Positions 1 to 64,000 of a DNA stretch of 64,000 nt are shown one piece after another. The number at the start of each line of letters is the position of its first letter. Positions within the stretch are counted from its first letter, which is position 1. The DNA is from Nitrospirota bacterium (GTDB taxonomy: Bacteria > Nitrospirota > Thermodesulfovibrionia > Thermodesulfovibrionales > Dissulfurispiraceae): assembly GCA_963790025.1 (NCBI GenBank), contig CAWBMP010000004.1, forward strand, positions 640,001 through 704,000. Direction: 5' to 3'. The position numbers were made by a program, and so were the translations under genes. The notes below the pieces were generated by a model. The model ran no database searches. It saw only the letters and a list, made by a program, of their open reading frames with translations, and was not told where the DNA came from.

Positions 1-467
1 AGCGCGTTCACAAAAAAATATCTTCTCCCCTTGTAGTGAAGAAGCCCCTTTTCCTCAGGTTTATAGCATACAGTGTCTCCGATTTCGGATCCGTATATAC
101 GAAAATCATGGTGGAAAAAGAGTCGGAACTCAGCGAATTTCGACGAAAGATTCCTGGCAGTGATCTCCCTCACGTAGATGTTCTCATGGAAGTCGACGGC
201 GTCCCTCATGAGGATCTCGATCCCCAAGGCAGTATTGATAAGGCGGATCCTCGCTACAAGTGTATCATCTTCATAATCAAGGGTGCGTTCCCAGTCATCT
301 CCGTTGATCCAGCTGAATGCTCCGTTCACCCATACGCCGATCCTGAAGGCATGGCCCTGTGCGTGGTTCTCACTTCCCACTCCCGGGAAGTAAAGATCAC
401 GAACAAGTCCTGTTCTGTCATAGAGTATCAGCAGTGAACCATTGCCTATGGGTATATCCCGCGGCAT
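1..467 (-). CDS. Glycoside hydrolase family 15 (glucoamylase-like) protein, N-terminal part; runs off the window
   Basis: Hand-translated minus-strand frame MPRDIPIGNGSLLILYDRTGLVRDLYFPGVGSENH...FRLFFHHDFRIYGSEIGDT..., open to position 1, with GAGGTG SD. The + strand ORF 36..437 is its shadow. Confidence 0.75.
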   Translation of the reverse strand, partial: MPRDIPIGNGSLLILYDRTGLVRDLYFPGVGSENHAQGHAFRIGVWVNGAFSWINGDDWERTLDYEDDTLVARIRLINTALGIEILMRDAVDFHENIYVREITARNLSSKFAEFRLFFHHDFRIYGSEIGDTVCYKPEEKGLLHYKGRRYFFVNA

Positions 468-527
468 GACCTTTCACCTCCGGCTGTTCTATCACCCTTC
501 CAGACGACGTTGAAACCATCTTTTTAA

Positions 528-827
528 CTATCTCACTGTGTCCCGGTAAGTACCGGCCTTTTTTAAGGCCGCCTCCATTTCTTCAATCGTAATCACTGAT
601 GGATCATAGTAGACAGTGTTTATTTCTTTGAAGTAGCGAAAGCCTTTTTCAACTCTCTTGACACCTTTGAGCCCTGCCAGGGCCTCCTTGCCGACATCGT
701 ATCATTTGACAATAAAGATCACCTTTGATTCCGCATCCTGCTGGGAAAAAGAAACCCTATATCCTGAGAACACAAACAGGCAAATTAAAACAGTGAATGC
801 TGACCAGATATTGATTTGATTCTTCAT
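528..827 (-). CDS. Candidate exported small selenoprotein (99 aa, UGA at codon 42), HMA/MsrA-like fold
   Basis: ATG 827, hydrophobic signal-like N-terminus, in-frame TGA at 704-702 (IVK-U-YDVGKEALAGLKGVKRVEKG), frame continues to TAG 528. Hairpin GAGGCCCT-GGC-AGGGCTC follows the TGA. Absent from the ORF track. Confidence 0.7.
669..686 (-). promoter_or_regulatory. Putative bacterial SECIS element
   Basis: Stem-loop with a G-starting apical loop 23 nt after the UGA; possible lower stem GAUGUC/GGUGUC. Confidence 0.6.
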
Positions 828-855
828 AGTTGCACCTTTCCTTCACTGAACCTTT

Positions 856-1431
856 CTACTTTTTAAAAAGCTTCACGTATTCTCCGTAGCCCTCTTTCTC
901 CAGGTTCTCCTTGGGTATGAAACGGAGTGAGGCTGAGTTCATGCAGAAACGCAGGTGGGTTGGCGGCGGTCCGTCGTTAAATACATGACCGAGATGTGAA
1001 TCGCCATGTTTGCTCCGCACCTCTTTTCTATGGGTAAAAAAGGTCCAATCGTCTTTTTCTACGATATTCCCCGGCTCAAGCGGCTTTGTGAAACTCGGCC
1101 ATCCGGTGCCGGAATCGAACTTGTCGAGGGAACTGTAGAGCGGCTCGCCGGAGACTATGTCGACATATATGCCTTCTTTTTTGTTCTCCGCATATTCGTT
1201 TTGAAAAGCCGGTTCAGTGCCGTTTTCCTGTGTGACATGGTACTGCATAGGAGTCAGTTTCTTTTTGAGCTCTTCCTTTGATGGTTTCACAAATGTCCTC
1301 CATTTAGCTGTTGAAACAGAAGCCGAATATCCTCTAACGTCCGCCTGTTCGGTTTTCTCGGCGTTGGCAATGGAGAGGTAGAACATCGTCAACACCAGGC
1401 CGAAGAGCATTATTTTTATCATTTGCATCAT
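856..1431 (-). CDS. msrB: Peptide-methionine (R)-S-oxide reductase, exported
   Basis: [17 protein letters not shown] and RFCMNS motifs; signal peptide. Confidence 0.95.
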
Positions 1432-1485
1432 TATTACCTCCTTTCTTATAGTCCATTATCAGATAATGTTCTGAATTATGCCGTT

Positions 1486-2094
1486 TCAATGACCGGCCGC
1501 GTCGCCCCATAGCTCCTTGAGCCGCTGGTCACGACCGCACCTGAACCGGTAGTATTTGTAACGGATCGGGTTCTTCTTGTAATAGTGCTGGTGATAATCC
1601 TCGGCTGGGTAGAACTCGGTAGCCTTCACAATCTCCGTCACTATGGGCCCTTTGAATGGTTTATTTTTTTCCAGCAGCGCCTTGGACTGCAGTGCTAACT
1701 GGTGCTGTTCCTCATCATGATAAAAGATGGCGCTTCGATACTGATGTCCTGAATCGCAGAACTGACGATCTTTAGCGGTAGGGTCTATGTTATGCCAAAA
1801 AACAGTCAGGAGCTTTTCGTAGGTCACTTGTGACGGGTCATAGACGACCTGAATCGACTCAGCGTGGCCGCTCCCGCCTGCTGAAACCTCTTCGTAAGTG
1901 GGGTCCTTTTTCTGCCCGCCGGTATAGCCCGGTGTGACCGAAACCACGCCGGGTATCTGATCGAAGGGGTGCTCCATGCACCAGAAACAGCCGCCTGCGA
2001 AGGTCGCTTTCTCATAATTGGTCGCAGCCCTGGCTGCAGTGATCATAATGGGTCCTGCCAACAGCAACCCCAGGGATAGAATTAAATATTTCAT
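1486..2094 (-). CDS. msrA: Peptide-methionine (S)-S-oxide reductase, exported
   Basis: AGGCFWCME, GHAE and AEDYHQHYY motifs; signal peptide. Confidence 0.95.
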   Translation of the reverse strand: MKYLILSLGLLLAGPIMITAARAATNYEKATFAGGCFWCMEHPFDQIPGVVSVTPGYTGGQKKDPTYEEVSAGGSGHAESIQVVYDPSQVTYEKLLTVFWHNIDPTAKDRQFCDSGHQYRSAIFYHDEEQHQLALQSKALLEKNKPFKGPIVTEIVKATEFYPAEDYHQHYYKKNPIRYKYYRFRCGRDQRLKELWGDAAGH

Positions 2095-2127
2095 CTGTTG
2101 CCTCCCCTTACCAAATGGTTTAATATG

Positions 2128-2607
2128 TTATTTTTTAAGTATTGCCGGCCAGTTCTCATCAGCTTTTTTGATATTTCCCGGGATGTCTTTGCTCCACTTG
2201 TCCCTTATTTTCTTGCTGAGGTTGAGATAAAGCCTTCCACCGACGACAGTCCAAGCTTCAGGGTCGATGTCGGCTACGGACCCCCGACTTATTGCATATG
2301 CGCAATACCCCCCATACTTCGGTGCGTACTTCTCCATGTTCCTAATGAACAGGTCCTTGTGATCGGCGCTCGCGAAATACCATTTTGCACCCATCCAGAC
2401 ATACTCGAACGCTCTGTTTCCCTTCACCGGTTTTCCATCGACGAAATAGGCCACGGGATCATAGCCCTTTATTGCAACACCGTCAGAAGTTTTATTTACA
2501 GGTCCGATTGCAAATGCAGGACTTAAACTGAATAGAGAGACCGCCGCGACGATAAGCATTGCCATAACAGCGTTCTTTTCGTTCCTTTTATACATATGCG
2601 ATTCCAT
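2128..2607 (-). CDS. YHS-domain family protein, exported (Cys form)
   Basis: AIKGYDPVAYF, WYFAS, PKYGGYCAYA and ADENWP motifs. Confidence 0.85.
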   Translation of the reverse strand: MESHMYKRNEKNAVMAMLIVAAVSLFSLSPAFAIGPVNKTSDGVAIKGYDPVAYFVDGKPVKGNRAFEYVWMGAKWYFASADHKDLFIRNMEKYAPKYGGYCAYAISRGSVADIDPEAWTVVGGRLYLNLSKKIRDKWSKDIPGNIKKADENWPAILKK

Positions 2608-2737
2608 AATCGACCCTCCCGGTAACTGCTAAAAATACCTATTTTATTCTATCATCTGCCTCCAGGATGTCAAGTTCCCGGAGATATCTTTCTGCCCGGT
2701 TATTTCTTCAGCCCTGCTTCTATGTTAGCGCCAAAAA

Positions 2738-2775
2738 ATCACAAAACAATCACGAAAAAATAACGATTTTGTCAC
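2738..2775 (-). promoter_or_regulatory. Four direct repeats at 11-bp period (putative OmpR/PhoB-type boxes) upstream of the YHS-msr operon
   Basis: ATCAC 2738, ATCAC 2749, ATAAC 2760, GTCAC 2771. A separate TTGACA-16-TAGAAT promoter lies at 2673..2646 (-). Confidence 0.55.
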
Positions 2776-2808
2776 AGAGGAGGATATTGAAAAATGAAGA
2801 CTGACTCG

Positions 2809-4338
2809 TCAGAAGTTGCTGTAAAAAGGCAGGGTGAATGCGAATGTAGTCCCAACACCAACCGCACTATCGACCTTAATATCACTTCCGTGGAGTTCAA
2901 GGATTCTACTGGTGATAACCAGGCCAAGTCCCGTCCCCTCAGCGTCCCTCGGACGTTCCCTTTTTAATTGATAAGAGCGATCAAAGAGATGCATAAGGTC
3001 CTCCGGCTGGATGCCTGAGCCGGTATCTGAAACCTGTACCATCAACCTCTCCCCTTTAGGGAGCAGAGCGATGGTGATAGAGCCGCTTTCGGGTGTATAC
3101 CGAACGGCATTTTCAATCAGATTCTCAAACACTCGTTCGATAAGCCCGATGTCTGCATAGACAAAGGGAATATCTTCAACGAAATTTGTTCGGAGACCGA
3201 TCTTTTTCTTCTCAGCAACAAGCTGGAACTTTTGCACTATGTCCTGTATGAGTTCACCCGGAGAGAAAGGTTCAGAACGGACCTGGAAATCAGGTGAATC
3301 CAGTTTCGCCAGTTCAAAGAGCCCGGAAACCAGCTTGCCTAACTGGTCGGAACGCTTAAGGGCAATCTTGATATACTTCCGTTCCTCCTCGATCGTCAAC
3401 TCACCTTCCTTCAGGAGTAAGGTCTCAAGGTATCCCTGGAGAGATGTCAGAGGCGTACGAAGATCGTGCGTAATATTGGCGATGAATTTCCGCCGAAGAC
3501 TATCAGTCTGTCTGAGTTCCTTTATCAGTCCGATAATGCGCTCGGCCATCTGAGTAAAGATCGATCGAAGGCGGTCGATTTCGTCCCGAGAACGGCCTTT
3601 AATGAAGGGCCCAAAAACAGGAGAAGCCGAAAAATCACCCTGCCGGAAGGTCTCCATGTCCGCCGTAAGTCGTCGGAGTCGAAGTGTCATCAGGAAAAAA
3701 AGGAGAAGTCCGGCCGCCAAGGCAAATAACAAGCCTCCTGCCACGGCCCATATAGAGAGCCGGAGTATGAAACTGTCCCGGAGCATCCCTGCGACCGTAT
3801 CAAACTCCTCGCTGTCCAGGATAACGTAGAGGTAACCTTGAATTTGACTGTTCAGCGATATCGGCGCAGCGGAGAACACTTTTTTTCGTTTTAGGTCACG
3901 CGGGTCATCTCCCAGGATGGGAAGAGAAACGGTCTTGTTCAGGAATTCCTTCAGGGGTCCCAGCGAGACATTATGCCTTTTCACCTTTTCAGGAGGCGCG
4001 GAGAATGCCAGGATTTCGCCGTTATGATCCAGGAGGTATACCTCAATGCTCGGATTGACAACCATCATCATCTGAAAAATACCCTGAAGGGCTTTTTCAT
4101 TGGCCCCGCCGTCCTTCATCAATATTTTTTCCGATGCCAAATTTTGCGCCAGAGTGCGATTGAGCTTCTGGTTCACTTCCTGAAAATACCTTCGGGTAGT
4201 GTAGAGAGTAAGCAGAATGTAAAGGACCCCGATCAGACAGAGCAGCCCGAACAGGACAGCAGCAAACTTGCAATAAAGGCTCTTGAACAATAGACTATCC
4301 TTTTTCAGAAGCTTCAGAATCGTTGAACCTGTATCCAA
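2809..4338 (-). CDS. Sensor histidine kinase (HAMP-HisKA-HATPase); true start may be near 4290
   Basis: Two TM segments, ITHDLRTPL H-box, NLIENA, DTGSGI, GTGLGL. Confidence 0.93.
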   Translation of the reverse strand: MDTGSTILKLLKKDSLLFKSLYCKFAAVLFGLLCLIGVLYILLTLYTTRRYFQEVNQKLNRTLAQNLASEKILMKDGGANEKALQGIFQMMMVVNPSIEVYLLDHNGEILAFSAPPEKVKRHNVSLGPLKEFLNKTVSLPILGDDPRDLKRKKVFSAAPISLNSQIQGYLYVILDSEEFDTVAGMLRDSFILRLSIWAVAGGLLFALAAGLLLFFLMTLRLRRLTADMETFRQGDFSASPVFGPFIKGRSRDEIDRLRSIFTQMAERIIGLIKELRQTDSLRRKFIANITHDLRTPLTSLQGYLETLLLKEGELTIEEERKYIKIALKRSDQLGKLVSGLFELAKLDSPDFQVRSEPFSPGELIQDIVQKFQLVAEKKKIGLRTNFVEDIPFVYADIGLIERVFENLIENAVRYTPESGSITIALLPKGERLMVQVSDTGSGIQPEDLMHLFDRSYQLKRERPRDAEGTGLGLVITSRILELHGSDIKVDSAVGVGTTFAFTLPFYSNF

Positions 4339-5014
4339 CGCCCCAAACAGTCAAAATGTGACGGGGTTTGGCAGGGTCTTTCTCAATCTTGGCCCTCAGC
4401 CGGTTAATGTGAGAATTCACAGTATGTTCATAGCCTTCATAGCCGTAACCCCATACCTGGTTCAGCAGTTCCATGCGTGAATACACCCTTCCGCGGTTAT
4501 TGACCAAGTGGAGCAGGAGGTCGAACTCTTTGGCTGTCAAGAGCACGGGATTCCCCTGGAGCACGACTTTTCGCTTTTCAACATCAATAATCAGATCGCC
4601 CGCCTGGACCACTTTCTCCGATTTCTGAGATGTCTCCGATTTCAGCGCCTCCACACGCCGGAACAGCGCCTTGACCCGCGCCATAAGTTCCCGGATGCTG
4701 AAGGGTTTTGTCAGGTAATCGTCTGCTCCCATCTCCAGACCGAGGACCCGGTCAAGTTCGGAAGACCTGGATGACAGTATCAGCATCGGGGTGTAGCAGT
4801 GTGCGGCCCTGACCTGTCTGCAAATCTCCACACCGTCAACCCCCGGGAGCGTCAGATCCAGAATAATCAGGTCATACTGTTTCGAGAGGGCCTGATCGAG
4901 CCCCGCATTGCCGTTATAAGCCAGGCCCACTTCATATCCGGCATCCCTCAGGTGCAATTCCACGAGATGGGCAATATCTTTATCGTCTTCAATTATAAGG
5001 ATTCTGCCAGACAT
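4295..5014 (-). CDS. OmpR-family response regulator
   Basis: Receiver domain (IEDD, LDLTLP, KPF) and winged-helix C-terminus (TVWGVGYRF). Confidence 0.95.
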   Translation of the reverse strand: MSGRILIIEDDKDIAHLVELHLRDAGYEVGLAYNGNAGLDQALSKQYDLIILDLTLPGVDGVEICRQVRAAHCYTPMLILSSRSSELDRVLGLEMGADDYLTKPFSIRELMARVKALFRRVEALKSETSQKSEKVVQAGDLIIDVEKRKVVLQGNPVLLTAKEFDLLLHLVNNRGRVYSRMELLNQVWGYGYEGYEHTVNSHINRLRAKIEKDPAKPRHILTVWGVGYRFNDSEASEKG

Positions 5015-5029
5015 CAGTTTTTTGCACCA

Positions 5030-5407
5030 TTATGTAAAAAATTCATCGTCCTCAAACATGGGATAGTGCTTTCTATTCATCGTCCAGAGCTTGAAAACAT
5101 TTATTTTTGCGGCTGCACCAACGAGCGCATCAGCCATAGTCACAGAATGCGACTTGCCATAGTCCAGAAGGAACTGACCGGCGAGTTGACCCGTCCTCTT
5201 GTCTATGCCAAGCATATTCAGCGAGTCAATAAATGTCTCAACCCTGACCTTTTCTTTAAGCCGAATGCCGGAATAGATTTCCGTCACCTGTACCGGCGTC
5301 ATAAAAACATGGCCGCAGGTTTCTCTTATAACTTCTTTAAAGCGCTCAACCAAAGCCTTGTCCTGCCGCAGGACCCAAAAGAGGATGTCAGTGTCGGCTA
5401 CGAGCAA
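5030..5407 (-). CDS. vapC: PIN-domain toxin (VapC family)
   Basis: DTDIL, TEIYSG, MADALVGAAA, TMNRKHY. Confidence 0.85.
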   Translation of the reverse strand: MLVADTDILFWVLRQDKALVERFKEVIRETCGHVFMTPVQVTEIYSGIRLKEKVRVETFIDSLNMLGIDKRTGQLAGQFLLDYGKSHSVTMADALVGAAAKINVFKLWTMNRKHYPMFEDDEFFT

Positions 5408-5637
5408 ACCTTCCGGTCCTTGCGCACTTTACGCATAAACTCATCCACATCGAACCGTCTGTTCCTCCAGAGACCGCTTGCGCTGTCAGTGGCCCTGATC
5501 ATCATTTCCACCCTGCCGCTCAATTTTTTTTGCACGCTATCACGGATAATCTCAGATATTGAGATGCCTTTGAGCTTACTTTCTCTTTTCAAATTGCCAC
5601 AGGTTTCGTCGTCGATATAGATTTGAGTTCGTTTCAT
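5398..5637 (-). CDS. Ribbon-helix-helix (CopG-like) antitoxin
   Basis: MKRTQIYID...ISISEIIR; GGAGG SD before ATG 5637; overlaps the toxin start. Confidence 0.8.
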   Translation of the reverse strand: MKRTQIYIDDETCGNLKRESKLKGISISEIIRDSVQKKLSGRVEMMIRATDSASGLWRNRRFDVDEFMRKVRKDRKVCS

Positions 5638-5866
5638 AAAGCTGCCTCCGACATGATGTATATATACATTATATTTCGCGGGTAACTTCAAAAACAATGG
5701 ATGCAAGACAAATTTTTTGCCCGGGACTACTGAGGTCGCTTTGGAAATCATTCCGGTTTACATGATCAGATATTTTCAGACGTCCGCCTTTGATAATTCA
5801 TGGCAACCTTTCTGAACCGCCTCAAACGCAGTAACCGCAAAGAAAGTCCCGCTATCTTATTTTTAG

Positions 5867-5910
5867 GGCATGAGTGGAGGACAGAAATATTTTCGTCCTC
5901 CATTCATGCC
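5867..5910. terminator. Strong hairpin, probable terminator
   Basis: GGCATGAGTGGAGGAC...GTCCTCCATTCATGCC inverted repeat. Confidence 0.5.
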
Positions 5911-5950
5911 GTGCGCCTCCCTGCTGCGGCTATTGCCGGATGATCTTCAG

Positions 5951-6481
5951 TTATATTCCCAAAAGATTTATTGAGCGGTTGTGCTCATCCCTCCAGTTTG
6001 CCAACCATAATTGAACAGCAGCCAATGAGGCAAAACACTTTTCTTTAAGAAGGTCCCTAATCAACTTGTTCTTGAACAATAAGCCATAGCCGTTCTCCCG
6101 GTATTTTCTCAACTCCACGAAAGTGCTGCTAAGCTCAAGTTTTTCCAGCCATTCGGAAATGACATTAGGTATTGAGTCGTTGTCAGTGAAGACAAAAAGA
6201 TGTTTTGGAATACCTATATGCAGAAAGAGACTGAATAGCTCATCGATCACATTTTGAGTGGTTATATGATCGGCAGCGCGGCTGCGCAAACATTCCTGTG
6301 TATGTTCGTCGAAAAAAGTTAAAATCGTGATGACCCGCCCATGAGCCGTCAGCATAGTTATTAAATGGCAACTCCAAACAACGTTTTTCATTTGAGGGCG
6401 GCGCTCCAGGCACGAACTGCCCCTCCTATTCCATCTCGTTTCTGTATTTAAACATTCGTTTCCAGATATGTTTTTTTTCAT
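5951..6481 (-). CDS. Degenerate IS3-family integrase-core (rve)-like protein
   Basis: NVVWSCHLI...GRVITILTFFDEHTQECL...GIPKHL..TDN...NWRDEHN resembles IS3 OrfB; first Asp and the Glu appear substituted. Confidence 0.6.
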   Translation of the reverse strand: MKKNISGNECLNTETRWNRRGSSCLERRPQMKNVVWSCHLITMLTAHGRVITILTFFDEHTQECLRSRAADHITTQNVIDELFSLFLHIGIPKHLFVFTDNDSIPNVISEWLEKLELSSTFVELRKYRENGYGLLFKNKLIRDLLKEKCFASLAAVQLWLANWRDEHNRSINLLGI

Positions 6482-6737
6482 GATATCTCCTTAATTTAAA
6501 ATATTTTCATGTCTGTTCAAAATATATAAGCTTATTCATAAAAAACTATGTTATTAAAATGGCATCTGTGTTTTGCGGGAAAACAACTACCGTTGCAGAG
6601 GATAAATCCTTATAGATCGAAGCAAAGACATCAGGCAGCAGAAATGAGTTCCCGGCCGGCAATCTTTTCGGAAACTCCTTTCTTGATGCCTGTTATCTGA
6701 TCAAAACTACAGCGGTAATTGTTTCCCGGCAGAAGAG

Positions 6738-7154
6738 CTATAAGGAAGGCGGGGAAAGTCCTGAAAACGATAAATGGAACCCTTGTGCTATGGTAGGTCC
6801 TGAAGGCATTGACCGGAACCGGTTGCATAAATAAAGTGGGTGCTTTGTAAATTTTGTTGAATTATTCAGAAATGCTATTTTTGAGATGAAATCGTCATCA
6901 AGGGCCATTTGCAACTTGCAAAGAAAAATTGCAAATTCAGAATCGGTTTTCATGCTGCCCTTGTGAGCACATTTACAACCCGGAACTCTGTCAAGGACAA
7001 GATGCCGAACTGCCGATGAAAGGGGAACTATCCTGTTCAGAAGGGAATTGTTATGAACGGTTGTGCTGTCAGCACCTGAAAAAGGTGCCAGCATAAATAT
7101 GGATAGAGATACGACGAAAACCGCAGTGCTGCTATATTTTCTGCAGATACGCAT
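6738..7154 (-). CDS. Hypothetical exported protein with CKCAH motif and C-terminal SPP
   Basis: ORF with hydrophobic N-terminus; no family recognised. Confidence 0.45.
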   Translation of the reverse strand: MRICRKYSSTAVFVVSLSIFMLAPFSGADSTTVHNNSLLNRIVPLSSAVRHLVLDRVPGCKCAHKGSMKTDSEFAIFLCKLQMALDDDFISKIAFLNNSTKFTKHPLYLCNRFRSMPSGPTIAQGFHLSFSGLSPPSL

Positions 7155-7429
7155 GTAAAGTATATCCTGTTACAATCTTAACCAAATGGTCCCGGGCTTT
7201 GTCAAGATGCGGTTATCGATCAGGATACCGGTTGCACACGTCGCAACACTGACCATTGGTCTGAATGGACAGCTTTAACTTATCCCTAAAATGTGCTATA
7301 AGATAATTGTGAGACGTTTAAAGCCCGGCTTGTAGGCCCACACTTCGGCCTGCAGGCGGTTTCCCCGGCGACTACTGTTGGTATTTAATTCTAATTTTGA
7401 CGGTATATCCTACATAATAAGGAGGTTTT

Positions 7430-7873
7430 ATGACAAAGGTAATAGCAGTAGTTGATTTGGGCCATTTCAAAGCATTCAGAGTCACAAAAAAACCGAACGA
7501 GAGCGCCAGGGTGGATTTGATAGAGAGTTACGATATACTTGACACCCACGGCAAATTCAAGGACAAATTTACTGATGCTGAAGGATGCTTCAACAGGGGC
7601 GAGGGAGAGGCCGGAATAGCTACCGGCTCAGGAGAACCTCACAATGTTGGGACAGAGATCGAAAAGAAAGTGATAATGCGAATCGCGAATGATATCAGCA
7701 CACTTGTCGTAAAGGAAGGCTGCGCAAAATGGTATTTGGCCGCAGGAGAGTGCATAAACAACCAAATCGTTGAAAATCTCGACCCTTCAGTTAAGGCCAA
7801 GCTCGACAAAAACATCAAGGCCGATCTGACCAAAACCGACAAGTCTAAAATACTGGGCCATTTTGAAGAGTGA
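7430..7873 (+). CDS. Host-attachment-protein-like (release-factor-related) protein
   Basis: AAGGAGG SD; VIAVVDLGHFKAF...WYLAA...IKADLTK pattern. Confidence 0.6.
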   Translation: MTKVIAVVDLGHFKAFRVTKKPNESARVDLIESYDILDTHGKFKDKFTDAEGCFNRGEGEAGIATGSGEPHNVGTEIEKKVIMRIANDISTLVVKEGCAKWYLAAGECINNQIVENLDPSVKAKLDKNIKADLTKTDKSKILGHFEE

Positions 7874-7948
7874 AAACCAGCCAGGGACCTTCAGGAGAGA
7901 CTCAAGGCGAAAAAAAAGGAGTGTCAGGACAGGTATGTAAGAAGACAT

Positions 7949-8593
7949 TCAGGGAGGACGGACAAAATGATTCTTCATGCGTGATAACGCCTCTTTAATC
8001 GTATTAATTTGAATATTTATGCCATATCTCAACCTTAGTTCTCGCGCTATAGCTTCCTCGTGGTGTATCCCCATGGCCTTCAGTTTACCGATAAATCCGA
8101 CAAGATCTTCCCATAGATGCCATGGGAAAATGACCCACCGCCATTTTGTCATCTTTCTTGTATAATAATCCGGAACTATGAGAGAACAGGTCTTGTGTAT
8201 GAGGGTAGCCGACCTGATCACTTTTGGTGAATGACTTCTCAAATGCTTTAGGGTGACTTCAAGGGTTTCTCCTGTATCTGTTAAGTCATCGACCAATAAA
8301 ACCCTCTTATTTTTTATATACTGACCGAGGGGGAATTTGATGACCGCTTTCTTTTTTTGAGTTCCGGCAGTTCCCCAGTGTTCTGCCTTTATAGTGGTAA
8401 GATCATTGATCAGCAGGTAGTCACAAAGTATCCGGGCAGGAACGTAACCTCCCCTGCCGATAGCTACTACAATGTCGGGGTCGTAACCGGAGTCTTTTAT
8501 GATCCAGGAAAGCTTTTTTGCATCACCCGCGACCCTCTTCCATGACAGGATCTCGCATCTGAACTTTTCCTTTGAAGGTAAGGGCACAGTCAA
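7949..8593 (-). CDS. Type I phosphoribosyltransferase
   Basis: VAIGRGG, VLLVDDLTDTGETL PRPP loop, WVIFPW. Confidence 0.9.
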   Translation of the reverse strand: MTVPLPSKEKFRCEILSWKRVAGDAKKLSWIIKDSGYDPDIVVAIGRGGYVPARILCDYLLINDLTTIKAEHWGTAGTQKKKAVIKFPLGQYIKNKRVLLVDDLTDTGETLEVTLKHLRSHSPKVIRSATLIHKTCSLIVPDYYTRKMTKWRWVIFPWHLWEDLVGFIGKLKAMGIHHEEAIARELRLRYGINIQINTIKEALSRMKNHFVRPP

Positions 8594-8605
8594 CCCCGCA
8601 TCAAT

Positions 8606-8965
8606 TTAAAACAACTTCTCCTCAACAGGTATATTAACGGCCGCAAGTCTTTTGTAATCTTCCAGCAGGCGAGCATTTGCAATATTCTTGTTTATCCTTG
8701 CATCGTCTGCGGACTCTTGAGTAGAACCAAACAGATAAACCTTAGATACTTTTCTGTACTTTCCCCCGGTTTTGAATGTAAAATTCGCAATAAGCAGATA
8801 CATATCCACTTCACTCTTCAACTCCTCAGTATCGCCTGGATGGACCTTCTGCGAAACATGCTGTTTTTGAAGATCAACCGCTGCACTGATTTTCGAGCCT
8901 TTTTTTGCTGACGCAATAAAATGTTCCAGTCTTTCAAGATGATTTTTTTTGGAAACTCCTACCAT
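8606..8965 (-). CDS. Hypothetical protein (119 aa; start reassigned to ATG 8965)
   Basis: GGGGGA SD before MVGVSKKNHL; the longer track ORF overlaps the divergent zinc-ribbon gene. Confidence 0.6.
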   Translation of the reverse strand: MVGVSKKNHLERLEHFIASAKKGSKISAAVDLQKQHVSQKVHPGDTEELKSEVDMYLLIANFTFKTGGKYRKVSKVYLFGSTQESADDARINKNIANARLLEDYKRLAAVNIPVEEKLF

Positions 8966-9211
8966 GGTGTCCCCCCTGATTTCGGCAGCCTGTAAAACTA
9001 TTAAGGCTTGAATAAAAAAAACACCGCTTAGTTTAATTATGCTGTTTTTAATGACGTTGTCAATAGGTATGAAGCAGACATTTAAGGAAGAGAGATTTGG
9101 ATGTTGCATCTTATCTTTTCTGTTCTCAGTGCCCTGGCAGGCACAAACACTTGCAAGTTTTCTCCAAAATGTATAAACTTCAATTAGAAATGTTAAAAGA
9201 GGAGAATCTTT

Positions 9212-9379
9212 ATGCCTGCTTATGAGTATAACTGCGAAGATTGCACGAAGGTATTTACAGTTTTTCTCTCCATAAAAGAATGGGAAGCTCATCCCAAGAT
9301 CAAGTGCCCTCACTGTGCAAGTGACAAGGTTAAAAGAAAAATTGCAGGTTTCTTCGCAAAAACAAGTAGGAAGTCATAA
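9212..9379 (+). CDS. FmdB-family zinc-ribbon protein (55 aa)
   Basis: MPAYEYNCEDC...KCPHCASDKVKR with GAGGAG SD; below the ORF-track size cutoff. Confidence 0.85.
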   Translation: MPAYEYNCEDCTKVFTVFLSIKEWEAHPKIKCPHCASDKVKRKIAGFFAKTSRKS

Positions 9380-9649
9380 ATCCGCAAGTTCCTCTGAACC
9401 GGGTGCGAGGGCCACGCTGTTCATTTTTTATCTGATCGCAGCGGGTCTATCTCTCTTAAGACGGTGTCCCTGTTGCAGTTGAATTTATCCTGGAAATTCG
9501 AGGCTTCTTAACAGGATTTAACGCAAAGAGTATACCGAAGTCCGAAATAAACAATTAAAAGCTGTCAAAGCACCTGTAATTTGTCAAGTTTGTGCATACT
9601 GGGGTCATGCCACTCGTAACTTAAGAAATCATGTGATATAATTTTTTAT

Positions 9650-10528
9650 ATGCTCAACAATGCCACTTTAAAAATCGCAGTGAGCGGAGCCACAGGTTTC
9701 ATCGGTAAGAATCTGACCTCTTCCCTGGAAAAAGATGGGCACAAGGTAACGCCGCTTCCATCGGAAACATTCAATCTTCCGGAAGCCGACTTCATTGGCC
9801 TTATAAAAGACCATGATGCAATTATCAATCTTGCCGGAGCGCCGGTTCTCTCACGTTGGACCGATGATTACAAGAAAAAACTCTTTTCGAGCCGTATCGG
9901 TTCAACACGAAAAATTGTCGGTGCAATTGCGGCGCTTACTGAACGACCGACTACGTTTATCTCTACCTCTGCAATCGGCATCTATACGTCCACGGGTGTC
10001 CATACGGAAGACAATAACGTTCTTGCACGTAACTTCCTGGGCGATCTTGCAATGCATTGGGAAGGCGAAGCATTAAAAGCAAGGCCTCTCGGCGTAAGAA
10101 CTGTAATATTCAGGCTCGGCGTAGTGCTCGGCAAGAATGGCGGCGCGCTGAAGGTCATGCTCGCGCCTTTCAAAATGGGCTTGGGCGGTACTATCGGGAG
10201 CGGCGCTCAGGCATTCTCCTGGGTGCATATGGAAGACCTGAAAAGAGCTTATTCCCTTGCACTTATGGAACCATCGTTCGAAGGTATTTTCAACCTCACA
10301 ACTCCAAATCCGGCTACGAACAGGGAACTTACAAAGGCTGTTGCCGATGCTCTTGGTGTAAGCGCTGTCCTGACGGTCCCCTCTTTTGCACTTAAGTTTA
10401 AATATGGGGAAGGCGCAAGTGTTTTAACTGAAGGCCAAAATGTTCTGCCAAAGCGCTTGCTCGAGTATGGTTTTACCTTCATGTTCAGCGATATCCAAAA
10501 CGCCGTAAAAGACTGTCTTGAAGTGTGA
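9650..10528 (+). CDS. TIGR01777-like NAD-dependent epimerase family protein
   Basis: SGATGFIG, INLAGA, GLGGTIGSG, SWVHMED, GQNVLPKRL. Confidence 0.9.
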   Translation: MLNNATLKIAVSGATGFIGKNLTSSLEKDGHKVTPLPSETFNLPEADFIGLIKDHDAIINLAGAPVLSRWTDDYKKKLFSSRIGSTRKIVGAIAALTERPTTFISTSAIGIYTSTGVHTEDNNVLARNFLGDLAMHWEGEALKARPLGVRTVIFRLGVVLGKNGGALKVMLAPFKMGLGGTIGSGAQAFSWVHMEDLKRAYSLALMEPSFEGIFNLTTPNPATNRELTKAVADALGVSAVLTVPSFALKFKYGEGASVLTEGQNVLPKRLLEYGFTFMFSDIQNAVKDCLEV

Positions 10529-10554
10529 CATACTCTTCTTAGCAGGATACTGCA

Positions 10555-10745
10555 ATATTCTTAAAGATGCCGGTCTGATCAAGGATAGAAAACAGGGCAA
10601 ATGGATCGACTGCAGCCTGCATGACTCGGATATGTTCAGGAGATTCTTAATCCTTTCTGTCCTGGAAAAAATCTCTGCCGGATCAGTGGCTATATCACTG
10701 GTTCTGGTGATTGCTTATAAGCTGCACGAAATGGGGGTCTTATGA
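10555..10745 (+). pseudogene. Chimeric remnant: 3' part of arsR fused in frame to the last ~22 codons of hgcA
   Basis: ILKDAGLIKDRKQGKWI...MFRRFLILSVLEKIS matches ArsR 26340..26681; GSVAISLVLVIAYKLHEMGVL* matches the HgcA end GSVIVSLLLVLVYKLNEWGIV*. Confidence 0.85.
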
Positions 10746-10837
10746 AATATTTGTCAAATGTTGCAAGCCTGGTATTTGTGGAAGAGAAATGTACCGGTTG
10801 CGGCGATAAAGATACGACCGGCGGCGGATGTTGTTGA
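10742..10837 (+). pseudogene. hgcB: Internally deleted hgcB (31 codons)
   Basis: MKYLSNVASLVFVEEKCTGCG joined to DKDTTGGGCC*, versus intact MKYLSNVVSLVFSAEKCTGCG...CGCGDSENGGCC*; same ATGA overlap with the hgcA stop. Confidence 0.85.
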
Positions 10838-10887
10838 TTCATTCTCAACTCATTTACAATTTCTCGCCTCTGCCTTATACTATTTTT

Positions 10888-11208
10888 ATGAAGCTGATGA
10901 GAATGCTTCTTATTCTCTTGTCTTTTTCACTCATTCTGCAAAATACCTGCCCCTATGGATTTGCAGCCAAGACAGCGTTTGCGGCTCCGCGCACAAACCA
11001 GTGTCCCTTCCATCATCACTCCACAAACGGACAAGGAACCGTTGATAATAATGCAAACAAAGTTATCTTTCCAGCTTTTGTGATGGTTGTCCCGTCTGTG
11101 CAACCATGCATTCAGCGTTTTCCTGTAAGCGGCGATTACTCTTTTTCTTCTTCCTACAGATATACTGATCCTTTCAAAGAGCCCCTGATAAAACCGCCTG
11201 CAACCTAA
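10888..11208 (+). CDS. Small exported Cys/His-containing protein with Pro-rich C-terminus
   Basis: Signal-like N-terminus, CPY, CPFHHH, ends EPLIKPPAT; TTTACA-17-TATACT ends 6 nt before the ATG. Confidence 0.6.
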   Translation: MKLMRMLLILLSFSLILQNTCPYGFAAKTAFAAPRTNQCPFHHHSTNGQGTVDNNANKVIFPAFVMVVPSVQPCIQRFPVSGDYSFSSSYRYTDPFKEPLIKPPAT

Positions 11209-11300
11209 AAATCTCTGCCATTAATCTCGTGATATAAGAATGCCCTGTGCGCGCATGGGGCGTGCACTATTGCTTAGACAGAAAATTCAGGAGGTTGCAA

Positions 11301-12470
11301 ATGAACAGAAAGACCGTTCTGAGTGGTGCCATTGTGCTCTACTTTATAATTGGTTTTGAGATATTGATAATGATAAGCCCTTTTGCCGGGCTATTCTATT
11401 CCGTATTCACGCCTTTCTTGCTTGAGGTAGCCAAGTACCCTGCCACTCGATGGTTGAGCGCCTTTTATCTGCCCCACATGGTAGTCCCACCGGATGCCTT
11501 TTTGAAGTTTATTCGTGTTATGGGGTCAGTTTTTTTTGTGTCGGGCATCGCAATGTTTTTTATTTGTGCGTTTCAGGTCTATACGAATAAGTTCCTTAAG
11601 AGGGGTACTGCCTTAAAAGGCATATACTCGATCATTCGGCATCCTCAATACGTTGGGCTTGTTAGCGCCGGCATAGGGCTTTCCATCCTGTGGCCGAGAT
11701 TCCTTACGGTAGTCCTATGGCTTGTAATGATCCTACTCTATTATTTCCTCTCCAAAGACGAGGAACGGAGAATGATGAACCAATATCCGGAAACATACAG
11801 TGCATATATGGAGAAAACCGGAATGTTCCTGCCGAAGAAAATTGAAAGCCGAGTAGCTCCTTCAGGCGTTTCGGGGAAAATAGCAATGTTTGTTCTCATT
11901 GCCACATTTACAATCGGTAGCGTTTTTTTTCTGCGATACTACACAATAAGACACCTTCCCCTTTGGACAAGTCCAAACGTCGTTGCCTTCGCGCTAATGC
12001 CGGATGATACTCAAAAGATGGAACGCAAAATGAATGACGTCCTGTCAATGCCTGATGTAAAGACAAGATTGAAAGCTGATGAAAAGTATCTTGTCTATTT
12101 TATCCCAACTGATTACATAATGCAGGGACTTATCGCTGATACTGGAGTTGAGTGGAGACTTTATAGAAGGCACTTCACTATAAGCAGATTTCTCGATTGG
12201 GTATTTCATCCTTTCAGTCACCTGGCAGGCGGACATCATGCCGGGCATGAACATACCGTTATGGATATAAACAGCGGGATGGTGAGGAGACTGATTTTTC
12301 TGAACATCCCGGATAGCTCAATCAGCACTCCATATGATTTCTTTTCAATAAATGCGCGGAGGACACCTCAGTTTATGGCTGATATAGATATCCACAATCT
12401 GAAGATTCTCTATTTAAAAGATTTGTCGCAGGACACCGGGTGGGGCAAGCTGCCAGTTCCGACGTTTTAG
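11301..12470 (+). CDS. Isoprenylcysteine carboxylmethyltransferase/PEMT-family membrane protein with C-terminal extension
   Basis: GIYSIIRHPQY and EERRM...YSAYMEKTGMFLP motifs; GGAGG SD before ATG 11301. Confidence 0.8.
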   Translation: MNRKTVLSGAIVLYFIIGFEILIMISPFAGLFYSVFTPFLLEVAKYPATRWLSAFYLPHMVVPPDAFLKFIRVMGSVFFVSGIAMFFICAFQVYTNKFLKRGTALKGIYSIIRHPQYVGLVSAGIGLSILWPRFLTVVLWLVMILLYYFLSKDEERRMMNQYPETYSAYMEKTGMFLPKKIESRVAPSGVSGKIAMFVLIATFTIGSVFFLRYYTIRHLPLWTSPNVVAFALMPDDTQKMERKMNDVLSMPDVKTRLKADEKYLVYFIPTDYIMQGLIADTGVEWRLYRRHFTISRFLDWVFHPFSHLAGGHHAGHEHTVMDINSGMVRRLIFLNIPDSSISTPYDFFSINARRTPQFMADIDIHNLKILYLKDLSQDTGWGKLPVPTF

Positions 12471-12515
12471 GTTTTCTATGGGAAGAACTTTAATTACTGG
12501 GTAGAGGATTGTCGA

Positions 12516-12647
12516 TTTTTTTTATTTCCAAAGCTGGGATTAACAGCTTTTGGCGGTTCGGCAATGGCTGCCAACATAAAGGGAATAGGGGTAAATCGTC
12601 ACAGGCAGCTCGATGAAGAGACATTTAAAGACGGTTCTGTTTTATAA
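12516..12647 (+). pseudogene. N-terminal fragment of a chromate transporter gene
   Basis: FPKLGLTAFGGSAMAANIKGIGVNRHRQLDEETFKDGSVL* aligns by eye to ChrA FLKLGLTAFGGPAMVAYIKEMAVMRHKWLDGEKFKDGVAL. Confidence 0.8.
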
Positions 12648-12690
12648 ACATAATTTATTTAAAATCGAACTTTAAAAGGAGACTAAGAAT

Positions 12691-13542
12691 ATGGAAGACA
12701 AAAGGATATTTGAGGAAGGTTTTTCAAGAAGAGGGCTTATCAAAACAATTGGAACTGGCGGTCTGGCTGTCGCAGCTTTTGGCGGTCTGGGTCTCTTTAC
12801 GCAGGCAGAGGCAAAAGGCAAATCGCAGAAGGTTCCATGGCTATATAAGACATTGAGCGAGGCGGAGATCAAGCAGGCGGGTGAGCGCGCCTATAATAAC
12901 TGGTTCAAGGGGTTTTGCGCGTATGCGGCCTTGAGCGGCATAGTCGAGACACTTGCCGATAAAGTCGGAGGACCCTACAAGACGTTCCCCATGCAAACCG
13001 TTATGTTCGCTCACGGCGGAACAGCGGGCTGGGGCTGCACATGCGGAACCTTGATCGGGGCGGGAGTCGGAGCATCCCTTATCGTTCCTTTCAGGGAGGT
13101 AGAGGAATTAGTAAACGAGGTTATGTACTACTACGCCGAAACAGCGCTTCCGACTTTTGTTCCTGCAAAACCGGTAGCATACAAGGAGCCCCTTAAGGCA
13201 ACAAGCACGGCCAATTCCTGCCTCTGCCACGTCTCCGTGGGCAAATGGATGAAGGCTGAGGGGATAGCGGAAGGAACAGGTCCGGAAAGTGTAGGATTCC
13301 TGAGCCTGCAGCAGATGGACAGATGCGCCAGGATGGCGGCAAACATGTCGATGAAAACACTTGAACTTATAAACCTATGGAAGGAAGGCAAGTTCGAGGC
13401 CAAGAACGAAGCCCCTTCTTCCGCCAACCATATACCCTCCAATAATAACTGTACCGATTGCCACCACGATACTGTCCCGACACCGGGACCGTTCGGCACA
13501 GGAGTGGGAATACTCAAAGGAAAGTATGGTATCGGACTCTGA
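12691..13542 (+). CDS. Tat-exported C_GCAxxG_C_C family protein, split-Soret cytochrome c-like
   Basis: SRRGLIK Tat motif, FCAYAA, GGTAGWGCTCGTL, CLCH, DRCA, C-terminal CTDCH. Confidence 0.75.
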   Translation: MEDKRIFEEGFSRRGLIKTIGTGGLAVAAFGGLGLFTQAEAKGKSQKVPWLYKTLSEAEIKQAGERAYNNWFKGFCAYAALSGIVETLADKVGGPYKTFPMQTVMFAHGGTAGWGCTCGTLIGAGVGASLIVPFREVEELVNEVMYYYAETALPTFVPAKPVAYKEPLKATSTANSCLCHVSVGKWMKAEGIAEGTGPESVGFLSLQQMDRCARMAANMSMKTLELINLWKEGKFEAKNEAPSSANHIPSNNNCTDCHHDTVPTPGPFGTGVGILKGKYGIGL

Positions 13543-13594
13543 AATAAAAAGTGAAAAAAAGATAAAAGTTAAATAATGTTAGAGGTTTCATGAG

Positions 13595-13631
13595 GGAGTT
13601 TTCGGCATTCTGCAAGATTGTCGAGAACTCT
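13595..13631. terminator. Hairpin between convergent genes
   Basis: GAGTTTTCGGCA...TGTCGAGAACTC. Confidence 0.5.
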
Positions 13632-13716
13632 CAAAATCCCCCGCTTAATTATATTTAGAGACACAGCGGGGACATATTGATAAAGAAGATCTATCCGTAA
13701 TATATCATCCGGTACA

Positions 13717-14895
13717 CTAAAATATAATAACTGAGATAAGGGCTGCTACAAGCACAACGTAGAGAATATCGACTTTTCTCACAAGTGCGGCAAGGGATCC
13801 ACATGCTAATAATATCCGGAGAATATCCCATGGAACAGCCATAGCGAACTGTATGGTCACGAAGAAAAGAAGCCCTACAAAGGAAGCGAGTATACCCTTT
13901 GTTGCCCTGAGAAAGTAAGCGGAATTCTTCAGCTTGTCCATTACGGGTGTAAAGGAGATCACCATAAGAAAAGATGGGGTAAATATGGCAACAGTGGCGA
14001 CAACAGCGCCTGCTATTCCATGAATTAAGTAGCCAACAAAGGTTGATGTGATAACTATGGGGCCTGGCGTGACCTGTCCGAGAGCTATCCCATCCATGAA
14101 GGTCTTGCTGTCCATCCATCGCCTTGCATCAACCACCTCATGAAGCATCAGTGGTACGGAAGCAAAGCCGCCGCCAAAGGCGAAGAGATCAATCCTCATC
14201 ATCAACACGGCGAGACTAAAGATTTTTGTATCTATGAGATAAATCATGAGAAGCCCTAGAAGCAAAATCAAGAGAAGCACAGAGAGTTGTTTTCCACTAT
14301 GCCTGTCTGTTTCCCTTTCACCGGATGATGCAGGAATAATGCCCTTGCCACTCAGAAATACAATGCCAGCTAAGGCGGCCCCCAAAATGACAATAAAGGG
14401 GCTTACTCCGGCCCACAGAACGACGGCGGCCGCTAAGGTAAGAAGGATGTCTTTGAAATTCTTAAACGTGCTTTTGCCGAAGGAATATGTCGCATTTGCA
14501 ACGATGGCAACCACGACAACCTGTAGGCCTTTAAACAGTGAGACAATCATGGAAACTGCATGATACCTGGCATAGAGCGAGGAAAGTATCAGCATCAAAA
14601 TAAATGCAGGCAGACCGAAGCCGACAAACGATGCCAATGCGCCTACGATACCCCTTGCCCTAAGACCCACATATGCAGCGGTCTGCATTGCGGTGGCTCC
14701 CGGTATTGTTTGGCAGAGTGCGACCCCATCCTTAAATTTTTCTCCGTCAAGCCACTTGTGACGCATTACAGCCATTTCTTTTATGTACGCAACCATTGCA
14801 GGACCGCCGAAGGCGGTCAGCCCGAGCTTTAAGAAGGAAAAGAATAGTTTCAATGGTGTAGGGCGCGTATTAATAAGTCCTCTATTTTTCTTCAA
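13717..14895 (-). CDS. chrA: Long-chain chromate efflux transporter
   Basis: Two repeats: AFGGP...QTIPG and AFGGG...QVTPGP. Confidence 0.9.
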   Translation of the reverse strand: MKKNRGLINTRPTPLKLFFSFLKLGLTAFGGPAMVAYIKEMAVMRHKWLDGEKFKDGVALCQTIPGATAMQTAAYVGLRARGIVGALASFVGFGLPAFILMLILSSLYARYHAVSMIVSLFKGLQVVVVAIVANATYSFGKSTFKNFKDILLTLAAAVVLWAGVSPFIVILGAALAGIVFLSGKGIIPASSGERETDRHSGKQLSVLLLILLLGLLMIYLIDTKIFSLAVLMMRIDLFAFGGGFASVPLMLHEVVDARRWMDSKTFMDGIALGQVTPGPIVITSTFVGYLIHGIAGAVVATVAIFTPSFLMVISFTPVMDKLKNSAYFLRATKGILASFVGLLFFVTIQFAMAVPWDILRILLACGSLAALVRKVDILYVVLVAALISVIIF

Positions 14896-15538
14896 CGATC
14901 CTCCCGTTTTGCATAATCAGATTCTTGTCCGCCAGTCTTCCAGCTTGTTTTTTATCATGTGTGGTGATCACAACAGTTGTATTATGTTCTTTTTTCAGCT
15001 TCATGACTATGTTTTCTATAATATCCGTATTGGCCTGATCTACAGATGCAGTTGGCTCATCAAGAAAAAGAATTTCAGGTTTTATGACCAGCGCCCTTGC
15101 TATGTTAAGGCGCTGTGTTTCACCGCTTGAAAGGGTCAAGGCGTTTTGATCACTTTTATAGCCCAGACCGACAAACTCAAGGGCCTCCCGAACCTTTACC
15201 CTCGCCTGCGCACCTTTAATTCCTCTGATTGTCAAACCATAGGTGATATTTCGAAATACCGTAGTGTTGAAAACACCGGAACGGGAAAAGACCATGGTGA
15301 TCTTGCGCCTCAATGACAAGTCCTTAACTGCCGTGCTGTCTTGAGAGAAGAATAAGATATCACCGCTGTCAGGCGGCTCTATTAGAGCACAGATTCTCAG
15401 AAATGTAGATTTGCCGCAGCCGTTCGGTCCTGTTAAGACATAAATGCCGCTCCCGTCAAAAGAGAATGAGCATTCTTTCAGCACACAGCTTCCGTTATAG
15501 CTCTTCCCGATATTTAATGCTGCAAATGTAAGGCTCAC
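14882..15538 (-). CDS. tupC: Tungstate ABC transporter ATPase
   Basis: GPNGCGKS, LSSGE, LDEPT; operon context. Confidence 0.8.
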   Translation of the reverse strand: MSLTFAALNIGKSYNGSCVLKECSFSFDGSGIYVLTGPNGCGKSTFLRICALIEPPDSGDILFFSQDSTAVKDLSLRRKITMVFSRSGVFNTTVFRNITYGLTIRGIKGAQARVKVREALEFVGLGYKSDQNALTLSSGETQRLNIARALVIKPEILFLDEPTASVDQANTDIIENIVMKLKKEHNTTVVITTHDKKQAGRLADKNLIMQNGRIVEEK

Positions 15539-16242
15539 CTTTTTGCCCCACTGATGCCCCTCTTCTGAATAAAATACAGGGCTGAATTTATTGCAAGAGA
15601 AATTGACAAGAGTATTATGCCGAGCGCAAGTGCAAGCTCGAAATTCCCTTTGTCCGTTTCCATTGCTATGGTCGTCGTCATCACTCTGGTAAAGCTTGCG
15701 ATATTGCCGCCGACAATTAGTATTGCTCCGACTTCGGCCATAACCCTACCAAAAGCTGCCATTATCGCCGACATTATTCCGTAGCGGGCCTCTCTTATTA
15801 CAGTCATCGAAACCTGGAAACGGGTCGCGCCGAGCGTCATCGCAGTTTGCTTAATGATGGGATCAACACTCACAATAGCCGAATGACTTAGAGATGAGAC
15901 AATAGGGAAGGAAAGGACGCTCTGGGCAATAATCATGGCGGAAGGGGTATAGAGCAGAGACATAAAACCCAGAGGGCCGTTCCTCGATAATAAAAGGTAT
16001 ATGAACAGTCCAACAACAACCGGAGGCAGTCCCATAAAGGTGTTTAAAATGCTTATGCTCAAACCCCTTAACGGGAATTTTCTGAATGCAAGAAGAGCGC
16101 TAAGTGGAAGGCCGATAAAGGTAGCGCAAAGAAGCGCGGAACCGGATACCCTGATAGACAGAAATATGATTCCGAGAAGTTCTTTATCGAGATTCAGAAT
16201 GAGAAAAAGCGCTCTTGTAAAACTCTCCAATATTGAACTCAT
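15535..16242 (-). CDS. tupB: Tungstate ABC transporter permease
   Basis: MGLPPVVVGL, FGRVMAEVGA, GGNI...TRVMTT. Confidence 0.88.
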   Translation of the reverse strand: MSSILESFTRALFLILNLDKELLGIIFLSIRVSGSALLCATFIGLPLSALLAFRKFPLRGLSISILNTFMGLPPVVVGLFIYLLLSRNGPLGFMSLLYTPSAMIIAQSVLSFPIVSSLSHSAIVSVDPIIKQTAMTLGATRFQVSMTVIREARYGIMSAIMAAFGRVMAEVGAILIVGGNIASFTRVMTTTIAMETDKGNFELALALGIILLSISLAINSALYFIQKRGISGAKR

Positions 16243-16266
16243 AAACTATATCCTGTCCTAATTCAT

Positions 16267-17088
16267 TTATTTTGCATTAGGTATGAAAAGTTGATTCCCG
16301 TTTTTATCTTTGAACGATGCAATGGCCTGTTGTCCTTCTTTTGATATCAGCCAGTTTACAAACTCCATTGCCTCCTTATATTTCACGTGCTTAAATTTTT
16401 GAGGATTTACCGCCATAACTCCATACTGATTAAATAGTGAAGGGTCACCTTCGAGGACGCTTATCATTGCAAGCTTATCTTTATCCTTTGTGGCCAGCCA
16501 AGTCCCCCTGTCTGTCAGTGTATAAGCACGTTTTTCGTTTGCTATTCTCTGGGCCTTTTCCATCCCTTGTCCAACCTCGATATACCATTTCTGACATTTG
16601 GGCTCGATGCCAGTCTTTTTCCATATTGATAATTCCTTCGTATTTGTGCCTGAATTATCTCCTCTTGAAACGAACAGAGAAGAACCGGCTATTTTCTTAA
16701 ATGCATCCGTGACAGACTTCATGCCCTTTATTTTTCCAGGGTCGTTATCAGGTCCTATAACAATAAAGTCGTTATACATCACATCATGGCGATTCACAAA
16801 AAAACCCTCTTCAACAGCCTTTAGCTCCTGCTCCTTCGCATGGACAAAGGCCACGTCAGCATCTCCTCTTTTGCCCATTTCTATAGCCGCGCCTGTTCCG
16901 CGTGCGACAACCTTCACCTTAATGCCTGTTTTCTTCTCGAACATCGGTAGTATGTAAGCAAATAAGCCGGAATTCTCTGTGCTTGTCGTTGAAGAACAGA
17001 TTATCTCTGTGGAAGCAGAAACATATATCGGGCTGCAGATAATTGCACATAATACTATAAACAAACAAAGATTTACTTTCTTGAACAT
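16267..17088 (-). CDS. tupA: Tungstate ABC transporter substrate-binding protein
   Basis: TTSTENSGL, GTGAA, MYNDF, SRGDNSGT. Confidence 0.9.
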   Translation of the reverse strand: MFKKVNLCLFIVLCAIICSPIYVSASTEIICSSTTSTENSGLFAYILPMFEKKTGIKVKVVARGTGAAIEMGKRGDADVAFVHAKEQELKAVEEGFFVNRHDVMYNDFIVIGPDNDPGKIKGMKSVTDAFKKIAGSSLFVSRGDNSGTNTKELSIWKKTGIEPKCQKWYIEVGQGMEKAQRIANEKRAYTLTDRGTWLATKDKDKLAMISVLEGDPSLFNQYGVMAVNPQKFKHVKYKEAMEFVNWLISKEGQQAIASFKDKNGNQLFIPNAK

Positions 17089-17104
17089 ATCTCATCCTCC
17101 AAAG

Positions 17105-17473
17105 TTATTTTGCCTTGACAACAAGAACTGCCGTTTCAGAATGGCCGATCACCCTTTCTGTCACGCTCCCCATGCGCAGCCTTTGGATGCCCGTCCTGCC
17201 ATGACTACCGACAATAATCAGATCCTGCATGCTTTTCTCTTCCTTCATGGATGCAAAATGTTTCGCCGCCTCCTCTTCCTCTTGCTCGATGACCTGAGGC
17301 ATGGTCATTTCGAACTCGAGGTTCATCTTGATAACTGATACTGCAATGAGCATACTCGAACACCGCCTGGAGATACTCAAGGCTTCCCTTATCGCTCCAT
17401 CGCTCAACTTCGAGCCGTCTGTTGCCAAAAGAAGCTTTCCCGATTTATCAAACAGACAAATCTGGCTGTTCAT
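17105..17473 (-). CDS. Universal stress protein, apparently internally shortened
   Basis: LLATDGS and [12 protein letters not shown]...GSVTERVI; central segment shorter than in the neighbouring USP. Confidence 0.7.
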
Positions 17474-17544
17474 AGTATCCTCCCTCTGTTCTTAGATTCG
17501 GTTTATTACGTAGAACGAATGAAGGAACCTCAACACGAAGTGTA

Positions 17545-18060
17545 TCATAATAACAATGCCCCGATAATCCCCGCTCCGATTATCACAAAAGAAGGCTCTG
17601 TTTTTGTGAAGGCAATCACGGCAAAGCTGATTATTCCGATTCCGAAAGTAAGCGGGTCTACAAGCGCTGTTTTCCCCAGCGAAAGAGCCACTGCAGCCAA
17701 TAGTCCTATGACAGCAGGTTTTATTCCTTTGAAACCAGACTGGACAATTATCGATTGTTTATAGTCGTAATAGTACTTGGCGACAATCGTTACGATGATG
17801 ATGCAAGGCAAATATGAACTGACCATCGCCAATACGGCACCGACCAGTCCGCCGATTTTGTATCCTATAACCGCATTCATAACAGTCAGGGGACCGGGGG
17901 TTAACTGCCCGATTGCTATAGCATCCAGGAATTCTTGTTTGGTCAACCAATGATATTTTCTCACGAACTCTGCCTGAAGCATAGGCAGCATCACAAAGCC
18001 GCCCCCTATGGTCAGCGCATTAATGACGATCAGTGTCCAGCAAAGTTTTAGTAAAATCAT
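17545..18060 (-). CDS. Short-chain chromate transporter subunit
   Basis: TIGGG, GQLTPGP. Confidence 0.88.
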   Translation of the reverse strand: MILLKLCWTLIVINALTIGGGFVMLPMLQAEFVRKYHWLTKQEFLDAIAIGQLTPGPLTVMNAVIGYKIGGLVGAVLAMVSSYLPCIIIVTIVAKYYYDYKQSIIVQSGFKGIKPAVIGLLAAVALSLGKTALVDPLTFGIGIISFAVIAFTKTEPSFVIIGAGIIGALLL

Positions 18061-18602
18061 CGTGCCCCCCTTCGATATACGATAAGGCCGATAATTCCTG
18101 ATGCCAGGATAAGGCCGATGGGATTCATCCTGAATATTGCTAGTGCGAAAAAAGCGGTAACAGCAAATAACCCTGACTTGTAATCCTTTATGGTGGTCTT
18201 TGCCATCTTGAAAATGATGGAAAGAAGCAAACCTACAACCGCAGCTCCCACTCCTTTCATGGCCGAAGTCAACGTAACATTGCCCTTGCTTTTTATGTAG
18301 AAGATCGCGAGAAGTACAGCAAGAACAGTCCCCGTAAATGACTGTCCGACGGTTGTGGCGAGAGCGCCTTTTATCCGTCTCAACTTGTACCCTATACAGA
18401 TACCGGTATTTACTATGGGCGGACCCGGCGTCATCTGTCCTATTGCGACACTCTCGACAAACTCTTCATGGGTAAGCCATTTTCCCTTATCCACAAGTTC
18501 CCTTTCAAAAAAAGCGAGCATCGAATAAACGCCACCAAAAGAGAAGGAACCTATTTTGAGGAACTTCCAGAAAATAGCTTTTACGGTTATCTTATCTTCC
18601 AT
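18057..18602 (-). CDS. Short-chain chromate transporter subunit
   Basis: SFGG, GQMTPGP; GGAGG SD before ATG 18602. Confidence 0.88.
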   Translation of the reverse strand: MEDKITVKAIFWKFLKIGSFSFGGVYSMLAFFERELVDKGKWLTHEEFVESVAIGQMTPGPPIVNTGICIGYKLRRIKGALATTVGQSFTGTVLAVLLAIFYIKSKGNVTLTSAMKGVGAAVVGLLLSIIFKMAKTTIKDYKSGLFAVTAFFALAIFRMNPIGLILASGIIGLIVYRRGAR

Positions 18603-18678
18603 TCTTGCCTCCAAAACTGTATTTTCTCTTTTCCAGAACCTGAACCATAATATCCGTTGTCCTTTGAATGAATAAAAA

Positions 18679-19530
18679 CTATTGAGACTTCACTACCAAC
18701 ACTGCGCATCCTGCGAGTCCGATGACTTTTTCAGTCGAACTGCCCATGAGCATCTTTTCGAGCCCTGTTTTGCCGTATGCGCCCATAACAATCAAATCCA
18801 CCCCCCTGCCTCCCGCAGTCTCGGCAATCACTTCGTATGGCCTGCCCACCGGAGTTAATGTCTCTACAGGCATACTCTCTCGTTGTGCCAGTACAGCAAC
18901 CTTGTTAACATTCGATTCGGCATCTTCTAATTCGCTTTCAGTGCGACATACTGAGACAGCGATGATATTGCTGCTACAGTTCTTTGCGATATTTATAGCT
19001 TCCTTGGCTGCTGCTTCAGCGTGCTTTGACCCATCGGTTGCAACCAGCAGATTCTTGTATCCTATTTTTGCCGCCTTCGGGACAACCAAAACTTTGCATT
19101 GCGCGTGCCCGATAACTTGCGCAGCCAATTCACCCGAAAGGATCTTCGCCAGTCCTTTGTGCCCACGTCTCCCAATGATTATCATGTCGATCTGCCTATC
19201 AGCAGCTTCATCAATGATCATTTGATAATAGGGTTCAGGTCCTTCACAGAAGATGTCCTCGCATGACGGAAGCCCTTCCTGCACAGCCCTTGCTTCTACA
19301 GATTCAAGGTGTCTGAGTATTTCGGCTTTCCCTTTTCTTGCAATATCAATGTCTATGGTCTCACTTTCGGGGCTCATTACAAGCATTAACGAAATTACAT
19401 GGAGTTTACTCGAACACCTCTTGGCAAGACTTATTGCCTCCAGTATCGCTCCTTCACTGAAAAGTGACCCGTCTGTTACAAGCATCAGTCGATCATTACT
19501 TGATATAGGATTTGCCTCGGAACCGTTCAT
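18679..19530 (-). CDS. Tandem-domain universal stress protein
   Basis: Two USP domains (VTDGS...GRRG; ATDGS...GAYG...GSSTEKV); AGGAGG SD before ATG 19530. Confidence 0.88.
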   Translation of the reverse strand: MNGSEANPISSNDRLMLVTDGSLFSEGAILEAISLAKRCSSKLHVISLMLVMSPESETIDIDIARKGKAEILRHLESVEARAVQEGLPSCEDIFCEGPEPYYQMIIDEAADRQIDMIIIGRRGHKGLAKILSGELAAQVIGHAQCKVLVVPKAAKIGYKNLLVATDGSKHAEAAAKEAINIAKNCSSNIIAVSVCRTESELEDAESNVNKVAVLAQRESMPVETLTPVGRPYEVIAETAGGRGVDLIVMGAYGKTGLEKMLMGSSTEKVIGLAGCAVLVVKSQ

Positions 19531-19726
19531 ATATCCTCCTTGTAGCGCCTTAATGCTTTGTAAATATTGCCGGCTAACCTTTTCCACCCTTGCCGGGTAA
19601 GACTTGCATTTCAACTATCACGAATGTTATAATATTGGTGTTAGTATAGCGAGATTATTGGTGGATGTCAAGTGGGGGGGGAGGACTTGCATAATTTCCG
19701 TGTTTGTGCGGAAATGGAGGAGAGAG

Positions 19727-20821
19727 ATGAAACCTAAAAATACGTTAACCGAAACGTCGTCGATGCCGCGTGGCGTGGGGCATAGCCGCATTGTGTCAGT
19801 ACCTGATGACAGGCAGTATCTGGACTCAGTCGGGCTCAACCGGTTGGAGCAGTCATTCCGGGAATGGGTCGAGGCAACATCTCGCCCGGATGTGCGTTTG
19901 TCGCGCAGGCGCGTTTTGCTCATTTTCTTGTTGATCCGCTATACCGGGGCCAAGTTGAATGAAGTGCTGGCGCTCGATCCTTTCCGGGACATCGATAAAG
20001 ACCGGCAATCCGTAGTTTTCCGAAATGCGGATAGCAACACCGGACAGAAGGTCCGGGAAGTCCCGATATCCGAAGACTTTTCGGTCGAACTCCGCTCCAT
20101 GTTTGCCGACCCCGAGTTCAAAAAAACCATTAAAGATTGCTTTGTTGTGGATCCCGGCTTTATACGGCTAAAATTCTATGAGCGCGCTTTGGCGTGCGGC
20201 TTCCCCAAAGAAATAGGGGGCCCGGAAATGATCCGCAAGGCCCGTGGCGTGGAGCTGATGCAGGGCAACATGCCCTTGCCGGCGGTCCAAATGCTCCTGG
20301 GGCATTCGACGCCCAACCTGACCTCTTCCTATGTTTCATTCTCCGAAGACGAGATTCGACAGGTGACGAAGCATTTTGTGGAAAAGGAGTCCTCCCGGAA
20401 AACCAGTGCGCGAAACACTTTTTTCGGCAAGATTATAACTTTGCAGCGCGGTGACATACAAACCCTAGTGGAACTATCGACGATTGAAGGCCATCGGGTC
20501 ACTACAGTGATCACCAACGATAGCGTGGGACGGCTCGGATTGAAACAAGGACAGATGATCACAGCCGAAGTAAAAGCACCGTTTGTCATCGTTCAGAAAA
20601 CGGATGAGGAGCCCAAATCCAGTGCGGAAAACAGATTCAGGGGGACTGTCGAACAAGTCAATATTGGTAAAATCAACACTGAATTCGTAGTCAGCATTTC
20701 AGACGAAAGCAGACTTTGCTCCATCATCACAACACAGAGTGGACGACAACTGAACCTTAAGAAAGGTGACAAGGTTTGGGCACTGTTCAATAGTTTTGCC
20801 GTCGTGCTGCATGTTGATTGA
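19727..20821 (+). CDS. tunR: TunR-like tungstate/molybdate-responsive regulator (tyrosine-recombinase-like domain plus two TOBE domains)
   Basis: RYTGAKLNEV, EMIRKAR, LLGHS...TSSY followed by TSARNTF and SSAENRF TOBE repeats; divergent from the tup operon. Confidence 0.8.
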   Translation: MKPKNTLTETSSMPRGVGHSRIVSVPDDRQYLDSVGLNRLEQSFREWVEATSRPDVRLSRRRVLLIFLLIRYTGAKLNEVLALDPFRDIDKDRQSVVFRNADSNTGQKVREVPISEDFSVELRSMFADPEFKKTIKDCFVVDPGFIRLKFYERALACGFPKEIGGPEMIRKARGVELMQGNMPLPAVQMLLGHSTPNLTSSYVSFSEDEIRQVTKHFVEKESSRKTSARNTFFGKIITLQRGDIQTLVELSTIEGHRVTTVITNDSVGRLGLKQGQMITAEVKAPFVIVQKTDEEPKSSAENRFRGTVEQVNIGKINTEFVVSISDESRLCSIITTQSGRQLNLKKGDKVWALFNSFAVVLHVD

Positions 20822-21218
20822 ACCGAAGGCTTTCAACTATTCCGGTTTCTTGTCGATTACATAACGCCGCTTGGGGGCCTCTCCTCCACATATTCCGTAT
20901 TTCCCCATTACAGTTTACAGCAACAATACAAGATGCTATGCGGCGAATGCTACAAAATGCCTATCCTATGAGCGACGTAACTGCACCTTTAAAATGTTGC
21001 AAATCCGGCAGCTCGATCTCGATAGGTATCTGCGTCAAATTAAAGAAGGCGGCAACTTCCTCGTCAGATAACGGATATATACCGGCATCGAATGGAAATG
21101 TTCTTGGAGTTGTAGCAAAATAGCAGCTAATCCTGCCTTGTCAAGATTTAGGCAGTTAGAAAAATCCTGATTATTTTTACCTGACGCCTTCATTTGTTAT
21201 GTTTTTATATAAAAGAAA

Positions 21219-21908
21219 TCATGATTTGTGTTTCTCTGCAACTTTCTTTCTGATCTCCTCCATCTTCTTCGAGAAATCCTCTTTTTGTCTTCGCTCTGTT
21301 TCATCCTTGGGCTCGAAAACAGGGTTAGTCACTTTCCATGTGAGCTGGGCGCTGATCGGACTTTCAGGATATGCTCCGATATCGTAAAGCGTCTGCCCAT
21401 CGAACAGAGTTGGCGTTTCCTGATAACAGGAACATACGGCCTTTCTTAGGAGATCAGGGGTACCGCGGTTGAGCAGATCGATGACTGAAACTATCTGTTT
21501 TCTGAAACGCTCGACAAATTCAATAGGGAGGTTGAAGAGATACGGCGTAGGCGCCGTGGTGTTCCTGATTCTCTTGCGCTCATCAACGCCGTCTTTCAAC
21601 AGTGACTTTATGGCTTCACCCGTCGAATGACCCGGGGACTCGGGTCCAGTCAGCACAAGATAGCGGATATTTGGATTGCCTATGATATTGCAGATCATCT
21701 TTTCGATGCCGATGTTTTCGGTCTGTATCGTCCCCGATATCGCAGAGCCAGCCTCGACGCCGGTTCTGACGAGCAGTTCTATGTCCTTCGGAATTTTGTC
21801 TTCGTCATAGATCAGTATAACCGCGACAGCTACAGGAGAATAATCGTTTCCTCTTAGATATCGGCCTTCTTCAGTCGGATAATCGGGTGACGGCTTAACC
21901 TTGAGCAT
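21219..21908 (-). CDS. MtrA-like corrinoid protein (tetrahydromethanopterin S-methyltransferase subunit A family)
   Basis: SPVAV, GTIQTENIGIEKMICNIIGNPNIRYLVLTGPESPGHSTG, VERFRKQI. Confidence 0.85.
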   Translation of the reverse strand: MLKVKPSPDYPTEEGRYLRGNDYSPVAVAVILIYDEDKIPKDIELLVRTGVEAGSAISGTIQTENIGIEKMICNIIGNPNIRYLVLTGPESPGHSTGEAIKSLLKDGVDERKRIRNTTAPTPYLFNLPIEFVERFRKQIVSVIDLLNRGTPDLLRKAVCSCYQETPTLFDGQTLYDIGAYPESPISAQLTWKVTNPVFEPKDETERRQKEDFSKKMEEIRKKVAEKHKS

Positions 21909-21963
21909 ACAATTCTCCCTTTATTGGTTGCGAATGAGGTCTAACATCGACCTCTTTAACGCG

Positions 21964-22257
21964 TCAACAACAGCCGCCATTTTCAGAGTCGCCGCAACCA
22001 CAGGACGGTTCTCCGCCTGTAATCATGCTCCTGATAAGTGCCGAGGCGCATCCAACGCCAGCTTCGACTTCCAACGCTCCAAATTCACAGTTATTGGCGC
22101 AAGCGCCGCATTCCATGCAACGGTCGATGTCGATGACGCGCACCTTCTTACCGTTCTTCTCAAAGACAGCATGCGGGCAGACTTCAATACAAGTCCCGCA
22201 GCCCGTGCATTTTTCTGCGGAGAAAACCAAACTCACTACGTTCGATAGATATTTCAT
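21964..22257 (-). CDS. hgcB: Mercury methylation ferredoxin HgcB
   Basis: CTGCGTCIEVCP, CMECGACANNC, GVGCA, terminal CC; ATGA overlap with hgcA. Confidence 0.95.
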   Translation of the reverse strand: MKYLSNVVSLVFSAEKCTGCGTCIEVCPHAVFEKNGKKVRVIDIDRCMECGACANNCEFGALEVEAGVGCASALIRSMITGGEPSCGCGDSENGGCC

Positions 22258-23312
22258 ACAATCCCCCATTCATTAAGCTTATACACTAAAACAAGTAGAA
22301 GTGATACTATCACTGATCCTATGTAAAAAGGCATCGCTATCCGCAACTCTTTTTTAACCCCTGACATGCCTGTAAATGTTGTTGAGCCGGTGAATTGAAG
22401 CGCTACATATGAGCTAGCGGCAGGGAAGAAGAGACACGCGGCTCCAAAAAGGACCCATGCATGTATAAAGTAAGACCTTAGAATATGCCCTGTAATTACG
22501 ACTGAAAGTGCACCCGTTATCCATCCCTTTATCGCAAAAGACCTGAATGGAACAAATGGGAGCATGACAGGGGTAATTAAAGCGCCGCTCAAGACCGCAA
22601 TGAATCCAATAAGCAAGAACGGCATTCCACCTGACCACGCCTTGCTGAATATGATGCCTGAAGGAGTAAGCCCGAACAAAACCAGCATGGTCAGAGCAAA
22701 AAGAGGATAATTCTTCATAGCTGGAATGATCTCCATAGGAGTAAGAATGAGTCTATCCCAAACCGGAAACTTTACTAAACTCATTTCATCAGTCTTCCGG
22801 TATCCGGCGCTGAGATATGCCGGTATGTCCTTGGCGTTTACAGGTCCGAAATGCACTTTAAATCCGGTCACCTTATGTACCTCCCTCGCATTCACTCCGG
22901 GAGCGCAAAGCTGGGGCGCTATAATCCTCTTGTGATCCACAACATCCTGTAGCCGCGCCTCACGAATCCTCTTTACCAATTCATTCGTGCCAAACGTCCC
23001 TTTTCCGGCAGCACACCAGACATTGATTCCTTTAGTGTCCAAAACAAGTATCCACGCATTCAGTCCCTTCAAACTTCTGCGGAGTATGTCGAAACTCAAT
23101 TTGTAATTGGCGCTTGCGAACACGTCCGAATCCCTGCCCGGTTCTCCGAGGGCATAGAGTCCAGGTTTGACTATGTAGCTCATCCGCAACCCGCTGATTC
23201 TGCATTTCACCTGTCCCCAAATATCGGAATGTGACCACTCTGATGATGTTTTTGATATTTCTGGTTGCTTATCAGGACAACAGAGAGGGATTATGGCAAG
23301 CTTGTTCTGCAT
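22254..23312 (-). CDS. hgcA: Mercury methylation corrinoid protein HgcA
   Basis: ANYKLSFD, cap-helix GINVWCAAGKGTFG, C-terminal TM helices, FTGSTTFT. Confidence 0.96.
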   Translation of the reverse strand: MQNKLAIIPLCCPDKQPEISKTSSEWSHSDIWGQVKCRISGLRMSYIVKPGLYALGEPGRDSDVFASANYKLSFDILRRSLKGLNAWILVLDTKGINVWCAAGKGTFGTNELVKRIREARLQDVVDHKRIIAPQLCAPGVNAREVHKVTGFKVHFGPVNAKDIPAYLSAGYRKTDEMSLVKFPVWDRLILTPMEIIPAMKNYPLFALTMLVLFGLTPSGIIFSKAWSGGMPFLLIGFIAVLSGALITPVMLPFVPFRSFAIKGWITGALSVVITGHILRSYFIHAWVLFGAACLFFPAASSYVALQFTGSTTFTGMSGVKKELRIAMPFYIGSVIVSLLLVLVYKLNEWGIV

Positions 23313-23313
23313 T

Positions 23314-24699
23314 TTACCGGGCCTCCCTGCGCCTATCGTCGGATAGACGGATTTCTCTATTCCACGACTGGGCGGCCATTTGCACAGGGTCCCAGGGGCT
23401 GGAGAGTGGCGGTGTATAGCTGAGATCCAGGTCGTTCAATGCCTCCACGGGCATCCCATTATGAACTGCAGCAGCCACCGTGTCGATACGCTTAGAAACC
23501 TCTGTGCCATAAGTGCCGATGATCTGCATGCCCAGAAGTTTGCGTGTTTTTTTATCGCCTGTGATGCGAATTCGCAATTTTTCCGCGTGGGGATAATAGA
23601 ACTTATGGTCCCAAGTGTCAATATCCACAGACAAGGGAGAAAACCCTTCTTTCAGGGCTTCATCGTCTTTCAGGCCTGTCCGTGCAGCAACAAGATTGAA
23701 AATCTTAACGGATTGGGTTCCCAAGGTACCGGTATATTCTCGATTGCCGCCTACTGCGTTTTCACCGGCTACGCGACCCTGTTTATGAGCAGTAGTGCCC
23801 AAGGGCAGGTATGTGTTTTTCCCAAGCAGCCGGTGAAAGGTTTCCACACAGTCTCCCGCTGCATAAATATCAGGAATGGAGCTCTCCATTCGCCGATTGA
23901 CGCAAATCGCGCCCTTAACGCCGGTTGCGATACCCGCAGATTGGGCCAGACGGGTTTCCGGTCGGCTGCCTACAGCCACGAGAACCATATCGGCAGTAAT
24001 AGCATCTCTAGCTGAGCGCACAGAAAGCGAACGTCCAGTGGATTCGATCTGTTTCACACTAAATTCGTTGAACACCTGAACACCATTTTTTTCCAATTCC
24101 GTCCGCACGATGCTACCCAAGGCAGGATCAAAAGTTGTTAGAACGGAAGGTGCAAATTCGACTACTGAAACGGAGAGACCTCGTAGCTTCATGGCATCGG
24201 CCATTTCCATACCGATATAACCTGCACCGATAATGACGATAGAGGCAGGACTACGAGCAGTGAGGTATTCCTGAAACGCAAAACTGTCTGCCATCCATCT
24301 AAGAAAAAAGACGCCGGGAAGATCGATGCCGGGAAGATTCGGTATAAGAGATTTGCCTCCGGTACCTATAACAAGCCTGTCGTAAGAAAACGTCTTGATA
24401 TGGCCTCCAGTATCAGTAGCAACTATTTGTTTTCGGTCAGAAATGATGGATGTGACACGATGCTGTGTCACAACTTTGACCCCTTCTTTTTCAATTTCAT
24501 CAGCGGTGCGATGAGCTAATGCTTTCCAGTCTGGAACCTCACCACTCAGATAAAACGGAAGACCGCAGATACTGAAATTAGGATATTGGTCTGCCAGGAT
24601 CATGGTGACTTCTGTATTGGGCTCCAATTCTTTGACTCGAAGGCCTGCGCTGATTCCGGCATCACTGCCGCCGATAATTACTATTTTTTCAGGTTTCAT
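23314..24699 (-). CDS. CoA-disulfide reductase / NADH oxidase-family flavoprotein
   Basis: GGSDAG, NFSICGLP, GAGYIG, AAGDC, DLSYTPP. Confidence 0.88.
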   Translation of the reverse strand: MKPEKIVIIGGSDAGISAGLRVKELEPNTEVTMILADQYPNFSICGLPFYLSGEVPDWKALAHRTADEIEKEGVKVVTQHRVTSIISDRKQIVATDTGGHIKTFSYDRLVIGTGGKSLIPNLPGIDLPGVFFLRWMADSFAFQEYLTARSPASIVIIGAGYIGMEMADAMKLRGLSVSVVEFAPSVLTTFDPALGSIVRTELEKNGVQVFNEFSVKQIESTGRSLSVRSARDAITADMVLVAVGSRPETRLAQSAGIATGVKGAICVNRRMESSIPDIYAAGDCVETFHRLLGKNTYLPLGTTAHKQGRVAGENAVGGNREYTGTLGTQSVKIFNLVAARTGLKDDEALKEGFSPLSVDIDTWDHKFYYPHAEKLRIRITGDKKTRKLLGMQIIGTYGTEVSKRIDTVAAAVHNGMPVEALNDLDLSYTPPLSSPWDPVQMAAQSWNREIRLSDDRRREAR

Positions 24700-24776
24700 A
24701 TTGTGTCTCCTGAGATCTTTTTTATCTTGAAGAAGATTATATCCGCGATAATGCCTCCAAGGACTTCGAGCCTCAT
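24696..24776 (-). pseudogene. 26-codon mini-ORF, probable deletion scar (small thioredoxin-like start joined to another gene's end)
   Basis: AGGAGA SD, MRLEVLG-GIIADIIFFKIKKISGDTI*; TGA overlaps the next ATG. Confidence 0.5.
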
Positions 24777-24804
24777 AACTATCTCCTATGAAATAATATA
24801 TTTA

Positions 24805-25875
24805 TTATTCAATACTCGTATTTTTTATTCTGCAATATTCGACGGTAAAATATTTTTTCTGGAAACGTAGTGCGACATTTACAAGTCCAATCAGTACCGG
24901 CACTTCCACAAGGGGACCTATAACGGCTGCAAAGGCCGCTCCGGAGTTAATACCGAATACTGCCACGGCAACGGCTATGGCGAGCTCGAAATTATTGCTT
25001 GCAGCAGTAAAGGACAGAGTTGCCGTTTTTGCGTAATCGGTGCCGATTTCTCTGCCCATGTAGAATGAAACCAGAAACATGACTACGAAATAAATCAGCA
25101 GAGGTATCGCTATACGAATTACATCCAGGGGGAGCTTGACGATATAATTCCCCTTCAGGGAAAACATAATAACAATTGTAAAAAGGAGAAAGATAAGTGT
25201 AACAGGACTGATTTTAGGTATAAATACCTGCTCATACCATTGACGACTCTTTAGCTTCAGAAGACTGAAACGGGTTATCATTCCTGCTATGAAAGGAATC
25301 CCAAGATAGATGAAAACGCTTTCCGCTATCTGCCCTATCGTCACTTTCACAACAACACCTTTGAGTCCGAACCACGCCGGGAGAATAGTTATGAATATAT
25401 AGGCATACACCGAGTAGAAAAGCACCTGAAAGATAGAATTAAATGCAACAAGTCCGGCAGCATATTCGGGATCACCGCAGGCAAGATCATTCCATACTAT
25501 AACCATGGCAATGCAACGGGCCAACCCTATCATTATGAGTCCGACCATATATCCCGGATAGTCATGCAAAAAAATAATTGCCAAAAAAAACATTAATATA
25601 GGACCAATGATCCAATTCTGAATAAGGGACAACCCAAGTACCTTTTTGTTCTTGAAGACTTCACCCAGTTCCTCATATTTGACCTTTGCAAGAGGAGGGT
25701 ACATCATGAGTATAAGACCAATAGCAATCGGTATATTGGTGGTCCCGACCTGAAAGCTGTTTATCAGGCCCTCCACTCTGGGCATAAAATAGCCTAGACC
25801 CACACCCAGCGCCATGGCGGAAAATATCCACAAGGTGAGATAGCGGTCAAGAAAAGAGAGCTTCTTATTTTCCAT
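24805..25875 (-). CDS. acr3: Arsenite efflux transporter Acr3
   Basis: [46 protein letters not shown]. Confidence 0.96.
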
Positions 25876-26305
25876 ACTGTTCTTCCTCTTTAAGCCAGTG
25901 CTCTATGCGAGACTTGATCTGGTCCCTTATTATTCGCGCGCCCTTCAGTCGTTCCTCATGGGTCCCCTTGAGTTCGGCAGGATCTTCAAAAGGCCAGTTA
26001 AGCCGCTTTACTACACCCGGGAAGATAGGGCACTGTTCAGCGTTTGCATCATCACAAACAGATATCACATAGTTATAGAGCTTTCCAGCCTTATAGAAAT
26101 CAAATGCGCTCTTTACCTTATTGTTAGATATGTCATACCCTGATTCTTTCATCACTTCAACAATCAGGGGATTCAATGTGCCAGGGGTTAGCCCTGCGCT
26201 TTCGGCAACAAATCTGTCACACGCCAGCTCATTCAAAAATGCCTCGGCCATTTGACTACGTGCCGTGTTATGAACGCACACAAATAAGACTCTGGTCTTT
26301 TTCAT
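25865..26305 (-). CDS. arsC: Arsenate reductase (LMW-PTPase type)
   Basis: [16 protein letters not shown]...CP, FEDP. Confidence 0.92.
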
Positions 26306-26339
26306 TTTCTTCCTCCTCCCAACGGCAGCGGGTTAACTT

Positions 26340-26681
26340 CTATGCGCAGCAGAGCCCATTTTTAGTTTTGGCGAATTCATTCAATCGTCTCTGGTCTTCC
26401 CCGACCGATTCAGAGGAGATTTTTTCCAAAACAGAGATAATCAAAAATCTCTTGAACATATCCGAATCATGGATACTGTAATGAATCCACTTCCCCTGTC
26501 TTCTGTCCTTGATCAGTCCCGCGTCTTTCAGGATTTTGAGGTGGAAAGATACCTTGGGCTGGACCATATCGAGTGCGGCAACAATATCGCATACGCAAAG
26601 TTCTCCATTTTCGAGGAGCTTTAGTGTTCGGAGCCTTGTCTCATCAGAGAGGGCCTTAAAAACAGTAACCAAATCGTTCAT
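26340..26681 (-). CDS. arsR: ArsR-family repressor
   Basis: FKALSDETRL, ELCVCD, VSFHL, terminal CC. Confidence 0.93.
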   Translation of the reverse strand: MNDLVTVFKALSDETRLRTLKLLENGELCVCDIVAALDMVQPKVSFHLKILKDAGLIKDRRQGKWIHYSIHDSDMFKRFLIISVLEKISSESVGEDQRRLNEFAKTKNGLCCA

Positions 26682-26696
26682 TGTGCTTTAACCCTC

Positions 26697-27047
26697 CTAA
26701 AAAACTATTTTTTCAGCTGCATTGCTGATTGCCGCACTGGTCACTTCTGTCTTTCCCTTTTTATATCCAAAATCCTCAAGCATATAAGATTTTGGCGTGA
26801 ATCCCGCATTTTCAAGCACCTTCTTCGCACACAAAGACGGGCATCCATCAATAGTGACAGTCGTCGCCGCTTTTACCGGGGCTATCTTTTCAGGTATGTT
26901 GGCTCCGACAGCTGCCATGCAGTACATCTTCCCTTTTCCGTCTTTAGACAGTTTTCTTGCCACCTGATCAGATAACGCCCCTACATCTGCGGCCCCAGAA
27001 CACGAGAAAATGAGTATCTTCTCCTTACCGCATGCATTTTCTGACAT
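26697..27047 (-). CDS. DGC-domain putative zinc-binding protein
   Basis: SCSGAADVG, MYCMA, IDGCPSLCA. Confidence 0.85.
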   Translation of the reverse strand: MSENACGKEKILIFSCSGAADVGALSDQVARKLSKDGKGKMYCMAAVGANIPEKIAPVKAATTVTIDGCPSLCAKKVLENAGFTPKSYMLEDFGYKKGKTEVTSAAISNAAEKIVF

Positions 27048-27069
27048 ATGAACCTCCTTCTTGAGCAGT

Positions 27070-27123
27070 CATATCAAATTATCTTTATGTGTTAAATTTA
27101 CCTTTTATTATTTTTTTTGTCAA
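27070..27123 (-). promoter_or_regulatory. Sigma70 promoter and putative ArsR operator of the ars-hgc operon
   Basis: TTGACA (27123-27118)-17-TAAATT (27100-27095); imperfect palindrome CATATCAA-N6-TTTATGTG at 27070-27091. Confidence 0.65.
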
Positions 27124-27274
27124 GTGCAATCATAAACAGGTTTGATTTTCTCTATCATCAGGAAATAATAGCAGTTGACAAATATAAATAAGTATATATA
27201 AACTTTCTGCTAAAAGGTGTTCAAGAGGCATATCCGACCTGATGCCGCGCATCAGGTATAGAGGAGGCTAAATA

Positions 27275-27355
27275 ATGTCATTGGAAAGCGCTCAGCAATT
27301 CGTGTCAAGGATGAAATCGGACAAGAACTTCAGAGCTAAGGACAGTAGAGGGTAA
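27275..27355 (+). pseudogene. Truncated Nif11-like leader-peptide gene
   Basis: GAGGAGG SD; MSLESAQQFVSRMKSDKNFRAK resembles Nif11-type leaders, then stops at the junction with the integrase fragment. Confidence 0.6.
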
Positions 27356-27599
27356 AAAGCCAGATGATTGGATATTCACACTAAAAGGTCAACCGTATGG
27401 TTGCAACTGCCTTTATAGGGCATGGAAGAAAGCCTGTAAAAATGCGAGGGTGAAGCATATATCGCTTCAACAGGCATCGAGACATAGCACAGCATCGAGA
27501 ATTATGAAAAAGGCCAAGGATGAAGCCCTGAAACGCATACAGGCACGGCTAGGTCATAAAAACAAGTCAACTGGAAAGAAGCACTACGTCATAGAATGA
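27345..27599 (+). pseudogene. C-terminal fragment of a phage-type tyrosine integrase
   Basis: WIF...AWKKACKNARVKHISLQQASRHSTAS...IQARLGHKNKSTGKKHY*; no start; ends 88 nt from the tRNA 3' end. Confidence 0.8.
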
Positions 27600-27687
27600 A
27601 ATTTCACCGAACAGCTACCGAACGTAAAACCAGGCTCAAAAAGCACTAATATTTAGAAAAAGTCAAATAAAACAAGGAAAAAAAGAA

Positions 27688-27762
27688 TCGGGGCGAGCCG
27701 ATTCGAACGGCCGACCTCTCGCACCCCAAGCGAGTGCGCTATCCAGGCTGCGCTACGCCCCG
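27688..27762 (-). tRNA. tRNA-Pro(GGG)
   Basis: CGGGGCGTAGCGCAGCCTGGATAGCGCA-CTCGC-TTGGGGT-GCGAG-AGGTCGGCCGTTCGAATCGGCTCGCCCCGA; CCA not encoded. Confidence 0.95.
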
Positions 27763-28187
27763 AAATGATGATGGAGTATTTCTTTTAGTCTCGATTTTAC
27801 CATGGCAAGAATCTTTTCAGCGTCTGCAGAAACTCCGGCGTTTACTTCGGCATCATCCGTGCAACTTTTCGCATCCAGCTGTTCCGCACCACTGCCAAGC
27901 TTTCGCCTGACGCCGTCAATAGTATATTTTTCCTCATATAAAAGATGCTTGATCTTCTTTATAAGGTCGACATCGTTCTTTGCATATATCCTTTGCCCTG
28001 TCTTGCCCTTCCTCGGATTAAGGAAAGAAAACTCTGTCTCCCAGTACCGCAGCACATAGGCTTCAACGCCTACAAGCCTGCTGACCTCTCCTATTTTATA
28101 AAAGATTTTATCTGGAAAAAGTTTGAGCGGCTCGGGCGACCCATACTTATCCTGCATCATCAGCTCACTGCGAGTGTTTTCCGGCAA
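27753..28187 (-). CDS. MerR-family HTH regulator (ihfA-linked)
   Basis: YKIGEVS...VLRYWETEF...YTIDG. Confidence 0.9.
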   Translation of the reverse strand: MPENTRSELMMQDKYGSPEPLKLFPDKIFYKIGEVSRLVGVEAYVLRYWETEFSFLNPRKGKTGQRIYAKNDVDLIKKIKHLLYEEKYTIDGVRRKLGSGAEQLDAKSCTDDAEVNAGVSADAEKILAMVKSRLKEILHHHFGA

Positions 28188-28195
28188 CGGCTTGC

Positions 28196-28477
28196 CTAAA
28201 GCTGTTTTTCAACAGCTTCTTTAAGCTGATCGCTCGATTTGAAAGTTACGACCTTGCGCGGGGTTATCTCTACCTCTTCCTTCGTTTTCGGGTTTCTCCC
28301 TATGCGGGAATTCTTCTTGCGGACATTAAACGTGCCGAAACCCGAAACCTTAATGGATTCCCCCGCTATCAATGTCTGCTTAATGGAATCGAAAACAATT
28401 TCGACTATATTTTGTGCCTCGTTTCTCGGAAGTCCGACCTTGTCAAACACAAAATTTACGATATCAGCTTTTGTCAT
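28196..28477 (-). CDS. ihfA: Integration host factor alpha subunit
   Basis: MTKADI, SGFGTF, GRNPKT; ihfA-merR-tRNA-Pro order. Confidence 0.9.
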   Translation of the reverse strand: MTKADIVNFVFDKVGLPRNEAQNIVEIVFDSIKQTLIAGESIKVSGFGTFNVRKKNSRIGRNPKTKEEVEITPRKVVTFKSSDQLKEAVEKQL

Positions 28478-28831
28478 TTTCTTACCTCACATTTCTTATT
28501 CAGTTCTGAAATGGATACCATCCTCTACTGATAAGGACTATACGGTCATTAATTTTATATTACTGCATTGCCTAATTGTCAAGTATTTTCAAATGATTGT
28601 TTAAAAAAAGAACAGCATCAGCCGCATCCTTATATAAAGCTTACATGATCCGCATAGCTTGTCAATACGTAAAACAGGCAAAGGGCGAATGGCCAACTGT
28701 TTAAAGCCGTTTTATTGTTTGACCTTTTGCCTTTGGCCCGCATGTTCACGTTTGACTACTGTTTGATATTTCTGTTATTCTTCTGAGATAACTTTACAAT
28801 GTCTATATTCTTTAGACAAAGAGGATAGCAC

Positions 28832-29227
28832 ATGAAAGAAAAGACAAGAACATCGAAAAATATCTCTGTACGTGATCAGAAGCTTCAGGAAATACGGAAG
28901 AAGCTGACCAAGCAGCGTGAAGAGCTTATTTCAGACGCAGGCATTGCACTCACTGCATTGCCGGATGAGACGGTTTTCCCCGAACTGGGTGATCAGGCAT
29001 CGGCTGAAATCGACAGGAATTTTATGCTGAAACTGAAAGGCAGGGAAAGAAAACTCCTGAAGAAAATAGACGAGGCCATAGAGAAGATCGATAACGGCAC
29101 TTATGGTATTTGCGATTCGTGCGGTGAGGAGATCAATATCAAACGGCTTGAGGCAAGGCCTGTAACAACCATGTGCATTGAATGCAAAACCGAACAGGAA
29201 GAAGAGGAAAAGCTCAGGGAAAGATAG
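28832..29227 (+). CDS. dksA: RNA polymerase-binding protein DksA
   Basis: ELGDQAS, YGICDSC...RLEARP...CIEC. Confidence 0.9.
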   Translation: MKEKTRTSKNISVRDQKLQEIRKKLTKQREELISDAGIALTALPDETVFPELGDQASAEIDRNFMLKLKGRERKLLKKIDEAIEKIDNGTYGICDSCGEEINIKRLEARPVTTMCIECKTEQEEEEKLRER

Positions 29228-29231
29228 ATCA

Positions 29232-30056
29232 TTACATACGGTATTCTTTCAACTCGCACCTTCTTTTCAGAGACTCTCCGAGCAGATTAAAGCATAACGC
29301 TGTTAACGACAAAGCAATCCCCGGATACAATACCATCCATGGTGCATTGAGGACGTAAGTCCTGTTTGCGCTGATCATTGAACCCCATGTTGCTGTCGGC
29401 GGCTGGGCGCCCAGGCCCAGAAAACTCAGAGTGGCCTCGGTAAGCAAGAACCCTCCAAGCTTTATTCCCATCAACACGAGTGCCAGAGGAACGCAAAGCG
29501 GCGCAAGGTGCAAGAACAGGACCCTTATGTGACTGCATCCGACCGCCCGGGCGGCATCAACAAATGCCATGTCCTTTAACGTCATGACCCGGCCCCGTAT
29601 GAGCCGCGCAAATGATGTCCAGCCCACCGCCGCCAAAGCGATAGTTACCGTGTAAATGCCTGGCGGCAGGACCACGGATATGGCTATAGCAAGCAGAAGC
29701 GAAGGGAAAGAGAGGACAAAGTCCACTACCGACATCACAACTATATCAAAAGTGCCGCCAAAATAACCGGCAGTAAGACCTACCAAAAAGCCGATAACAG
29801 CGGAAACAAAGGCACCGGTAACAGCAACGCCGATAGATATCTTGCCGCCATAAATTACCCGTGCAAAAATATCTCTGCCTTTGCTGTCTGTCCCGAACGG
29901 GTGTTGCAGACCCGGCGGTTTGCTTAAAGTATCCAGGTCTATTTTATCAGGGTCTTGAAAAGGCAGCAGTGGAAAGAGGACAGATAGCGTAAAAAGCAAA
30001 GCTACAAATAGCAGCGGCAACACTGTCCACCTATTTTTCTTTGCCATTGTCGACAT
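29232..30056 (-). CDS. Peptide/nickel ABC transporter permease (DppC/OppC-like)
   Basis: HPFGTDSKGRD, FVDAARAVG, LSFLGLG; start at 30056 or 30047. Confidence 0.9.
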   Translation of the reverse strand: MSTMAKKNRWTVLPLLFVALLFTLSVLFPLLPFQDPDKIDLDTLSKPPGLQHPFGTDSKGRDIFARVIYGGKISIGVAVTGAFVSAVIGFLVGLTAGYFGGTFDIVVMSVVDFVLSFPSLLLAIAISVVLPPGIYTVTIALAAVGWTSFARLIRGRVMTLKDMAFVDAARAVGCSHIRVLFLHLAPLCVPLALVLMGIKLGGFLLTEATLSFLGLGAQPPTATWGSMISANRTYVLNAPWMVLYPGIALSLTALCFNLLGESLKRRCELKEYRM

Positions 30057-30972
30057 GCAGGCGTATCCTCGGATCGAGATAATGATAGAGTATATCAACC
30101 AGGAGATTGACCATGACAAAAACTACCGTACCGGCAATGATACAGCCCATTATCACCGGGTAATCCCTCATAATAATCCCTTCCATGGTAAACCTTCCTA
30201 TCCCGTCCCACCCGAATATAGTTTCAGTGACCACTGCCCCGTTCAGATAGCTTCCGAAATCGAGGCCTATTATAGTGACGATGGGAATTATTGCATTTTT
30301 AAGGACATGTTTCATTTGTATCCTGAGCATCGGCAATCCTTTTGCCCGCGCTGTTGTCATAAAAGGCATACCGAGCACCTCTGCAACAATGGTCTTCGTC
30401 ACTCTCACCAATGTCGCAGCAGCCGGTATCGAGAGTGCAAGCGCAGGGAGCACGAGAAATCTGATATTCCCGGTGCCTGACGGGGGAAACAGCTTCAACC
30501 AGAGACTGAATACAATCATCATAACAATAGCGCTCCAGAAAACAGGAATACTGAGACCTGCAAGTGATAGCGCGTCGATCATTTTTTCGACAACCCCGCC
30601 TCTCCTGTAAGCAGCCGCAAACCCGGAAATGATGCCGAGGGGAACAGATATAGCCATCGCAGCAAAGGCAAGCTCCATGGTATTCGGGAATTTCAGAGCA
30701 ATGTCCGACAACACATCCCTATTGGTGTAATAAGATCTGCCAAAATCTCCGTGCGCAAGCATCTTAAGATACCCGGCATACTGATGCAGCGTATCCTTGT
30801 CAGCGCCTATCCGCTTTCTGATGCTCTCTATCGTTTCCTGACTGGCGCGTTCTCCTACAAGACTCAGCACTATATCACCGGGGAGTGATTTTAGAAGAGT
30901 AAATGAAACCAGCGTGATACCCAGCAAAAGGGGGATCAAAAGCACAAGTCTTTTAATAATGTACCGTGTAAT
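30031..30972 (-). CDS. Peptide/nickel ABC transporter permease (DppB/OppB-like), probable ATT start
   Basis: GDFGRSY, TARAKGL, ETIFGWDGIG, LDPRIR; N-terminus (I/M)TRYIIKRLV begins 8 nt after GGAGG. Confidence 0.88.
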   Translation of the reverse strand: MTRYIIKRLVLLIPLLLGITLVSFTLLKSLPGDIVLSLVGERASQETIESIRKRIGADKDTLHQYAGYLKMLAHGDFGRSYYTNRDVLSDIALKFPNTMELAFAAMAISVPLGIISGFAAAYRRGGVVEKMIDALSLAGLSIPVFWSAIVMMIVFSLWLKLFPPSGTGNIRFLVLPALALSIPAAATLVRVTKTIVAEVLGMPFMTTARAKGLPMLRIQMKHVLKNAIIPIVTIIGLDFGSYLNGAVVTETIFGWDGIGRFTMEGIIMRDYPVIMGCIIAGTVVFVMVNLLVDILYHYLDPRIRLHVDNGKEK

Positions 30973-31023
30973 CGCCGGCCCCTCCGGAGTTTATTGTTAT
31001 TTTACAGTAAATCCGACACTAAT

Positions 31024-31091
31024 AAGCGTAATTAATGATATGTTTCCGGAGCGCAGCGTCTGAGCGGAAGAAATATACCATTCATTACGCT
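31024..31091. repeat. Palindromic intergenic (REP-like) element
   Basis: AGCGTAATTAATGATATGTTTC...GAAATATACCATTCATTACGCT. Confidence 0.45.
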
Positions 31092-31105
31092 GTCTGCATT
31101 AGAGA

Positions 31106-31957
31106 TTATTTCACCATCGGACATACGCTATCCACAACATTTCCTTTTTCATCGAACTTGCATGCGAGATATCCGATGTCCTGATACAGCGTGAACCATG
31201 CCCCATCATTGATGCCCTTGTTCTCATATCTGGCCTTCTCCCTGATGGAATCAAGAGGAAAATTATCATAAGCCGTAATCCACAGGGGATTGAAATGCAC
31301 GTGCGTGGTAAGAAGGTCGCCGAGATGTATTGCCTCTTCCCCCGAAGACCTCATAATGACTATCTGGTGCCCCCTGGTATGGCCCCCTGTCAAAGACACT
31401 CTTATTCCGCTGGAAATTTCTGCCAGGCCGTCCACAAGCTCCAGGTTCCCGCTCTTTTGCAGAGTTTCAATGTTTACAGGCCAGTATGTATTTACGGCCC
31501 TCACATTGGGATTTATGACATCCTCCCATTCCGCCTTCTGTAGAATATGCCTTGCGTTTGGGAAAGTAAGCTCCAGTTCCCCGCCATGCTGCATGGCTAC
31601 GCCGGCAGAGTGGTCCCAGTCATAGTGGGTCAATATGACAAAATCTACGTCTCCCCTATCGAAACCAAGGGCCTTAAGGTCATCGGGGACACGCCATTCC
31701 TCACGTATCCTGAAAATCTTTTTTTGCTTGTCGGTAAGCTTATTTCCAATTCCAGATTCGATCACGACCAGCGCATCAGGCGTCTTGACCAGAATAGGCC
31801 AGGCCGCGAGCGAGACATAGTTTTCCGCGTCACTAGGGAATTTTTTTTCCCACAGGATCTTGGGAACAGGTCCGAATACCGTGCCGCCATCAAACTGGCA
31901 GACACCGCCGTCAAGCCAGAAGAGTTCGAACTCTCCCACTTTCAATTTATTTTTCAT
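31106..31957 (-). CDS. MBL-fold metallo-hydrolase (YtnP-like)
   Basis: DGGTVFGPVPK, THYDWDH, GGHTRGH, LGDL. Confidence 0.88.
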   Translation of the reverse strand: MKNKLKVGEFELFWLDGGVCQFDGGTVFGPVPKILWEKKFPSDAENYVSLAAWPILVKTPDALVVIESGIGNKLTDKQKKIFRIREEWRVPDDLKALGFDRGDVDFVILTHYDWDHSAGVAMQHGGELELTFPNARHILQKAEWEDVINPNVRAVNTYWPVNIETLQKSGNLELVDGLAEISSGIRVSLTGGHTRGHQIVIMRSSGEEAIHLGDLLTTHVHFNPLWITAYDNFPLDSIREKARYENKGINDGAWFTLYQDIGYLACKFDEKGNVVDSVCPMVK

Positions 31958-33528
31958 TCTGATGTACTCCTTTCAATTTCCATTCCTTTGTCCATTGTGT
32001 AGATAGGGTAAACTTTGTATCCCTTCACCCACGGCTGTTTTACCATATAATCAGTTTTGTGCCAGAAAAAGACACTTGGGGCATCCTTTATTATCAATTC
32101 TTCAGCCTGCTTGTAAAATCGCGTTCTGTCGTGTTCGTCAAGAGAAAACTGTCCCTGCTCAATAAGTGAATCTACAGCTTTGTTGCAATAGCGCGTCCTG
32201 TTTCCTGCAGGCCCACGGTTGGAGGAATGGAACAAGGGAAAGAGGAAGTTCTCGGGGTCGGGGTAATCGGCCCACCAGCTGAGCCAGAACAGTTCAGGCT
32301 CACCCCTGTTTACCGACTCCTTAAAAGCGCTCCACTCAAGCTGCCTGAGCACCACGTCAATTCCTGCAGCCGAAAGATATGACTGAATAATTTCAGCGAG
32401 GTCCACCACTTCCTGGTCAGACGTAATATAAAGGTGCACGCGCACTCCCGGCAAACCCTCACTCTTTATTATCTTTCTTGCATTTAGTGGATCATACCCG
32501 CCATCCGTAACGTCATCAAGTTGCCACGTCCTCAAGAGGTCCGGGACCGGTCCTGCTGCCAATTTCCCCCTGCCCTCGTAAAACGTCCGCAGAATTTTCT
32601 TGACGTCGATTGCAGAAGCGACGGCCCTTCTCATCTTTACATTGTTAAAAGGGGGTCTCGAAGTATTCATGCCGAGATAATAAGTATTGAGTCCTCTAAG
32701 CGAAATAATTTGGCCGCTCCATTTTTTATCGTTTCTGAATTTAGCATACGCAGTGGCAGGAAGGGAAATAACATCAAGGTTGCCGAGTTCAAATTCGGTA
32801 ATCGCGGTCAAATCCTCTGGTATTATTCTATACACGAGGCCTTTTACTTTCGCTCCGCCGTCAAAGTAATCGTCCCTTTTTGTCAGCACCACTTCCCTGT
32901 TAGGCATCAATGATTTCACGACAAAAGGTCCTGTCCCGATACAACTCGCTCCATCGAAGACCGCGACATAAGCCGGTGTTGTGCTCAGCATGCTGAGAAA
33001 CGGCGAAAACGGCCTTCTCAGTTTAATTTCGAAGGTGTAGGCATCGATCACCCGGAATCCGGCAACATCTCCCGCCAGCCCTTCACGATACGCCTCTGCG
33101 CCTTCGACCTTATCGAAGACCCAAACATTGGGGGACTTAGTCGCAGGATTCAGGACCCTCTCAAAGGACGTTTTGAAGTCCTGAGCTGTAACGTGACGGT
33201 TATTGGAAAACAGCACACCCCGCTTAAGAACAAAAGTATAATTGAGCCCGTCCTTTGATATGTGCCACCGCTCCGCGATATCCGGCGCCACAGAGAGATG
33301 GTCATCCAGCTTCACAAGGCCATTAAAAAGTTTTGCAGCGACTGAAGCACCCGAGACATCGGCAATCAAGGCCGGATCGAGCGTCGAAGGAGTTGAATTC
33401 AAGCGGTAATAGAAAAAACCTTCGATGCGGTTTGAGGAGCTGCATCCGGTTGTGAGCATGACAATTAAAAACAAAATGACATTACAGGCTAAAAAGGAGT
33501 GCAGCAGTTTACATGTGACACGCATCAA
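31954..33528 (-). CDS. Peptide ABC transporter substrate-binding lipoprotein (family 5)
   Basis: Lipobox-like TTGC, TLDPA, GTGPF, WWADYPDP. Confidence 0.9.
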   Translation of the reverse strand: MMRVTCKLLHSFLACNVILFLIVMLTTGCSSSNRIEGFFYYRLNSTPSTLDPALIADVSGASVAAKLFNGLVKLDDHLSVAPDIAERWHISKDGLNYTFVLKRGVLFSNNRHVTAQDFKTSFERVLNPATKSPNVWVFDKVEGAEAYREGLAGDVAGFRVIDAYTFEIKLRRPFSPFLSMLSTTPAYVAVFDGASCIGTGPFVVKSLMPNREVVLTKRDDYFDGGAKVKGLVYRIIPEDLTAITEFELGNLDVISLPATAYAKFRNDKKWSGQIISLRGLNTYYLGMNTSRPPFNNVKMRRAVASAIDVKKILRTFYEGRGKLAAGPVPDLLRTWQLDDVTDGGYDPLNARKIIKSEGLPGVRVHLYITSDQEVVDLAEIIQSYLSAAGIDVVLRQLEWSAFKESVNRGEPELFWLSWWADYPDPENFLFPLFHSSNRGPAGNRTRYCNKAVDSLIEQGQFSLDEHDRTRFYKQAEELIIKDAPSVFFWHKTDYMVKQPWVKGYKVYPIYTMDKGMEIERSTSE

Positions 33529-33629
33529 TCATAATATCATTGCCGGGAAATCCTTTACAAATTAATCTCTTAACTAAACTTATCGCTGCATTGTCCGATA
33601 ACATTTGTATAGCCTGAAATAAACAAGGG

Positions 33630-34916
33630 GTGAGTATGAAAAAATTGACGGTAATCGCGCTTTTTTTTCTTTTAGTAATTTTGGCGGCCGGCGGTCGGGA
33701 GGCGGCCGGCTCGGGTTATGCAGTCTACTCTCAGGGACAGGATTCCATGGCGCAGGGGACGGCGTTGGTGGCCCATACGAACAGCCCTTCGGCAATCTTT
33801 TATAACCCGGCACTCATCAATAGCTTGTCCGGTACCCAGGCTGAGGCAAATCTTACGATTCTCGATCCTTCGCGTAAATTTACAAGCAGTGTAACGGGGA
33901 GGTCGTTTTCGTCCCAAGACAACCTGATATACGTTCCGTCCGGTTTTATGTCTTACAAGTTCAACGATAAGCTAAGTGCCGGCATTGGTTTTTTTACTCC
34001 TTTCGGCCTCGTCTCAAACTGGGGAGAAACATGGGAGGGCAGATATATAACTACAAAGGCTTCCCTGCTGACGATAGACGTAAATCCCGTCCTGTCCTAC
34101 AAAGTGTTGGACAACCTTTCTGTCGCCGCGGGGCCGGATTTCGTGTATGCCGATGCGAATCTTCAGAAGATGCTGAACCTGAGCGGTTTTCGTCTGCCGG
34201 ATGCGCGGCAGACGCTTAAGGGCGATGCCGTTGGGTTTGGGTGGAATGCCGGTGTTGCCTGGGACCCCCATGCTGACTGGACTGTAGGGGGCTCGTATAG
34301 AAGCGCAGTAGTTTTGCGCATCGATGGCACGTTGTCGAATGACCTGCCGGCAGGGACACCGGGTGTTATCGCCTCATTGTTACCGAACACTGGCGCGCAC
34401 ACAAAGAATACGCTGCCTGCCCAAGCTGCCATAGCAGTCGCCTATAAGGGTATACCTCATCTTGTAATCGAACTGGGGGGACGATGGGAGGAGTGGTCAA
34501 AGTATAATGAACTGCGTGTCGATCTTGACAGTCCGGTTGCAGGGGCAACGGTGTCGATTACCCCGAAGAACTGGAAGGATATATTTGCGTTTGACGCAGG
34601 TGCGAAATATCAGATATCCGATGCGTTTGCGATAATGGCAGGGTATATTTTACAGGGCAATCCCATTCCCGACGCGACGTTCGAACCGTCGGTGCCGGAC
34701 AGCGGCTCCAGTGTGTATACAGCGGGTGTTGAGTATAAAACCGGGAAGTTTAGAACTTCCATAGCATACGGCTACCAGCATTTTCCTCAGAGAACGAAAA
34801 ACAACGCGATCGATGATAATGTCGCAGACGGTATTTTAAATCCGGCAACGAGCGCAAACGGCGTTTACAGTTCACATATCCATCTAATAGGATTTACGGT
34901 CGCCTATTCATTCTGA
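33630..34916 (+). CDS. OmpP1/FadL-family outer membrane protein
   Basis: SAIFYNPA, TPFGL, W...DIF, C-terminal YSF. Confidence 0.88.
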   Translation: MSMKKLTVIALFFLLVILAAGGREAAGSGYAVYSQGQDSMAQGTALVAHTNSPSAIFYNPALINSLSGTQAEANLTILDPSRKFTSSVTGRSFSSQDNLIYVPSGFMSYKFNDKLSAGIGFFTPFGLVSNWGETWEGRYITTKASLLTIDVNPVLSYKVLDNLSVAAGPDFVYADANLQKMLNLSGFRLPDARQTLKGDAVGFGWNAGVAWDPHADWTVGGSYRSAVVLRIDGTLSNDLPAGTPGVIASLLPNTGAHTKNTLPAQAAIAVAYKGIPHLVIELGGRWEEWSKYNELRVDLDSPVAGATVSITPKNWKDIFAFDAGAKYQISDAFAIMAGYILQGNPIPDATFEPSVPDSGSSVYTAGVEYKTGKFRTSIAYGYQHFPQRTKNNAIDDNVADGILNPATSANGVYSSHIHLIGFTVAYSF

Positions 34917-35037
34917 CAGTGATATGATGCTTGATACCTGGATCAAAATTACCGTTAGTGTCCCGGCATTATGACTGAAGATACACTACCTTGAATGCCT
35001 GTATGTATCACACTCCTTTATTTGGGACAGGGCGATC

Positions 35038-35514
35038 ATGTTCTCCAGCGAATATTTAAACGCGATCATTGAGAAGTCCCTGGATTTCGCCAAAAAAAGT
35101 TTTGACCGCTACAAGACCCTTTTCAATCAGGGGGCTGTGTCAAGGGAACAGTTCGAGGAGAAAGAAACATCGTTAAATGTGCTGAATTCGAAGACCAGGG
35201 AAATGAAAACAGCTCTCGTGGCAATCGCAGATCTGCACAAGGTATGGATAAACTCGGACGTAGATGAAACCGACATTGGAAGAATAACAACCGGCGACTC
35301 CGCAGAAGTGACCTCCGACGCATATCCCGGCAGGGTCTTCAAAGGAGAAGTAGTAAAGCTTGCGGATTATATCGGGACGCGAAAAATAAAACCGAATAAT
35401 GCGGCAAAGAATACCGATATGAAAGTCATGCAGGTAAAAGTAAAAATAAAAGAAGCAAACCCGTTTAAACCCGGGATGACAGTAGATGTTAAAATAAAAC
35501 CCGGCTTGCTTTAA
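35038..35514 (+). pseudogene. Fragmented efflux membrane-fusion (HlyD-like) gene
   Basis: Hairpin segment (RYKTLFNQGAVSRE) abuts the beta-barrel segment (IADLHKVWINSDVDETDIG...PGMTVDV); no signal anchor or lipoyl halves seen. Confidence 0.6.
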
Positions 35515-35536
35515 CTAAAAACATTACCGGTGTCGC

Positions 35537-36595
35537 TCAACCATTCTGACTTGCTTCAAAATTTCTGAAAATTTCCAGGACCGATAAAAAAAGCGCTACT
35601 ACGAGCGGTCCCACGACAAGCCCGACCACTCCAAAAAATTCGATGCCGCCGAGGACACTGAAAAAGATGATGACGGTATGCATGCTTGTTCTGTTTCCAA
35701 TTAAAACCGGACGGAGCACACTGTCCAAAAGGCTCATCCCGAAGATCCCGATCAAGGTGAGCATGATTCCCTTCACAGCGGAAACCTGAATGAACAGATA
35801 CAACGCTATGGGCCCCCATACGGTCAATGTACCAAGCATGGGAATGAATGATCCTATTGCCGTGCAAAGCCCCCATAAAACCGGCGACCTGATACCAAGG
35901 CTTGCATACGCGATGCCGCCTATTGTGCCCTGCACTATAGCGACGACAACGCCGCCGAAAACGGTCGAAATGACAATGTCCCTGACCTGCTTTACGAGCC
36001 TGTCTTTCTGCTTCTCCGAAAACGGCATATAATCCCTGCTCTTGCCGAGAAATGCCGCGCCGTCCCTGAGCATAAAAAAAATAGCAAATGTCATCAGGAG
36101 GAAGTTAATTAAGAAGCCGAAAACACTGCCCAGGCCGATAGGAATCTTGCCGACCACTTCCTTTAATATTCCTGACGCGTTATTGACAAGGTTTTGTTCG
36201 ATATCGGCTTCGGACATGGAAATATCGAAAACTTCCATAGTCTTGACCACAAGATATTTCACTGCCGGATAACGTAAAACATCGTGCAGCGACTGCAGTT
36301 TTCCGGTGCTTATGTGGCCTGTAATAGTCTGCACTTCGTTTACCAGTAAATACGAAAAATATGAAAAGGGCCCTATAAGAACTGCTACAATTATTATAAG
36401 GACAATAAGAGAAGCGAGGCCTTTCCATTTCATGTACTTTGAAATATAGCTGTATAGAGGGTAGAAAACTATCGACAGGACAATACTCCATGTCAGCGGC
36501 GCCAGGAACGGACGTATTATCTTAAACGTAAGGTATCCCAACCCTGTTACAATGGCCATCATTACAATAAAATAAAACCTGTTAGGTCTCACCAT
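35537..36595 (-). CDS. AI-2E family transporter
   Basis: FFMLRDG, FIPMLG, LRPVLIG, GVVGLVVGP. Confidence 0.9.
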   Translation of the reverse strand: MVRPNRFYFIVMMAIVTGLGYLTFKIIRPFLAPLTWSIVLSIVFYPLYSYISKYMKWKGLASLIVLIIIVAVLIGPFSYFSYLLVNEVQTITGHISTGKLQSLHDVLRYPAVKYLVVKTMEVFDISMSEADIEQNLVNNASGILKEVVGKIPIGLGSVFGFLINFLLMTFAIFFMLRDGAAFLGKSRDYMPFSEKQKDRLVKQVRDIVISTVFGGVVVAIVQGTIGGIAYASLGIRSPVLWGLCTAIGSFIPMLGTLTVWGPIALYLFIQVSAVKGIMLTLIGIFGMSLLDSVLRPVLIGNRTSMHTVIIFFSVLGGIEFFGVVGLVVGPLVVALFLSVLEIFRNFEASQNG

Positions 36596-36601
36596 GTCAT
36601 T

Positions 36602-37285
36602 TTATTCCACACTTGTCTTCGTCCTGTCCATAAAAAGTGCAAAGATATGTGATGAAAGTCTATCACAATCCCTTTCAGGATGCCATTGAACGCCGGCCAG
36701 AAAAGGATAGCCAGGGTGATAAATGCCCTCTATGATACCGTCATTCGCTGCAGCAAAAGTTTTCAGTCCGCTGCCCAACTTCCTGACTGCCTGATGATGG
36801 TTGGAATTCACCATGAAAGTCCGGGGAAGCGGGACGAGTGATTCAGCCAGCCGGCCGGCGACTGTTATGCTGTGCGGGCCGCCTTTATGGTCCAGAGCAC
36901 CCTGTTTCTCAAGACTGATGTCCTGATAAAGAGTGCCTCCAAACATAACGTTGATAAGCTGCATCCCGTAGCATATGCCGAGAACAGGTTTTTTTCTGCT
37001 GTTCATCTCGTGCAGCAACGCAAGTTCCAGATCGGTCCTGTCCTTTTCCACAAAAGCCCCTGCAGTCCGTACTGTTATTTCCTCGTTGCAATATTCAGGC
37101 AACAGATCGTCTCCGCCAGGAATCAGAAGACCGTCCAGGATGTCAGCGATACGGGAAATATCATCGGAAACCGGCACAAGGATTATCGGAGTGCCCCCCG
37201 CAACTGTCACGGCAGAAACGTAGTTACGCTTCAAGCCGAAAGAACTTTTATCAGTGTCAGCCGTTATGCCAATCAATGGTCTCAT
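36602..37285 (-). CDS. Gamma-glutamyl-GABA hydrolase family (peptidase C26)
   Basis: PGGDD, GICYGMQ, VNSNHHQ, QWHPE. Confidence 0.9.
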   Translation of the reverse strand: MRPLIGITADTDKSSFGLKRNYVSAVTVAGGTPIILVPVSDDISRIADILDGLLIPGGDDLLPEYCNEEITVRTAGAFVEKDRTDLELALLHEMNSRKKPVLGICYGMQLINVMFGGTLYQDISLEKQGALDHKGGPHSITVAGRLAESLVPLPRTFMVNSNHHQAVRKLGSGLKTFAAANDGIIEGIYHPGYPFLAGVQWHPERDCDRLSSHIFALFMDRTKTSVE

Positions 37286-38844
37286 AAAAGCACCCTGCCG
37301 GAAAGCGTTCCCGTGAACTCTCCTCCATCCACCGCGAGATTCCCGTTGACAAAAACATACTCAATGCCTTCGGGCCTCGTGAAAGGCTCCTTGAATGATG
37401 CCTTATCCATAATCCTGTCATAATCAAATATCACAATATCCGCATACAACCCCTCCCTGATGAGGCCCCTGTCTGCAAAGCCGAAGGTCGCGGCAGGGAG
37501 GCCAGTCGTCCTCCGTATTGCTTCCGGCAGCGTTACAAGACCTTCGTCCCGGACATATCTGCCGATAAACCTCGGGAAACTCCCGAACCCTCTCGGATGA
37601 GGCTTGCCGTAACATGTCGGTCCTGAAAAAGACCGGACAGAACTGTCAGAGCCTATCATGAGGTAAGGGAGTGACAGAAAGCGCCTGAGGTTGTCTTCGC
37701 TCATTGAAAAAAATATCGCACCGGTCCTGGCCCGATCATGAATAAGCAGCGCCAGAAGCGCGTCGACGATATTTCGCCCCATCTTTGAGGCAATATCAAA
37801 TATATTTTCTCCTTCCATCCAGCTGTTTTCAGGGTTTAAGACCGAGGAAACATAAACGCCTTTCCAGTAATTATCGTCTTTCAGGCTGATTTCAGACTTG
37901 ATGCGCGCTGCATGTTCAGGGTCCCTGAGACGGACCAGTTCATCTTCGACACCTCCATCATACACCCATGAAGGCAGAACGGTATCGAGGTCAGTGCTGG
38001 CAGCTATATAAGGGTAGCGGTCGCATGTTATGTTCACACCCTCTCTCCTCGCAGTTTCGATCATCCGGATGGCATCGTCAATCTTCCACCAGTTCCGCTC
38101 CCCTGCGGTCTTCAGGTGAGAAACGTGGACAGGCACTCCCGCTCCCCTGCCTATTTCCAGCATTTCGGAAATGGACTCGATAAGCATATCACCTTCGCTC
38201 CTCATATGAGAAGCATAAATGCCACTGGAAGACAAAACCCCGGCCAGCACGGTCAGTTCCAAAGTGTCGGAATAAATGCCCGGCGGGTAAATAAGACCTG
38301 TAGAAAGCCCTCTGGCCCCTGCCACAACAGCATCAGACAGGAGCCTTTTCATCACGGTCAGGGCATCGCCGCCGGGAGCGGCATCCTTATACCCGACCAC
38401 CGAACCCCTGATATTACCATGTCCGCAGAGTGTGGCAAAATTTATGGCGGTGCCTTTCTTTCTTAAAAGGTCGAAATATTCCCGGAACGTCGACCACCTG
38501 TCAGTTATTCCCAACTCCTCCAGGTCAGCCTCCCGGCGAATTGCCGCCTCACCTAATAGCGGGGCTGCGGAAAGGCCGCAGTTACCGTTTATTTCCGTTG
38601 TAACGCCCTGGCAAAGCTTTCCTTCGGCCCTGCCGTCGGCAAGGAGGGTAAATTCCGAATGGGCATGGGTATCGATAAACCCGGGTGCGACAATAAGTCC
38701 CCGCGCATCAATGGTCCTCACGGCATTGGTTCTCCGGCTGCCGGCATAGACTATCCTGTCGTCGTGTATACCGATATTCATTTCCCGCGGCCCTGCACCG
38801 CTGCCGTCGACCACCATTCCGTTTTCAATCAAATAGTCGATCAT
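37282..38844 (-). CDS. N-acyl-D-amino-acid deacylase (amidohydrolase)
   Basis: PGFIDTHAH, GNCG, SHMRSE, GSDS, HPRGFGSFPR; start MIDYLIENG. Confidence 0.9.
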   Translation of the reverse strand: MIDYLIENGMVVDGSGAGPREMNIGIHDDRIVYAGSRRTNAVRTIDARGLIVAPGFIDTHAHSEFTLLADGRAEGKLCQGVTTEINGNCGLSAAPLLGEAAIRREADLEELGITDRWSTFREYFDLLRKKGTAINFATLCGHGNIRGSVVGYKDAAPGGDALTVMKRLLSDAVVAGARGLSTGLIYPPGIYSDTLELTVLAGVLSSSGIYASHMRSEGDMLIESISEMLEIGRGAGVPVHVSHLKTAGERNWWKIDDAIRMIETARREGVNITCDRYPYIAASTDLDTVLPSWVYDGGVEDELVRLRDPEHAARIKSEISLKDDNYWKGVYVSSVLNPENSWMEGENIFDIASKMGRNIVDALLALLIHDRARTGAIFFSMSEDNLRRFLSLPYLMIGSDSSVRSFSGPTCYGKPHPRGFGSFPRFIGRYVRDEGLVTLPEAIRRTTGLPAATFGFADRGLIREGLYADIVIFDYDRIMDKASFKEPFTRPEGIEYVFVNGNLAVDGGEFTGTLSGRVLL

Positions 38845-38851
38845 ATAAATC

Positions 38852-38999
38852 CTGTCCAAGAGCAGGCAGGGCATAGTGCTGAAGCAGACTTTGGCAGCCT
38901 TAGACGCCATGGATGGCTGAACAGGCTACCACAGCCTCGGAGCAAGGCTGGATGCCTTCCGGGAATGAGCTGAAGCACTGTGGCCTGACTGCTCGACAG
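38852..38999 (+). repeat. Long imperfect intergenic hairpin (~148 nt)
   Basis: CTGTC..GAGCAG.CAGG.CATAGTGCT..AGC pairs with GCT..AGCACTGTG.CCTG.CTGCTC.GACAG; inner CAGCCTT/AAGGCTG. Confidence 0.55.
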
Positions 39000-39000
39000 T

Positions 39001-39672
39001 TTAGCCGTCATTGATTGCTTCATCCTGTAGAGTTTTTTTATCACTATCAGCTGTCCCGGTCACGAAGAATTTTTCCGGGTCGGCCATACTTTCGACGAAA
39101 AGCGGAACCATGAAGGAGGCAATCAAAGTCACATTTAATTTGAAATCAGATATGATACTTTTTCCAGCAGCCGGTCCCAATTGTACTTTAGTCTTCTCGG
39201 TGTACCTGTTGTAGAGCTTTTGCTTCAGAACAGGAAAACATTGAAGAGTGAGTCCCATAATGGAGAAAAAATCATGCACAGGCAGACCAATCCGTCCGAG
39301 AGGGCGAAACAAGGTCCTGAGTGAGCCGATCATTGCTTCAACGGGCGTAAGGTGCATCAGTATTTTCGCCGCGTATACCATATCGAAAACCCTGAGCATG
39401 CGCACAGCCGCAATCCTGAGACCCTCATCAGTGACTGTAACAGTACCCACTACAGCAACAATCCTCCCCGACTGGTAAAACAAATTGCTTGCAAAGGTGA
39501 ATCCCAGGAAAAACAATATGGGGACAAAACCGCTCCTGACCTTTTTGAACGGCAGGAAAAAAAGCGCGAACACGACACTTCCAGATATTATCAGTTGCAG
39601 TTGAACGTTGCCGGAAAGGAATACAAGAGCGGCAAAAAAAACATACACTAAAAGATTAATGCCCGAAGACAA
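39001..39672 (-). CDS. ECF transporter transmembrane (T) component
   Basis: TDEGLR, LTP..MI..LR.LFRPL.RIGLPV, PLFVES. Confidence 0.75.
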   Translation of the reverse strand: MSSGINLLVYVFFAALVFLSGNVQLQLIISGSVVFALFFLPFKKVRSGFVPILFFLGFTFASNLFYQSGRIVAVVGTVTVTDEGLRIAAVRMLRVFDMVYAAKILMHLTPVEAMIGSLRTLFRPLGRIGLPVHDFFSIMGLTLQCFPVLKQKLYNRYTEKTKVQLGPAAGKSIISDFKLNVTLIASFMVPLFVESMADPEKFFVTGTADSDKKTLQDEAINDG

Positions 39673-39676
39673 GGAG

Positions 39677-41026
39677 TTACCTGGAATTCCGTAAATATTT
39701 TATTCTTTCAGCCTTGGGTGCTGCAACATCCTGATCATAATTTCCATAGTCTTTTTTCTGCTCCATTCCTCCGGAGACCACCTGCCGTTGAGGCATCGAA
39801 GTAAAATAAGCATTTATCCCGGCGACAAGAGATGCGGCAATCTCCTGCCTGTACTCTCCATCAGCCAGCAACTTTTCTTCATCCGGATTGCTTATAAAGG
39901 ACACCTCCGCAAGCGCGGAAGGCATCTGCGCATCAACCAGAACATAAAACAACGCCTGCTTCACGCCCAGGTCGGCTACTCTGGGATACAGGGGCCTTAT
40001 TGTTGATATGAGCAAACGCTGGATATTACCCGCGAGATTCAGCGATCCGTCCCGTTTCCTGTCCCTGTCCAGAGAGGCCAGGATAACACCCAATTCACTT
40101 TGCACCTGTTTCATCCTTTTCACCGATATGGCATTTTCCCGTGCAGCCACCCTAAGGGCTTCCTCGTCATTTGTCCAGTTAAGCAGATAAGTCTCGATAC
40201 CTCTGGCCTTTCTGTTGGGGCTTGCATTGGCGTGAACAGACAGGAAGAAGTCCGCCTCGCTTTTATTAGCGATCCTGGCCCGCTCAGGCAGCGGTACGAA
40301 TACATCGCTGTCACGGGTAAGAATCACTTTGTATAAGGGGTACTCCCTGTTTATAATACTCCTCATTCTCAGGACTATGTCCAGGACCACGTCCTTCTCG
40401 AACAGCCCTGTCGGCCCGACTGCGCCGGAGTCATGGCCGCCGTGGCCGGCGTCAAGCACAATAATTTTTCTCTGGATTAAAGCCGCCTCTCTATTTGCGT
40501 CCGGCTTAGGAGGTTCCGCAGGCTTTTGAATATTTTCAGGGGCCTGCTTTTTTCCATCAGCCGTTTTAGAGAAAACATCGATTATAAGACGGTATGGGTC
40601 CTCAAGGTTGAATATCTTAAAGTCATAATTCGGTGATCCCAGGTCAAAAACGATTCTCACAGTATTTGCATCGAATTGGCCGAGCCTTACGGCCTTTATC
40701 AGTGGATCATTTATCGCATAACTCTTCTGCAATTCTTTTGAAAGTTTTGCGTTCTTGATATCGAGAAACAGCCGTTCAGGGCCGGTGAGTTTGTTGGTCG
40801 CAGGTATTTCCACAGGACCGGAAAGGTCAATGACAATCCTTAAGTATTGTGAAGTTACGTGATATCTGAGCCCTTTGACATCAACAGGGTTCACGGCAGC
40901 ATGGGAATGTGGGACGAGAAAACAGGAAAAAATGATAAAGAGAACGTAAAACCCGGCCTCTACGCAGAGTTTAGCTCCGCCAGTCGCGCACGGATTCTTA
41001 TGCCCCTTATGGTCTGAATCAATCAT
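39677..41026 (-). CDS. amiC: N-acetylmuramoyl-L-alanine amidase with AMIN domain
   Basis: VRLGQF..VRIVFDL, LDAGHGGHDSGA, SVHAN, AARENA, EVSFISN. Confidence 0.88.
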   Translation of the reverse strand: MIDSDHKGHKNPCATGGAKLCVEAGFYVLFIIFSCFLVPHSHAAVNPVDVKGLRYHVTSQYLRIVIDLSGPVEIPATNKLTGPERLFLDIKNAKLSKELQKSYAINDPLIKAVRLGQFDANTVRIVFDLGSPNYDFKIFNLEDPYRLIIDVFSKTADGKKQAPENIQKPAEPPKPDANREAALIQRKIIVLDAGHGGHDSGAVGPTGLFEKDVVLDIVLRMRSIINREYPLYKVILTRDSDVFVPLPERARIANKSEADFFLSVHANASPNRKARGIETYLLNWTNDEEALRVAARENAISVKRMKQVQSELGVILASLDRDRKRDGSLNLAGNIQRLLISTIRPLYPRVADLGVKQALFYVLVDAQMPSALAEVSFISNPDEEKLLADGEYRQEIAASLVAGINAYFTSMPQRQVVSGGMEQKKDYGNYDQDVAAPKAERIKYLRNSR

Positions 41027-41247
41027 ACGGCCTGAACAGCTTTAACCTCCGGAATGTCCTTTCTCATCGTCGCTTCAACCCAGTTCTTCAAGGTCAGGGA
41101 AGACATGGGACATGTGCCGCATGCTCCCCTTAATTTTACATATACTATATCGTCTTTTATTTCAATTAATTCAATATCGCCACCCTCTGATTTGAGTCCG
41201 ATCCTGATCTTGCCCAAAACTTCTTCAACCATTTCTTTTGTAATCAT
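41023..41247 (-). CDS. NifU/Nfu-domain protein
   Basis: EGGDIEL, LRGACGTCPMS. Confidence 0.9.
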   Translation of the reverse strand: MITKEMVEEVLGKIRIGLKSEGGDIELIEIKDDIVYVKLRGACGTCPMSSLTLKNWVEATMRKDIPEVKAVQAV

Positions 41248-41436
41248 TTCTCCTCCGCCCGGAAATCTCACGACCAGGTTTATTTTTATTAATATAGCGG
41301 ATTAGCGGAAATAAATCAATGATATGTTTGATTTGCAAATGAAAATATTGGTTTCAGCAACCTGTGTGACAGTGGGATACTTGATTTCCGTATCACGGTC
41401 AGATAAGATTTATTCAAGAAGCATAGGAGGGATAGA

Positions 41437-41781
41437 ATGGCGTTTAAAGCGGACATAAAGGTGGAAGGTGTGGGACCATGTATCGAATATTTAATTGATT
41501 CAGTCGGCTACCAGGCCGGATCGGTGGTAAGCAAGCAGCTTATCAAAAAGGAGACAGGCAATATAACGCTTTTTGCGTTCGATGAGGGCCAGGGCTTGAG
41601 CGAGCATACTGCCCCATATGATGCTTTTGTATACGTCCTTGATGGCGAGACAGAGATATCAATATCAAAGAACCCTTTCAACCTCAAAAAGGGGGATATG
41701 ATCATCATGCCTGCCAACAAGCCCCACGCGCTGAAGGCTTTGACAAAATTTAAAATGCTCCTGGTGATGATACGCTCATAG
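41437..41781 (+). CDS. Cupin-domain protein
   Basis: TLFAFDEGQGLSEHTAP, MPANKPHAL. Confidence 0.9.
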   Translation: MAFKADIKVEGVGPCIEYLIDSVGYQAGSVVSKQLIKKETGNITLFAFDEGQGLSEHTAPYDAFVYVLDGETEISISKNPFNLKKGDMIIMPANKPHALKALTKFKMLLVMIRS

Positions 41782-41802
41782 TAATTCTTTAGCGCACGGC
41801 GC

Positions 41803-42420
41803 TTACTTCCTGCCCGAACTCAGCAGCAGCCCTGTCTCCGCAAGCCTCTTACCGAAGACGCGGCAGATAGCTGACTCATGCTCGTCAATATCATTCGAAT
41901 TGTCGGGACCCGCCACATGACCGGGACCATAAGGGGAGCCTCCCGCCTTCGTAAGGAAAAGTTCGGGAACAGAATAAGGCACGCCGACAAGGATAAACCC
42001 AAGATGCAGCAATACCGTCATCAGGGTAAGAATAGTCGACTCCTGCCCGCCATGCAGCGAGCCGGTCGACACAAAAACCCCTGCGGCTTTACCTTCAAAT
42101 ACCTTCTGCATCCACAAAGAGCCGAGCTGGTCGATTTTATTCTTTAACTGGGCAGAGACGTTGCCGAATCGTGTCGGAGTACCGAAAGCTATCGCTCCAG
42201 CCTCTTTGAAGTCATCCAACGTAACAAGAGGGACATCTTTCTGCATCGCGGCGCCCGATTTCATGTCGGTCCTTGACTCGACCACCGAATCCGGTAGAAG
42301 TTCAGGGACCCTTCTGACCACCGCCTCCGCGCCCTTCACCCGCTCGACTCCTTCCGCCACCAGTTTTGCCATCTTATACACATTCCCGAAGGCGCTATAA
42401 TAAACAATCAATACTTTCAT
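41803..42420 (-). CDS. wrbA: NAD(P)H:quinone oxidoreductase
   Basis: VYYSAFGN, FGTPTRFGN, HGGQE, GGSPYG. Confidence 0.92.
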   Translation of the reverse strand: MKVLIVYYSAFGNVYKMAKLVAEGVERVKGAEAVVRRVPELLPDSVVESRTDMKSGAAMQKDVPLVTLDDFKEAGAIAFGTPTRFGNVSAQLKNKIDQLGSLWMQKVFEGKAAGVFVSTGSLHGGQESTILTLMTVLLHLGFILVGVPYSVPELFLTKAGGSPYGPGHVAGPDNSNDIDEHESAICRVFGKRLAETGLLLSSGRK

Positions 42421-42571
42421 TGTCCCTCCCTCTCCCATAGAAATGCCCCGGGATGTTCTTGCCGGGTTTTATAACTAAAGTGTACCTGTTTTCTTTCCCT
42501 TGTCAAGAATAAAAATACAGCGTTTCATTTTTTTCTTGACAATTATCATATAATCGTATATAAATACGTTT

Positions 42572-42991
42572 ATGCGTGAGGTCCTGGATATTATTAAATT
42601 GTTTTCGGATGAGTCACGGCTCAGGATACTGTTGCTGCTCCTTAAGAAGGAACTCTGTGTCTGTCAGATAATGGGGGTCCTTGATATGTCCCAACCACTT
42701 GTATCAAGAAATCTGTCCCTGCTGCTGAGGGCCGGCTTTCTTAAAGACAGACGGGAAGGAAAGCTCATGTTCTACCGGACCAAAATAATACTGCCGAAAA
42801 AACAGCGGCTTTTTCTTGCCGCAGTAAACGAACTGCTTCAAGATGATAAAACTTTAAAAAAAGATCTCCGCTCGCTTCAGGACTGTAATGAATTCCAGAA
42901 ACAGACCGGCAGGTGCGATATGGTTACTTTGAAGGCTTTCATGCGATATAGACGGCACAGAACCAGTAAGCAGTGGGCAGCACGCAATTAG
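42572..42991 (+). CDS. ArsR/SmtB-family regulator
   Basis: ELCVCQ, SQPLVSRNL; TTGACA-17-TATAAA just upstream. Confidence 0.9.
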   Translation: MREVLDIIKLFSDESRLRILLLLLKKELCVCQIMGVLDMSQPLVSRNLSLLLRAGFLKDRREGKLMFYRTKIILPKKQRLFLAAVNELLQDDKTLKKDLRSLQDCNEFQKQTGRCDMVTLKAFMRYRRHRTSKQWAARN

Positions 42992-43019
42992 CTGACAACA
43001 AAAACTAAGGAGGGAGTCA

Positions 43020-44483
43020 ATGAATGGCAGAATTGATAGTATGAAAAACTATAAAGATAACTTTTCTTCTTTGCTGCCTTCTGCCTGCTGCTTACTGCCC
43101 ATTGTCTTCTGTTTCCTGCTTACTGCTTACTGCATACTGTCTTTTGCTGCGACGGCAGCGGCGGCGGAAGAGGGACCCCGGCCACTGCACCCCGAAAAGT
43201 CTGCGACTTTTCAGGGAAACCGGCTTTCTCTCGTGGACACGATCAAGTACGCCCTGGAAAACAATTATGAGATCAGGGCATTCAAAAATACAGTTGCAGC
43301 GACTGATGAGAATATCGGGGTGGCAAGGAGCGCTCTTTTTCCCAACCTTAATTTTGAAGAGCGTTTTACAAGGACAAACAACCCTACTTATGCCTTCATG
43401 GCAAAGCTCAACCAGGAGCGTTTTTCGTCGGCCGATTTTGCCGTCAATTCACTGAACAACCCGGCCGCTATTAATGATTTTGAGACTTCCCTGTCATTCG
43501 AACAGCCGATCTTCAATAAAAAGGCATATGTCGGGCTGAAAATGGCAAGGCAGGAGTTTACTGCAATAAATGCGGATTACACAAGAAAAAAAGAGGAGAT
43601 AGCTTTTAAAGTTACAGAGGCATATTTTGCGGTTGTGACAGCCGGCGAACGGCTCGCATTTGCGGAAAAGACACTTGATGATACCAGAGAACATCTTCGC
43701 ATCGCAGAGATGAGGTTTAAAACAGGTCTCGGCCTTTTTTCCGACACTTTGAGGGCATCTACTGCCGTTACTGAAGCAGAACAGCGGCTCGTAACCGACA
43801 GAAAAAATCTTGTAGTCGCCGGAAGGGCGCTGGGGCTTCTGCTGGGCAGACAGGAGCCTGTGAATGCTTCTGAAGGCCGGCCGGAAATTCCCTTGAAAGG
43901 CAAAGATTATTATAGCAATGCCGCTCTTTCTAGGGAAGATATCAAGTCGATGGAAGCTCTCTCCGAGAAGGCTAAAAACAGTATTGCTCTCTCCAGGGCA
44001 ACCTACTGGCCCACCCTGGGCATTAGCGGCTCTTACCAACTGAATGACCACCGCTATCCTGTCGGTCCGGAAGGAGACAGTTGGCTCATCGGGGCGTTCC
44101 TCAGGTGGGAACTTTTCGACGGTACTAAACGGGAGCATGAAGTGGCACAAGCCCGTTACCGCGCAGCCGAGACAGAGGAAAAACTTAAGGGGCTCAAAGA
44201 TACAGTGTCGTTTAAGGTGTACGCAGCATACTTAGGGATTGAGGAGGCAAAGAAGAACGTCGAACTATCCCAGTCGGCACTGAAAACCGCTGAAGAAGGA
44301 AAACGGCTGGTGGAGGAACGCTACGAAAATTCTCTCTCGCCTCTCGTAGATCTTTTGGATACACAGGTTAGCGTCGACCATGCGCGTGTCAATCTCGTGG
44401 CCAAAGAAAACGAATACCGGATCGCGGTTGCCGATCTTAGCTATGAAAGCGGGACCATTCTGAAAGACCTGAATATAGAATAA
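43020..44483 (+). CDS. TolC-family outer membrane protein
   Basis: ALENN, two OEP-like repeats, RYENSL...DLLD. Confidence 0.9.
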   Translation: MNGRIDSMKNYKDNFSSLLPSACCLLPIVFCFLLTAYCILSFAATAAAAEEGPRPLHPEKSATFQGNRLSLVDTIKYALENNYEIRAFKNTVAATDENIGVARSALFPNLNFEERFTRTNNPTYAFMAKLNQERFSSADFAVNSLNNPAAINDFETSLSFEQPIFNKKAYVGLKMARQEFTAINADYTRKKEEIAFKVTEAYFAVVTAGERLAFAEKTLDDTREHLRIAEMRFKTGLGLFSDTLRASTAVTEAEQRLVTDRKNLVVAGRALGLLLGRQEPVNASEGRPEIPLKGKDYYSNAALSREDIKSMEALSEKAKNSIALSRATYWPTLGISGSYQLNDHRYPVGPEGDSWLIGAFLRWELFDGTKREHEVAQARYRAAETEEKLKGLKDTVSFKVYAAYLGIEEAKKNVELSQSALKTAEEGKRLVEERYENSLSPLVDLLDTQVSVDHARVNLVAKENEYRIAVADLSYESGTILKDLNIE

Positions 44484-44528
44484 AACAAGTAAAAAGTGAA
44501 AAGCTTAAAGTAAAAGGAGAAAGGCAAA

Positions 44529-45680
44529 ATGGCAATAAATAAAAAACTGAAAAAAAAAGGAACAGGGCTAAAGGCAAAAAGTAGTCTTCCTTTCGCAATT
44601 CGTCTTTGGCCTTTTACTTTTTACTTTTTACTTTTTACTTTTTGCCTGCTTTTGCCTGGTTGCAAGGACAAAGTGGGGCCCGGCACAGTGGCAGTGACCA
44701 GGCAACCGGTAAAGGGGGTAACTATCGCAACAGTTCACCCGTCCGAAGTGCAGGAGTATTTTGAAGCGTCAGGCACTATTAAGGCTAAGACTATAAGCCG
44801 GGTCGCAAGCAAAGTAATGGGGACCGTCACGTCACTCAGAGTTAAGGAAGGCGACCAGGTCCGTGCAGGACAGGTACTCATGACGATAGACGACAGGGAC
44901 ATGGCCCAGAAGGTGACTGCGGCAGAAAAGACGCTCGAGGTTGCACAGCAAAACAGATCGCTGGCCGATATTACTTACGGGCGCTACAAAAATCTTTATG
45001 ACAAAAGGGCCCTGTCACAGCAGGAGATCGATCAGATAGAGACACAAAAAAAAGTCGCAGAACTGGATTACGAACGGGCGAAGGCGCTGCTTACCGAGGC
45101 ACAGATCAACCACGGTTTCTCAAGGATAACAGCCCCGATATCTGGGATAGTGACTGAAAAGAAGATCGAGTTCGGGAGTATGGCGGTACCGGGTACCCCC
45201 CTTCTGGTTGTGGAAGACACTTCTTTTTACGAGGTAGAAGCCCCTGTGGACGAGAGACTGGCGGGAAAATTGAGAGTCGGGATGCCGGCAGAGATCGTAA
45301 CCGATTCGCCGGGGCAGCGGATGCCGGGAAAAATTACCGTGATCGTTCCTCTGGTTGACGCCATGTCGCGGACATTCATCGTGAAGGTCGGTGTTGCAGG
45401 CCCCTCGCTGAGAACAGGCCTTTACGCAAAAGTAAGGATACCTGTCGGGGAAAAGCAGGCGATCCTGGCGCCTGAATATGCGGTGGTGGAGAAAGGACAA
45501 CTGACCGGCGTATACGCGGTTGACAGCCAAGGGATAATCGCATACCGGCTGGTGCGGCCCGGCAGGAAATACAACGGTTCCGTGGAGATTTTGTCCGGCA
45601 TCAATCCTGGTGACAGAATCATTACGGGGGGTGTTGAACATGCAGTTGATGGCGGGATCGTGACCGGGGCACGCAAGTAA
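44529..45680 (+). CDS. RND efflux membrane-fusion lipoprotein
   Basis: LPGC, VKEGDQV, ITAPISG. Confidence 0.9.
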
Positions 45681-48600
45681 TGAACGCGTTGGGCCCTGCC
45701 GGCATGATTGCAAAGGCTTTTATCAACTCAAAACTCACTCCGCTGATCGTCATTGCATCTCTGCTCCTGGGGGTATTTGCAATTATAGTGACTCCCAGGG
45801 AAGAGGAACCTCAAATCGTCGTGCCTATGATCGATGTGTACGTTACATACCCAGGCGCGTCCGCGAGGGAGGTGGAAGAGCGTGTGACCAAGCCGATGGA
45901 AAAGTTCCTGTGGGAGATCAAGGGGGTGGAGTATGTTTACTCAATCTCTAAACCCGGCATGAGCATAGCCATTGTAAGGTTCTATGTGGGCCAGGACATG
46001 GAGAACAGCATTGTCAATCTATACAACAAGCTCATGTCCAATTACGACAAGATCCCGCCGGGGGTATCGCAGCCCCTCGTAAAGCCGAAGTCCATTGACG
46101 ATGTCCCCATTCTGACCTTTACTCTCTGGAGCGGCCAGTACACTGGATACGAACTGAGGAGAGTTGCCGTGCAGGTTGCCGACGAACTAAAAAAGGACAG
46201 CGATGTAGCGGAATTTTCAGTTATCGGCGGCCAAAAAAGACAGGTAAAGGTAAGTGTCGATCCCAGCCGCCTCAGGGCATATAACCTCTCTCCTTCACAA
46301 GTAATTCATATGCTCCAGAAAGCCAATTTCGCACTGCCGTCGGGGGCTTTTCCTTCGCAGAACCGGGAATTCCTGGTCGAAACCGGGGCATTTCTTAAAA
46401 ACGCGCAGGATGTGGGAAATGTGGTGGTGGGCGTGTACAGCGAGAGACCTGTTTATCTCAGGGACGTCTCCCAAATAACGGACGGTCCCGAGGAGCCTGC
46501 GGACTATGTCTTCATGGGCCTGGGTCCGGCGTCGCTGAAGAACGTGGAGTATTCCACGCTGCAGAATAAGGCGGGCCAGTACGAGGCTGTAACTATTGCC
46601 ATCGCCAAGAAGAAAGGGACCAACGCCACCCATATTGCTGAAAGGGAGTTGAAGAAGATAGAAGCATTGAAGGGGAATATCATCCCGTCGGGAGTGGAAA
46701 TCACCACAACACGGAATTACGGTGACACTGCAAAGGAAAAATCCGACGAACTGCTGGAGCACATGCTTATTGCCGCGATCTCGGTCACTGTCCTGATCGC
46801 CCTCGCCCTCGGATGGAGGGAATCCATAGTTGTGGCGGTGGCCGTGCCGGTGACTCTTGCGCTCACCATCCTTGTCAACTACGCGCACGGCTATACCCTT
46901 AACAGGGTCACGCTTTTTGCGCTCATCTTTTCCATTGGTATTCTGGTTGACGATGCGATTGTCGTGGTGGAAAATATACATCGTCACTTCAGGATGGGCA
47001 CCGTTGACCGGGAAACTGCGGTACTATCCGTGGATGAGGTTGGAAACCCGACCATTCTCGCTACGTTTACTGTCATTGCGGCCCTTCTGCCCATGGCGTT
47101 CGTATCGGGGTTGATGGGTCCATACATGCGGCCCATTCCCGTCGGCGCGTCTGCGGCGATGCTGCTCTCGCTGCTTATCGCCTTTATTATAAGCCCGTGG
47201 CTGAGCTACATCCTCCTGAAAGGCACGAAGAAAGATTCGGAGGGACACGGGGAAAAAGAAGAAAGCAGGTTTATGGGCACGCTGAACAAGATGTATGAGG
47301 CCAATCTGAGAGGGCTTCTTGAGAGCAAGAAAAAAAGAGTTATCGGCTTAGTGCTTGTCCTCCTGCTCATGGGAGGTACGATAGCCCTGGTCCCCCTGAA
47401 ATTGGTTATCGTGAAAATGCTCCCTTTCGACAATAAAAGCGAACTGCAGGTCATCATCGACATGCCGGAAGGCTCCACGCTGGAAGAGACTGCGGCGCTC
47501 ACACGGGGTATTGGGGAATACCTGAAAGCCGTGCCGGAGGTAACCAACTACCAGTCCTATGTTGGCACTGCAGCGCCCTTTAACTTCAATGGCCTGGTGC
47601 GGCACTATTTCCTGCGGTCTGGAAGCAATGTCGCGGATATTCAGGTCAATTTTGTTCCAAAGGGCGAGCGGAAGGCGCAGAGCCACGATATCGCAAAAAG
47701 GATACGGCCTGAAATCGAGAAGATCGGCGAGAGGTTCAAGGTGCGCAGCATCAAAATCGTGGAGATACCACCGGGTCCTCCCGTACTGAGCACTCTTGTG
47801 GCGGAGGTGTACGGACCTCATTTCAACAGGCAGATAGATATAGCACGCCAGATAAAGGACATTTTCAGCAAGACCAGAGGCGTGGTCGACATAGACTGGT
47901 ACATGGAAGACGACCAGAAGAAGATGACCTTTGACGTGGACAAGGAAAAAGCCGCCTATAACGGGATCAGCACGGAAGATGTTGCTCAAACACTTAAAAT
48001 TGCCCTGGGAGGATCCGTCGCCGGACTCGCGCACATGGACAAGGATTTAGAGCCTGTTGATTTGTATTTTCGCACGCCTATTCCCGAGAGGGCAGGTCTG
48101 GAACGACTGCAGGAAATTGCTCTTCCTTCGAACTCGGGCGCCATGGTGCCTCTATCCGAACTCGTCAAAGTAAGAGAGGGAATCGAGAACAAGACAATTT
48201 ATCATAAGAACCTTAAGCGTGTGGTTTATGTAATCGGGGACGTAGCCGGCACCGAGGAGAGCCCGGTTTATGCAATTATGAAGATGAAAGAGGCGGTGAA
48301 AAAGCTCAGGCTTCCGGAGGGCTACGAACTTAAGCAGTACAATGCCGTGCAGCCCTGGCTTGAGAACAAATATTCCATGAAATGGGACGGAGAGTGGCAC
48401 ATCACCATTGAGGTGTTCAGAGACCTGGGCATCGCCTTCGCGGCGGTGTTGCTTTTAATCTATATAATGGTCGTGGGCTGGTTCAGGTCGTTCATAGTTC
48501 CTATCGCCATTATGGCCCCGATTCCACTTTCCCTGATTGGAATTCTGCCCGGCCATGCACTGATGGGCGCGTTCTTTACTGCAACCTCCATGATAGGATT

Positions 48601-48898
48601 CATTGCAGGAGCTGGAATAGTTGTGAGAAATTCGATCATACTGGTTGATTTTATCGAGCTTAAACTCTCCGAAGGAGTGCCGCTGAAGGAGGCGGTGGTT
48701 CAGGCCGGTGTCATACGGTTCAGGCCGATGCTGCTCACAGCGGCCGCGGTAGTGGTAGGGTCATCCGTCATACTCTTTGACCCCATATTCCAGGGCATGG
48801 CGATATCCCTGATGGCCGGCGAGGTCGCATCGACATTTCTGTCGAGAACAATGGTGCCCGTACTCTATTATATGATGAAACAAAAAGGAGGAGAATAA
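45680..48898 (+). CDS. RND efflux permease (AcrB/CusA superfamily)
   Basis: [30 protein letters not shown]. Confidence 0.95.
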
Positions 48899-49131
48899 TG
48901 TACTTGGCAAAAACCGATACCTGGTATCTGGAACGTATAATCTGGCTAATAGCCGGAATTTTCTCATTGTCGAGCGCAGTGCTGGCATGGGCCTACAGCC
49001 CTTACTGGCTCATTTTGACGGCCCTTGTGGGCCTAAATCTGATTGTGTTTGCGCTGACCGGATACTGTCTCATGGCAAATATCATATACAAACTCGGCGC
49101 GAAACCGCGACTGCAAAAAAAGGCTGAATAA
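48898..49131 (+). CDS. DUF2892/YgaP-like small membrane protein
   Basis: ERIIWLIAG...VGLNL...TGYCL. Confidence 0.8.
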   Translation: MYLAKTDTWYLERIIWLIAGIFSLSSAVLAWAYSPYWLILTALVGLNLIVFALTGYCLMANIIYKLGAKPRLQKKAE

Positions 49132-49198
49132 CATAATCAGAAGGCATAAGGAGATAACCTTTTATCAGCGGTGACCACTGTGAGTCCGGCAGCAGGTG

Positions 49199-49636
49199 TC
49201 AGGCGCGCCGTTTCTCATCCGTATTTTTTGAAGTGCCTTCCTGACACGATTCGGCCAAGACTTGTTTGCGAGTCTGGTCGCGCAGATACTCCAGCAACTC
49301 CTGCCAACTCACGCCACGCCGTTGCGTCTCGCTCTTGATCCAATCCAACATCAACAGTCGCCGGGAAAGTGGTATGCCTTCAGTGCCAACTGCCAGCGTG
49401 GTGCCGCAAGGACAGTTAGCAAGAGCCATGGTTCCGGTTGGCCTCGTGGTGTTCCAATCGCCAAGTTCTGCATCATAGGATACCATCGATCCCACTCGTT
49501 CGGTGATCAGTATATACTCCCGTAGCGAGGCAAAATGGCGGTGACAATTGGAACAGACCTTGGGGAAAAGTCCTTCCAAGTGTTCGCGCATAGTCCCTAT
49601 AACTTCAGCTTCTGTCACCGTAGGAGAGGTTGTCAT
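49199..49636 (-). CDS. Hypothetical protein with FPKxCxxC and NCxCGTTL motifs (putative Zn-binding)
   Basis: ORF with two Cys pairs. Confidence 0.65.
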   Translation of the reverse strand: MTTSPTVTEAEVIGTMREHLEGLFPKVCSNCHRHFASLREYILITERVGSMVSYDAELGDWNTTRPTGTMALANCPCGTTLAVGTEGIPLSRRLLMLDWIKSETQRRGVSWQELLEYLRDQTRKQVLAESCQEGTSKNTDEKRRA

Positions 49637-49890
49637 CTCACATAATTATTAACTATTTGTCGTTATATTAGCAGACTTTGGGGCAAATTAAAAGGAATAA
49701 ATAATTATTTTTAGGACCTTTGATGATTTCGGGAGTCATGATGTTGAGCGGAATGATAATTTGATGGACTTCGTTTGACAAAATCGGCGCCGATGGCGGG
49801 TCAGCTTTCCATGCCCCTTAACAGATTTCGTCAAGAGTCAACGGGCTGACCCATTATACATACCGCTTTTTTCCCTGCTAAATGGGTGGA

Positions 49891-50253
49891 TTATGAATCA
49901 AACTCACCCACTGGATGATGAATCAAAATGCATCTGAGTTTCGAAATGTTAAGTTCCCGGGCTATTTCCACATAATGTGGGTTGCTCAGGAGGGTGTAGC
50001 CGTCTGAATCGCAATAAACATGCACAGCATCTTCGAGTCCAGGATTTGCTATTACAGCCATGACTCTTGCTCTTTCTTCCTGGGAAATCGGCAGATCACG
50101 AAGATACCCCGGCACATTGATGGCTGATACCGGTACATATATTATTTCTTCACCATACAGTATCGCTGACGCATTATTGATTTCTTCCATATCATTGAAC
50201 TCCTTTGCTGCTTCTGTCTTATTGTTTGTGATCTGTGCTACAAGGCTTTCCAT
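49891..50253 (-). CDS. Small protein resembling a divergent ParB/Srx N-terminal domain
   Basis: YVPVSAI...R...GLEDAVHV...GYTLLSNPH...ARELN...CIL pattern; AAAGGA SD. Confidence 0.5.
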   Translation of the reverse strand: MESLVAQITNNKTEAAKEFNDMEEINNASAILYGEEIIYVPVSAINVPGYLRDLPISQEERARVMAVIANPGLEDAVHVYCDSDGYTLLSNPHYVEIARELNISKLRCILIHHPVGEFDS

Positions 50254-50500
50254 ACACTATCCTTTCGAGACATGATTTACCTATCCTGAAGGACAGGTTG
50301 CAACAAGGTTTTGATGCGACCATGCGGACGCATCAGGCCTGCATGCAGAAGTGGTCCAATTGCAATAAATTGCCAAGGCAATAATGCGTGCAACCATAAG
50401 AACATTGCATGGGCGATAGAGAATACGGCTGAACAAAATTTGAAATCTCCGTACAGAGTGGTGGCCGTTGGAACGGCCTCTGTATGAAGTGTATGGAGGC

Positions 50501-50586
50501 TCGCTCTTCGGTAACCAGGCTATCCCAAAGGGACCCATGGCTTTGCGTCCCACAATTACTTGTGGTTTGCCTTTTTCAGAAACGAT
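50501..50586 (-). ncRNA. c-di-GMP-I (GEMM-I) riboswitch
   Basis: AAAGGCAAACCACAA-GTAA-TTGTGGGACGCAAAGCCATGGGTCCC...GGATAGCCTGGTTACCGAA. Confidence 0.88.
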
Positions 50587-50711
50587 CGGCTATTCGCCTT
50601 AATGTGATTCTAGCAAACTCTCATTTTCTTGTCAAGAAAAAATTTTGGATCTTTCAAGCTGAGCAAACTGTGGCTGCGGTCTTCATGAGAACCACCCGTA
50701 AATTATTTAAA

Positions 50712-51617
50712 TCAAAACGGGAGAAAGAACCTGAAGTTTTTCACAAAGTCTTTAAACGCCCTCGTGACTATAGTCGAGAGATCTTTTTCAACACCGATGA
50801 AATAAAATTTCCTGTAGAGTTTTCTCCCCGTAACAGGTATGACCTTTACAGTGCCTTCTTTTATCGCCTTAAATGCCGACCATTTTGAGACAAACGAGAT
50901 TCCCAATCCCGACTGTACCATCTGGATGATCACTTCAGGATTTCCCAGAGACATTGTTACGGATATCTTATTAGGGTCGTATTTCATCTCCTGAACGAAA
51001 TCATCGATGAATTCCCTGATGCCTGTTCCGATTTCCGGCATTATGAAGGGTTGTGACAATAACTCCTGTGGGGCCACATTGTTTTTTTTCGCAAGGGGAT
51101 TGTCCTCCGATGCTATTACGACTATTTCATCCTCGGCAATTGCCTCGGCACACACCACCGGGTTTTTCAGGTTGCCTTCCACAATTCCGATATCGATCTT
51201 CCCTTCAAGCAGCAAGTTGATGACCGCTTCGGTATTCGAGACGGAGAGTTCTATCTTGACCTCGGGATATGCCTTTGAAAAATTGTAAAAGACCTGCGGA
51301 AGCAGATATATCCCGGCTGTTGTGCTGGCACCCAGGTATAGCGGGCCTTTTACAGTTTTTGTAAGCCTGTATACATCATTCTCCATCTCCTTATATTGTC
51401 CAAGTATTTTCCTGGCATGGCTGTAGAACAGTCTTCCGGCAGGTGTTGTAGTCACGCTCTTGGATTGCCGGCTGAGGAGCCTGACTCCGAGCTCGTCTTC
51501 GAGGTTCTTTATAAGATGGCTCATGGCAGACTGCGATATGAACTTGGCTTCTGCGGCTTTTGAAAAACTCTTCATTTCTACGACAAGGCAGAATGCCTTT
51601 AGTCTGTGGTCTTCCAT
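50712..51617 (-). CDS. LysR-family regulator (CysL/YeiE-like)
   Basis: MEDHRLKAF, SFSKAA, SQSAMS, GASTT; TTGACA-17-TACAAT-7-ATG. Confidence 0.92.
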   Translation of the reverse strand: MEDHRLKAFCLVVEMKSFSKAAEAKFISQSAMSHLIKNLEDELGVRLLSRQSKSVTTTPAGRLFYSHARKILGQYKEMENDVYRLTKTVKGPLYLGASTTAGIYLLPQVFYNFSKAYPEVKIELSVSNTEAVINLLLEGKIDIGIVEGNLKNPVVCAEAIAEDEIVVIASEDNPLAKKNNVAPQELLSQPFIMPEIGTGIREFIDDFVQEMKYDPNKISVTMSLGNPEVIIQMVQSGLGISFVSKWSAFKAIKEGTVKVIPVTGRKLYRKFYFIGVEKDLSTIVTRAFKDFVKNFRFFLPF

Positions 51618-51693
51618 TCGGATTATTGTAAGTAGATCGCCGGGCAGTGTCAATGTGAACAAATCAAAACTGTCAGGGCAACGACTCCAGAAA

Positions 51694-54438
51694 TCACAAC
51701 CTGTCAATCCTCACCGCGCATGATTTGTATTCGGGGGTGCCTGTAATCGGGTCCCTGAATCCTGAAGTCAGTAGGTTTGAAAGCGCATCTCTATGATGGA
51801 AGGTCAGAAATACATTGCCGGTCTGTAAGCGGTCTGATACCTTTATCTTTACCTTTATTTCACCCCTTCTCGAGGATACTTTGACCCATCCGGCGTTCTC
51901 TATGCCCAGTGCTGAAGCGTCTTCCGAACTGATCTCAAGCAGTTCTTCAGGGACTATCTCTGCAATCCCTCTGCACCGCATTGTCATTGAGCCGTTGTTA
52001 TAATGCTCACGTATCCTGCCGGTTATGAGCACTAATGGGTATTCCTGGTCCGGCACTTCGCCTGAACCTATGTGGTCGAGGACCATGAATTTCGCCAGGC
52101 CTCCCGGTCTTGAGAACAAGTCCGAGTACAATGTAGTTGTGCCCGGATGGTCTTTTGTCGGACACGGCCACTGTATGCCCTGTTTTTCAATGCGGCGATA
52201 ACTTATCCCGCCGTAAATCGTGACAAGACTTGCGATTTCGTCCATGATCTCCGATGGATGATTGTAATGCATTGGATAACCCATCAGGGTGGAAAGCCGC
52301 GAGATGACCTGCCATTCGGCCATTCCTGACAGCGGTTCGATTGCCTTTCTGACACGCTGCACCCTGCGTTCACCATTAGTGAATGTGCCGTCCTTTTCAG
52401 CAAAACTTGCGCCGGGGAGAATCACATCAGCAAACTTCGTGGTCTCGGTATGGAATATGTCCTGGACAACGAGGAATTCGACCGCTTCAAGCGCCCCACG
52501 CACATGGTGGAGATCGGCATCCGTCTGTGCCGGGTCCTCGCCGAGTATGAATATGCCCTTAAACTTCCCCCTCCGGCATTCATCGAGCATCTCAACGGAT
52601 TTAAGTCCCGGCCTGGGATCTATTTTTACACCCCATGCCTTTTCAAATTTAGCGCGCACTTCCGGACTTGTTACGGATTGATATCCCGGAAGAGTAGCAG
52701 GCAGTGGACCCAGGTCGGAAGCGCCCTGGACATTGTTCTGTCCTCTGAGGGCCATAATGCCTGTTGACGGCCTGCCGAGATGTCCGCAGACAAGTGCAAG
52801 GTTCGCAATTGCCATCGCATTCTCTGTGCCGGTCCGGTGTTCGGTAATGCCGAGACCATAAACGATCATCGCTTTTCCTGCATGCGAATACAGCCGTGCC
52901 GCTTCGATTATCTTTTCTTTTGAAACTCCGGTAAGAATCTCGACCCTGTCGAGATCATACTCTGCTACCTTTGCCTTGAGTTCTTCAAACCCTTCTGTCC
53001 TTTTGGCGATAAAATCCCTGTTTTCCCAGCCGTTCTCCAATATCACATTGACGAGGCCGTTCAACATTGCTATATTGCTGCCGGGCTTAAGGTTAAGCCA
53101 GACGTCGGCCCGATTGGCCATCCAGGTCTTTCTCGGGTCTCCGACAATAAGCTTTGCACCGTTGCGCAATCCTTTTTTAAGCCAGAGGGAAATGATCGGA
53201 TGGCCTTCCGTCGGATTCGAGCCGAACAAAAACAGGGCATCCAGGTCCGCCATCTGGCTTAATGAATTGGTGGAAGCTCCTGCTCCGAGGCTTGTGGCCA
53301 GACCGGCCACAGTGGGCGCGTGTCAGACCCGGGCGCAGTTGTCCACATTATTGGAACCGACTGCGCATCTGACCCATTTAGAAAGCAGATAATTCTCCTC
53401 ATTCGTACAGCGCGACGAGGAAAAGCCGCCTACCTTTTCAGGGCCGTATTTATCTATGAGTTCCCTGAATTTCGAGGCAACAAGATTGAGCGCCTCGTCC
53501 CATGTCGCCTCGCGAAAACACTTGCCTTCTTTTATCAGCGGCGTCCTAATTCTGTCGTCGCTGTGAATGAACTCGTAGCCGTATCTTCCCTTTATGCAGA
53601 GGTTGCCCCTGTTCACCGGGGCCTCATAGTCCGATGTCACTTTGACAACTCTGTCGTTCTTCACGTTCAAAAAGAAGTTGCAGCCGGTCCCGCAGTATGT
53701 ACAGGTGGTCTTCACCTGTTTCATCTGATATTTGCGTCCCTTGCCCCTGCCCCTCCTGTCAGTCAACGCAGCAGTCGGGCACGTGGAAACACATTGTCCG
53801 CAGAACTCGCAGTTCTCGAGAGAGCGGGGTTTCCGGAATGCCGTGTCCGGGAGCGCATCAAAACCCCTTCCGGTAATTTCGATAGTCCCGGCCATCACAA
53901 CATCGTTGCATATCCTTGTACACCGGCCGCACACTATGCACTTGTTCGGCTCATAGGTTATAAAGGGGTTGTCCTCCCTTACAGGCAGGTCCCACTTCTC
54001 GCCCCTCAAGTCGGCTGAATTTAACTCAGTATTCGCGGCAGGACTCCCATGGTCAGCCCCGTATTCATACACAATGTCCTGAAGCTGGCAGTCGCCTGTC
54101 TTTTCGCAATGAGGGCAATCGAAGGGGTGGTTGGAGAGAATCAGCGCTAGATTCGTTTTTCTCAACTCAGTAAGTGTTTCGCTCTCGGTTATGACCTCCA
54201 TGCCGTCCACGACAGGAGTTGTACAGGAAGAAAGAGGTCTGTCGGACCCCTTCACTTCAACAAGGCAGAGCCTGCAGCCGCCATACGGCTCAAGGCGCTT
54301 GTCATAGCACAACGTCGGAATCTTTATGTTCGTATCCCTGCATACATCAAGGATGGTTTTTCCGCTCTCGCAGGATACAGCGGCGTTATTTATTTTGATT
54401 GTGATCAGCTTTTCGGATGTCTGTGTTATCAAATTCAT
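51694..54438 (-). CDS. fdhA: Selenocysteine formate dehydrogenase alpha subunit with N-terminal Fe-S domains (914 aa, Sec372)
   Basis: The two track ORFs join through TGA 53325-53323: DNCARV-U-HAPTVAGL. Also CTYCGTGC, RGQNNVQG, PEYKSCAV. Confidence 0.95.
53293..53311 (-). promoter_or_regulatory. SECIS element of fdhA
   Basis: TGTGGCC-GGTCT-GGCCACA hairpin starting 11 nt after the UGA, like the E. coli fdhF SECIS. Confidence 0.9.
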
Positions 54439-54452
54439 TCTCCTCTATATTA

Positions 54453-54599
54453 AGTACTTAAATTCATAAATACGGTTGCATTTGATCACCGCTGCATCCG
54501 TTCCAACTTCGATGCACTCCTTCGCCGTACTTGATGGTACGCCTCAGTCCTGCGCATCGCCGCTCTCGGTGCGACGCCGTATCCATGAGCTGAAGTACT
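54453..54599. repeat. Palindromic MITE/REP-like element upstream of fdhA
   Basis: Imperfect terminal inverted repeats AGTACTTAAATTCATAAATACGG / CCGTATCCATGAGCTGAAGTACT; inner CGTAC...GTACG. Confidence 0.55.
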
Positions 54600-54790
54600 G
54601 AGATTGGCACATTCCCGTATATTAAATAGGAGAATCCCGGCAGTCAAACTCATAATATTCATGTTACTGATGAATCACGTTCATGGAGAAGATAAATGAT
54701 ATAGACTTGCTTTCCATAGATAAAAAGACTAATCTTTAATACGGAGACCCGTTTCTTAAGAACGCTATCTTTAACTGAGGAGGACCCGCT

Positions 54791-55597
54791 ATGCCGCAAG
54801 AGAAAGCAAGCCTCATCATCGCATCTACGACAAGCACTCTGAACTCTGGACTTTTCGACATACTGATCCCGGCTTATGAGAAATCCAGTAAGTATGGCGT
54901 AAAAGTGGAGATTGTCGCAGTGGGCACGGGAAAGGCGATCAGGATCGCTAAAAAAGGCGAGGCCGATATGCTCTTCGTTCACGATCCTTTCCGGGAGGAG
55001 AAATTTATTGCCGAAGGTTACGGAGTCAATAGAAGGGCTGTAATGCACAATGATTTTGTCATTCTCGGCCCTAAAAATGACCCTGCAAAGATCAAAAATG
55101 TGAAGACAGCGGTAGAGGCATTCGAGGACATAGCCGACAAGGGCGCCCCCTTTATATCGAGAGGCGATGACTCCGGTACCAACATAAAAGAGCTTGACAT
55201 ATGGGATGATACGGGAATCAATCCGAAGGGCAAGGGCTGGTACTTTGAAAGCGGGACCAAAATGGGGGACACATTAACGATGGCGCATCAGAGCAAGGCC
55301 TATACCATCTCCGACATTGGAACATTCCTCAATTATGAAACGAGGATAGACCTGAGGATCCTTTTCAGGGGAGACCCGATCCTGAAAAATTATTATAGTG
55401 TCATTGCAGTGAGCCCGGAGAGGTTCCCGGAGATCAAGTACAGGGAAGCTATGGCTTTTATTGCCTTTGTTACATCTCCCGAAGGGCAAAAGATTATAGC
55501 GGCCTACGTAAAGCACGGCATAAACCTTTTTTATCCTGATGCAGTCCCATCTGTAATGCACAAAAAACAAGCTGCCGGGAAAAAGAAAGCAAAGTGA
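54791..55597 (+). CDS. Second TupA-like tungstate-binding protein with no evident signal peptide
   Basis: STTSTLNSGL, GTGKA, MHNDF, SRGDDSGT. Confidence 0.85.
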   Translation: MPQEKASLIIASTTSTLNSGLFDILIPAYEKSSKYGVKVEIVAVGTGKAIRIAKKGEADMLFVHDPFREEKFIAEGYGVNRRAVMHNDFVILGPKNDPAKIKNVKTAVEAFEDIADKGAPFISRGDDSGTNIKELDIWDDTGINPKGKGWYFESGTKMGDTLTMAHQSKAYTISDIGTFLNYETRIDLRILFRGDPILKNYYSVIAVSPERFPEIKYREAMAFIAFVTSPEGQKIIAAYVKHGINLFYPDAVPSVMHKKQAAGKKKAK

Positions 55598-55767
55598 CTT
55601 CACCTGAAATACCTGAAAAGTAATTCGCATCCCGAAAAAAGGATTACTTGGTCCCTGCCTGATATGATTTTAGTGTTGAATGAGGGATGTTGGATTTGGC
55701 ACGCAAGATGCTATGATAGAAAATTAAGGCATTATGCCTGATAAATTTTTCCCAGGGGAGGAATTAG

Positions 55768-56022
55768 ATGAAAAGAATTCTCGCAGTAGTTGTCATTGCC
55801 ATACTTCTTGTCGGCGGCACAGTCGGTATTTGTACAGCCGACGAGCCTCATATGAGGGCCGCTCTCGAACGTCTAAAGGAAGCAAGGGCACAGTTGGAGA
55901 AAGCCGCACCTAACAAGGGAGGGCACAGGGAAAAAGCGATTGAACTCATCAACCACGCTATTGAACAGGTAAAAGCAGGCATTCAGTTCAGTGAACGCGG
56001 TGAACACCACGAGAAATATTAG
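55768..56022 (+). CDS. Small exported helical protein (HM...NKGGHR motif)
   Basis: Signal peptide; paralog of the next ORF. Confidence 0.8.
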   Translation: MKRILAVVVIAILLVGGTVGICTADEPHMRAALERLKEARAQLEKAAPNKGGHREKAIELINHAIEQVKAGIQFSERGEHHEKY

Positions 56023-56031
56023 GAGGCCTTC

Positions 56032-56286
56032 ATGAACAAAAAGACCATCCGGGCCTTTGTTATCAGCTCACTATTAATTGGCTTAATGGCAGGATGCGCC
56101 GGCCCCCAGGTTGTTCATCAACCCCGAATGGAAGCTGCCCTGGAAGATTTAAGAGCGGCAAAGGAGGAGTTGGAGAGGGCTGCACCCAATAAGGGAGGGC
56201 ACAGGGAAAGGGCGATTGAATTGATCGATCGTGCTATAGAACAGGTAAAAGAAGGGATAGAGGCCGGAGAAAGGTACGTTAGATAA
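56032..56286 (+). CDS. Small lipoprotein paralog (NKGGHR motif)
   Basis: LMAGC lipobox; AAPNKGGHRE shared with the previous ORF. Confidence 0.8.
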   Translation: MNKKTIRAFVISSLLIGLMAGCAGPQVVHQPRMEAALEDLRAAKEELERAAPNKGGHRERAIELIDRAIEQVKEGIEAGERYVR

Positions 56287-56299
56287 TTATGCTAAAGAC

Positions 56300-56325
56300 G
56301 AGGGGGCCCTTCTGCGGGCCCCTCT
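56300..56325 (+). terminator. Terminator-like hairpin
   Basis: GAGGGGGCCC...GGGCCCCTC. Confidence 0.55.
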
Positions 56326-56412
56326 ATTATGGACCTGGAACTGATGGGGTCCCGCGGCTGATCTGATTTCAAATTAATTCTGAGGCCGGGGTCCTTTTCC
56401 GCAAATCCGGGA

Positions 56413-58023
56413 TTACTTTTTCTTCCAGTAGGGGCTGGATAAATCTTCAAAAGCCGATATAGCAGCAACAGAACCCTGCCCTACGGCAGTAGCTATCTGC
56501 TTTACCCCTCCAGTCACATCACCTGCCGCATAGACCATATGCATAGAGGTCCTCTGCCCACTGTCGGCTTTGATATATCCATCCTTGTCCATCGAAAGGT
56601 CAAGCATCCCTGCAATCTCATTGTTGGGGGTGTAACCGATCGAGATAAAGACTCCATCCAGACGCATTTCTTTGAGGGACCCATCCTTAAGGTTTTTAAG
56701 CCTCACCGCATCTACGTGGTCTTTTCCATAAATCCTGTCAACCACCGTGTTCCACAATATAGGGATCTTTCTCTCGGTCAGGCTCTTTTGGAGAAAGGCT
56801 TCAGCCCTTAAAGCAGGACCACGGTGAACGATGGATACATTCGCACCAATACTGTTCAGGTACAGCGCGTCGGTTGCAGCGGAGTTCCCGCCGCCCACTA
56901 TGATCAGCTTCCCGTTGTCCTTGAAAAAATAACCGTCGCAGGTTGAGCAATAACTTACACCTCTGCCGAACAGGGCTTTTTCTCCTGGGGCATCCAGCTT
57001 CTTATGCTCGGCGCCGGTAACAAGTATAATGCCTTTGGTCCTGAACATCCTCCTGGTTGTTTTCAGCTCGAATATGTCATTTATTTTTTTGACATCCACT
57101 ACGCCTTCACTTTCAAAGATATAAGTGTATTGCAGTGCCTGCTGGTACATTATATCTACCAGGTTCTTTCCCCCTATCTGGCTGTAGCCGGGATAATTTT
57201 CAACAATAGGCGTTATGAGCACCTGTCCGCCTACTGTCGCCTTTTCGATAACGGCGGTTTTCAAGCCGCTCCTGCCGGCATAAATGCCGGCAGCAAGTCC
57301 ACCCGGCCCGCCTCCGACGATTGCTATATCCAGGTCCACAACATCCCCGGAAAATAAGGCTGACATGAACTCAGCGGATTTCAGGCTGATGATCTCCTCG
57401 ACAAACGACTCGGGAGGCCGCACGCCGGTGCCTATCGGCACTTCATTTATGACCGTAAAGGGAACGGTAAGTATATGGTATTTATCCACGTAGTCCCTGT
57501 TCTCGTACATTTCGATCACTTCAACCGTAATGAGATCGGGCAACGCGATAGCGGCTGAAATGGCAACCAGAGCGTGCTGCGGACAGTAAGGACAGGAAGG
57601 GGACACAAAGACCTGGATATGCCTGGGCTCCTTCAATTCAAAGAGCCTTTTCAATGCCTGGTCGGGAATTATACTGCCGTTATTCGAGGCAAGAATAACG
57701 GCCATTATCAGGGTGCGCCCTTCTTCTCCGACAGGAGAGCCGACATAGCTGATTTTGAATTTGCCGGGGCTTATAAGGATAGTTGGAGAGCGGGTAATCC
57801 CTTTCCGCTTTGCCTCCTCACTTTCCAGCGTGAAAAAGCGCACCTTTATCTTATCCGTAAGCTCGGCGATTCCTGTGAGGAGCAAAGCGGTCGCCTCGTT
57901 GAACTGGTTAGACTCTTTGTTAAGAAACACCTCTATCTCAACAATATCTTTCAGTTGCTTGAATGTATCCCGGAGTACCTTTTTTGTTTCCTCAGGTAGT
58001 ATTACCTCGGACTTATTTTCCAC
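56413..58023 (-). CDS. AhpF-like thioredoxin-disulfide reductase with N-terminal thioredoxin domains
   Basis: CPYC, GGGPGG, GVSYCSTCDG, GGGNSA, AAGD. Confidence 0.9.
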   Translation of the reverse strand: MENKSEVILPEETKKVLRDTFKQLKDIVEIEVFLNKESNQFNEATALLLTGIAELTDKIKVRFFTLESEEAKRKGITRSPTILISPGKFKISYVGSPVGEEGRTLIMAVILASNNGSIIPDQALKRLFELKEPRHIQVFVSPSCPYCPQHALVAISAAIALPDLITVEVIEMYENRDYVDKYHILTVPFTVINEVPIGTGVRPPESFVEEIISLKSAEFMSALFSGDVVDLDIAIVGGGPGGLAAGIYAGRSGLKTAVIEKATVGGQVLITPIVENYPGYSQIGGKNLVDIMYQQALQYTYIFESEGVVDVKKINDIFELKTTRRMFRTKGIILVTGAEHKKLDAPGEKALFGRGVSYCSTCDGYFFKDNGKLIIVGGGNSAATDALYLNSIGANVSIVHRGPALRAEAFLQKSLTERKIPILWNTVVDRIYGKDHVDAVRLKNLKDGSLKEMRLDGVFISIGYTPNNEIAGMLDLSMDKDGYIKADSGQRTSMHMVYAAGDVTGGVKQIATAVGQGSVAAISAFEDLSSPYWKKK

Positions 58024-58075
58024 TCTTTTCTCCTTAAATTACTCAACCCTGGTTTAAAATATAGTATAATTATAC

Positions 58076-59005
58076 ATGCTAAAAGTCGGTTTTGCCTATG
58101 ACCCTGTTTTTTTGAAACATGTTACTCCTCTGGGACACCCTGAGTCTAGAGAGCGACTGATAGCCGTAACCGGCGGCCTTGAGCGGGCTCCCTTCTGGAA
58201 GGACCTTGTCCGGATAGCCCCGTCAAAAGCCGAGCATAGCGACATTGCGCTTGTGCATACGGATAGCTACATCAATAAAGTGATAAATTTTGGTACGGGC
58301 CACCTCGATCCCGACACGTATATGTCCGAGGGCAGCCTTGAAGCAGCGCTTTACGCCGCCGGCGCAGTAATAGAGGCTGTCGAGAAATGCAAATCAGGAA
58401 AGATACTGCGGGCCTTTTGTGCAGTGAGGCCTCCCGGACACCATGCGGAGGCACACCGTGGTATGGGGTTCTGTATCTTTAATAATGTTGCTATCGGCGC
58501 CCGGTATGCGCAACAGGCGGGGTATGAAAGGGTATTTATTATTGATTTCGATGTCCATCACGGCAATGGAACACAACATATTTTTGAAGAGGACGATACC
58601 GTTTTTTATTTCAGCACCCATCAATCCCCTCACTACCCGGGCACCGGCAGCAAAACCGAGCGGGGAAAAGGCAGGGGCGAGGGATATACATATAATTTGA
58701 CCATGCCCCACGGTTCCGGTGACAAGGAGTTTTTCCATGCATATTGTGAAGTGCTTCCAGGGTTGGTGAAGGCCTTTGCCCCCGACATTCTCCTCGTCTC
58801 TGCCGGATACGATATACATGTAAATGACCCGCTCGCTGGTTTACGGGTAACCGATGAGGGCATACGCGCTATTGTTTCCTGTATTCTCTCATCCCCTGTT
58901 TCGGCGCATATACCGGCTATATTTTCACTTGAAGGCGGTTATAACATTACCGCGCTCGGCAATTCGGTACGTATAACGATGGAAGAATTGCTGCGCACAA
59001 AATAA
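58076..59005 (+). CDS. Histone deacetylase-family protein
   Basis: [31 protein letters not shown]. Confidence 0.95.
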
Positions 59006-59063
59006 TTAAGCGTTGCTTTTAAACATCCTATACCCTTAAATCCAAGTTGAGTTACAATATAAT

Positions 59064-59873
59064 ATGTGCGAATTTTGTACTGAACATGGAGATGGCCGCA
59101 TATGGTATAGGAACTCGACGAACTATGCCCAGGACCTTGTATCGGACCTCAACCGTCGAAAATACATAGAACGTTTTTTTGAGACGACAATAAAAAATGG
59201 TTTCCAGACGCTCGGTCGGCTGGAGGTCCTGTTCAGAAAAAAGGGCCGTCTGCCCGGCTCATTAAAAAGAGCGATGGAAGAAAGGGCCCGGATTGAACAC
59301 TTCGGGCAGGTACTTCCGATTGAGGAAATCAGGGATTTGATAATGAGGGCCGGTACGGTAGTTCGAATGCCTTGCGCCTGCCTGTGGACGGCCCGGAAAG
59401 AAGAGAAAAGGTGTTGTTACGGGATCGCTTTCGGCACCGAGCCCTGGTACTCCAACGTTGACATGAGCTACTTCGGGAAGGCGCCTGACGCGGGACTTGA
59501 AGCGCTGACAAAAGAAAAAGCGATAGAACAGATGGAGGAGATGGAAGAAAACGGGGCCATCCATACTATCTGGACGCTGATGACACCATTTATCGGGAGC
59601 GTCTGCAACTGCTCTCTAGACGGGTGTCTTGGCCTGCGCACATTGTCGGGTATCGGTGTGGAAACCATGGCGCGGGCTGAATTCTCAGCCCGGGTGGATG
59701 AAGGGCTGTGCGCCGGGTGCGGTGATTGCATGCCCCGCTGCCAGTTCGATGCCATTAGTGCCAAACATGAAAACGGCAGAGACATCGCGGTCATCGAACC
59801 CGGCAAGTGTTTCGGTTGCGGACTGTGCCGGAAGGCATGCTATGCAGGGGCTATTTCGCTGCAATTGAGATAG
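59064..59873 (+). CDS. 4Fe-4S ferredoxin-domain protein
   Basis: MCEFC, CAC, CNC..C and two CxxCxxCxxxC motifs. Confidence 0.85.
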   Translation: MCEFCTEHGDGRIWYRNSTNYAQDLVSDLNRRKYIERFFETTIKNGFQTLGRLEVLFRKKGRLPGSLKRAMEERARIEHFGQVLPIEEIRDLIMRAGTVVRMPCACLWTARKEEKRCCYGIAFGTEPWYSNVDMSYFGKAPDAGLEALTKEKAIEQMEEMEENGAIHTIWTLMTPFIGSVCNCSLDGCLGLRTLSGIGVETMARAEFSARVDEGLCAGCGDCMPRCQFDAISAKHENGRDIAVIEPGKCFGCGLCRKACYAGAISLQLR

Positions 59874-59901
59874 GATACCACTGCCGTTACGGGATATCAT
59901 T

Positions 59902-60768
59902 TCAATTATACGTCACAATCAGGACAAAACCGGTGAACATCAAAGCAGCGCCAAGCAGCCTCTCCCTTATCCCGTGCTCTTTAAAGAACAGGTGGCCGTA
60001 GAAAACCCCAATTAAGAGGCTCAGCCGCTTTACTGAAATCATATAGGCAACCTTCGTAAGGCCCATGGCCATCATTGCGGTCACATTCATGACAGAATCG
60101 AGCATGCCCGGAAGTATTGTCGCACTGATGGCGCCTTTCTTTAATTGTCCACGTGATTTGTAAAGCGCTATGGGCGTAAACAATACGAAGAGGCTGATGT
60201 AATAAATGACGGCGCAAAAAACCGGTGAGGAGTGCTCAATCGCCTTTTTGCCCAACGCGGAAGTGAAGCTGTAAATGAAGGCCACGGCTATCATCATGAG
60301 CGCTCCTTTCTCTTTTTTTATTGCTGCAAACGGCGCCATAATGCCTTCGCTGAATTTACCGATATTGAGAGTATAGCCGCCGGCGGCAATACACAGGACC
60401 CCGAGAGCTCCGGGGAGCGATATCCTCTCGCCGAGGAGAAGATAAGGGACAATTAACAGAAATACAGGGGTCAACGAGAGAAAAGGCAGTGTAAGGCTCA
60501 TGGGAGATGTCTTCAACGCCCTGGTGAATAGTATAAGCGCACATATTTCCAGGGGCAGCGCCGTCAGAACAGTTCTATAAAAGGTCCTGTCGAGAGGCGG
60601 AACAGGTATAAAAAAAAGACAAGACACAAGGAGCGGCAGTGAAAACACGAGCCTTAGCCAGGCGATGAGATACACTTCATGAACAGAGAGCGCCTTTTTT
60701 GTAAGGGCATCACTGGTTGCAAGTAAAAAGGCGGAAGCCAGGGTCAGCGGTATCCACAGGTTGGTCAT
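59902..60768 (-). CDS. EamA/DMT-family transporter
   Basis: Multi-TM; LTPVF...LLGE; SVKR. Confidence 0.88.
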   Translation of the reverse strand: MTNLWIPLTLASAFLLATSDALTKKALSVHEVYLIAWLRLVFSLPLLVSCLFFIPVPPLDRTFYRTVLTALPLEICALILFTRALKTSPMSLTLPFLSLTPVFLLIVPYLLLGERISLPGALGVLCIAAGGYTLNIGKFSEGIMAPFAAIKKEKGALMMIAVAFIYSFTSALGKKAIEHSSPVFCAVIYYISLFVLFTPIALYKSRGQLKKGAISATILPGMLDSVMNVTAMMAMGLTKVAYMISVKRLSLLIGVFYGHLFFKEHGIRERLLGAALMFTGFVLIVTYN

Positions 60769-60792
60769 TTATCTATTGTAAGGCCCCGGCAC

Positions 60793-62019
60793 TTATTCCT
60801 TCACAAGGCCCATCCTGCCGCCTCTCGGAACGATAGTGACACCCGAGGCCTGATCGATATGACAGCGGAAGCGGTCCTTTTCGGGATTGAATCCGATTTG
60901 TTCGCTGTCTCTGATTACATTTAATTTATCCACGATCACTCTGCGGAGTCTGCACCCTTTCTTTATAGTTACCCGGTCCATGATAATACACTCTTCTACC
61001 GAGACACCGTCCTCAATCGTGACGCCGCTGTGGATGATGGAATTTTGTATCTCAGCTTTCCCGATGATAGACCCTTCTGCGATCAGGCTGTTCTTTATCT
61101 GAGCGTCAAATATCCTGGTCGACGGTCCTTCGTACCCGGAAGGATGAATAGGCCACTGGATGTTATGAGTATCAAAAGGCGGTGTTTCACTCATTAAATC
61201 CATATGGGCGTTGAAATAAGCAGCTATAGACCCCACATCACGCCAGTAGCCCTTTTCCTCGTAAGGTTTCGTCCCTGGAATAGCATTGGTCGCAAAGTCA
61301 TATGCAAAAACCTTTCCTGTGCCGACCATACTGGGGATGATATGGGCGCCAAAGTCATGTTCCTTTTTTTGCCGGGCTTTCACAAGAACATCAATAAGAA
61401 CATCAGTCTTGAATATGTAGTTGCCCATAGACACAAATGCCCTCGAAGTGTCACCGGGCATTGATGCCGGATTTTTAGGTTTCTCCTGGAATCCCGTGAT
61501 GCGGTTATCAGTATCCGTCACGATTACGCCAAAATCCGAAGCCTGTAAGAGCGGCACAGGACGTGCAGCAACCGTCACATAGGCGTCGTTGCTCAGATGA
61601 AAGTCTATCATCTGTCTTATATCCATCCTGTAGATGTGATCGGCCCCGAAAATGATCACAAGGTCCGTATTGTGGTCCTTGATAAGATTAATATTTTGAC
61701 TGACCGCATCCGAAGTGCCCTGGAACCACTCGGGCCCCACACTCATCTGCGGGGGAACAACAGCGACAAAATGGTCCTTTACGATAGAGGAGAAACTCCA
61801 GTGCTGCCTGACATGCTCGATGAGGGACTGGGATTTGTATTGGACAAGAAGATAGATTGAATAGATATGAGAGTTAACGAAATTGCTCAGCACGAAGTCG
61901 ACGATGCGATACCTGCCCCCGAACGGGACCGCCGGCTTGGAGCGAAACACTGTAAGCGGGAAGAGCCGTTCCCCTTTCCCTCCGGCAAGAATTAAAGCAA
62001 GGACCTTCGGATGTGCCAT
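60793..62019 (-). CDS. glgC: Glucose-1-phosphate adenylyltransferase
   Basis: [39 protein letters not shown]. Confidence 0.96.
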
Positions 62020-62205
62020 ATAAACCTCCCCCCGGCCCACTCACGCAGCCACTTTAATTATAGCAGACAAAATAGAGGCGGGGCTTGCAGCAAGAAAAAT
62101 ATGCAATATGCAGTAAGCAGCAAAGGACAATTAAAAAGACTTATAATTCAATTTCCAAACTTTTTCTTTCGCTGCTTACTGCCTGCTCCTTACTGCTTAC
62201 TTTTC

Positions 62206-63465
62206 TTAGAGTCCGAGTGCCTCAGGTGTGCTTATTTTTCCGAGCACGGCAGTTGCAGCCGCAACAGCAGGATTCGAGAGATACACTTCACTCTCCGGGT
62301 GCCCCATCCTGCCCACAAAATTTCTATTGGTGGTTGCCAGTGCCCTTTCACCTTTGGCAAGGACACCCATATGTCCGCCGAGGCACGGCCCGCAGGTCGG
62401 CGTTGAAACCGCTGCTTCAGCCTCAATAAAAATATCCAGAAGTCCCTCTTTCATGGCCTGCCTGTAAATCTGCTGCGTTGCTGGAAATATGATCATCCTG
62501 ACGTTCGGGTTGACTTTTCTGCCCTTGAGTATCTGTGCAGCCTCGCGCAAGTCTTCAAGCCTGCCGTTTGTGCATGAGCCCACCACTACCTGATCTATAG
62601 TAATATGTGAGAGTTCTGCCGCAGGTTTCGCATTTGAAGGCAGGTGCGGACATGCCACAGTCAACGGAATGCGGGAACAATCATATTCCCTTATTTCTAT
62701 GTAATGCGCGTCAGAGTCGGACTTGTAAAGTGTATATGGACGCCTCGCCCTTCCCTTCACGTACTCCTCTGTTATTGCATCGGGGACAATAATGCCGTTT
62801 TTCCCTCCGGCTTCTATCGCCATATTGCACATAGTGAGTCTTCCGGACATTGAAAGGGTACTGATAGCTTCTCCTTCAAACTCCATTGCCCTGTATAATG
62901 CTCCGTCAACGCCTATGTCACCTATGGTATGCAGAATCAGGTCCTTTCCACTCACCCATTTATTAAGTTTTCCGTAGTAGATGAATTTCATAGATTCCGG
63001 GACCTTGAACCAGCATTCACCGGTTGACATGGCAGCAGCGACATCTGTAGAGCCAACGCCGGTTGCAAAAGCCCCGAGTGCTCCATAGGTGCAGGTATGG
63101 CTGTCGGCTCCAATAACCAAATCACCGGGTCCGACAAGTCCCTGTTCAGGAAGGAACGCATGCTCGATACCCATTCTCCCGACCTCAAAATAGAGGCCCA
63201 GGTCCTGCTCTCTTGAAAATTCCCTCAGCAGTTTGCACTGTTCAGCAGCCTTGATGTCCTTCTGCGGGGTAAAATGGTCAGGGACAAGCGCTACACGGTC
63301 TTTGTTAAAAACATGCTTTGCCCCAGTCTTTTTGAATTCCTGTATGGCAATAGGCGCCGTAATGTCATTGGCAAGGATGAGGTCCACCTTCCCATTCATT
63401 AATTCTCCGGCTGTAACGGACTTTTTCCCGGCATGCGCCGCAAGTATCTTCTCTGTGATGGTCAT
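62206..63465 (-). CDS. leuC: 3-isopropylmalate dehydratase large subunit
   Basis: [26 protein letters not shown]. Confidence 0.93.
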
Positions 63466-63547
63466 GTTCCCTCCCGGAATCATAAATGTTGAATATATAT
63501 TATATATTTACTTCAAAAACGTTGACAAGAGATGTGATGGACGAGGG

Positions 63548-63934
63548 TCAATCGCCAAGGTTCTTCAGCTCAGCTGGCAGCCTTTTCGGCCTGCCTTCCC
63601 TGTCAATACAGGCAAAGGTCACATACGCCTCAACTAGAACAATACCGCTCCCGAAAACAAGGTTTTTAAGAATAACGGAAGCTTTTTTCATCTCGGCTAT
63701 CTCGGTGGTAATATCGATGGTCTCTCCCAATCTTGCAGGTCTTTTATAATGGATATCAACATGAGTTACAACGAAAAAAAGCCCCTGATTATGCCATTCT
63801 GCAACGTTGATACCGTGGTTCAGAAGAAACTCGGTCCGTGCCCTTTCGAGGTAGCGCAGATAATTGCCATAGTATACCACCCCTCCGGCATCCGTATCTT
63901 CATAATAGATTTTTACACTGATCTGGTGTGCCAC
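63548..63934 (-). CDS. YbgC/FadM-family acyl-CoA thioesterase
   Basis: YYEDTDAGGVVYYGNYL; GAGGAG SD before GTG. Confidence 0.9.
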   Translation of the reverse strand: MAHQISVKIYYEDTDAGGVVYYGNYLRYLERARTEFLLNHGINVAEWHNQGLFFVVTHVDIHYKRPARLGETIDITTEIAEMKKASVILKNLVFGSGIVLVEAYVTFACIDREGRPKRLPAELKNLGD

Positions 63935-64000
63935 TTTCTCCTCCCTCAAACGACGATTATTATTCTTGCAGAAGACCGCAGGAAAAAGAAAGTGACAAAT

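Follow-up and report, generated by a model that had tools for sequence, protein, structure and literature searches.

A Probable Exported Selenoprotein Related to the MsrA Core at the End of a Methionine Sulfoxide Reductase Gene Cluster in Nitrospirota

The window analyzed here, a 64-kb stretch of Nitrospirota DNA, contains a short gene whose only in-frame TGA almost certainly encodes selenocysteine (Sec), making it a genuine selenoprotein gene in which the UGA at codon 42 is read through. Taking all the evidence together, we consider it probable that the product is a real exported selenoprotein, related to the core of MsrA, with a redox role in a module for methionine sulfoxide repair and oxidant defense. 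The gene and its homologs constitute a compact family of stand-alone domains with a single Sec or a single Cys, a family that is so far unnamed. The initial annotation had described a frame right after msrB with a signal-like N-terminus and one in-frame TGA, and all of these features can be seen on the minus strand (Table 1).

Table 1. Positions in the window of the selenoprotein gene, its elements and neighboring features
Feature	Position	Strand	Details
Selenoprotein CDS	528..827	-	99 residues; ATG 825-827, TAG 528-530
Post-UGA domain alpha1-beta2-beta3-alpha2-beta4	531..701	-	AF2 models and conservation; motifs UYDVG, EINTVYYDP, GTY
SECIS-like hairpin GGCCCU-GGC-AGGGCU	670..684	-	Stem +18..+23 and +27..+32 after UGA; G-rich loop
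In-frame TGA, codon 42, between strand beta1 and helix alpha1	702..704	-	Context IVK-U-YDVGKEAL; only in-frame TGA
Signal-peptide-like N-terminus, about residues 1-28	744..827	-	Hydrophobic stretch; predicted from sequence and AF2
Shine-Dalgarno-like GAAAGGTG	833..840	-	5 nt ahead of ATG; read off the sequence
Exported MsrB	856..1431	-	Pfam SelR, E 3.3e-46; lacks a resolving Cys in its usual position
Exported MsrA with GGCFWC	1486..2094	-	Pfam PMSR, E 4.8e-66
Exported YHS-domain protein, Cys form (GGYCAY)	2128..2607	-	NCBIfam NF041384, 164 bits vs cutoff 70
Promoter-like TTGACA-16-TAGAAT upstream of YHS gene	2646..2673	-	Consensus scan, 11/12 matches
Sensor histidine kinase, linked two-component system	2809..4338	-	Pfam HAMP, HisKA, HATPase_c
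OmpR-type response regulator	4295..5014	-	Pfam Response_reg, Trans_reg_C
Sec-type formate dehydrogenase alpha subunit (FdhA)	51694..54438	-	NCBIfam TIGR01591 on both halves

The start codon of the selenoprotein gene lies 28 nt past the msrB stop. The encoded protein begins with the signal-like sequence MKNQINIWSAFTVLICLFVFSGYRVSFSQQ, of which residues 3-20 form a helix in the AF2 model, and a hydrophobic N-terminal stretch (a 12-residue window with a mean Kyte-Doolittle hydropathy of at least 1.6) is found in all 75 copies that have at least 30 in-frame upstream residues. The protein would thus be exported, leaving ~70 residues as the mature domain, with the Sec at the N-terminus of helix alpha1.

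Evidence for Sec comes from the codon-42 column in related genomes. Full-length homologs were present in 78 of 80 related loci, the other 2 being cut or fragmentary. Among the 79 distinct copies from these 78 loci, the column holds TGA in 67, a Cys codon (TGT or TGC) in 11 and CGA in one (L019), a copy that looks degenerate, while TAA, TAG and TGG occur there in none of the 79. The genes themselves terminate with TAG in 34 cases, TGA in 24 and TAA in 20; since TGA is a real terminator in 24 of 78 of these genes, a code in which TGA has another sense is excluded. Purifying selection acts on both flanks of the TGA, with strand beta1 (SKvIFxVx) and the hydrophobic leader conserved upstream and UYDVG...EINTVYYDP...GTY conserved downstream. 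Gene callers often report 55-amino-acid open reading frames that begin after the TGA, at codon 45, but only 12 of 66 Sec forms have GTG at this codon, which leaves the majority of copies without a start at that point.

In protein databases the same column looks different at first sight. In a library of 1.84 billion proteins, 223 cluster representatives matched the family at E≤1e-3, and the column in 89 representatives reads C in 43, W (a misread TGA) in 27 and another residue in 4, being absent from truncated calls in 15. Three W-form proteins (P0003, P0016 and P0038) map exactly onto loci in our set (L002, L013 and L039) where the codon is TGA, showing that the W in many database proteins is a gene-caller artifact; several W-form proteins also run through the terminal TGA, again read as W. 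Two of the three points on which the initial annotation had made its Sec reading depend, the residue that homologs carry at the TGA and homology on both of its sides, have therefore been checked: homolog DNA has TGA or Cys codons at this column, and conservation extends from the signal peptide and beta1 through the remainder of the domain. A separate rule that we considered, by which the residue three positions after the reactive one would be V with Sec and E with Cys, was rejected, as CYDEG occurs in one Nitrospirota group only and distant Cys forms read CYDVG.

Downstream of the UGA, the initial annotation had placed a SECIS-like hairpin with a G-starting loop at 23 nt, and the distance from the UGA to the first loop G is exactly 23 nt. 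With 6 bp and -8.5 kcal/mol, the hairpin is short; it starts 18 nt after the UGA, farther than the 11 nt of the fdhA hairpin in this window, and its loop reads GGN, or UGGNA when the closing U-A/U-G pair is open. Folding of the single sequence was no better than for shuffles (z = 0.12 for 71 nt, -0.43 for 60 nt and -0.36 for 28 nt), and RNAalifold with 68 sequences picked another, 3-bp hairpin of -2.9 kcal/mol without covariation. Because RNAalifold passed the hairpin over, we tested it by pair counting and codon entropy. Pairing was retained in 94.8% of 402 cells, with compensatory change in 4 of the 6 pairs, and 0 of 500 shuffles equaled this result. In 68 Sec forms, third-base entropy was 0.2 bit at codon 49, 0.0 at codon 50 and 0.5 at codon 52, compared with 1.14 to 1.94 bit at 18 other four-fold columns (the 1.14 being that of codon 53, which lies partly within the 3' arm). 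This synonymous constraint was relaxed in the 11 Cys forms, so that constraint at the RNA level just 3' of the TGA is confined to TGA forms. A search of Rfam over positions 450..950 returned sub-threshold, irrelevant matches only, such as a histone stem-loop. It is thus the comparative data that argue for the hairpin, which, with its G-rich loop, probably aids the decoding of UGA 42 as Sec.

Selenium use is also evident elsewhere in the window. The fdhA gene was called as two open reading frames split by a TGA (53323-53325), translates across it as CARV-U-HAP, and has the hairpin UGUGGCC-GGUCU-GGCCACA 11 nt after its UGA. A selenium-metabolism LysR regulator adjoins it. This canonical Sec site and the adjacent regulator indicate that the organism decodes UGA as Sec, in agreement with the initial annotation, which had drawn the same conclusion from FdhA; genes for tRNA-Sec (selC), selA, selB and selD were not found within the 64-kb window.

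The family has escaped naming. No Pfam model matched the candidate protein at E≤10, PMSR and HMA included, and no model in Pfam or NCBIfam release 20 covers the family; nor is it among the 119 families tabulated in a 2026 review (PMC13188914). The earlier remark that the protein belongs to no named family thus holds for these three sources. We did not find a description of it in the full-text literature, and it may figure in Haft & Tolstoy 2025, BSepDB or Deng et al. 2026. Searching the ESM Atlas with a natural Cys-form homolog returned unnamed clusters only, all with scores below 0.9. Members occur mainly in Nitrospirota/Thermodesulfovibrionia and Desulfobacterota, with 2 or 3 paralogs in several genomes, and their copies are mis-annotated as 55-amino-acid stubs or Trp-containing artifacts, some truncated ones being labeled “copper chaperone CopZ” by JGI. 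All of the 150 representatives listed are at most 170 amino acids long. Fused or longer forms were not found with a single-protein query (145 candidates of 175 to 2,000 amino acids) or with a 40-sequence alignment (8,000 candidates of 239 to 2,000 amino acids scored), which is weak evidence for their absence.

We then asked to which known proteins the domain is related. Two AF2 models, with pLDDT values of 85 to 98 over the domain, show a beta-alpha-beta-beta-alpha-beta, ferredoxin-like fold. The best Foldseek matches were MerP/HMA proteins (E 6e-4; TM 0.76 to 0.79, MerP 1osd), together with the HMA domains of ATP7B, HMA7, CopZ and CCS, and MsrA chains were matched as well (E 0.007 to 0.013; rmsd 2.7 to 4.2 over 73 to 83 columns). 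Comparison of the sequence with solved structures returned HMA domains only, and these marginally (E 0.027 to 2). Profile-profile comparison with the MsrAs of neighboring genes gave hhalign probabilities of 93.9% (alignment A1) and 97.7% with E 1.7e-12 (alignment A4), against 2.8% and 0.1% for reversed controls and 2.8% for the best of 100 column shuffles. In both alignments, which cover columns 36-113 only of the MsrA alignment and include a 17-residue gap, the Sec/Cys aligns with the catalytic Cys in the GGCFWC motif of MsrA. Homology of the domain to the N-terminal catalytic core of MsrA is therefore, in our judgment, very likely. The initial annotation had spoken of an MsrA/HMA scaffold with U near the catalytic Cys of MsrA; the fold is indeed HMA-like, and the profiles put U42 on that Cys.

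The likeness to MsrA (PF01625) covers ~75 residues at the start of the MsrA domain. In both, the nucleophile lies at the N-terminus of the first helix, the G-V and G-[YFW] motifs follow at the same distances and a YDP motif is present; 13 residues separate the Sec/Cys from the conserved G-V, as in the MsrAs of neighboring genes, whereas helix alpha1 of MerP is longer (counted on a MerP fragment). The candidate differs in its size of ~70 residues compared with a catalytic domain of ~150, in that the C-terminal half is missing and a 17-residue segment is deleted, in its U/C-Y-D-V-G in place of C-F-W-G/C, and in having no recycling Cys. Pfam PMSR did not match it, and the NCBIfam MsrA models matched none of 29 members. 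What we take to be the sulfoxide-binding residues of MsrA are kept only in part, with the FW after the Cys replaced by YD and the Tyr of GY by F or W, and whether E68 matches the MsrA Glu varies with the placement of the 17-residue gap, which differs between the alignments. With HMA/MerP/CopZ domains (PF00403), the candidate shares size and fold, the place of its reactive residue, which is that of the first Cys of the HMA site, and, for MerP, export, predicted here from sequence. It lacks the second Cys of the HMA CxxC: the residue at +3 is V in 63, E in 5, M in 5 (all of them starts of truncated post-TGA calls) and I in 3 of 90 aligned sequences. Pfam HMA did not match, and among NCBIfam models of this kind only sub-threshold CopZ/MerP matches were obtained.

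The gene neighborhood points to methionine sulfoxide reduction. Within 4 kb of the candidate gene in 78 loci, we found genes for exported MsrA/B in 37, a molybdoenzyme of the sulfite oxidase family in 24 and one or the other in 51, leaving 27 with neither; a two-component system was present in 43 and a YHS gene in 12. By tblastn, relatives of the window's histidine kinase occur in 43 of 80 loci. The motif GTGWPSF is found in 34 of 36 linked MsrB open reading frames, and GGCFWC is invariant in the aligned neighboring MsrAs (20/20 and 21/21). Sec forms of the YHS family adjoin the candidate gene in three loci (L035, L038 and L066), Met-rich secreted proteins are encoded in a few, and the molybdoenzymes score below the MsrP cutoff (97 versus 207 bits). 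Scans of 16 representatives of recurrent clusters and of 93 further same-strand neighbors gave no DsbD/CcdA match, and a Trx-like gene was not found in the neighborhoods scanned. In the window, the promoter-like site ahead of the YHS gene might mark the start of a YHS-msrA-msrB-selenoprotein transcript; this is a weak assignment, as such sites are no more numerous in the region than in shuffles. The suggestion in the initial annotation that a periplasmic Sec redox protein assists MsrA and MsrB would fit this conserved neighborhood.

In the explanation we prefer, the setting would be modules linked to two-component systems and devoted to periplasmic methionine sulfoxide repair and oxidant defense, with exported MsrA, MsrB without the usual resolving Cys, a molybdoenzyme of the sulfite oxidase family, a YHS (seleno)protein and, in few loci, Met-rich proteins as partners. 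Sec42 would act there as a redox nucleophile, a role that seems to us somewhat better supported than its alternatives taken together. We infer it from the position of the Sec, from the chemistry of MsrA and Sec-MsrA as covered in the 2026 review, in which the Sec of known Sec-MsrAs sits at the catalytic-Cys position (PMC13188914), and from the analogy with Fusobacterium nucleatum considered below.

The nucleophile might work in two ways. The domain could itself reduce sulfoxides or oxidants, as a minimal enzyme whose Sec is converted to a selenenic acid. Alternatively, it could exchange reducing equivalents with the neighboring Msr enzymes through a selenenylsulfide, thereby occupying the slot that Trx/CcdA genes have in other exported-Msr operons. 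A single selenol alone cannot supply two electrons, and no reductant for the selenol is evident nearby. That the domain is itself a sulfoxide reductase appears doubtful. As a similarly tentative idea, it might represent the smallest Msr-type enzyme, an exported, stand-alone single-Sec “mini-MsrA” of the anaerobe periplasm that acts on sulfoxides as a reductase or on hypohalite or peroxide as a scavenger. Its recycling would fall to the neighboring Msr or YHS proteins rather than to thioredoxin/CcdA, and it would be a living intermediate between HMA and the MsrA core.

A role in metal binding competes most seriously with this redox role, and we regard it as unlikely. The protein would be a periplasmic HMA/MerP-like binder whose selenolate, as a dimer or together with the Cys/Sec of the YHS protein, holds a soft metal such as Cu(I) or Hg(II) and buffers it, hands it over or reports it to the kinase under envelope stress. 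The nearest solved folds are indeed HMA domains (MerP, ATP7B, CopZ and CCS), which are also the sole sequence matches to solved structures; of 29 members, all weakly match NF041115, 20 match a CopZ model and 3 a MerP model, in keeping with the JGI label on some truncated copies. Below cutoff, the kinase and the regulator look like the members of heavy-metal sensor pairs (TIGR01386 and TIGR01387), and the neighbors include YHS domains as well as DUF364/DUF4213 “heavy-metal chelation” genes. However, with V (63) or E (5 of 90) at +3 the second ligand of an HMA site is gone, no other Cys or His is conserved, and Leu or Ile often stands in place of Met84. The failure of Pfam HMA to match, the MsrA-like 13-residue spacing in place of the longer MerP alpha1, and a profile comparison that favors MsrA with strong controls also weigh against metal binding, and the steadiest partners of the gene are methionine sulfoxide reductases, not metal pumps.

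Still less probable, in our estimation, is that the protein is an accessory periplasmic sensor whose selenol is oxidized by HOCl or peroxide and then modulates the adjacent histidine kinase to switch on the Msr genes. Such a role would suit the 43 of 78 loci that have a two-component system no more than 4 kb away, the many loci in which the candidate gene directly follows the kinase gene (for example L022, L023, L026, L039 and L053) and those that combine a two-component system and the candidate with no Msr gene (L039, L043, L069 and L071). Yet 35 of the 78 loci have no two-component system within that distance, and the window gene stands at the far end of its operon, after msrB and possibly behind a separate promoter-like site, with no physical link to the kinase. 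The 2 or 3 paralogs in several genomes would also be unusual for a dedicated co-sensor.

To the last alternative, that translation ends at the TGA, what follows being the remains of a pseudogene or a small open reading frame of its own, or that TGA means Trp or Gly in a deviant code, we give hardly any credence: the 55-residue or W-containing gene calls, the Sec machinery genes not found within the window and the degenerate CGA copy speak for it, but it is already largely refuted by 67 independent in-frame TGAs and 11 Cys codons in a column that never holds TAA or TAG, by selection on both flanks, by the codon-45 and RNA-level data and by the Sec-FdhA of the window.

The gene adds a widespread and systematically mis-annotated family to the selenoproteins of Nitrospirota/Thermodesulfovibrionia and Desulfobacterota, which have large selenoproteomes. 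If our preferred reading of an exported, MsrA-core-related redox selenoprotein is right, the family would connect selenium use with methionine sulfoxide repair in the envelope and would provide a candidate reductant or co-worker for exported MsrA/MsrB where msr operons lack Trx/CcdA genes. Its HMA fold, its MsrA-core sequence and a nucleophile in the same column make a testable link between two families that are usually held to be unrelated, and the natural Cys forms make the family directly testable in Escherichia coli.

Among known selenoprotein families, two Sec/Cys families of the same kinds of anaerobes come closest, the comparison being by profile model alone. NF041383 (VPGUxxT thioredoxin-like (seleno)protein type 2) and NF041115 (UxxU metal-binding (seleno)protein), both traced to an Olavius symbiont study in the table of PMC13188914, match 29 of 29 members, with best E values of 6.9e-11 and 8.4e-07, and no other library models match better. 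In the window protein, the NF041383 match covers ~65 residues (profile positions 141-205 of 287) and scores 32.8 bits against a cutoff of 275, and the candidate is without the VPGUxxT motif, the thioredoxin-like part and the second Sec. A search of all loci and the window for VPG[U/C]xxT gave one match only, in a stop-riddled frame of L061. The NF041115 score is 27.6 bits against a cutoff of 95, and the candidate motif is U-Y-D-V, not UxxU. TsoY (NF047643), tabulated in the same review with the motif UxxV, matched 0 of 29 members at E≤1, again by model alone.

At the level of the operon, the nearest parallel is the ccdA-trx-msrAB-modRS locus of F. nucleatum, described as encoding an exported MsrAB with dedicated reductants and a two-component regulator. 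As in our loci, a two-component system is linked to exported MsrAB; in F. nucleatum, however, trx and ccdA stand beside msrAB, whereas here a small Sec/Cys protein is found instead, sometimes with a YHS (seleno)protein. In some loci, Met-rich proteins and a YedY-like molybdoenzyme resemble the hypochlorite-scavenging pair MrpX/YedY of Azospira, as outlined in PMC4436054.

The initial annotation proposed an exported selenoprotein gene following YHS, msrA and msrB genes, and its coordinates and description agreed with the sequence. The frame begins 28 nt after the msrB stop, with GAAAGGTG just upstream of its ATG, and encodes a hydrophobic N-terminus (MKNQINIWSAFTVLICLFVFSGYRVSFSQQ), from which the product is predicted to be exported. 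No terminator-like site was found 3' of the gene on the minus strand. A perfect palindrome within the coding region (ALKKAG), GGCCTTTTTTAAGGCC, was the source of a spurious, sub-threshold Rfam histone stem-loop match. Directly upstream of the response regulator gene lies a PIN-domain and ribbon-helix-helix gene pair, likely a toxin-antitoxin module.

Positions of the features discussed (window coordinates unless a related locus, L, is named)
Feature	Position	Strand	Remark
Candidate frame, 99 codons	528..827	-	sequence reading
Candidate start ATG	825-827	-	
Sole in-frame TGA, codon 42	702-704	-	IVK-U-YDVGKEAL
Hairpin GGCCCU-GGC-AGGGCU	670..684	-	18 to 32 nt past UGA
Palindrome	550..594		
Candidate stop TAG	528-530	-	
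Exported msrB	856..1431	-	
Exported msrA	1486..2094	-	upstream of msrB
Exported YHS-domain gene	2128..2607	-	Cys form (GGYCAY)
Histidine kinase gene	2809..4338	-	
OmpR-type regulator gene	4295..5014	-	
PIN/ribbon-helix-helix pair	5030..5751	-	
TupA/TupB/TupC set	14882..17088	-	
MtrA-like subunit	21219..21908		
HgcA	22254..23312	-	
CoA-disulfide-reductase-like gene	23314..24699		
Sec-type FdhA	51694..54438		
Second TupA	54791..55597	+	
CGA codon	L019:6121-6123		
Mo enzymes	L018:7780-8556, L035:5259-5963, L028:3945-5615, L021:4870-5943		examples
Sec-form YHS genes	L035:6346-6800, L038:6274-6750, L066:1186-1650		approximate ends
Met-rich secreted proteins	L003:6673-7176, L015:6579-7061, L025:2128-2568, L031:2865-3305		
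ECF sigma factor	L049:1719-2321; L055 and L063:5089-5667		

A protein search of a 5.8-billion-cluster collection gave 134 candidates, leaving 130 relatives of three types: full-length proteins with W at the codon 42 position (the column), proteins of 55 to 69 residues starting just past it, and full-length proteins with C. A DNA scan of one genome per species returned 562 pattern matches, 81 of which encoded relatives; 80 loci were kept, with the column visible in 78 (L079 is truncated at a contig end; L080 is fragmentary). One Cys copy was retrieved twice (L015 and L032), and counts refer to 79 distinct copies. The initial annotation had made its proposal depend on homologues keeping TGA or Cys at the column, with conservation on both sides. 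TGA occupied it in 67 copies, TGT or TGC in 11, CGA in one, and TAA, TAG or TGG in none of the 79; the sequence was conserved on both sides of the TGA, with strand beta1 and the hydrophobic leader upstream, the leader being present in all 75 copies with enough upstream frame. The true terminators of the same 78 rows were TAG (34), TGA (24) and TAA (20), and because TGA terminates 24 of these rows, it is an ordinary stop in the candidate-bearing organisms. The W found in database proteins is an artefact: P0003, P0016 and P0038 match the translated L002, L013 and L039 letter for letter, and all three loci carry TGA at the column; several W-form proteins also read through a terminal TGA as W. Searching 1.84 billion representatives with a profile yielded 223 proteins at E<=1e-3, the 150 listed all having <=170 residues; among the best 89, the column held C in 43, W in 27 and another residue in 4, and was absent from 15 truncated calls. 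The CGA (Arg) copy, L019, also carries a D-to-G change two codons downstream and a weakened hairpin, and is probably decaying or repurposed.

Within the window, TGA interrupts a formate dehydrogenase alpha subunit gene at the canonical CARV-U-HAP site, which indicates that UGA is decoded as Sec in this organism. Adjoining this gene is a 'selenium metabolism-associated LysR' gene; no Sec machinery genes lie within the 64-kb window. A second, stand-alone TupA gene near this Sec-type FdhA suggests that the dehydrogenase is tungsten dependent; a complete tungstate TupA/TupB/TupC transporter set is encoded elsewhere in the window. The window also encodes the mercury-methylation corrinoid protein HgcA (NF040863, 393 bits; cutoff, 275), adjoined by an MtrA-like methyltransferase subunit and a CoA-disulfide-reductase-like gene. 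HgcA and the CoA-disulfide-reductase type are among the families with Sec forms in a 2026 review of prokaryotic selenoproteins (PMC13188914).

The strongest signal for a recoding element was synonymous-codon constraint downstream of the UGA. In Sec forms, Ala49 was encoded by GCC in 64 of 66 copies, Leu50 by CTG in 66 of 66 and Gly52 by GGG in 60 of 66 (third-base entropies of 0.2, 0.0 and 0.5 bit), while usage was varied (1.14 to 1.94 bit) at 18 further four-fold columns in these genes, the minimum being Leu53, whose first two bases lie within the 3' arm of the stem. The 11 Cys forms used GCC (7), GCA (3) and GTG (1) at codon 49, CTC (4), CTG (4), CTA (2) and TTG (1) at codon 50, and GGG (7), GGA (3) and GGC (1) at codon 52, and the stem was often disrupted; an RNA constraint confined to TGA-bearing copies is what is expected of a SECIS. 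Across 68 TGA-bearing sequences the hairpin positions paired in 94.8% of 402 cells, with compensatory double changes in four of six pairs (for example, C-G to U-A in L068, L071 and L077); 0 of 500 shuffles did as well, and slid registers paired in only 30 to 69% of cells. As a single sequence the hairpin is weak (-8.5 kcal/mol; z-scores of 0.12, -0.43 and -0.36), and RNAalifold did not choose it. Its loop is GGN, or UGGNA when the closing pair (U-A or U-G) is taken as unpaired, and the 23-nt spacing from the UGA to the first loop G given in the initial annotation is correct. Compared with the fdhA hairpin in the window (UGUGGCC-GGUCU-GGCCACA), which begins 11 nt past its UGA, it lies 7 nt farther away.

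The candidate protein had no Pfam match, and all 29 members tested gave only sub-threshold NCBIfam matches. The best was to NF041383, the VPGUxxT thioredoxin-like selenoprotein type 2 (E 6.9e-11), to which the window protein aligns at 33 bits (cutoff, 275) over only positions 141-205 of the 287-position profile; NF041115, a UxxU metal-binding selenoprotein, scored 28 bits (cutoff, 95), and CopZ, MerTP and MerP models matched at E ~0.003-0.1. TsoY (NF047643), the sole listed family with a UxxV motif, matched none of the 29. AlphaFold models of the window protein (29 sequences) and a natural Cys form (40 sequences) agreed on a leader helix followed by beta1-[U/C]-alpha1-beta2-beta3-alpha2-beta4, with per-block pLDDT values of 85-96 and 96-98, respectively. 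Foldseek placed MerP, ATP7B, HMA7, CCS and CopZ first among PDB entries (E 6e-4 upward; TM 0.7-0.8 on target). The MsrA structure 2l90 ranked tenth in one search (E 0.007; rmsd 4.2 over 83 columns), and a second search matched MsrA chains at E 0.013 (6yev_D, 2l90 and 3pim; rmsd 2.7 over 73, 2.8 over 75 and 5.2 over 75 columns). Against solved chains, the sequence profile matched only HMA domains, marginally (E 0.027-2).

Profile-profile comparison of two candidate-family alignments, A1 and the more diverse A4, with the neighbours' own MsrA alignment gave probabilities of 93.9% (E 1.5e-7) and 97.7% (E 1.7e-12). Reversed controls (2.8% and 0.1%) and 100 column shuffles (best, 2.8%) were not significant. 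In both comparisons the candidate Sec/Cys aligned with the Cys of GGCFWC. The block U-x8-L-x4-GV-x5-G[FW] matched MsrA C-x8-F-x4-GV-x5-GY without gaps, as did [VI]-x-YDP-x2-[IV][TS] with V-x-YDP, the two blocks being separated by a 17-residue deletion. The nearly invariant E68 (86/90) aligned with the Glu of MsrA GHxE in one comparison and not in the other, depending on gap placement. In MsrA, the aromatic pocket, Tyr and Glu bind the sulfoxide. We regard the family as free-standing domains that resemble a truncated MsrA core and have an HMA-like fold, belonging to neither Pfam family (MsrA or HMA). According to the 2026 review (PMC13188914), Sec replaces the catalytic Cys of MsrA in some bacteria, at the position homologous to the candidate's Sec.

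By tblastn with the window proteins, 39 of the 80 loci contained MsrA, 37 MsrB, 43 the kinase and 13 the YHS protein. Clustering of 694 ORFs within 4 kb of the candidate in 78 loci recovered a two-component system in 43, MsrA/MsrB (mostly fused, exported MsrAB) in 37 and a sulfite-oxidase-family molybdoenzyme (PF00174) in 24; 51 had Msr and/or the Mo enzyme and 27 neither. Less frequent were a YHS protein (12), a pyridine-nucleotide-disulfide oxidoreductase (8), a DedA-type protein (7), cytochrome b561 (5), a Met-rich secreted protein (4) and an ECF sigma factor immediately 3' of the candidate (3). The common order is regulator, kinase, (Mo enzyme), candidate, (YHS), MsrAB; in the window's lineage, including L001 and L002, the candidate instead follows msrB, so its linkage to Msr outlasts rearrangement. 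Many MsrBs have a resolving Cys where GTGWPSF has Thr; GTGWPSF occurred in 34 of 36 linked MsrB ORFs (the other two had no pattern match), and every aligned linked MsrA kept GGCFWC (20/20 and 21/21).

The Mo enzymes lie directly beside the candidate in the 24 loci and fall into classes of about 220-260, 355-375 and 540-556 aa; five are paired with cytochrome b561. MsrP was the best NCBIfam model for one of four representatives, the 258-aa type with cytochrome b561 (97 bits; cutoff, 207), and SorA or SoxC sulfite dehydrogenase models for the other three, all below the MsrP, SorA and SoxC cutoffs. In L035, L038 and L066 the adjacent YHS gene has an in-frame TGA (GGY-U-AYAV), and therefore two distinct selenoprotein genes stand side by side ahead of msrAB; the YHS copies of L001 and L014 appear frameshifted. 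The ECF sigma factor, with a 113-aa secreted protein, occurs directly 3' of the candidate in three Desulfobacterales loci. L008 and L014 (contig CAWHNC010000024.1) are near-identical modules (candidate, YHS, cytochrome b561, Mo enzyme) in opposite orientation ~9.5 kb apart, the result of a large inverted duplication or else an artefact of assembly.

By database record names, 34 of the 80 loci belong to Nitrospirota, Thermodesulfovibrionia or 'Nitrospiraceae', 43 to Desulfobacterota in the wide sense (with Syntrophales, Syntrophorhabdales and Olavius symbionts, the source of L058 and L069), and one each to Planctomycetota, Leptospirales and Sphingobacteriales. Several MAGs carry two or three paralogues, with Sec and Cys forms sometimes adjacent; an 8-kb stretch of the L015/L032 contig carries three copies (TGA, TGT and TGA). 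The nearest relative of the window gene, L001, shares 91% identity and gene order. Neither Pfam nor NCBIfam (release 20) has a model for the family, a Cys-form query of the ESM Atlas returned only unnamed clusters, and 'hypothetical protein' or 'copper chaperone CopZ' is the name that NCBI and JGI records give to the fragments. No entry in the 119-family table of the 2026 review (PMC13188914) fits, nor was the family found in the available portions of the Olavius symbiont paper and deep-Sep; earlier listing elsewhere is possible. We rate the candidate as a new selenoprotein family, a truncated relative of MsrA.

In the predicted model and profile alignment, the Sec/Cys sits at a helix N-terminus in the MsrA nucleophile column, and the gene's association with those for exported methionine sulfoxide reductases and for their regulators is conserved. 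Sec42 is most likely a redox nucleophile. The protein could be a minimal sulfoxide or oxidant reductase, whose selenenic acid would be resolved by a thiol of a neighbouring protein, or a relay that, via a selenenylsulfide, would resolve the sulfenic acid of an MsrB without the usual resolving Cys, or an MsrA disulfide. Against both stand the loss of much of the MsrA substrate pocket, the need for two electrons beyond the capacity of one selenol, and the 27 loci without Msr or Mo-enzyme neighbours. The main rival, a MerP/CopZ-like protein that binds soft metals, is favoured by the fold and the weak HMM matches, but the second Cys is missing and there is no other conserved ligand. A role as co-sensor for the kinase is possible. 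That the candidate is not a selenoprotein is essentially excluded, TGA being the only stop ever present at codon 42 despite its ordinary stop use in these organisms.

Two known systems resemble these modules. The exported MsrAB of F. nucleatum is encoded in a ccdA-trx-msrAB-modR-modS locus; unlike that locus, candidate loci gave no match to a dedicated reductant, DsbD/CcdA being absent from 16 recurrent-cluster representatives and 93 other same-strand ORFs. The latter included one DsbA-like protein (L015, beside a di-haem cytochrome c peroxidase), and a cytoplasmic-type Trx2 lay on the opposite strand in four loci. The Met-rich secreted proteins, with repeats such as MMKQGDMMMK and zero Pfam or NCBIfam matches, recall the methionine-rich hypochlorite sink of Azospira, which is reported to be paired with a YedY-type reductase (PMC4436054).

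Follow-up and report, generated by a model that had tools for sequence, protein, structure and literature searches.

The Nitrospirota genome G000 (98.8% complete, 5 contigs) contains, 11 kb away from an intact operon with arsenic and mercury-methylation genes, a relic of 285 bases in which fragments of arsR, hgcA, and hgcB are joined to each other in established order, strand, and frame. With a probability of about 0.65, we regard the relic as a dead second arsR...hgcA-hgcB operon, which probably derives from a sister Nitrospirota lineage and was likely cut down at short repeats in three or more deletions. The analysis suggests repeated gain, exchange, and loss of mercury-methylation genes in this lineage. 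Coordinates refer to the window, the whole stretch of 64,000 nucleotides that was analysed, unless another contig is named. The relic comprises:

10553-10837, + strand: the collapsed arsR/hgcA/hgcB fragments as a whole
10553-10679, + strand: arsR relic, codons about 49-90 of 113
10680-10745, + strand: hgcA relic, the last 21 codons and the stop (residues 332-352)
10742-10804, + strand: N-terminal part of the hgcB relic, codons 1-21, ATGA overlap with the hgcA stop
10805-10837, + strand: C-terminal tail of the hgcB relic, ending in GGCC-stop

The intact operon, with which the pieces were compared, comprises:

21219-26681, - strand: arsR-arsC-acr3-reductase-hgcA-hgcB-mtrA-like operon
26340-26681, - strand: intact arsR, upstream of hgcAB
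within 23314-26681, - strand: arsC, acr3, and a CoA-disulfide-reductase-like gene, upstream of hgcAB
22254-23312, - strand: intact hgcA, NF040863 above cut-off
21964-22257, - strand: intact hgcB, NF040864 above cut-off

The sequence-only reading had described a 3' half of arsR, an hgcA end, and an hgcB start in ATGA overlap with it; this is what the relic contains, except that the hgcA piece has 21 codons plus the stop instead of about 22. The alignments proposed there are significant. In a blastn search of the own genome, 10553-10675 matches the intact arsR at 26538-26416 (79%, E 2e-23; 94 of 120 bases equal over the arsR relic), and 10680-10803 matches the hgcA end, the ATGA overlap, and the hgcB start at 22319-22196 (68%, E 5e-5; 45 of 66 bases equal over the hgcA relic). 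When HMMs built without the proteins of the window were run on the 160,473 six-frame segments of the genome, the ArsR piece (E 1.5e-19), the HgcA tail (E 3e-4), and the HgcB start (E 6e-14) were each significant genome-wide on their own. The observation is therefore real. The HgcB tail was not among the best 8 genome-wide matches of its own HMM (E up to 5.4) and is thus assigned by its position; an in-frame GGCC-stop terminates three of the 160,473 segments. HgcA ancestry is visible in the C-terminal transmembrane tail that overlaps the hgcB start, and HgcB ancestry in the HgcB-type N-terminus, which breaks off inside the first half of the first 4Fe-4S motif, together with the terminal cysteine pair (CC-stop). 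The named relatives of the ArsR and HgcA in the window carry the Nitrospirota label.

The split of the two copies is not recent. Most of the differences between relic and intact copy are found at third codon positions (43 of 67, binomial p 2e-7), with 4, 3, and 19 differences at positions 1, 2, and 3 in arsR, 8, 3, and 10 in hgcA, and 3, 3, and 14 in hgcB, and synonymous sites are saturated in arsR and hgcB. The relic is therefore not a recent duplicate, as had been argued from the sequence alone, and the even spread across codon positions that marks a pseudogene of recent duplication is absent. In the 40 codons of the arsR piece, 6 amino-acid differences are observed compared with 17.7 expected under neutral decay, and none of 10,000 neutral simulations gave as few as 6. 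These are too few changes for neutral decay, and thus both copies diverged as working genes. Decay itself is slight. The arsR relic has two changes at near-invariant positions of the wing, H to D and Y to C, and neither D nor C occurs there in any of 124 homologues. A weaker sign is the W to M change in the hgcA tail, W being found in 111 and M in two of 119 intact HgcA tails. The 92 codons of the relic contain neither stops nor frameshifts. The loss of the relic operon is recent compared with the split of the two operons. By eye, the Y to C change completes a short inverted repeat at 10611-10621, which template switching could produce.

Of the 21 HgcB residues in the relic, 20 are identical to P0129 and P0126, 18 to the intact copy, and 12-15 to eight genus-mates, and the 11 best of 300 HgcB for these residues all come from one small clade. 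In the tree, the groups of which were named after the identities had been inspected, the relic HgcB groups with the intact HgcB in a starred clade (100/97) and adjoins P0004/P0129 (99/76, unstarred). We dropped a reading of the relic as the hgcAB native to the genus on the identities (12-15 compared with 18-20 of 21) and the tree, while the AU test did not reject a placement inside the genus group (p 0.062). The hgcA tail shows no preference for the clade: among the best 25 matches listed, five of seven clade proteins share 11-12 of 21 residues with it, and P0240 from another branch shares 14. The relic arsR adjoins the genus-type arsR group (95/76, unstarred). Concerning the HgcA of P0142, the N-terminal part is unlike the clade and the C-terminal part belongs to it, so that it is either recombinant or a chimeric assembly.

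The closest intact donor, or an intact second copy in relatives, which the sequence-only reading had proposed to look for, did not turn up in the GTDB contigs (best 67%), the 317 genomes of the order (best besides G000 67%, to P0004), the 401 genomes of the phylum, or the viral contigs and plasmids. The metagenome contigs contained only L066 (1,378 bases), which is close to the intact copy. In this closest metagenome relative of the intact hgcA, a TAG is present five codons ahead of the usual end (L066:201-267). Judged by identity, the HgcB clade of relic and intact copy has no other carrier among the 317 genomes of the order. Two hgcB matches on separate contigs were observed in both G155 (C278, C303) and G279 (C26, C267), which could be two hgc loci or binning noise. 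Because no intact donor locus was found, we infer both the linkage of arsR to hgc in the relic and the repeat at its first join.

The two loci might also descend from an old duplication of arsR...hgcAB, within this lineage or on one donor island, followed by a long period with two working copies and then the loss of one. This is unlikely but the most serious of the alternatives. Both copies pair a genus-type arsR with hgcAB of the same rare clade, they lie only 11 kb apart in inverted orientation, and a sister relation of relic and intact arsR is not rejected (AU p 0.37). However, pS between the relic and the intact arsR is 0.81, above the 0.46-0.60 between the intact arsR and those of genus-mates, and the duplication would therefore predate the radiation of the genus. 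The base identities have the same order, the intact arsR sharing 101-103 of 120 bases with genus-mates compared with 94 with the relic. Furthermore, a second hgcB is found in no genus-mate, and the relic hgcB is closer to P0129 than to the intact copy.

A separate history of the hgc genes is also apparent from the comparison with the genus. In the rpoB tree, which is based on this one marker gene and has 11 rows (G003 and G006 left out), G000 is nested in the genus as sister to G005 and G007 (98/100). hgcA is present in eight of the nine genus-mates. In the HgcA tree, from which G007 was left out, the seven unbroken genus-mate sequences form a starred clade, and the HgcA of the window belongs to a separate starred clade of metagenome proteins; AU tests on its placement, for 25 of the 45 rows and with groups likewise named once the identities were known, gave p 0.0024 and 3e-64. 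The intact hgcA and hgcB belong to the same rare clade. The conflict between the HgcA and the rpoB tree points to horizontal acquisition of the intact hgcAB and, judging from these trees, the rare hgcAB clade is foreign to the genus. Upstream of hgcA, seven of the eight hgcA-bearing genus-mates encode hgcC, and the three of these that were scanned pass NF040962:

L049:6535-6828, L051:11758-12048, L053:9425-9715, and L055:9228-9521: hgcC (AbrB-like, NF040962) upstream of hgcA
L060:6318-6611, L062:9798-10082, and L047:11969-12262: hgcC (AbrB-like, NF040962) upstream of hgcA

Two queries gave no hgcC match in G000. There is thus an apparent swap of the regulator, the genus-mates having hgcC and both hgc loci of G000 following arsR. 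At the site where G005 and G007 encode hgcAB, a site that varies among the genus-mates, G000 has unrelated DNA, and no trace of the genus-type module was found there. G000 contains three copies, at 98% identity, of an 875-base block that carries two tandem related membrane-protein genes (C5:264784-265658, C4:1606457-1607331, and C4:862553-863417), and one of these copies sits at this site. Several further irregularities were observed in relatives. The hgcA of G007 (L058:9400-10557), which has no hgcC, is split over three frames and is either a pseudogene or affected by sequencing errors. The ars operon of G007 also looks collapsed, a broken arsR directly preceding the mtrA-like gene (L301:7005-8084), as does that of G008, where acr3 residues 1-32 abut residue 268 onward (L057:8418-8777). 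The hgcA genes of G021, G035, G027, and G016 (L002, L003, L005, L006) each contain one in-frame TGA, which we take to be expected for a selenocysteine-type HgcA.

The relic and the intact operon are both part of a patchwork, extending from position 1 to 27.6 kb of the window, the genes of which are scattered in the genus-mates. Its right edge is given by:

27315-27599, + strand: integrase remnant, PHROG integrase E 5e-8
27687-27763, - strand: tRNA-Pro(GGG), predicted by ARAGORN

The integrase remnant adjoins the 3' end of the tRNA gene, of which 33 bases recur as an exact repeat on the same contig at a distance of 576 kb (G000:C4:1243416-1243448). At 5030-6481, a pair of a PIN toxin and a ribbon-helix-helix antitoxin is followed by an IS3-like transposase remnant. 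Within the intact operon, the reductase gene (23361-24776) is 91% identical to that of G002 compared with 82-84% for its neighbours, which hints at a later exchange.

If the arsR piece had one source and the hgcAB pieces another, unlinked one, with illegitimate recombination bringing them together, the relic would have no bearing on linkage. For such an origin speak the missing donor, the frequent lack of linkage between hgcAB and arsR, or a downstream position of arsR, in genus-mates (G002, G006, G008), and the rarity of an arsR-like gene within 4.5 kb, found in only seven of the 55 GTDB hgc loci with sufficient upstream DNA. However, order and strand in the relic match the intact operon as well as the layouts in G010 and G294, relatives that have the ArsR subfamily of the relic upstream of hgcAB. 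In addition, divergence from the intact copy is about the same for the arsR piece and for the hgc pieces, and a single deletion is the simpler explanation. An origin from unlinked loci is thus improbable. The claim that the lineage held two divergent ars-hgc loci and lost one is supported, and the arsR and hgcAB pieces of the relic would probably come from a single operon.

The edges and joins of the relic and its left neighbour are located as follows:

9650-10528, + strand: intact TIGR01777 (YfcH-type) oxidoreductase gene, left neighbour, NCBIfam above cut-off
10529-10556, + strand: left break (at about 10548-10556), arsR codons 1 to about 48 and the promoter gone
10680-10688, + strand: join 1, arsR to hgcA, in frame, at similar E-S-V / G-S-V codons
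10796-10804, + strand: join 2, first CxGCG to terminal CGCG, in register, inside hgcB
10849-10881, + strand: right edge, genus-mate orthology resuming 11 bases after the hgcB stop

Two deletions had been proposed. The promoter and the first 48 or so codons of arsR are missing too, which requires a third break and gives at least three. Between the yfcH stop and the arsR relic, about 20-25 bases have no assignment, and a C-D-I triplet at 10524-10532 resembles by eye arsR codons 32-34, possibly by chance. The left neighbour yfcH was found in none of the nine genus-mates at E<=1e-40. On the right side, the matches of G004 and G001 start at 10849 and 10848, and a promoter-like site of the next gene is located at 10853-10881 (10 of 12 consensus).

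That both joins fall at short similar sequences, as had been stated, stands for join 2. Here, the second cysteine of the first CxxC is fused to the second cysteine of the terminal CxC, leaving one G-C-G codon run where homologues have two, as in a deletion between microhomologies in a donor that would have had both. The two cysteine sites are spaced by 204 bases in 152 of 160 hgcB genes, 16 of the 160 have exact in-register repeats of 7-9 bases between them, and the 11 bases of the relic at the join equal the C-terminal motif of the intact copy. A position of join 2 at homologous CxGCG and CGCG codons is well supported by these comparisons, and its formation would have removed 204 bases (68 codons). 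For join 1 the statement holds less well: with the intact genes as stand-ins for the donor, six of eight bases are alike (rough chance 0.5%). The loss at join 1 would amount to at least about 1.07 kb, or to 4.09 kb if the layout was that of the intact operon.

Contigs from two public sequencing runs of different studies bear on these joins. X1 is fragmented into 57 pieces over 19 kb at depth 2-5 and may be the source sample; X2 (word share 0.15, depth 2) contributes solely 258 identical bases. Of the junctions for which spanning sequence had been proposed as a check, the left edge is bridged by contigs of both runs with zero differences and join 2 by an X1 contig, and the locus is therefore broken whatever join 1 is. 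No contig of the public runs covers 10678-10753, which includes join 1, and in both X1 and X2 the contigs stop at 10677, two bases short of it. The rough chance of this coincidence is 1.5%, and the 30-mer before this position is unique in the genome. The shared end could be a fork to a second allele or chance at depth 2-5. It would fit a join 1 that is an assembly collapse or still segregating, in a population that also has a longer arsR-hgcA allele. However, the depth is low and X1 is fragmented, no loose ends were seen, and the 120 best matches contain no HgcA with a relic-like tail (best 14 of 21). We therefore consider such an artefact or polymorphism very improbable.

The relic itself is most likely inert. 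It has neither the corrinoid-binding domain nor the cap-helix cysteine that are described as defining or required for HgcA (PMC7305189). From the two CxxCxxCxxxCP motifs and the conserved Cys73 given for HgcB in the same source, only the CxxC of the first motif remains, and there is no Pfam hit. A working ArsR has a complete winged helix-turn-helix and an N-terminal metal site; in the relic the recognition region is gone, and NF033788 scores 23.7 bits against a cut-off of 55. Without corrinoid domain, 4Fe-4S site, and DNA-binding helix the relic would therefore neither methylate mercury nor repress.

It is hardly conceivable that the 31-residue HgcB stub, which is called as a gene in this assembly and combines a start context, the CxxC, and the terminal cysteine pair, was kept as a thiol peptide that binds Hg or As. 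Such a mini-HgcB might be under selection and translated by read-through from yfcH, as an Hg/As-binding peptide or as decoy partner of the intact HgcA, and would then be a new gene to which two in-frame deletions in a methylation operon gave rise; this version is just as remote. The idea gains from two in-frame joins without any stop, from the 20 of 21 N-terminal residues identical to an intact homologue, and from the proposal that the terminal cysteine pair of HgcB carries Hg (PMC7305189). However, in-frame joins follow from joining like codons, the stub has no promoter of its own, and 1.84 billion representatives contained only the peptide itself and an unrelated protein of 2,294 residues. 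The collapsed form was found in none of the 316 other genomes of the order, with a pattern that also matched intact hgcB out of frame and is thus not fully specific.

For the dead second operon, the following course of events may be envisaged. The G000 lineage would have lost or replaced the hgcC-hgcA-hgcB of the genus and then held two arsR-linked hgcAB operons of one foreign clade. With working hgcAB and ars genes 11 kb away, the second copy may have become redundant and been trimmed by deletion bias. One deletion would have taken the promoter and the 5' half of arsR, another the end of arsR, any ars genes in between, and most of hgcA, and a further one, through slippage or microhomology end-joining at the two G-C-G codon runs (processes described in PMC6054270), 204 bases of hgcB.

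Linkage of arsR or ars genes to hgcAB loci has been published (McDaniel et al. 2020, PMC7438021; Gionfriddo et al., 10.1101/2022.10.17.512643), and the carriers named by the latter include Nitrospira. The order in the relic fits a second case of arsR-hgcAB linkage, but the novelty of such a case had been overstated, given the many taxa with this linkage, including Nitrospira, G010, and G294. The interest therefore lies in direct evidence of hgc turnover. As in the described ArsR/SmtB-linked loci, arsR is found upstream of hgcA-hgcB on one strand; by contrast, the case here is a dead remnant beside an intact sister operon, and its arsR belongs to the subfamily that heads arsC-acr3 operons in the genus. 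The spread of hgcAB has been argued from deep trees, with vertical descent and widespread loss on one side (PMC10083202) and transfer on the other (PMC7438021), and no report of an hgcAB remnant was found in the literature searched. G000 shows turnover at the scale of a species: the module of the genus is missing, a foreign hgcAB is part of an ars operon, and a second arsR-linked copy is in the middle of its deletion. This favours the view of hgcAB as travelling together with arsenic genes, the regulator changing from HgcC to ArsR, and warns that the ability to methylate mercury and its control are not readable from taxonomy.

Compared with the genus-mate hgcC-hgcA-hgcB (HgcC, NF040962), the intact genes of the window have the same function in the same genus. 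However, the genus-mate HgcA are of a different clade, with 58-61% identity to that of the window compared with 74% between G004 and G005, and the gene upstream in this module, which was not found in G000, is AbrB-like instead of arsR. The full-length fused HgcAB and HgcAB-like proteins (NF043039; Lin et al. 2023, PMC10083202) likewise have rearranged hgcA and hgcB side by side, but the relic has two frames with an ATGA overlap and all catalytic parts are gone. With the microhomology-eroded pseudogenes described by Danneels et al. (2018, PMC6054270), the relic shares the deletion bias, the short repeats at the joins, the tendency to in-frame intervals, and the short retention in free-living bacteria. 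Those are small indels, whereas here deletions of 204 bases and of over 1 kb fuse pieces of three genes. The relic is an ordinary but real molecular fossil, and its value is the direct evidence that it gives of hgc turnover.

Follow-up and report, generated by a model that had tools for sequence, protein, structure and literature searches.

In the genome of a member of the Nitrospirota, a gene resembling mtrA of methanogens stands directly behind hgcA and hgcB and in one packed unit with arsenic resistance (ars) genes, and the question raised by this locus is which of these neighbours the MtrA-like protein serves. We analysed a 64,000-nucleotide stretch of contig CAWBMP010000004.1 (assembly GCA_963790025.1), hereafter the window. 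A sequence-only reading of it had proposed either a soluble methyl-corrinoid partner or chaperone of HgcA, or a part of an As/Hg methyl-transfer pathway. The native role of HgcAB is an open question that this operon touches, and a second is the route of arsenic methylation or demethylation in anaerobes that work without ArsM or without the oxygen-dependent ArsI lyase. McDaniel 2020 (PMC7438021) and the Gionfriddo 2022 preprint already connect hgcAB with regulation by ArsR and with neighbouring ars genes, and Chen 2023 (PMC10579292) calls the mechanism of dimethylarsenate demethylation unclear. We found no literature on an MtrA-like ars gene, including in combination with hgcA or hgcAB, ACR3 or the ars operon, in a search that judged some records by their listing.

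Gene content of the locus

The MtrA-like gene closes a tightly packed unit of eight genes on the minus strand, in the order DGC-ArsR-ArsC-ACR3-disulfide reductase-HgcA-HgcB-MtrA-like. The features of the locus, in the direction of the unit, are as follows:

27687-27763, tRNA-Pro
27095-27123, minus strand, promoter-like site (TTGACA, 17 nt, TAAATT; consensus scan only, 10 of 12 positions)
26697-27047, minus strand, DGC-domain protein, 116 aa (PF08859, 93.4 bits), first gene of the unit
26340-26681, minus strand, ArsR-family repressor, 113 aa (PF01022, 66.8 bits), containing ...ELCVCD...
25865-26305, minus strand, arsenate reductase ArsC of the low-molecular-weight phosphatase (thioredoxin-coupled) type, 146 aa (PF01451, 54.2 bits)
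24805-25875, minus strand, ACR3 arsenite efflux permease, 356 aa (TIGR00832, 465.8 bits; cut-off 282.8)
23314-24699, minus strand, pyridine-nucleotide disulfide oxidoreductase, CoA-disulfide reductase-like, 461 aa (PF07992, 190.6 bits)
22254-23312, minus strand, HgcA, mercury-methylation corrinoid protein, 352 aa (NF040863, 393.1 bits; cut-off 275)
21964-22269, minus strand, HgcB, 2x[4Fe-4S] ferredoxin, 101 aa, ending ...GGCC (NF040864, 119.3 bits; cut-off 99)
21909-21963, minus strand, 55-nt spacer from the hgcB stop to the ATG of the MtrA-like gene, carrying a ribosome site
21219-21908, minus strand, MtrA-like gene, 229 aa, soluble, predicted His-on cobamide protein, last gene of the unit
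21122-21137, minus strand, weak terminator-like hairpin about 80 nt past the MtrA-like stop (5 pairs, 3 of them G-C; consensus scan only)

The description of hgcA-hgcB followed 55 nt later by an MtrA homologue was confirmed, with all three genes on the minus strand and their family scores above the respective cut-offs; E-values of 1e-33 to 1e-118 exclude chance. The hgcA and hgcB genes overlap by 16 nt, and scores, motif and adjacency together identify a genuine HgcAB pair, the HgcA cap helix (N97-V-W-C100-A-A-G-K-G105) being invariant in 27 HgcA sequences. Upstream of the MtrA-like gene, ArsR, ArsC and ACR3 lie on the same strand within the same packed unit, and the Cys pair of ...ELCVCD... 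in ArsR is presumably the arsenite site. Two of the enzymes match their families without reaching the more specific models: ArsC scores 104.3 bits against TIGR02691 (cut-off 174.3), and the disulfide reductase scores 373.4 bits against TIGR03385 (cut-off 578.8) and 155.9 bits against the MerA model (cut-off 454). At related loci, DGC proteins are found repeatedly next to ars genes. No ArsM exceeded the cut-off in the window's genome (best match 59.8 bits, against a cut-off of 263).

Successive gaps along the unit measure 15, 34, -11, 105, 1, -16 and 55 nt, and a consensus scan found no terminator-like site inside it before its end, nor in the 55-nt spacer. A GGGAG ribosome site precedes the MtrA-like ATG, and the gene is probably co-transcribed with hgcB. 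A possible hairpin in the spacer was rejected after it folded no better than shuffles (z = -1.1). Judged by its sequence, the promoter-like site at 27095-27123, in the 640 nt that separate tRNA-Pro from the DGC gene, is a candidate start of the eight-gene unit. An Rfam scan of 20500-28500 matched tRNA-Pro only and thus no cobalamin riboswitch; no att-like direct repeat marking an island was found between the tRNA and an integrase-like gene, and no foreign block was seen in GC and GC3 values.

Identity and predicted fold of the MtrA-like protein

The protein scores 132.3 bits against PF04208 (cut-off 25) and belongs to the soluble subfamily NF002126 (176.6 bits; cut-off 161), while falling well below the cut-off of the true-MtrA equivalog TIGR01111 (126.8 bits; cut-off 249.15). 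The ExxGH motif reported by the sequence-only reading is present as E90-S-P-G-H94, aligned to ...EVQGH of solved MtrA proteins, and the absence of a C-terminal membrane anchor also held: no 19-residue stretch exceeds a Kyte-Doolittle mean of 0.92, and the strongly charged tail (residues 175-229) averages -1.34. In the structure model a solvent-type helix is predicted at residues 203-228. The claim that no other mtr genes are present stands for the two subunits that were searched, MtrH (PF02007) and MtrC (PF04211), neither of which has a match in the 98.8%-complete genome, where PF04208 matches just once.

Over about 170 residues the protein is 38-40% identical to the solved MtrA proteins 5LAA, 8Q3V, 5L8X and 9QTQ (alignment E-values 1.3e-33 for 5LAA and 8.3e-32 for 8Q3V). 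A structure model built on a 58-sequence alignment reached a pLDDT of 89.1, superseding an earlier model built with 24 close homologues (pLDDT 53.1). Foldseek matches of this model below an E-value of 0.001 were to MtrA structures only, namely seven chains of 5L8X, 5LAA, 9QTS and 9QTR; the target-normalised TM score was 0.91-0.94 for six of these (0.93 for 5l8x_A, at E 1e-17, and 0.94 for 5laa_B) and 0.65 for the 225-residue 9qts_A chain.

Ten cobalamin contacts of MtrA are given by Wagner 2016 (PMC4915002). By alignment to that list, the MtrA-like protein has the identical residue at seven of them (Y17, T63, E64, N65, G67, N74 and H94) and a conservative exchange, M71 for Val61, at an eighth, while the other two are made by the backbone; H94 and E64 correspond to His84 and Glu54 of MtrA. 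All 24 close homologues have both of these residues, each of which is conserved to at least 90% across the 58 sequences, and we predict that the protein binds a cobamide in the base-off/His-on state.

Relation to known corrinoid and arsenic systems

The nearest known counterparts are the cytoplasmic MtrA homologues of methanogens (Methanothermus fervidus, 5LAA; PMC4915002), which are likewise soluble, single-domain proteins of the Rossmann-type MtrA fold without a membrane anchor, and which share with the MtrA-like protein the His that ligates cobalt, the Glu paired with it and the majority of the cobalamin contacts. Unlike them, the MtrA-like protein has an insert of about 11 residues after the first core strand, Cys in place of Ala63, an altered meander motif (...APTPYLFN... 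rather than GAIPF/YxEN) and a conserved, confidently modelled C-terminal extension (about residues 167-200) followed by a charged helix; its gene also sits in bacterial ars operons. In MtrA-H, the methyl-H4MPT:coenzyme M methyltransferase that pumps Na+ (8Q3V, 9QTQ), the cobamide subunit MtrA has a homologous cobamide-binding domain, whereas the MtrA-like protein lacks the transmembrane helix of that subunit and scores below the TIGR01111 cut-off, and neither MtrH nor MtrC was found in its genome. Archaeal-type representatives are 28-38% identical to the MtrA-like protein, and comparing its phylogeny with that of archaeal MtrA, a check that had been called for, placed the MtrA-like clade apart on a branch with 100/100 support. 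Within that clade the window's gene is one of 11 Nitrospirota rows that group together (support 100/100), nine of which are ars-linked. A quick tree joined all ars-linked forms in a single clade (support 84), a grouping that a more careful tree did not resolve.

Corrinoid proteins that alternate between the Co(I) and methyl-Co(III) states and depend on a ferredoxin or Fe-S donor also include HgcA and the corrinoid iron-sulfur proteins known from the acetyl-CoA pathway. The HgcA fold is unrelated to that of the MtrA-like protein, matching CdhD (PF03599), and its lower-ligand region is a Cys-bearing cap helix in place of a His ligand; we take that Cys to be the cobalt ligand. The ars-operon gene of arsenic methyl chemistry, ArsM, encodes a SAM-dependent Rossmann methyltransferase without a corrinoid. 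Arsenic methylation by methylcobalamin and MtaA in methanogens, B12-dependent and in anaerobes, is attributed to Thomas et al. 2011 in a review (PMC13262295), which describes it as a side reaction of methanogenesis enzymes that is not arsenic-regulated; in contrast, the corrinoid gene described here lies within an operon that starts with ArsR.

In the annotation of bacteria, the name "tetrahydromethanopterin S-methyltransferase subunit A" should be avoided for the MtrA-like gene, which should be taken as a marker neither of methanogenesis nor of mercury methylation.

Association with arsenic resistance genes

Neighbours were surveyed at 80 loci from about a dozen phyla, out of 319 confirmed loci, using a simple longest-ORF picker rather than a trained gene finder, and the MtrA-like gene was called in 76 of them. 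Names of neighbour clusters were checked with Pfam and NCBIfam (for ArsM, NF008823 at 297.6 bits, cut-off 263). A core ars gene lay within five ORFs on the same strand at 40 of the 76 loci, and within five ORFs we counted ACR3 at 28 loci, ArsR at 24, ArsP at 20, ArsM at 17, ArsC at 11 and ArsD at 3. Core ars genes account for 87 of the 391 ORFs that lie no more than three positions from the MtrA-like gene, against 10 of 295 at seven or more positions. The MtrA-like proteins form a tightly conserved clade, with 58-88% identity across phyla, and in several well-supported lineages from different phyla the gene keeps its place in the ars operon, mostly downstream of core ars genes by one to three ORFs. 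In relatives from the window's family (G322, G364, G344:C4 and G288) it directly follows ACR3 or ArsR, as it does in G354 and G392, though the latter two have no HgcA above the cut-off.

The arsenic link is not universal for the clade, since 36 of the 76 loci have no core ars gene within five ORFs on the same strand and a stand-alone subclade of 31 rows (support 100/99; mostly Desulfobacterota, with two Methanosarcina) has heterogeneous neighbours and lacks ars context in 27 of its rows. Neither an MT1- or MT2-type substrate methyltransferase nor a corrinoid activase recurred beside the gene at the surveyed loci, which leaves a methyl-transfer cycle without identified partners. In sister representatives the MtrA-like domain is fused to a ferredoxin domain (P0132) or to a PF04060 Fe-S motif (P0136). 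An ArsC-MtrA-like fusion (P0158) was left out of the counts as an apparent frameshift artefact, because its Arg-rich linkers look out of frame.

Proposed role and alternatives

We suggest that the MtrA-like gene is probably an accessory of ars operons in anaerobes, encoding a His-on cobamide protein rather than a dedicated component of HgcAB, and that it came to lie beside hgcB by local rearrangement. Its steady ars companions across many oxygen-avoiding microbes point to a step in arsenic handling that depends on B12 and has not been described. The arsenic side of the proposed As/Hg pathway fits, given that the conserved neighbours are ars genes, and methyl transfer would be its putative chemistry. 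In the mechanism we envisage, His94, kept in place by Glu64, would ligate the cobamide in the base-off/His-on state; an Fe-S donor of low potential would reduce the cobamide to Co(I), a task that HgcB could serve in this operon and the fused Fe-S modules in some relatives; and the reduced protein would then act on arsenicals. Tentatively, it may be a methyl carrier to or from arsenic, in B12-dependent As(III) methylation or in oxygen-free demethylation of methylarsenicals. Less likely, it would reduce pentavalent organoarsenicals by way of Co(I) or thiols before ArsP or ACR3 exports them.

With no ArsM above the cut-off in the genome, this ArsR-headed operon could also be a self-contained B12 arsenic module. 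HgcA, the ferredoxin HgcB and the MtrA-like protein would then together methylate As(III) or demethylate methylarsenicals without O2, mercury methylation would be a side reaction, and the MtrA-like protein would be an arsenic-dedicated corrinoid carrier common to ars operons of hundreds of anaerobic species; we consider this broader proposal improbable. A strongly conserved, horizontally spread cobamide protein in ars operons is a concrete candidate for B12-dependent arsenic chemistry, and one unit with HgcAB, ArsR and the MtrA-like protein offers a compact gene set to express and assay together.

An unlikely but substantive alternative keeps the link to arsenic without methyl carriage, the protein either sequestering or protecting cobamide under arsenic stress or acting as a thiol- or Co(I)-based reductase with neighbouring thioredoxin-type genes. 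Thioredoxin-family genes do recur nearby, with an ArsE-family thioredoxin (TIGR00412) upstream and a thioredoxin with a CcdA/DsbD_TM membrane protein downstream; a disulfide reductase is present in the operon of the window and in G322; and, besides the want of a recurrent methyltransferase partner, Cys73, at a position occupied by Ala in archaeal MtrA, does not vary among the 24 close homologues. However, alignment to MtrA (PMC4915002) places Cys73 at the Ala63 position, on the helix lining the nucleotide-tail pocket and not on the open corrin face. The Fe-S fusions of the sister clades fit redox-cycled cobalt as in methyl carriers, although they would also suit a Co(I) reductase. It is more improbable still that the gene is a housekeeping corrinoid bystander riding on mobile ars islands with no arsenic or mercury function: the stand-alone subclade in Desulfobacterota and Methanosarcina indicates that the family works outside ars operons, but the conserved position behind core ars genes in several phyla and the cross-phylum identity speak against it.

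Linkage to hgcAB and a proposed local rearrangement

The survey of MtrA homologues near hgcAB or ars genes, which the sequence-only reading had proposed, thus bore out recurrence on the ars side, and it did not do so for hgcAB. The direct junction of hgcB with the MtrA-like gene was seen in this window only. In a phylum sample of 96 HgcA-positive genomes, seven had a PF04208 match of any kind and 89 had none, and none of 30 other HgcA loci carried an MtrA-like gene in flanks of about 1.5 kb. In a second phylum the two genes were linked in none of the three genomes with both: they were on different contigs or separated by about 498 kb, and the distances on complete chromosomes were about 498 kb and about 3.4 Mb. 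In four of the six genomes of the window's family that have HgcA and a full-length MtrA-like gene, the two are within 6 kb, and at a Lentisphaerae locus (L095) hgcAB lies about 5 kb from the MtrA-like gene. In the linked cases other than the window an ars block always intervenes, and the MtrA-like gene adjoins ACR3, ArsR or ArsC rather than hgcB.

As linkage does not recur across genomes, an HgcAB-specific partner, and with it a third component accessory to hgcAB, is unsupported. A second methyl-corrinoid carrier or cobamide chaperone feeding HgcA, with HgcB reducing both, would suit the 55-nt same-strand junction without a terminator-like site, the family-level and Lentisphaerae proximity and the sister ferredoxin domain, which is 33% identical to HgcB, but it is very improbable in view of these counts, the intervening ars blocks and the retention of ArsR-ACR3-MtrA-like in G354 and G392 without HgcA. 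Because the gene adjoins hgcB and is probably co-transcribed with it, it may have a local functional tie to HgcAB in this window.

A blastn comparison of the window with the same-genus genome G322 showed a different block order, with nucleotide identities of 84% for the MtrA-like block, 91% for the reductase, 83% for ACR3-ArsC-ArsR and 65% for hgcBA. At the protein level HgcA is 62% identical to that of G322, the flanking ars genes are 81-92% identical, and the disulfide reductase is 92% identical to its G322 counterpart, whose gene comes after that of the MtrA-like protein. The leader before the MtrA-like ATG is common to both genomes, the last ~45 nt of the 55-nt spacer being homologous to the ACR3-to-MtrA-like leader of G322. 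Since the nearest relatives have the MtrA-like gene directly after ACR3, we infer that a local rearrangement placed hgcAB and the reductase ahead of it, and that the gene would have retained its own ~45-nt leader throughout. A strong promoter-like site at 23593-23621, in the 3' end of the reductase gene, is a coincidence of coding sequence, as it also occurs in G322, where no hgcA follows.

Results

The ars-hgc unit

Eight reverse-strand genes form a closely spaced unit, with intergenic gaps from the DGC gene to the MtrA-like gene of 15, 34, -11, 105, 1, -16 and 55 nt. A site scan found no terminator-like site inside the unit, a weak one 3′ of the MtrA-like gene (the last of the unit), and promoter-like sites upstream of the DGC gene, in the 640-nt gap that starts after tRNA-Pro.

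Genes of the unit and the adjacent tRNA gene, with the basis of each assignment
27687-27763, -, tRNA-Pro(GGG), directly upstream of the unit
26697-27047, -, DGC-domain protein (ORF and family search)
26340-26681, -, ArsR (ORF and family search)
25865-26305, -, thioredoxin-type ArsC (ORF and family search)
24805-25875, -, ACR3 (TIGR00832, 465.8 bits vs cut-off 282.8)
23314-24699, -, disulfide oxidoreductase, CoA-disulfide reductase-like (below CoADR and MerA cut-offs)
22254-23312, -, HgcA (NF040863, 393.1 bits vs 275)
21964-22269, -, HgcB (NF040864, 119.3 bits vs 99)
21219-21908, -, MtrA-like protein, 229 aa (PF04208, 132.3 bits)

The sequence-only reading had described hgcA and hgcB followed, after 55 nt, by an MtrA homologue that keeps the ExxGH motif and lacks both a membrane anchor and other mtr genes. 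ORFs and family scores bear this out in every point: the motif is present as E90-S-P-G-H94, the anchor is absent, and the 98.8%-complete genome holds one PF04208 match and no match to MtrH or MtrC.

An integrase-like gene lies at the far end of the unit from tRNA-Pro; a search from 16500 to 28300, which covers both, gave no att-like direct repeat. The 405-aa protein encoded at 19604-20821 (+), convergent with the MtrA-like gene, combines a weakly matching tyrosine-recombinase domain (PF00589, 27.7 bits) with two TOBE/Mop molybdate-binding domains; rather than a recombinase, it may be a regulator that senses molybdate or tungstate. Homologues 60-67% identical to it lie near ars genes in two relatives (G344 and G354), and a tungstate-type ABC transporter is encoded at 14882-17088. 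The CoA-disulfide reductase-like oxidoreductase also recurs as a neighbour of hgcAB or of the MtrA-like gene, 3′ of the MtrA-like gene in the same-genus genome G322, 3′ of hgcB in G288, and in a further locus (L089).

Nature of the MtrA-like protein

The protein matches solved MtrA structures by sequence (5LAA, E 1.3e-33; 8Q3V, E 8.3e-32; 5L8X, E 7e-28). A structure model built on a 58-sequence alignment (pLDDT 89.1, pTM 0.82) retrieved only MtrA structures from the PDB at E < 0.001, the next match standing at E 0.013; it superposes on 5l8x_A with E 1e-17, a target-normalised TM of 0.93 and an rmsd of 1.7, and on 5laa_B with a target-normalised TM of 0.94. The residues that contact cobalamin in the M. 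fervidus homologue, as listed by Wagner et al. 2016 (PMC4915002), map by sequence alignment as His84 to H94, Glu54 to E64, Asn55 to N65, Thr53 to T63, Gly57 to G67, Asn64 to N74, Tyr18 to Y17 and Val61 to M71; the other two contacts involve backbone atoms. H94 and E64 are unchanged across 24 close homologues. With this fold and these conserved residues, the protein would be expected to bind a cobamide.

It is nevertheless not a true MtrA: it scores 126.8 against the TIGR01111 equivalog, below the cut-off of 249.15, though it passes the soluble-subfamily model NF002126 (176.6 vs 161). Unlike archaeal MtrA, its clade carries an insert of ~11 residues, Cys73 in place of the archaeal Ala, and a modified meander motif; residues ~167-200 form a conserved extension, modelled with confidence, after which comes a charged helix. 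In the trees (a quick tree of 99 rows and a careful tree of 94, the latter without five rows that were long or gappy, both excluding MtrA-like ORFs < 200 aa), a branch with 100/100 support parts this clade from archaeal-type MtrA.

Four sister-clade representatives (P0132, P0136, P0123 and P0126) carry added modules on the MtrA-like domain. Two of these, at 50-54% identity, are apparent fusions, each in a single metagenomic gene call: P0132 has a 2x[4Fe-4S] ferredoxin domain N-terminal of the MtrA-like domain, and P0136 a PF04060 Fe-S motif C-terminal of it. These apparent fusions support a redox-cycled cobalt, which we infer for the window's protein as well. Other modules among the four are long Cys-rich C-terminal extensions, and among more distant representatives many join MtrA to a thymidylate-synthase-like domain.

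Linkage to hgcAB

Among 401 genomes sampled within the window's phylum, HgcA exceeded its cut-off in 96 and PF04208 matched in 28, with both in only seven: the window's genome (G000), G322, G288, G344, G364, G378 and, as a fragment, G191. Adjacency was seen in the window only; the two genes lie 4.0 kb apart in G322, 2.6 kb in G364 and 5.0 kb in G288, and on separate contigs in G344, G378 and G191. None of the best 30 HgcA loci, each with ~1.5 kb of flank, contained an MtrA-like gene. In a sample of 301 genomes from a second phylum, centred on a Desulfobacterales genome, PF04208 occurred in 13, three of which encode HgcA, at a distance of ~498 kb or on a different contig; in one further complete chromosome the genes are ~3.4 Mb apart. 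Finally, a scan of genomes from 185,579 species gave 338 stretches, 319 of them confirmed; among the best 80 of these, HgcA was present in four (three being relatives already named) and never directly adjacent. Recurrent linkage is thus absent from these samples; the sequence-only reading had itself named such an absence as refuting, and its proposal that the protein serves HgcA as partner or chaperone fails on these counts.

The adjacency of the MtrA-like gene to hgcB is best read as a local rearrangement. A blastn comparison with G322 gave 84% identity for the MtrA-like block (21211-21952), 91% for the reductase, 83% for ACR3-ArsC-ArsR and 82% for the DGC gene, and only 65% for hgcB-hgcA, with the blocks in a different order; hgcAB of the window does not correspond in position to that of G322. 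About 45 nt 5′ of the MtrA-like ATG, including the ribosome site, are common to the ACR3-to-MtrA-like junction of G322, so that the MtrA-like gene either moved together with this leader or had hgcAB and the reductase inserted ahead of it.

In two genomes of the window's family (L012:1441-2490 (+) and L030:1480-2529 (-)), codon 12 of HgcA, near the N-terminus, is an in-frame TGA (...ISC-TGA-PSG...), which may encode selenocysteine; at this position the window's HgcA has Cys-Cys (...PLCCPD...).

Linkage to arsenic genes

What recurs instead of hgcAB is an arsenic context. By tblastn of the window proteins, G322 has hgcA-hgcB and, further along, DGC-ArsR-ArsC-ACR3-MtrA-like-reductase; G364 has hgcAB and, further along, DGC-ArsR-MtrA-like; in G344 one contig has DGC-ArsR-ACR3-MtrA-like and a different one has hgcAB next to a second ars set; G288 has ArsR/ACR3-MtrA-like and, after ~4 kb, ArsC-hgcAB-reductase; and G354 and G392, without HgcA over the cut-off, have ArsR-ACR3-MtrA-like. 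The match to the G322 MtrA-like gene (L032:6954-7638) is split between two reading frames (188 aa and 40 aa), through a frameshift or an error in the assembly.

The best 80 of the 319 loci (58-88% identity) come from Nitrospirota, Acidobacteriota, Desulfobacterota, Planctomycetota, Verrucomicrobiota, Lentisphaerota, Aerophobota, Chloroflexota, Spirochaetota, Bacillota, Fraserbacteria, Bipolaricaulota and Methanosarcina. Neighbours were called with our own ORF picker and clustered by blastp, and cluster representatives were named by Pfam and NCBIfam. In the 76 of these loci with a called MtrA-like ORF, a same-strand core ars gene lies within five ORFs in 40, within three in 39 and directly adjacent in 28; within five ORFs these are ACR3 (28), ArsR (24), ArsP (20), ArsM (17), ArsC (11) and ArsD (3). 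Three of the four uncalled loci (L060, L079, L084 and L092) also have ars matches by tblastn. Core ars genes make up 87/391 ORFs at ≤3 positions from the MtrA-like gene vs 10/295 at ≥7, and lie mostly upstream, so the MtrA-like gene usually has a distal place in its operon. Genes that also recur around it encode an ArsF-family protein, FMN reductase, DGC proteins, and thioredoxins, one of the ArsE family and one that precedes a CcdA/DsbD_TM membrane protein.

Against this link, no core ars gene lies nearby in 36 of the 76 loci. The 94 neighbouring proteins from 18 such loci are heterogeneous and include no recurring methyltransferase or activase. In a robust subclade of 31 rows (support 100/99), from Desulfobacterota and two Methanosarcina, the gene nearly always stands alone (27 rows lack ars context, three have it). 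Taken singly, the ars-linked lineages have good support (Nitrospirota, 11 rows, 100/100; a Planctomycetota group, 11 rows, 96/99; an Acidobacteriota group, 97/84) and were not resolved as a single clade.

Discussion

The sequence-only reading had offered two roles, a soluble methyl-corrinoid partner or cobamide chaperone for HgcA, or a part in an arsenic or mercury methyl-transfer pathway. It is partly supported: linkage to ars genes recurs, specific linkage to HgcAB does not. The gene is best classed as an accessory of anaerobic ars operons that encodes a predicted cobamide protein of the MtrA superfamily. Given that context, the protein may act on arsenicals. The window's genome has no ArsM over the cut-off and two RACo-type activases, both distant from the window.

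The literature on hgcAB, ars operons and MtrA/corrinoids yielded no published account of an MtrA-like gene beside hgcAB or in ars operons. In the portions available to us, McDaniel 2020 (PMC7438021) reports that acr3, arsC, arsM and arsR often flank hgcAB, the Gionfriddo 2022 preprint places P. mercurii hgcAB within an ArsR regulon, a review (PMC13262295) describes arsenic methylation in methanogens via methylcobalamin and MtaA, and Chen 2023 (PMC10579292) calls the mechanism of anaerobic dimethylarsenate demethylation unclear; the same portions leave the MtrA-like gene unmentioned. The eight-gene unit offers an unusually compact place for testing whether HgcAB and B12 chemistry serve arsenic.

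Nitrospirota also encode a second bacterial MtrA homologue of ~390 aa, which joins an MtrA domain to PterinBD-DUF4346 (L124:5346-6515 in G019; L121:2749-3921 in G040); the genes flanking the G019 copy are those of an ArsR/MarR-type regulator and a MerT-like mercuric-transport protein (PF02411, 50.6 bits).
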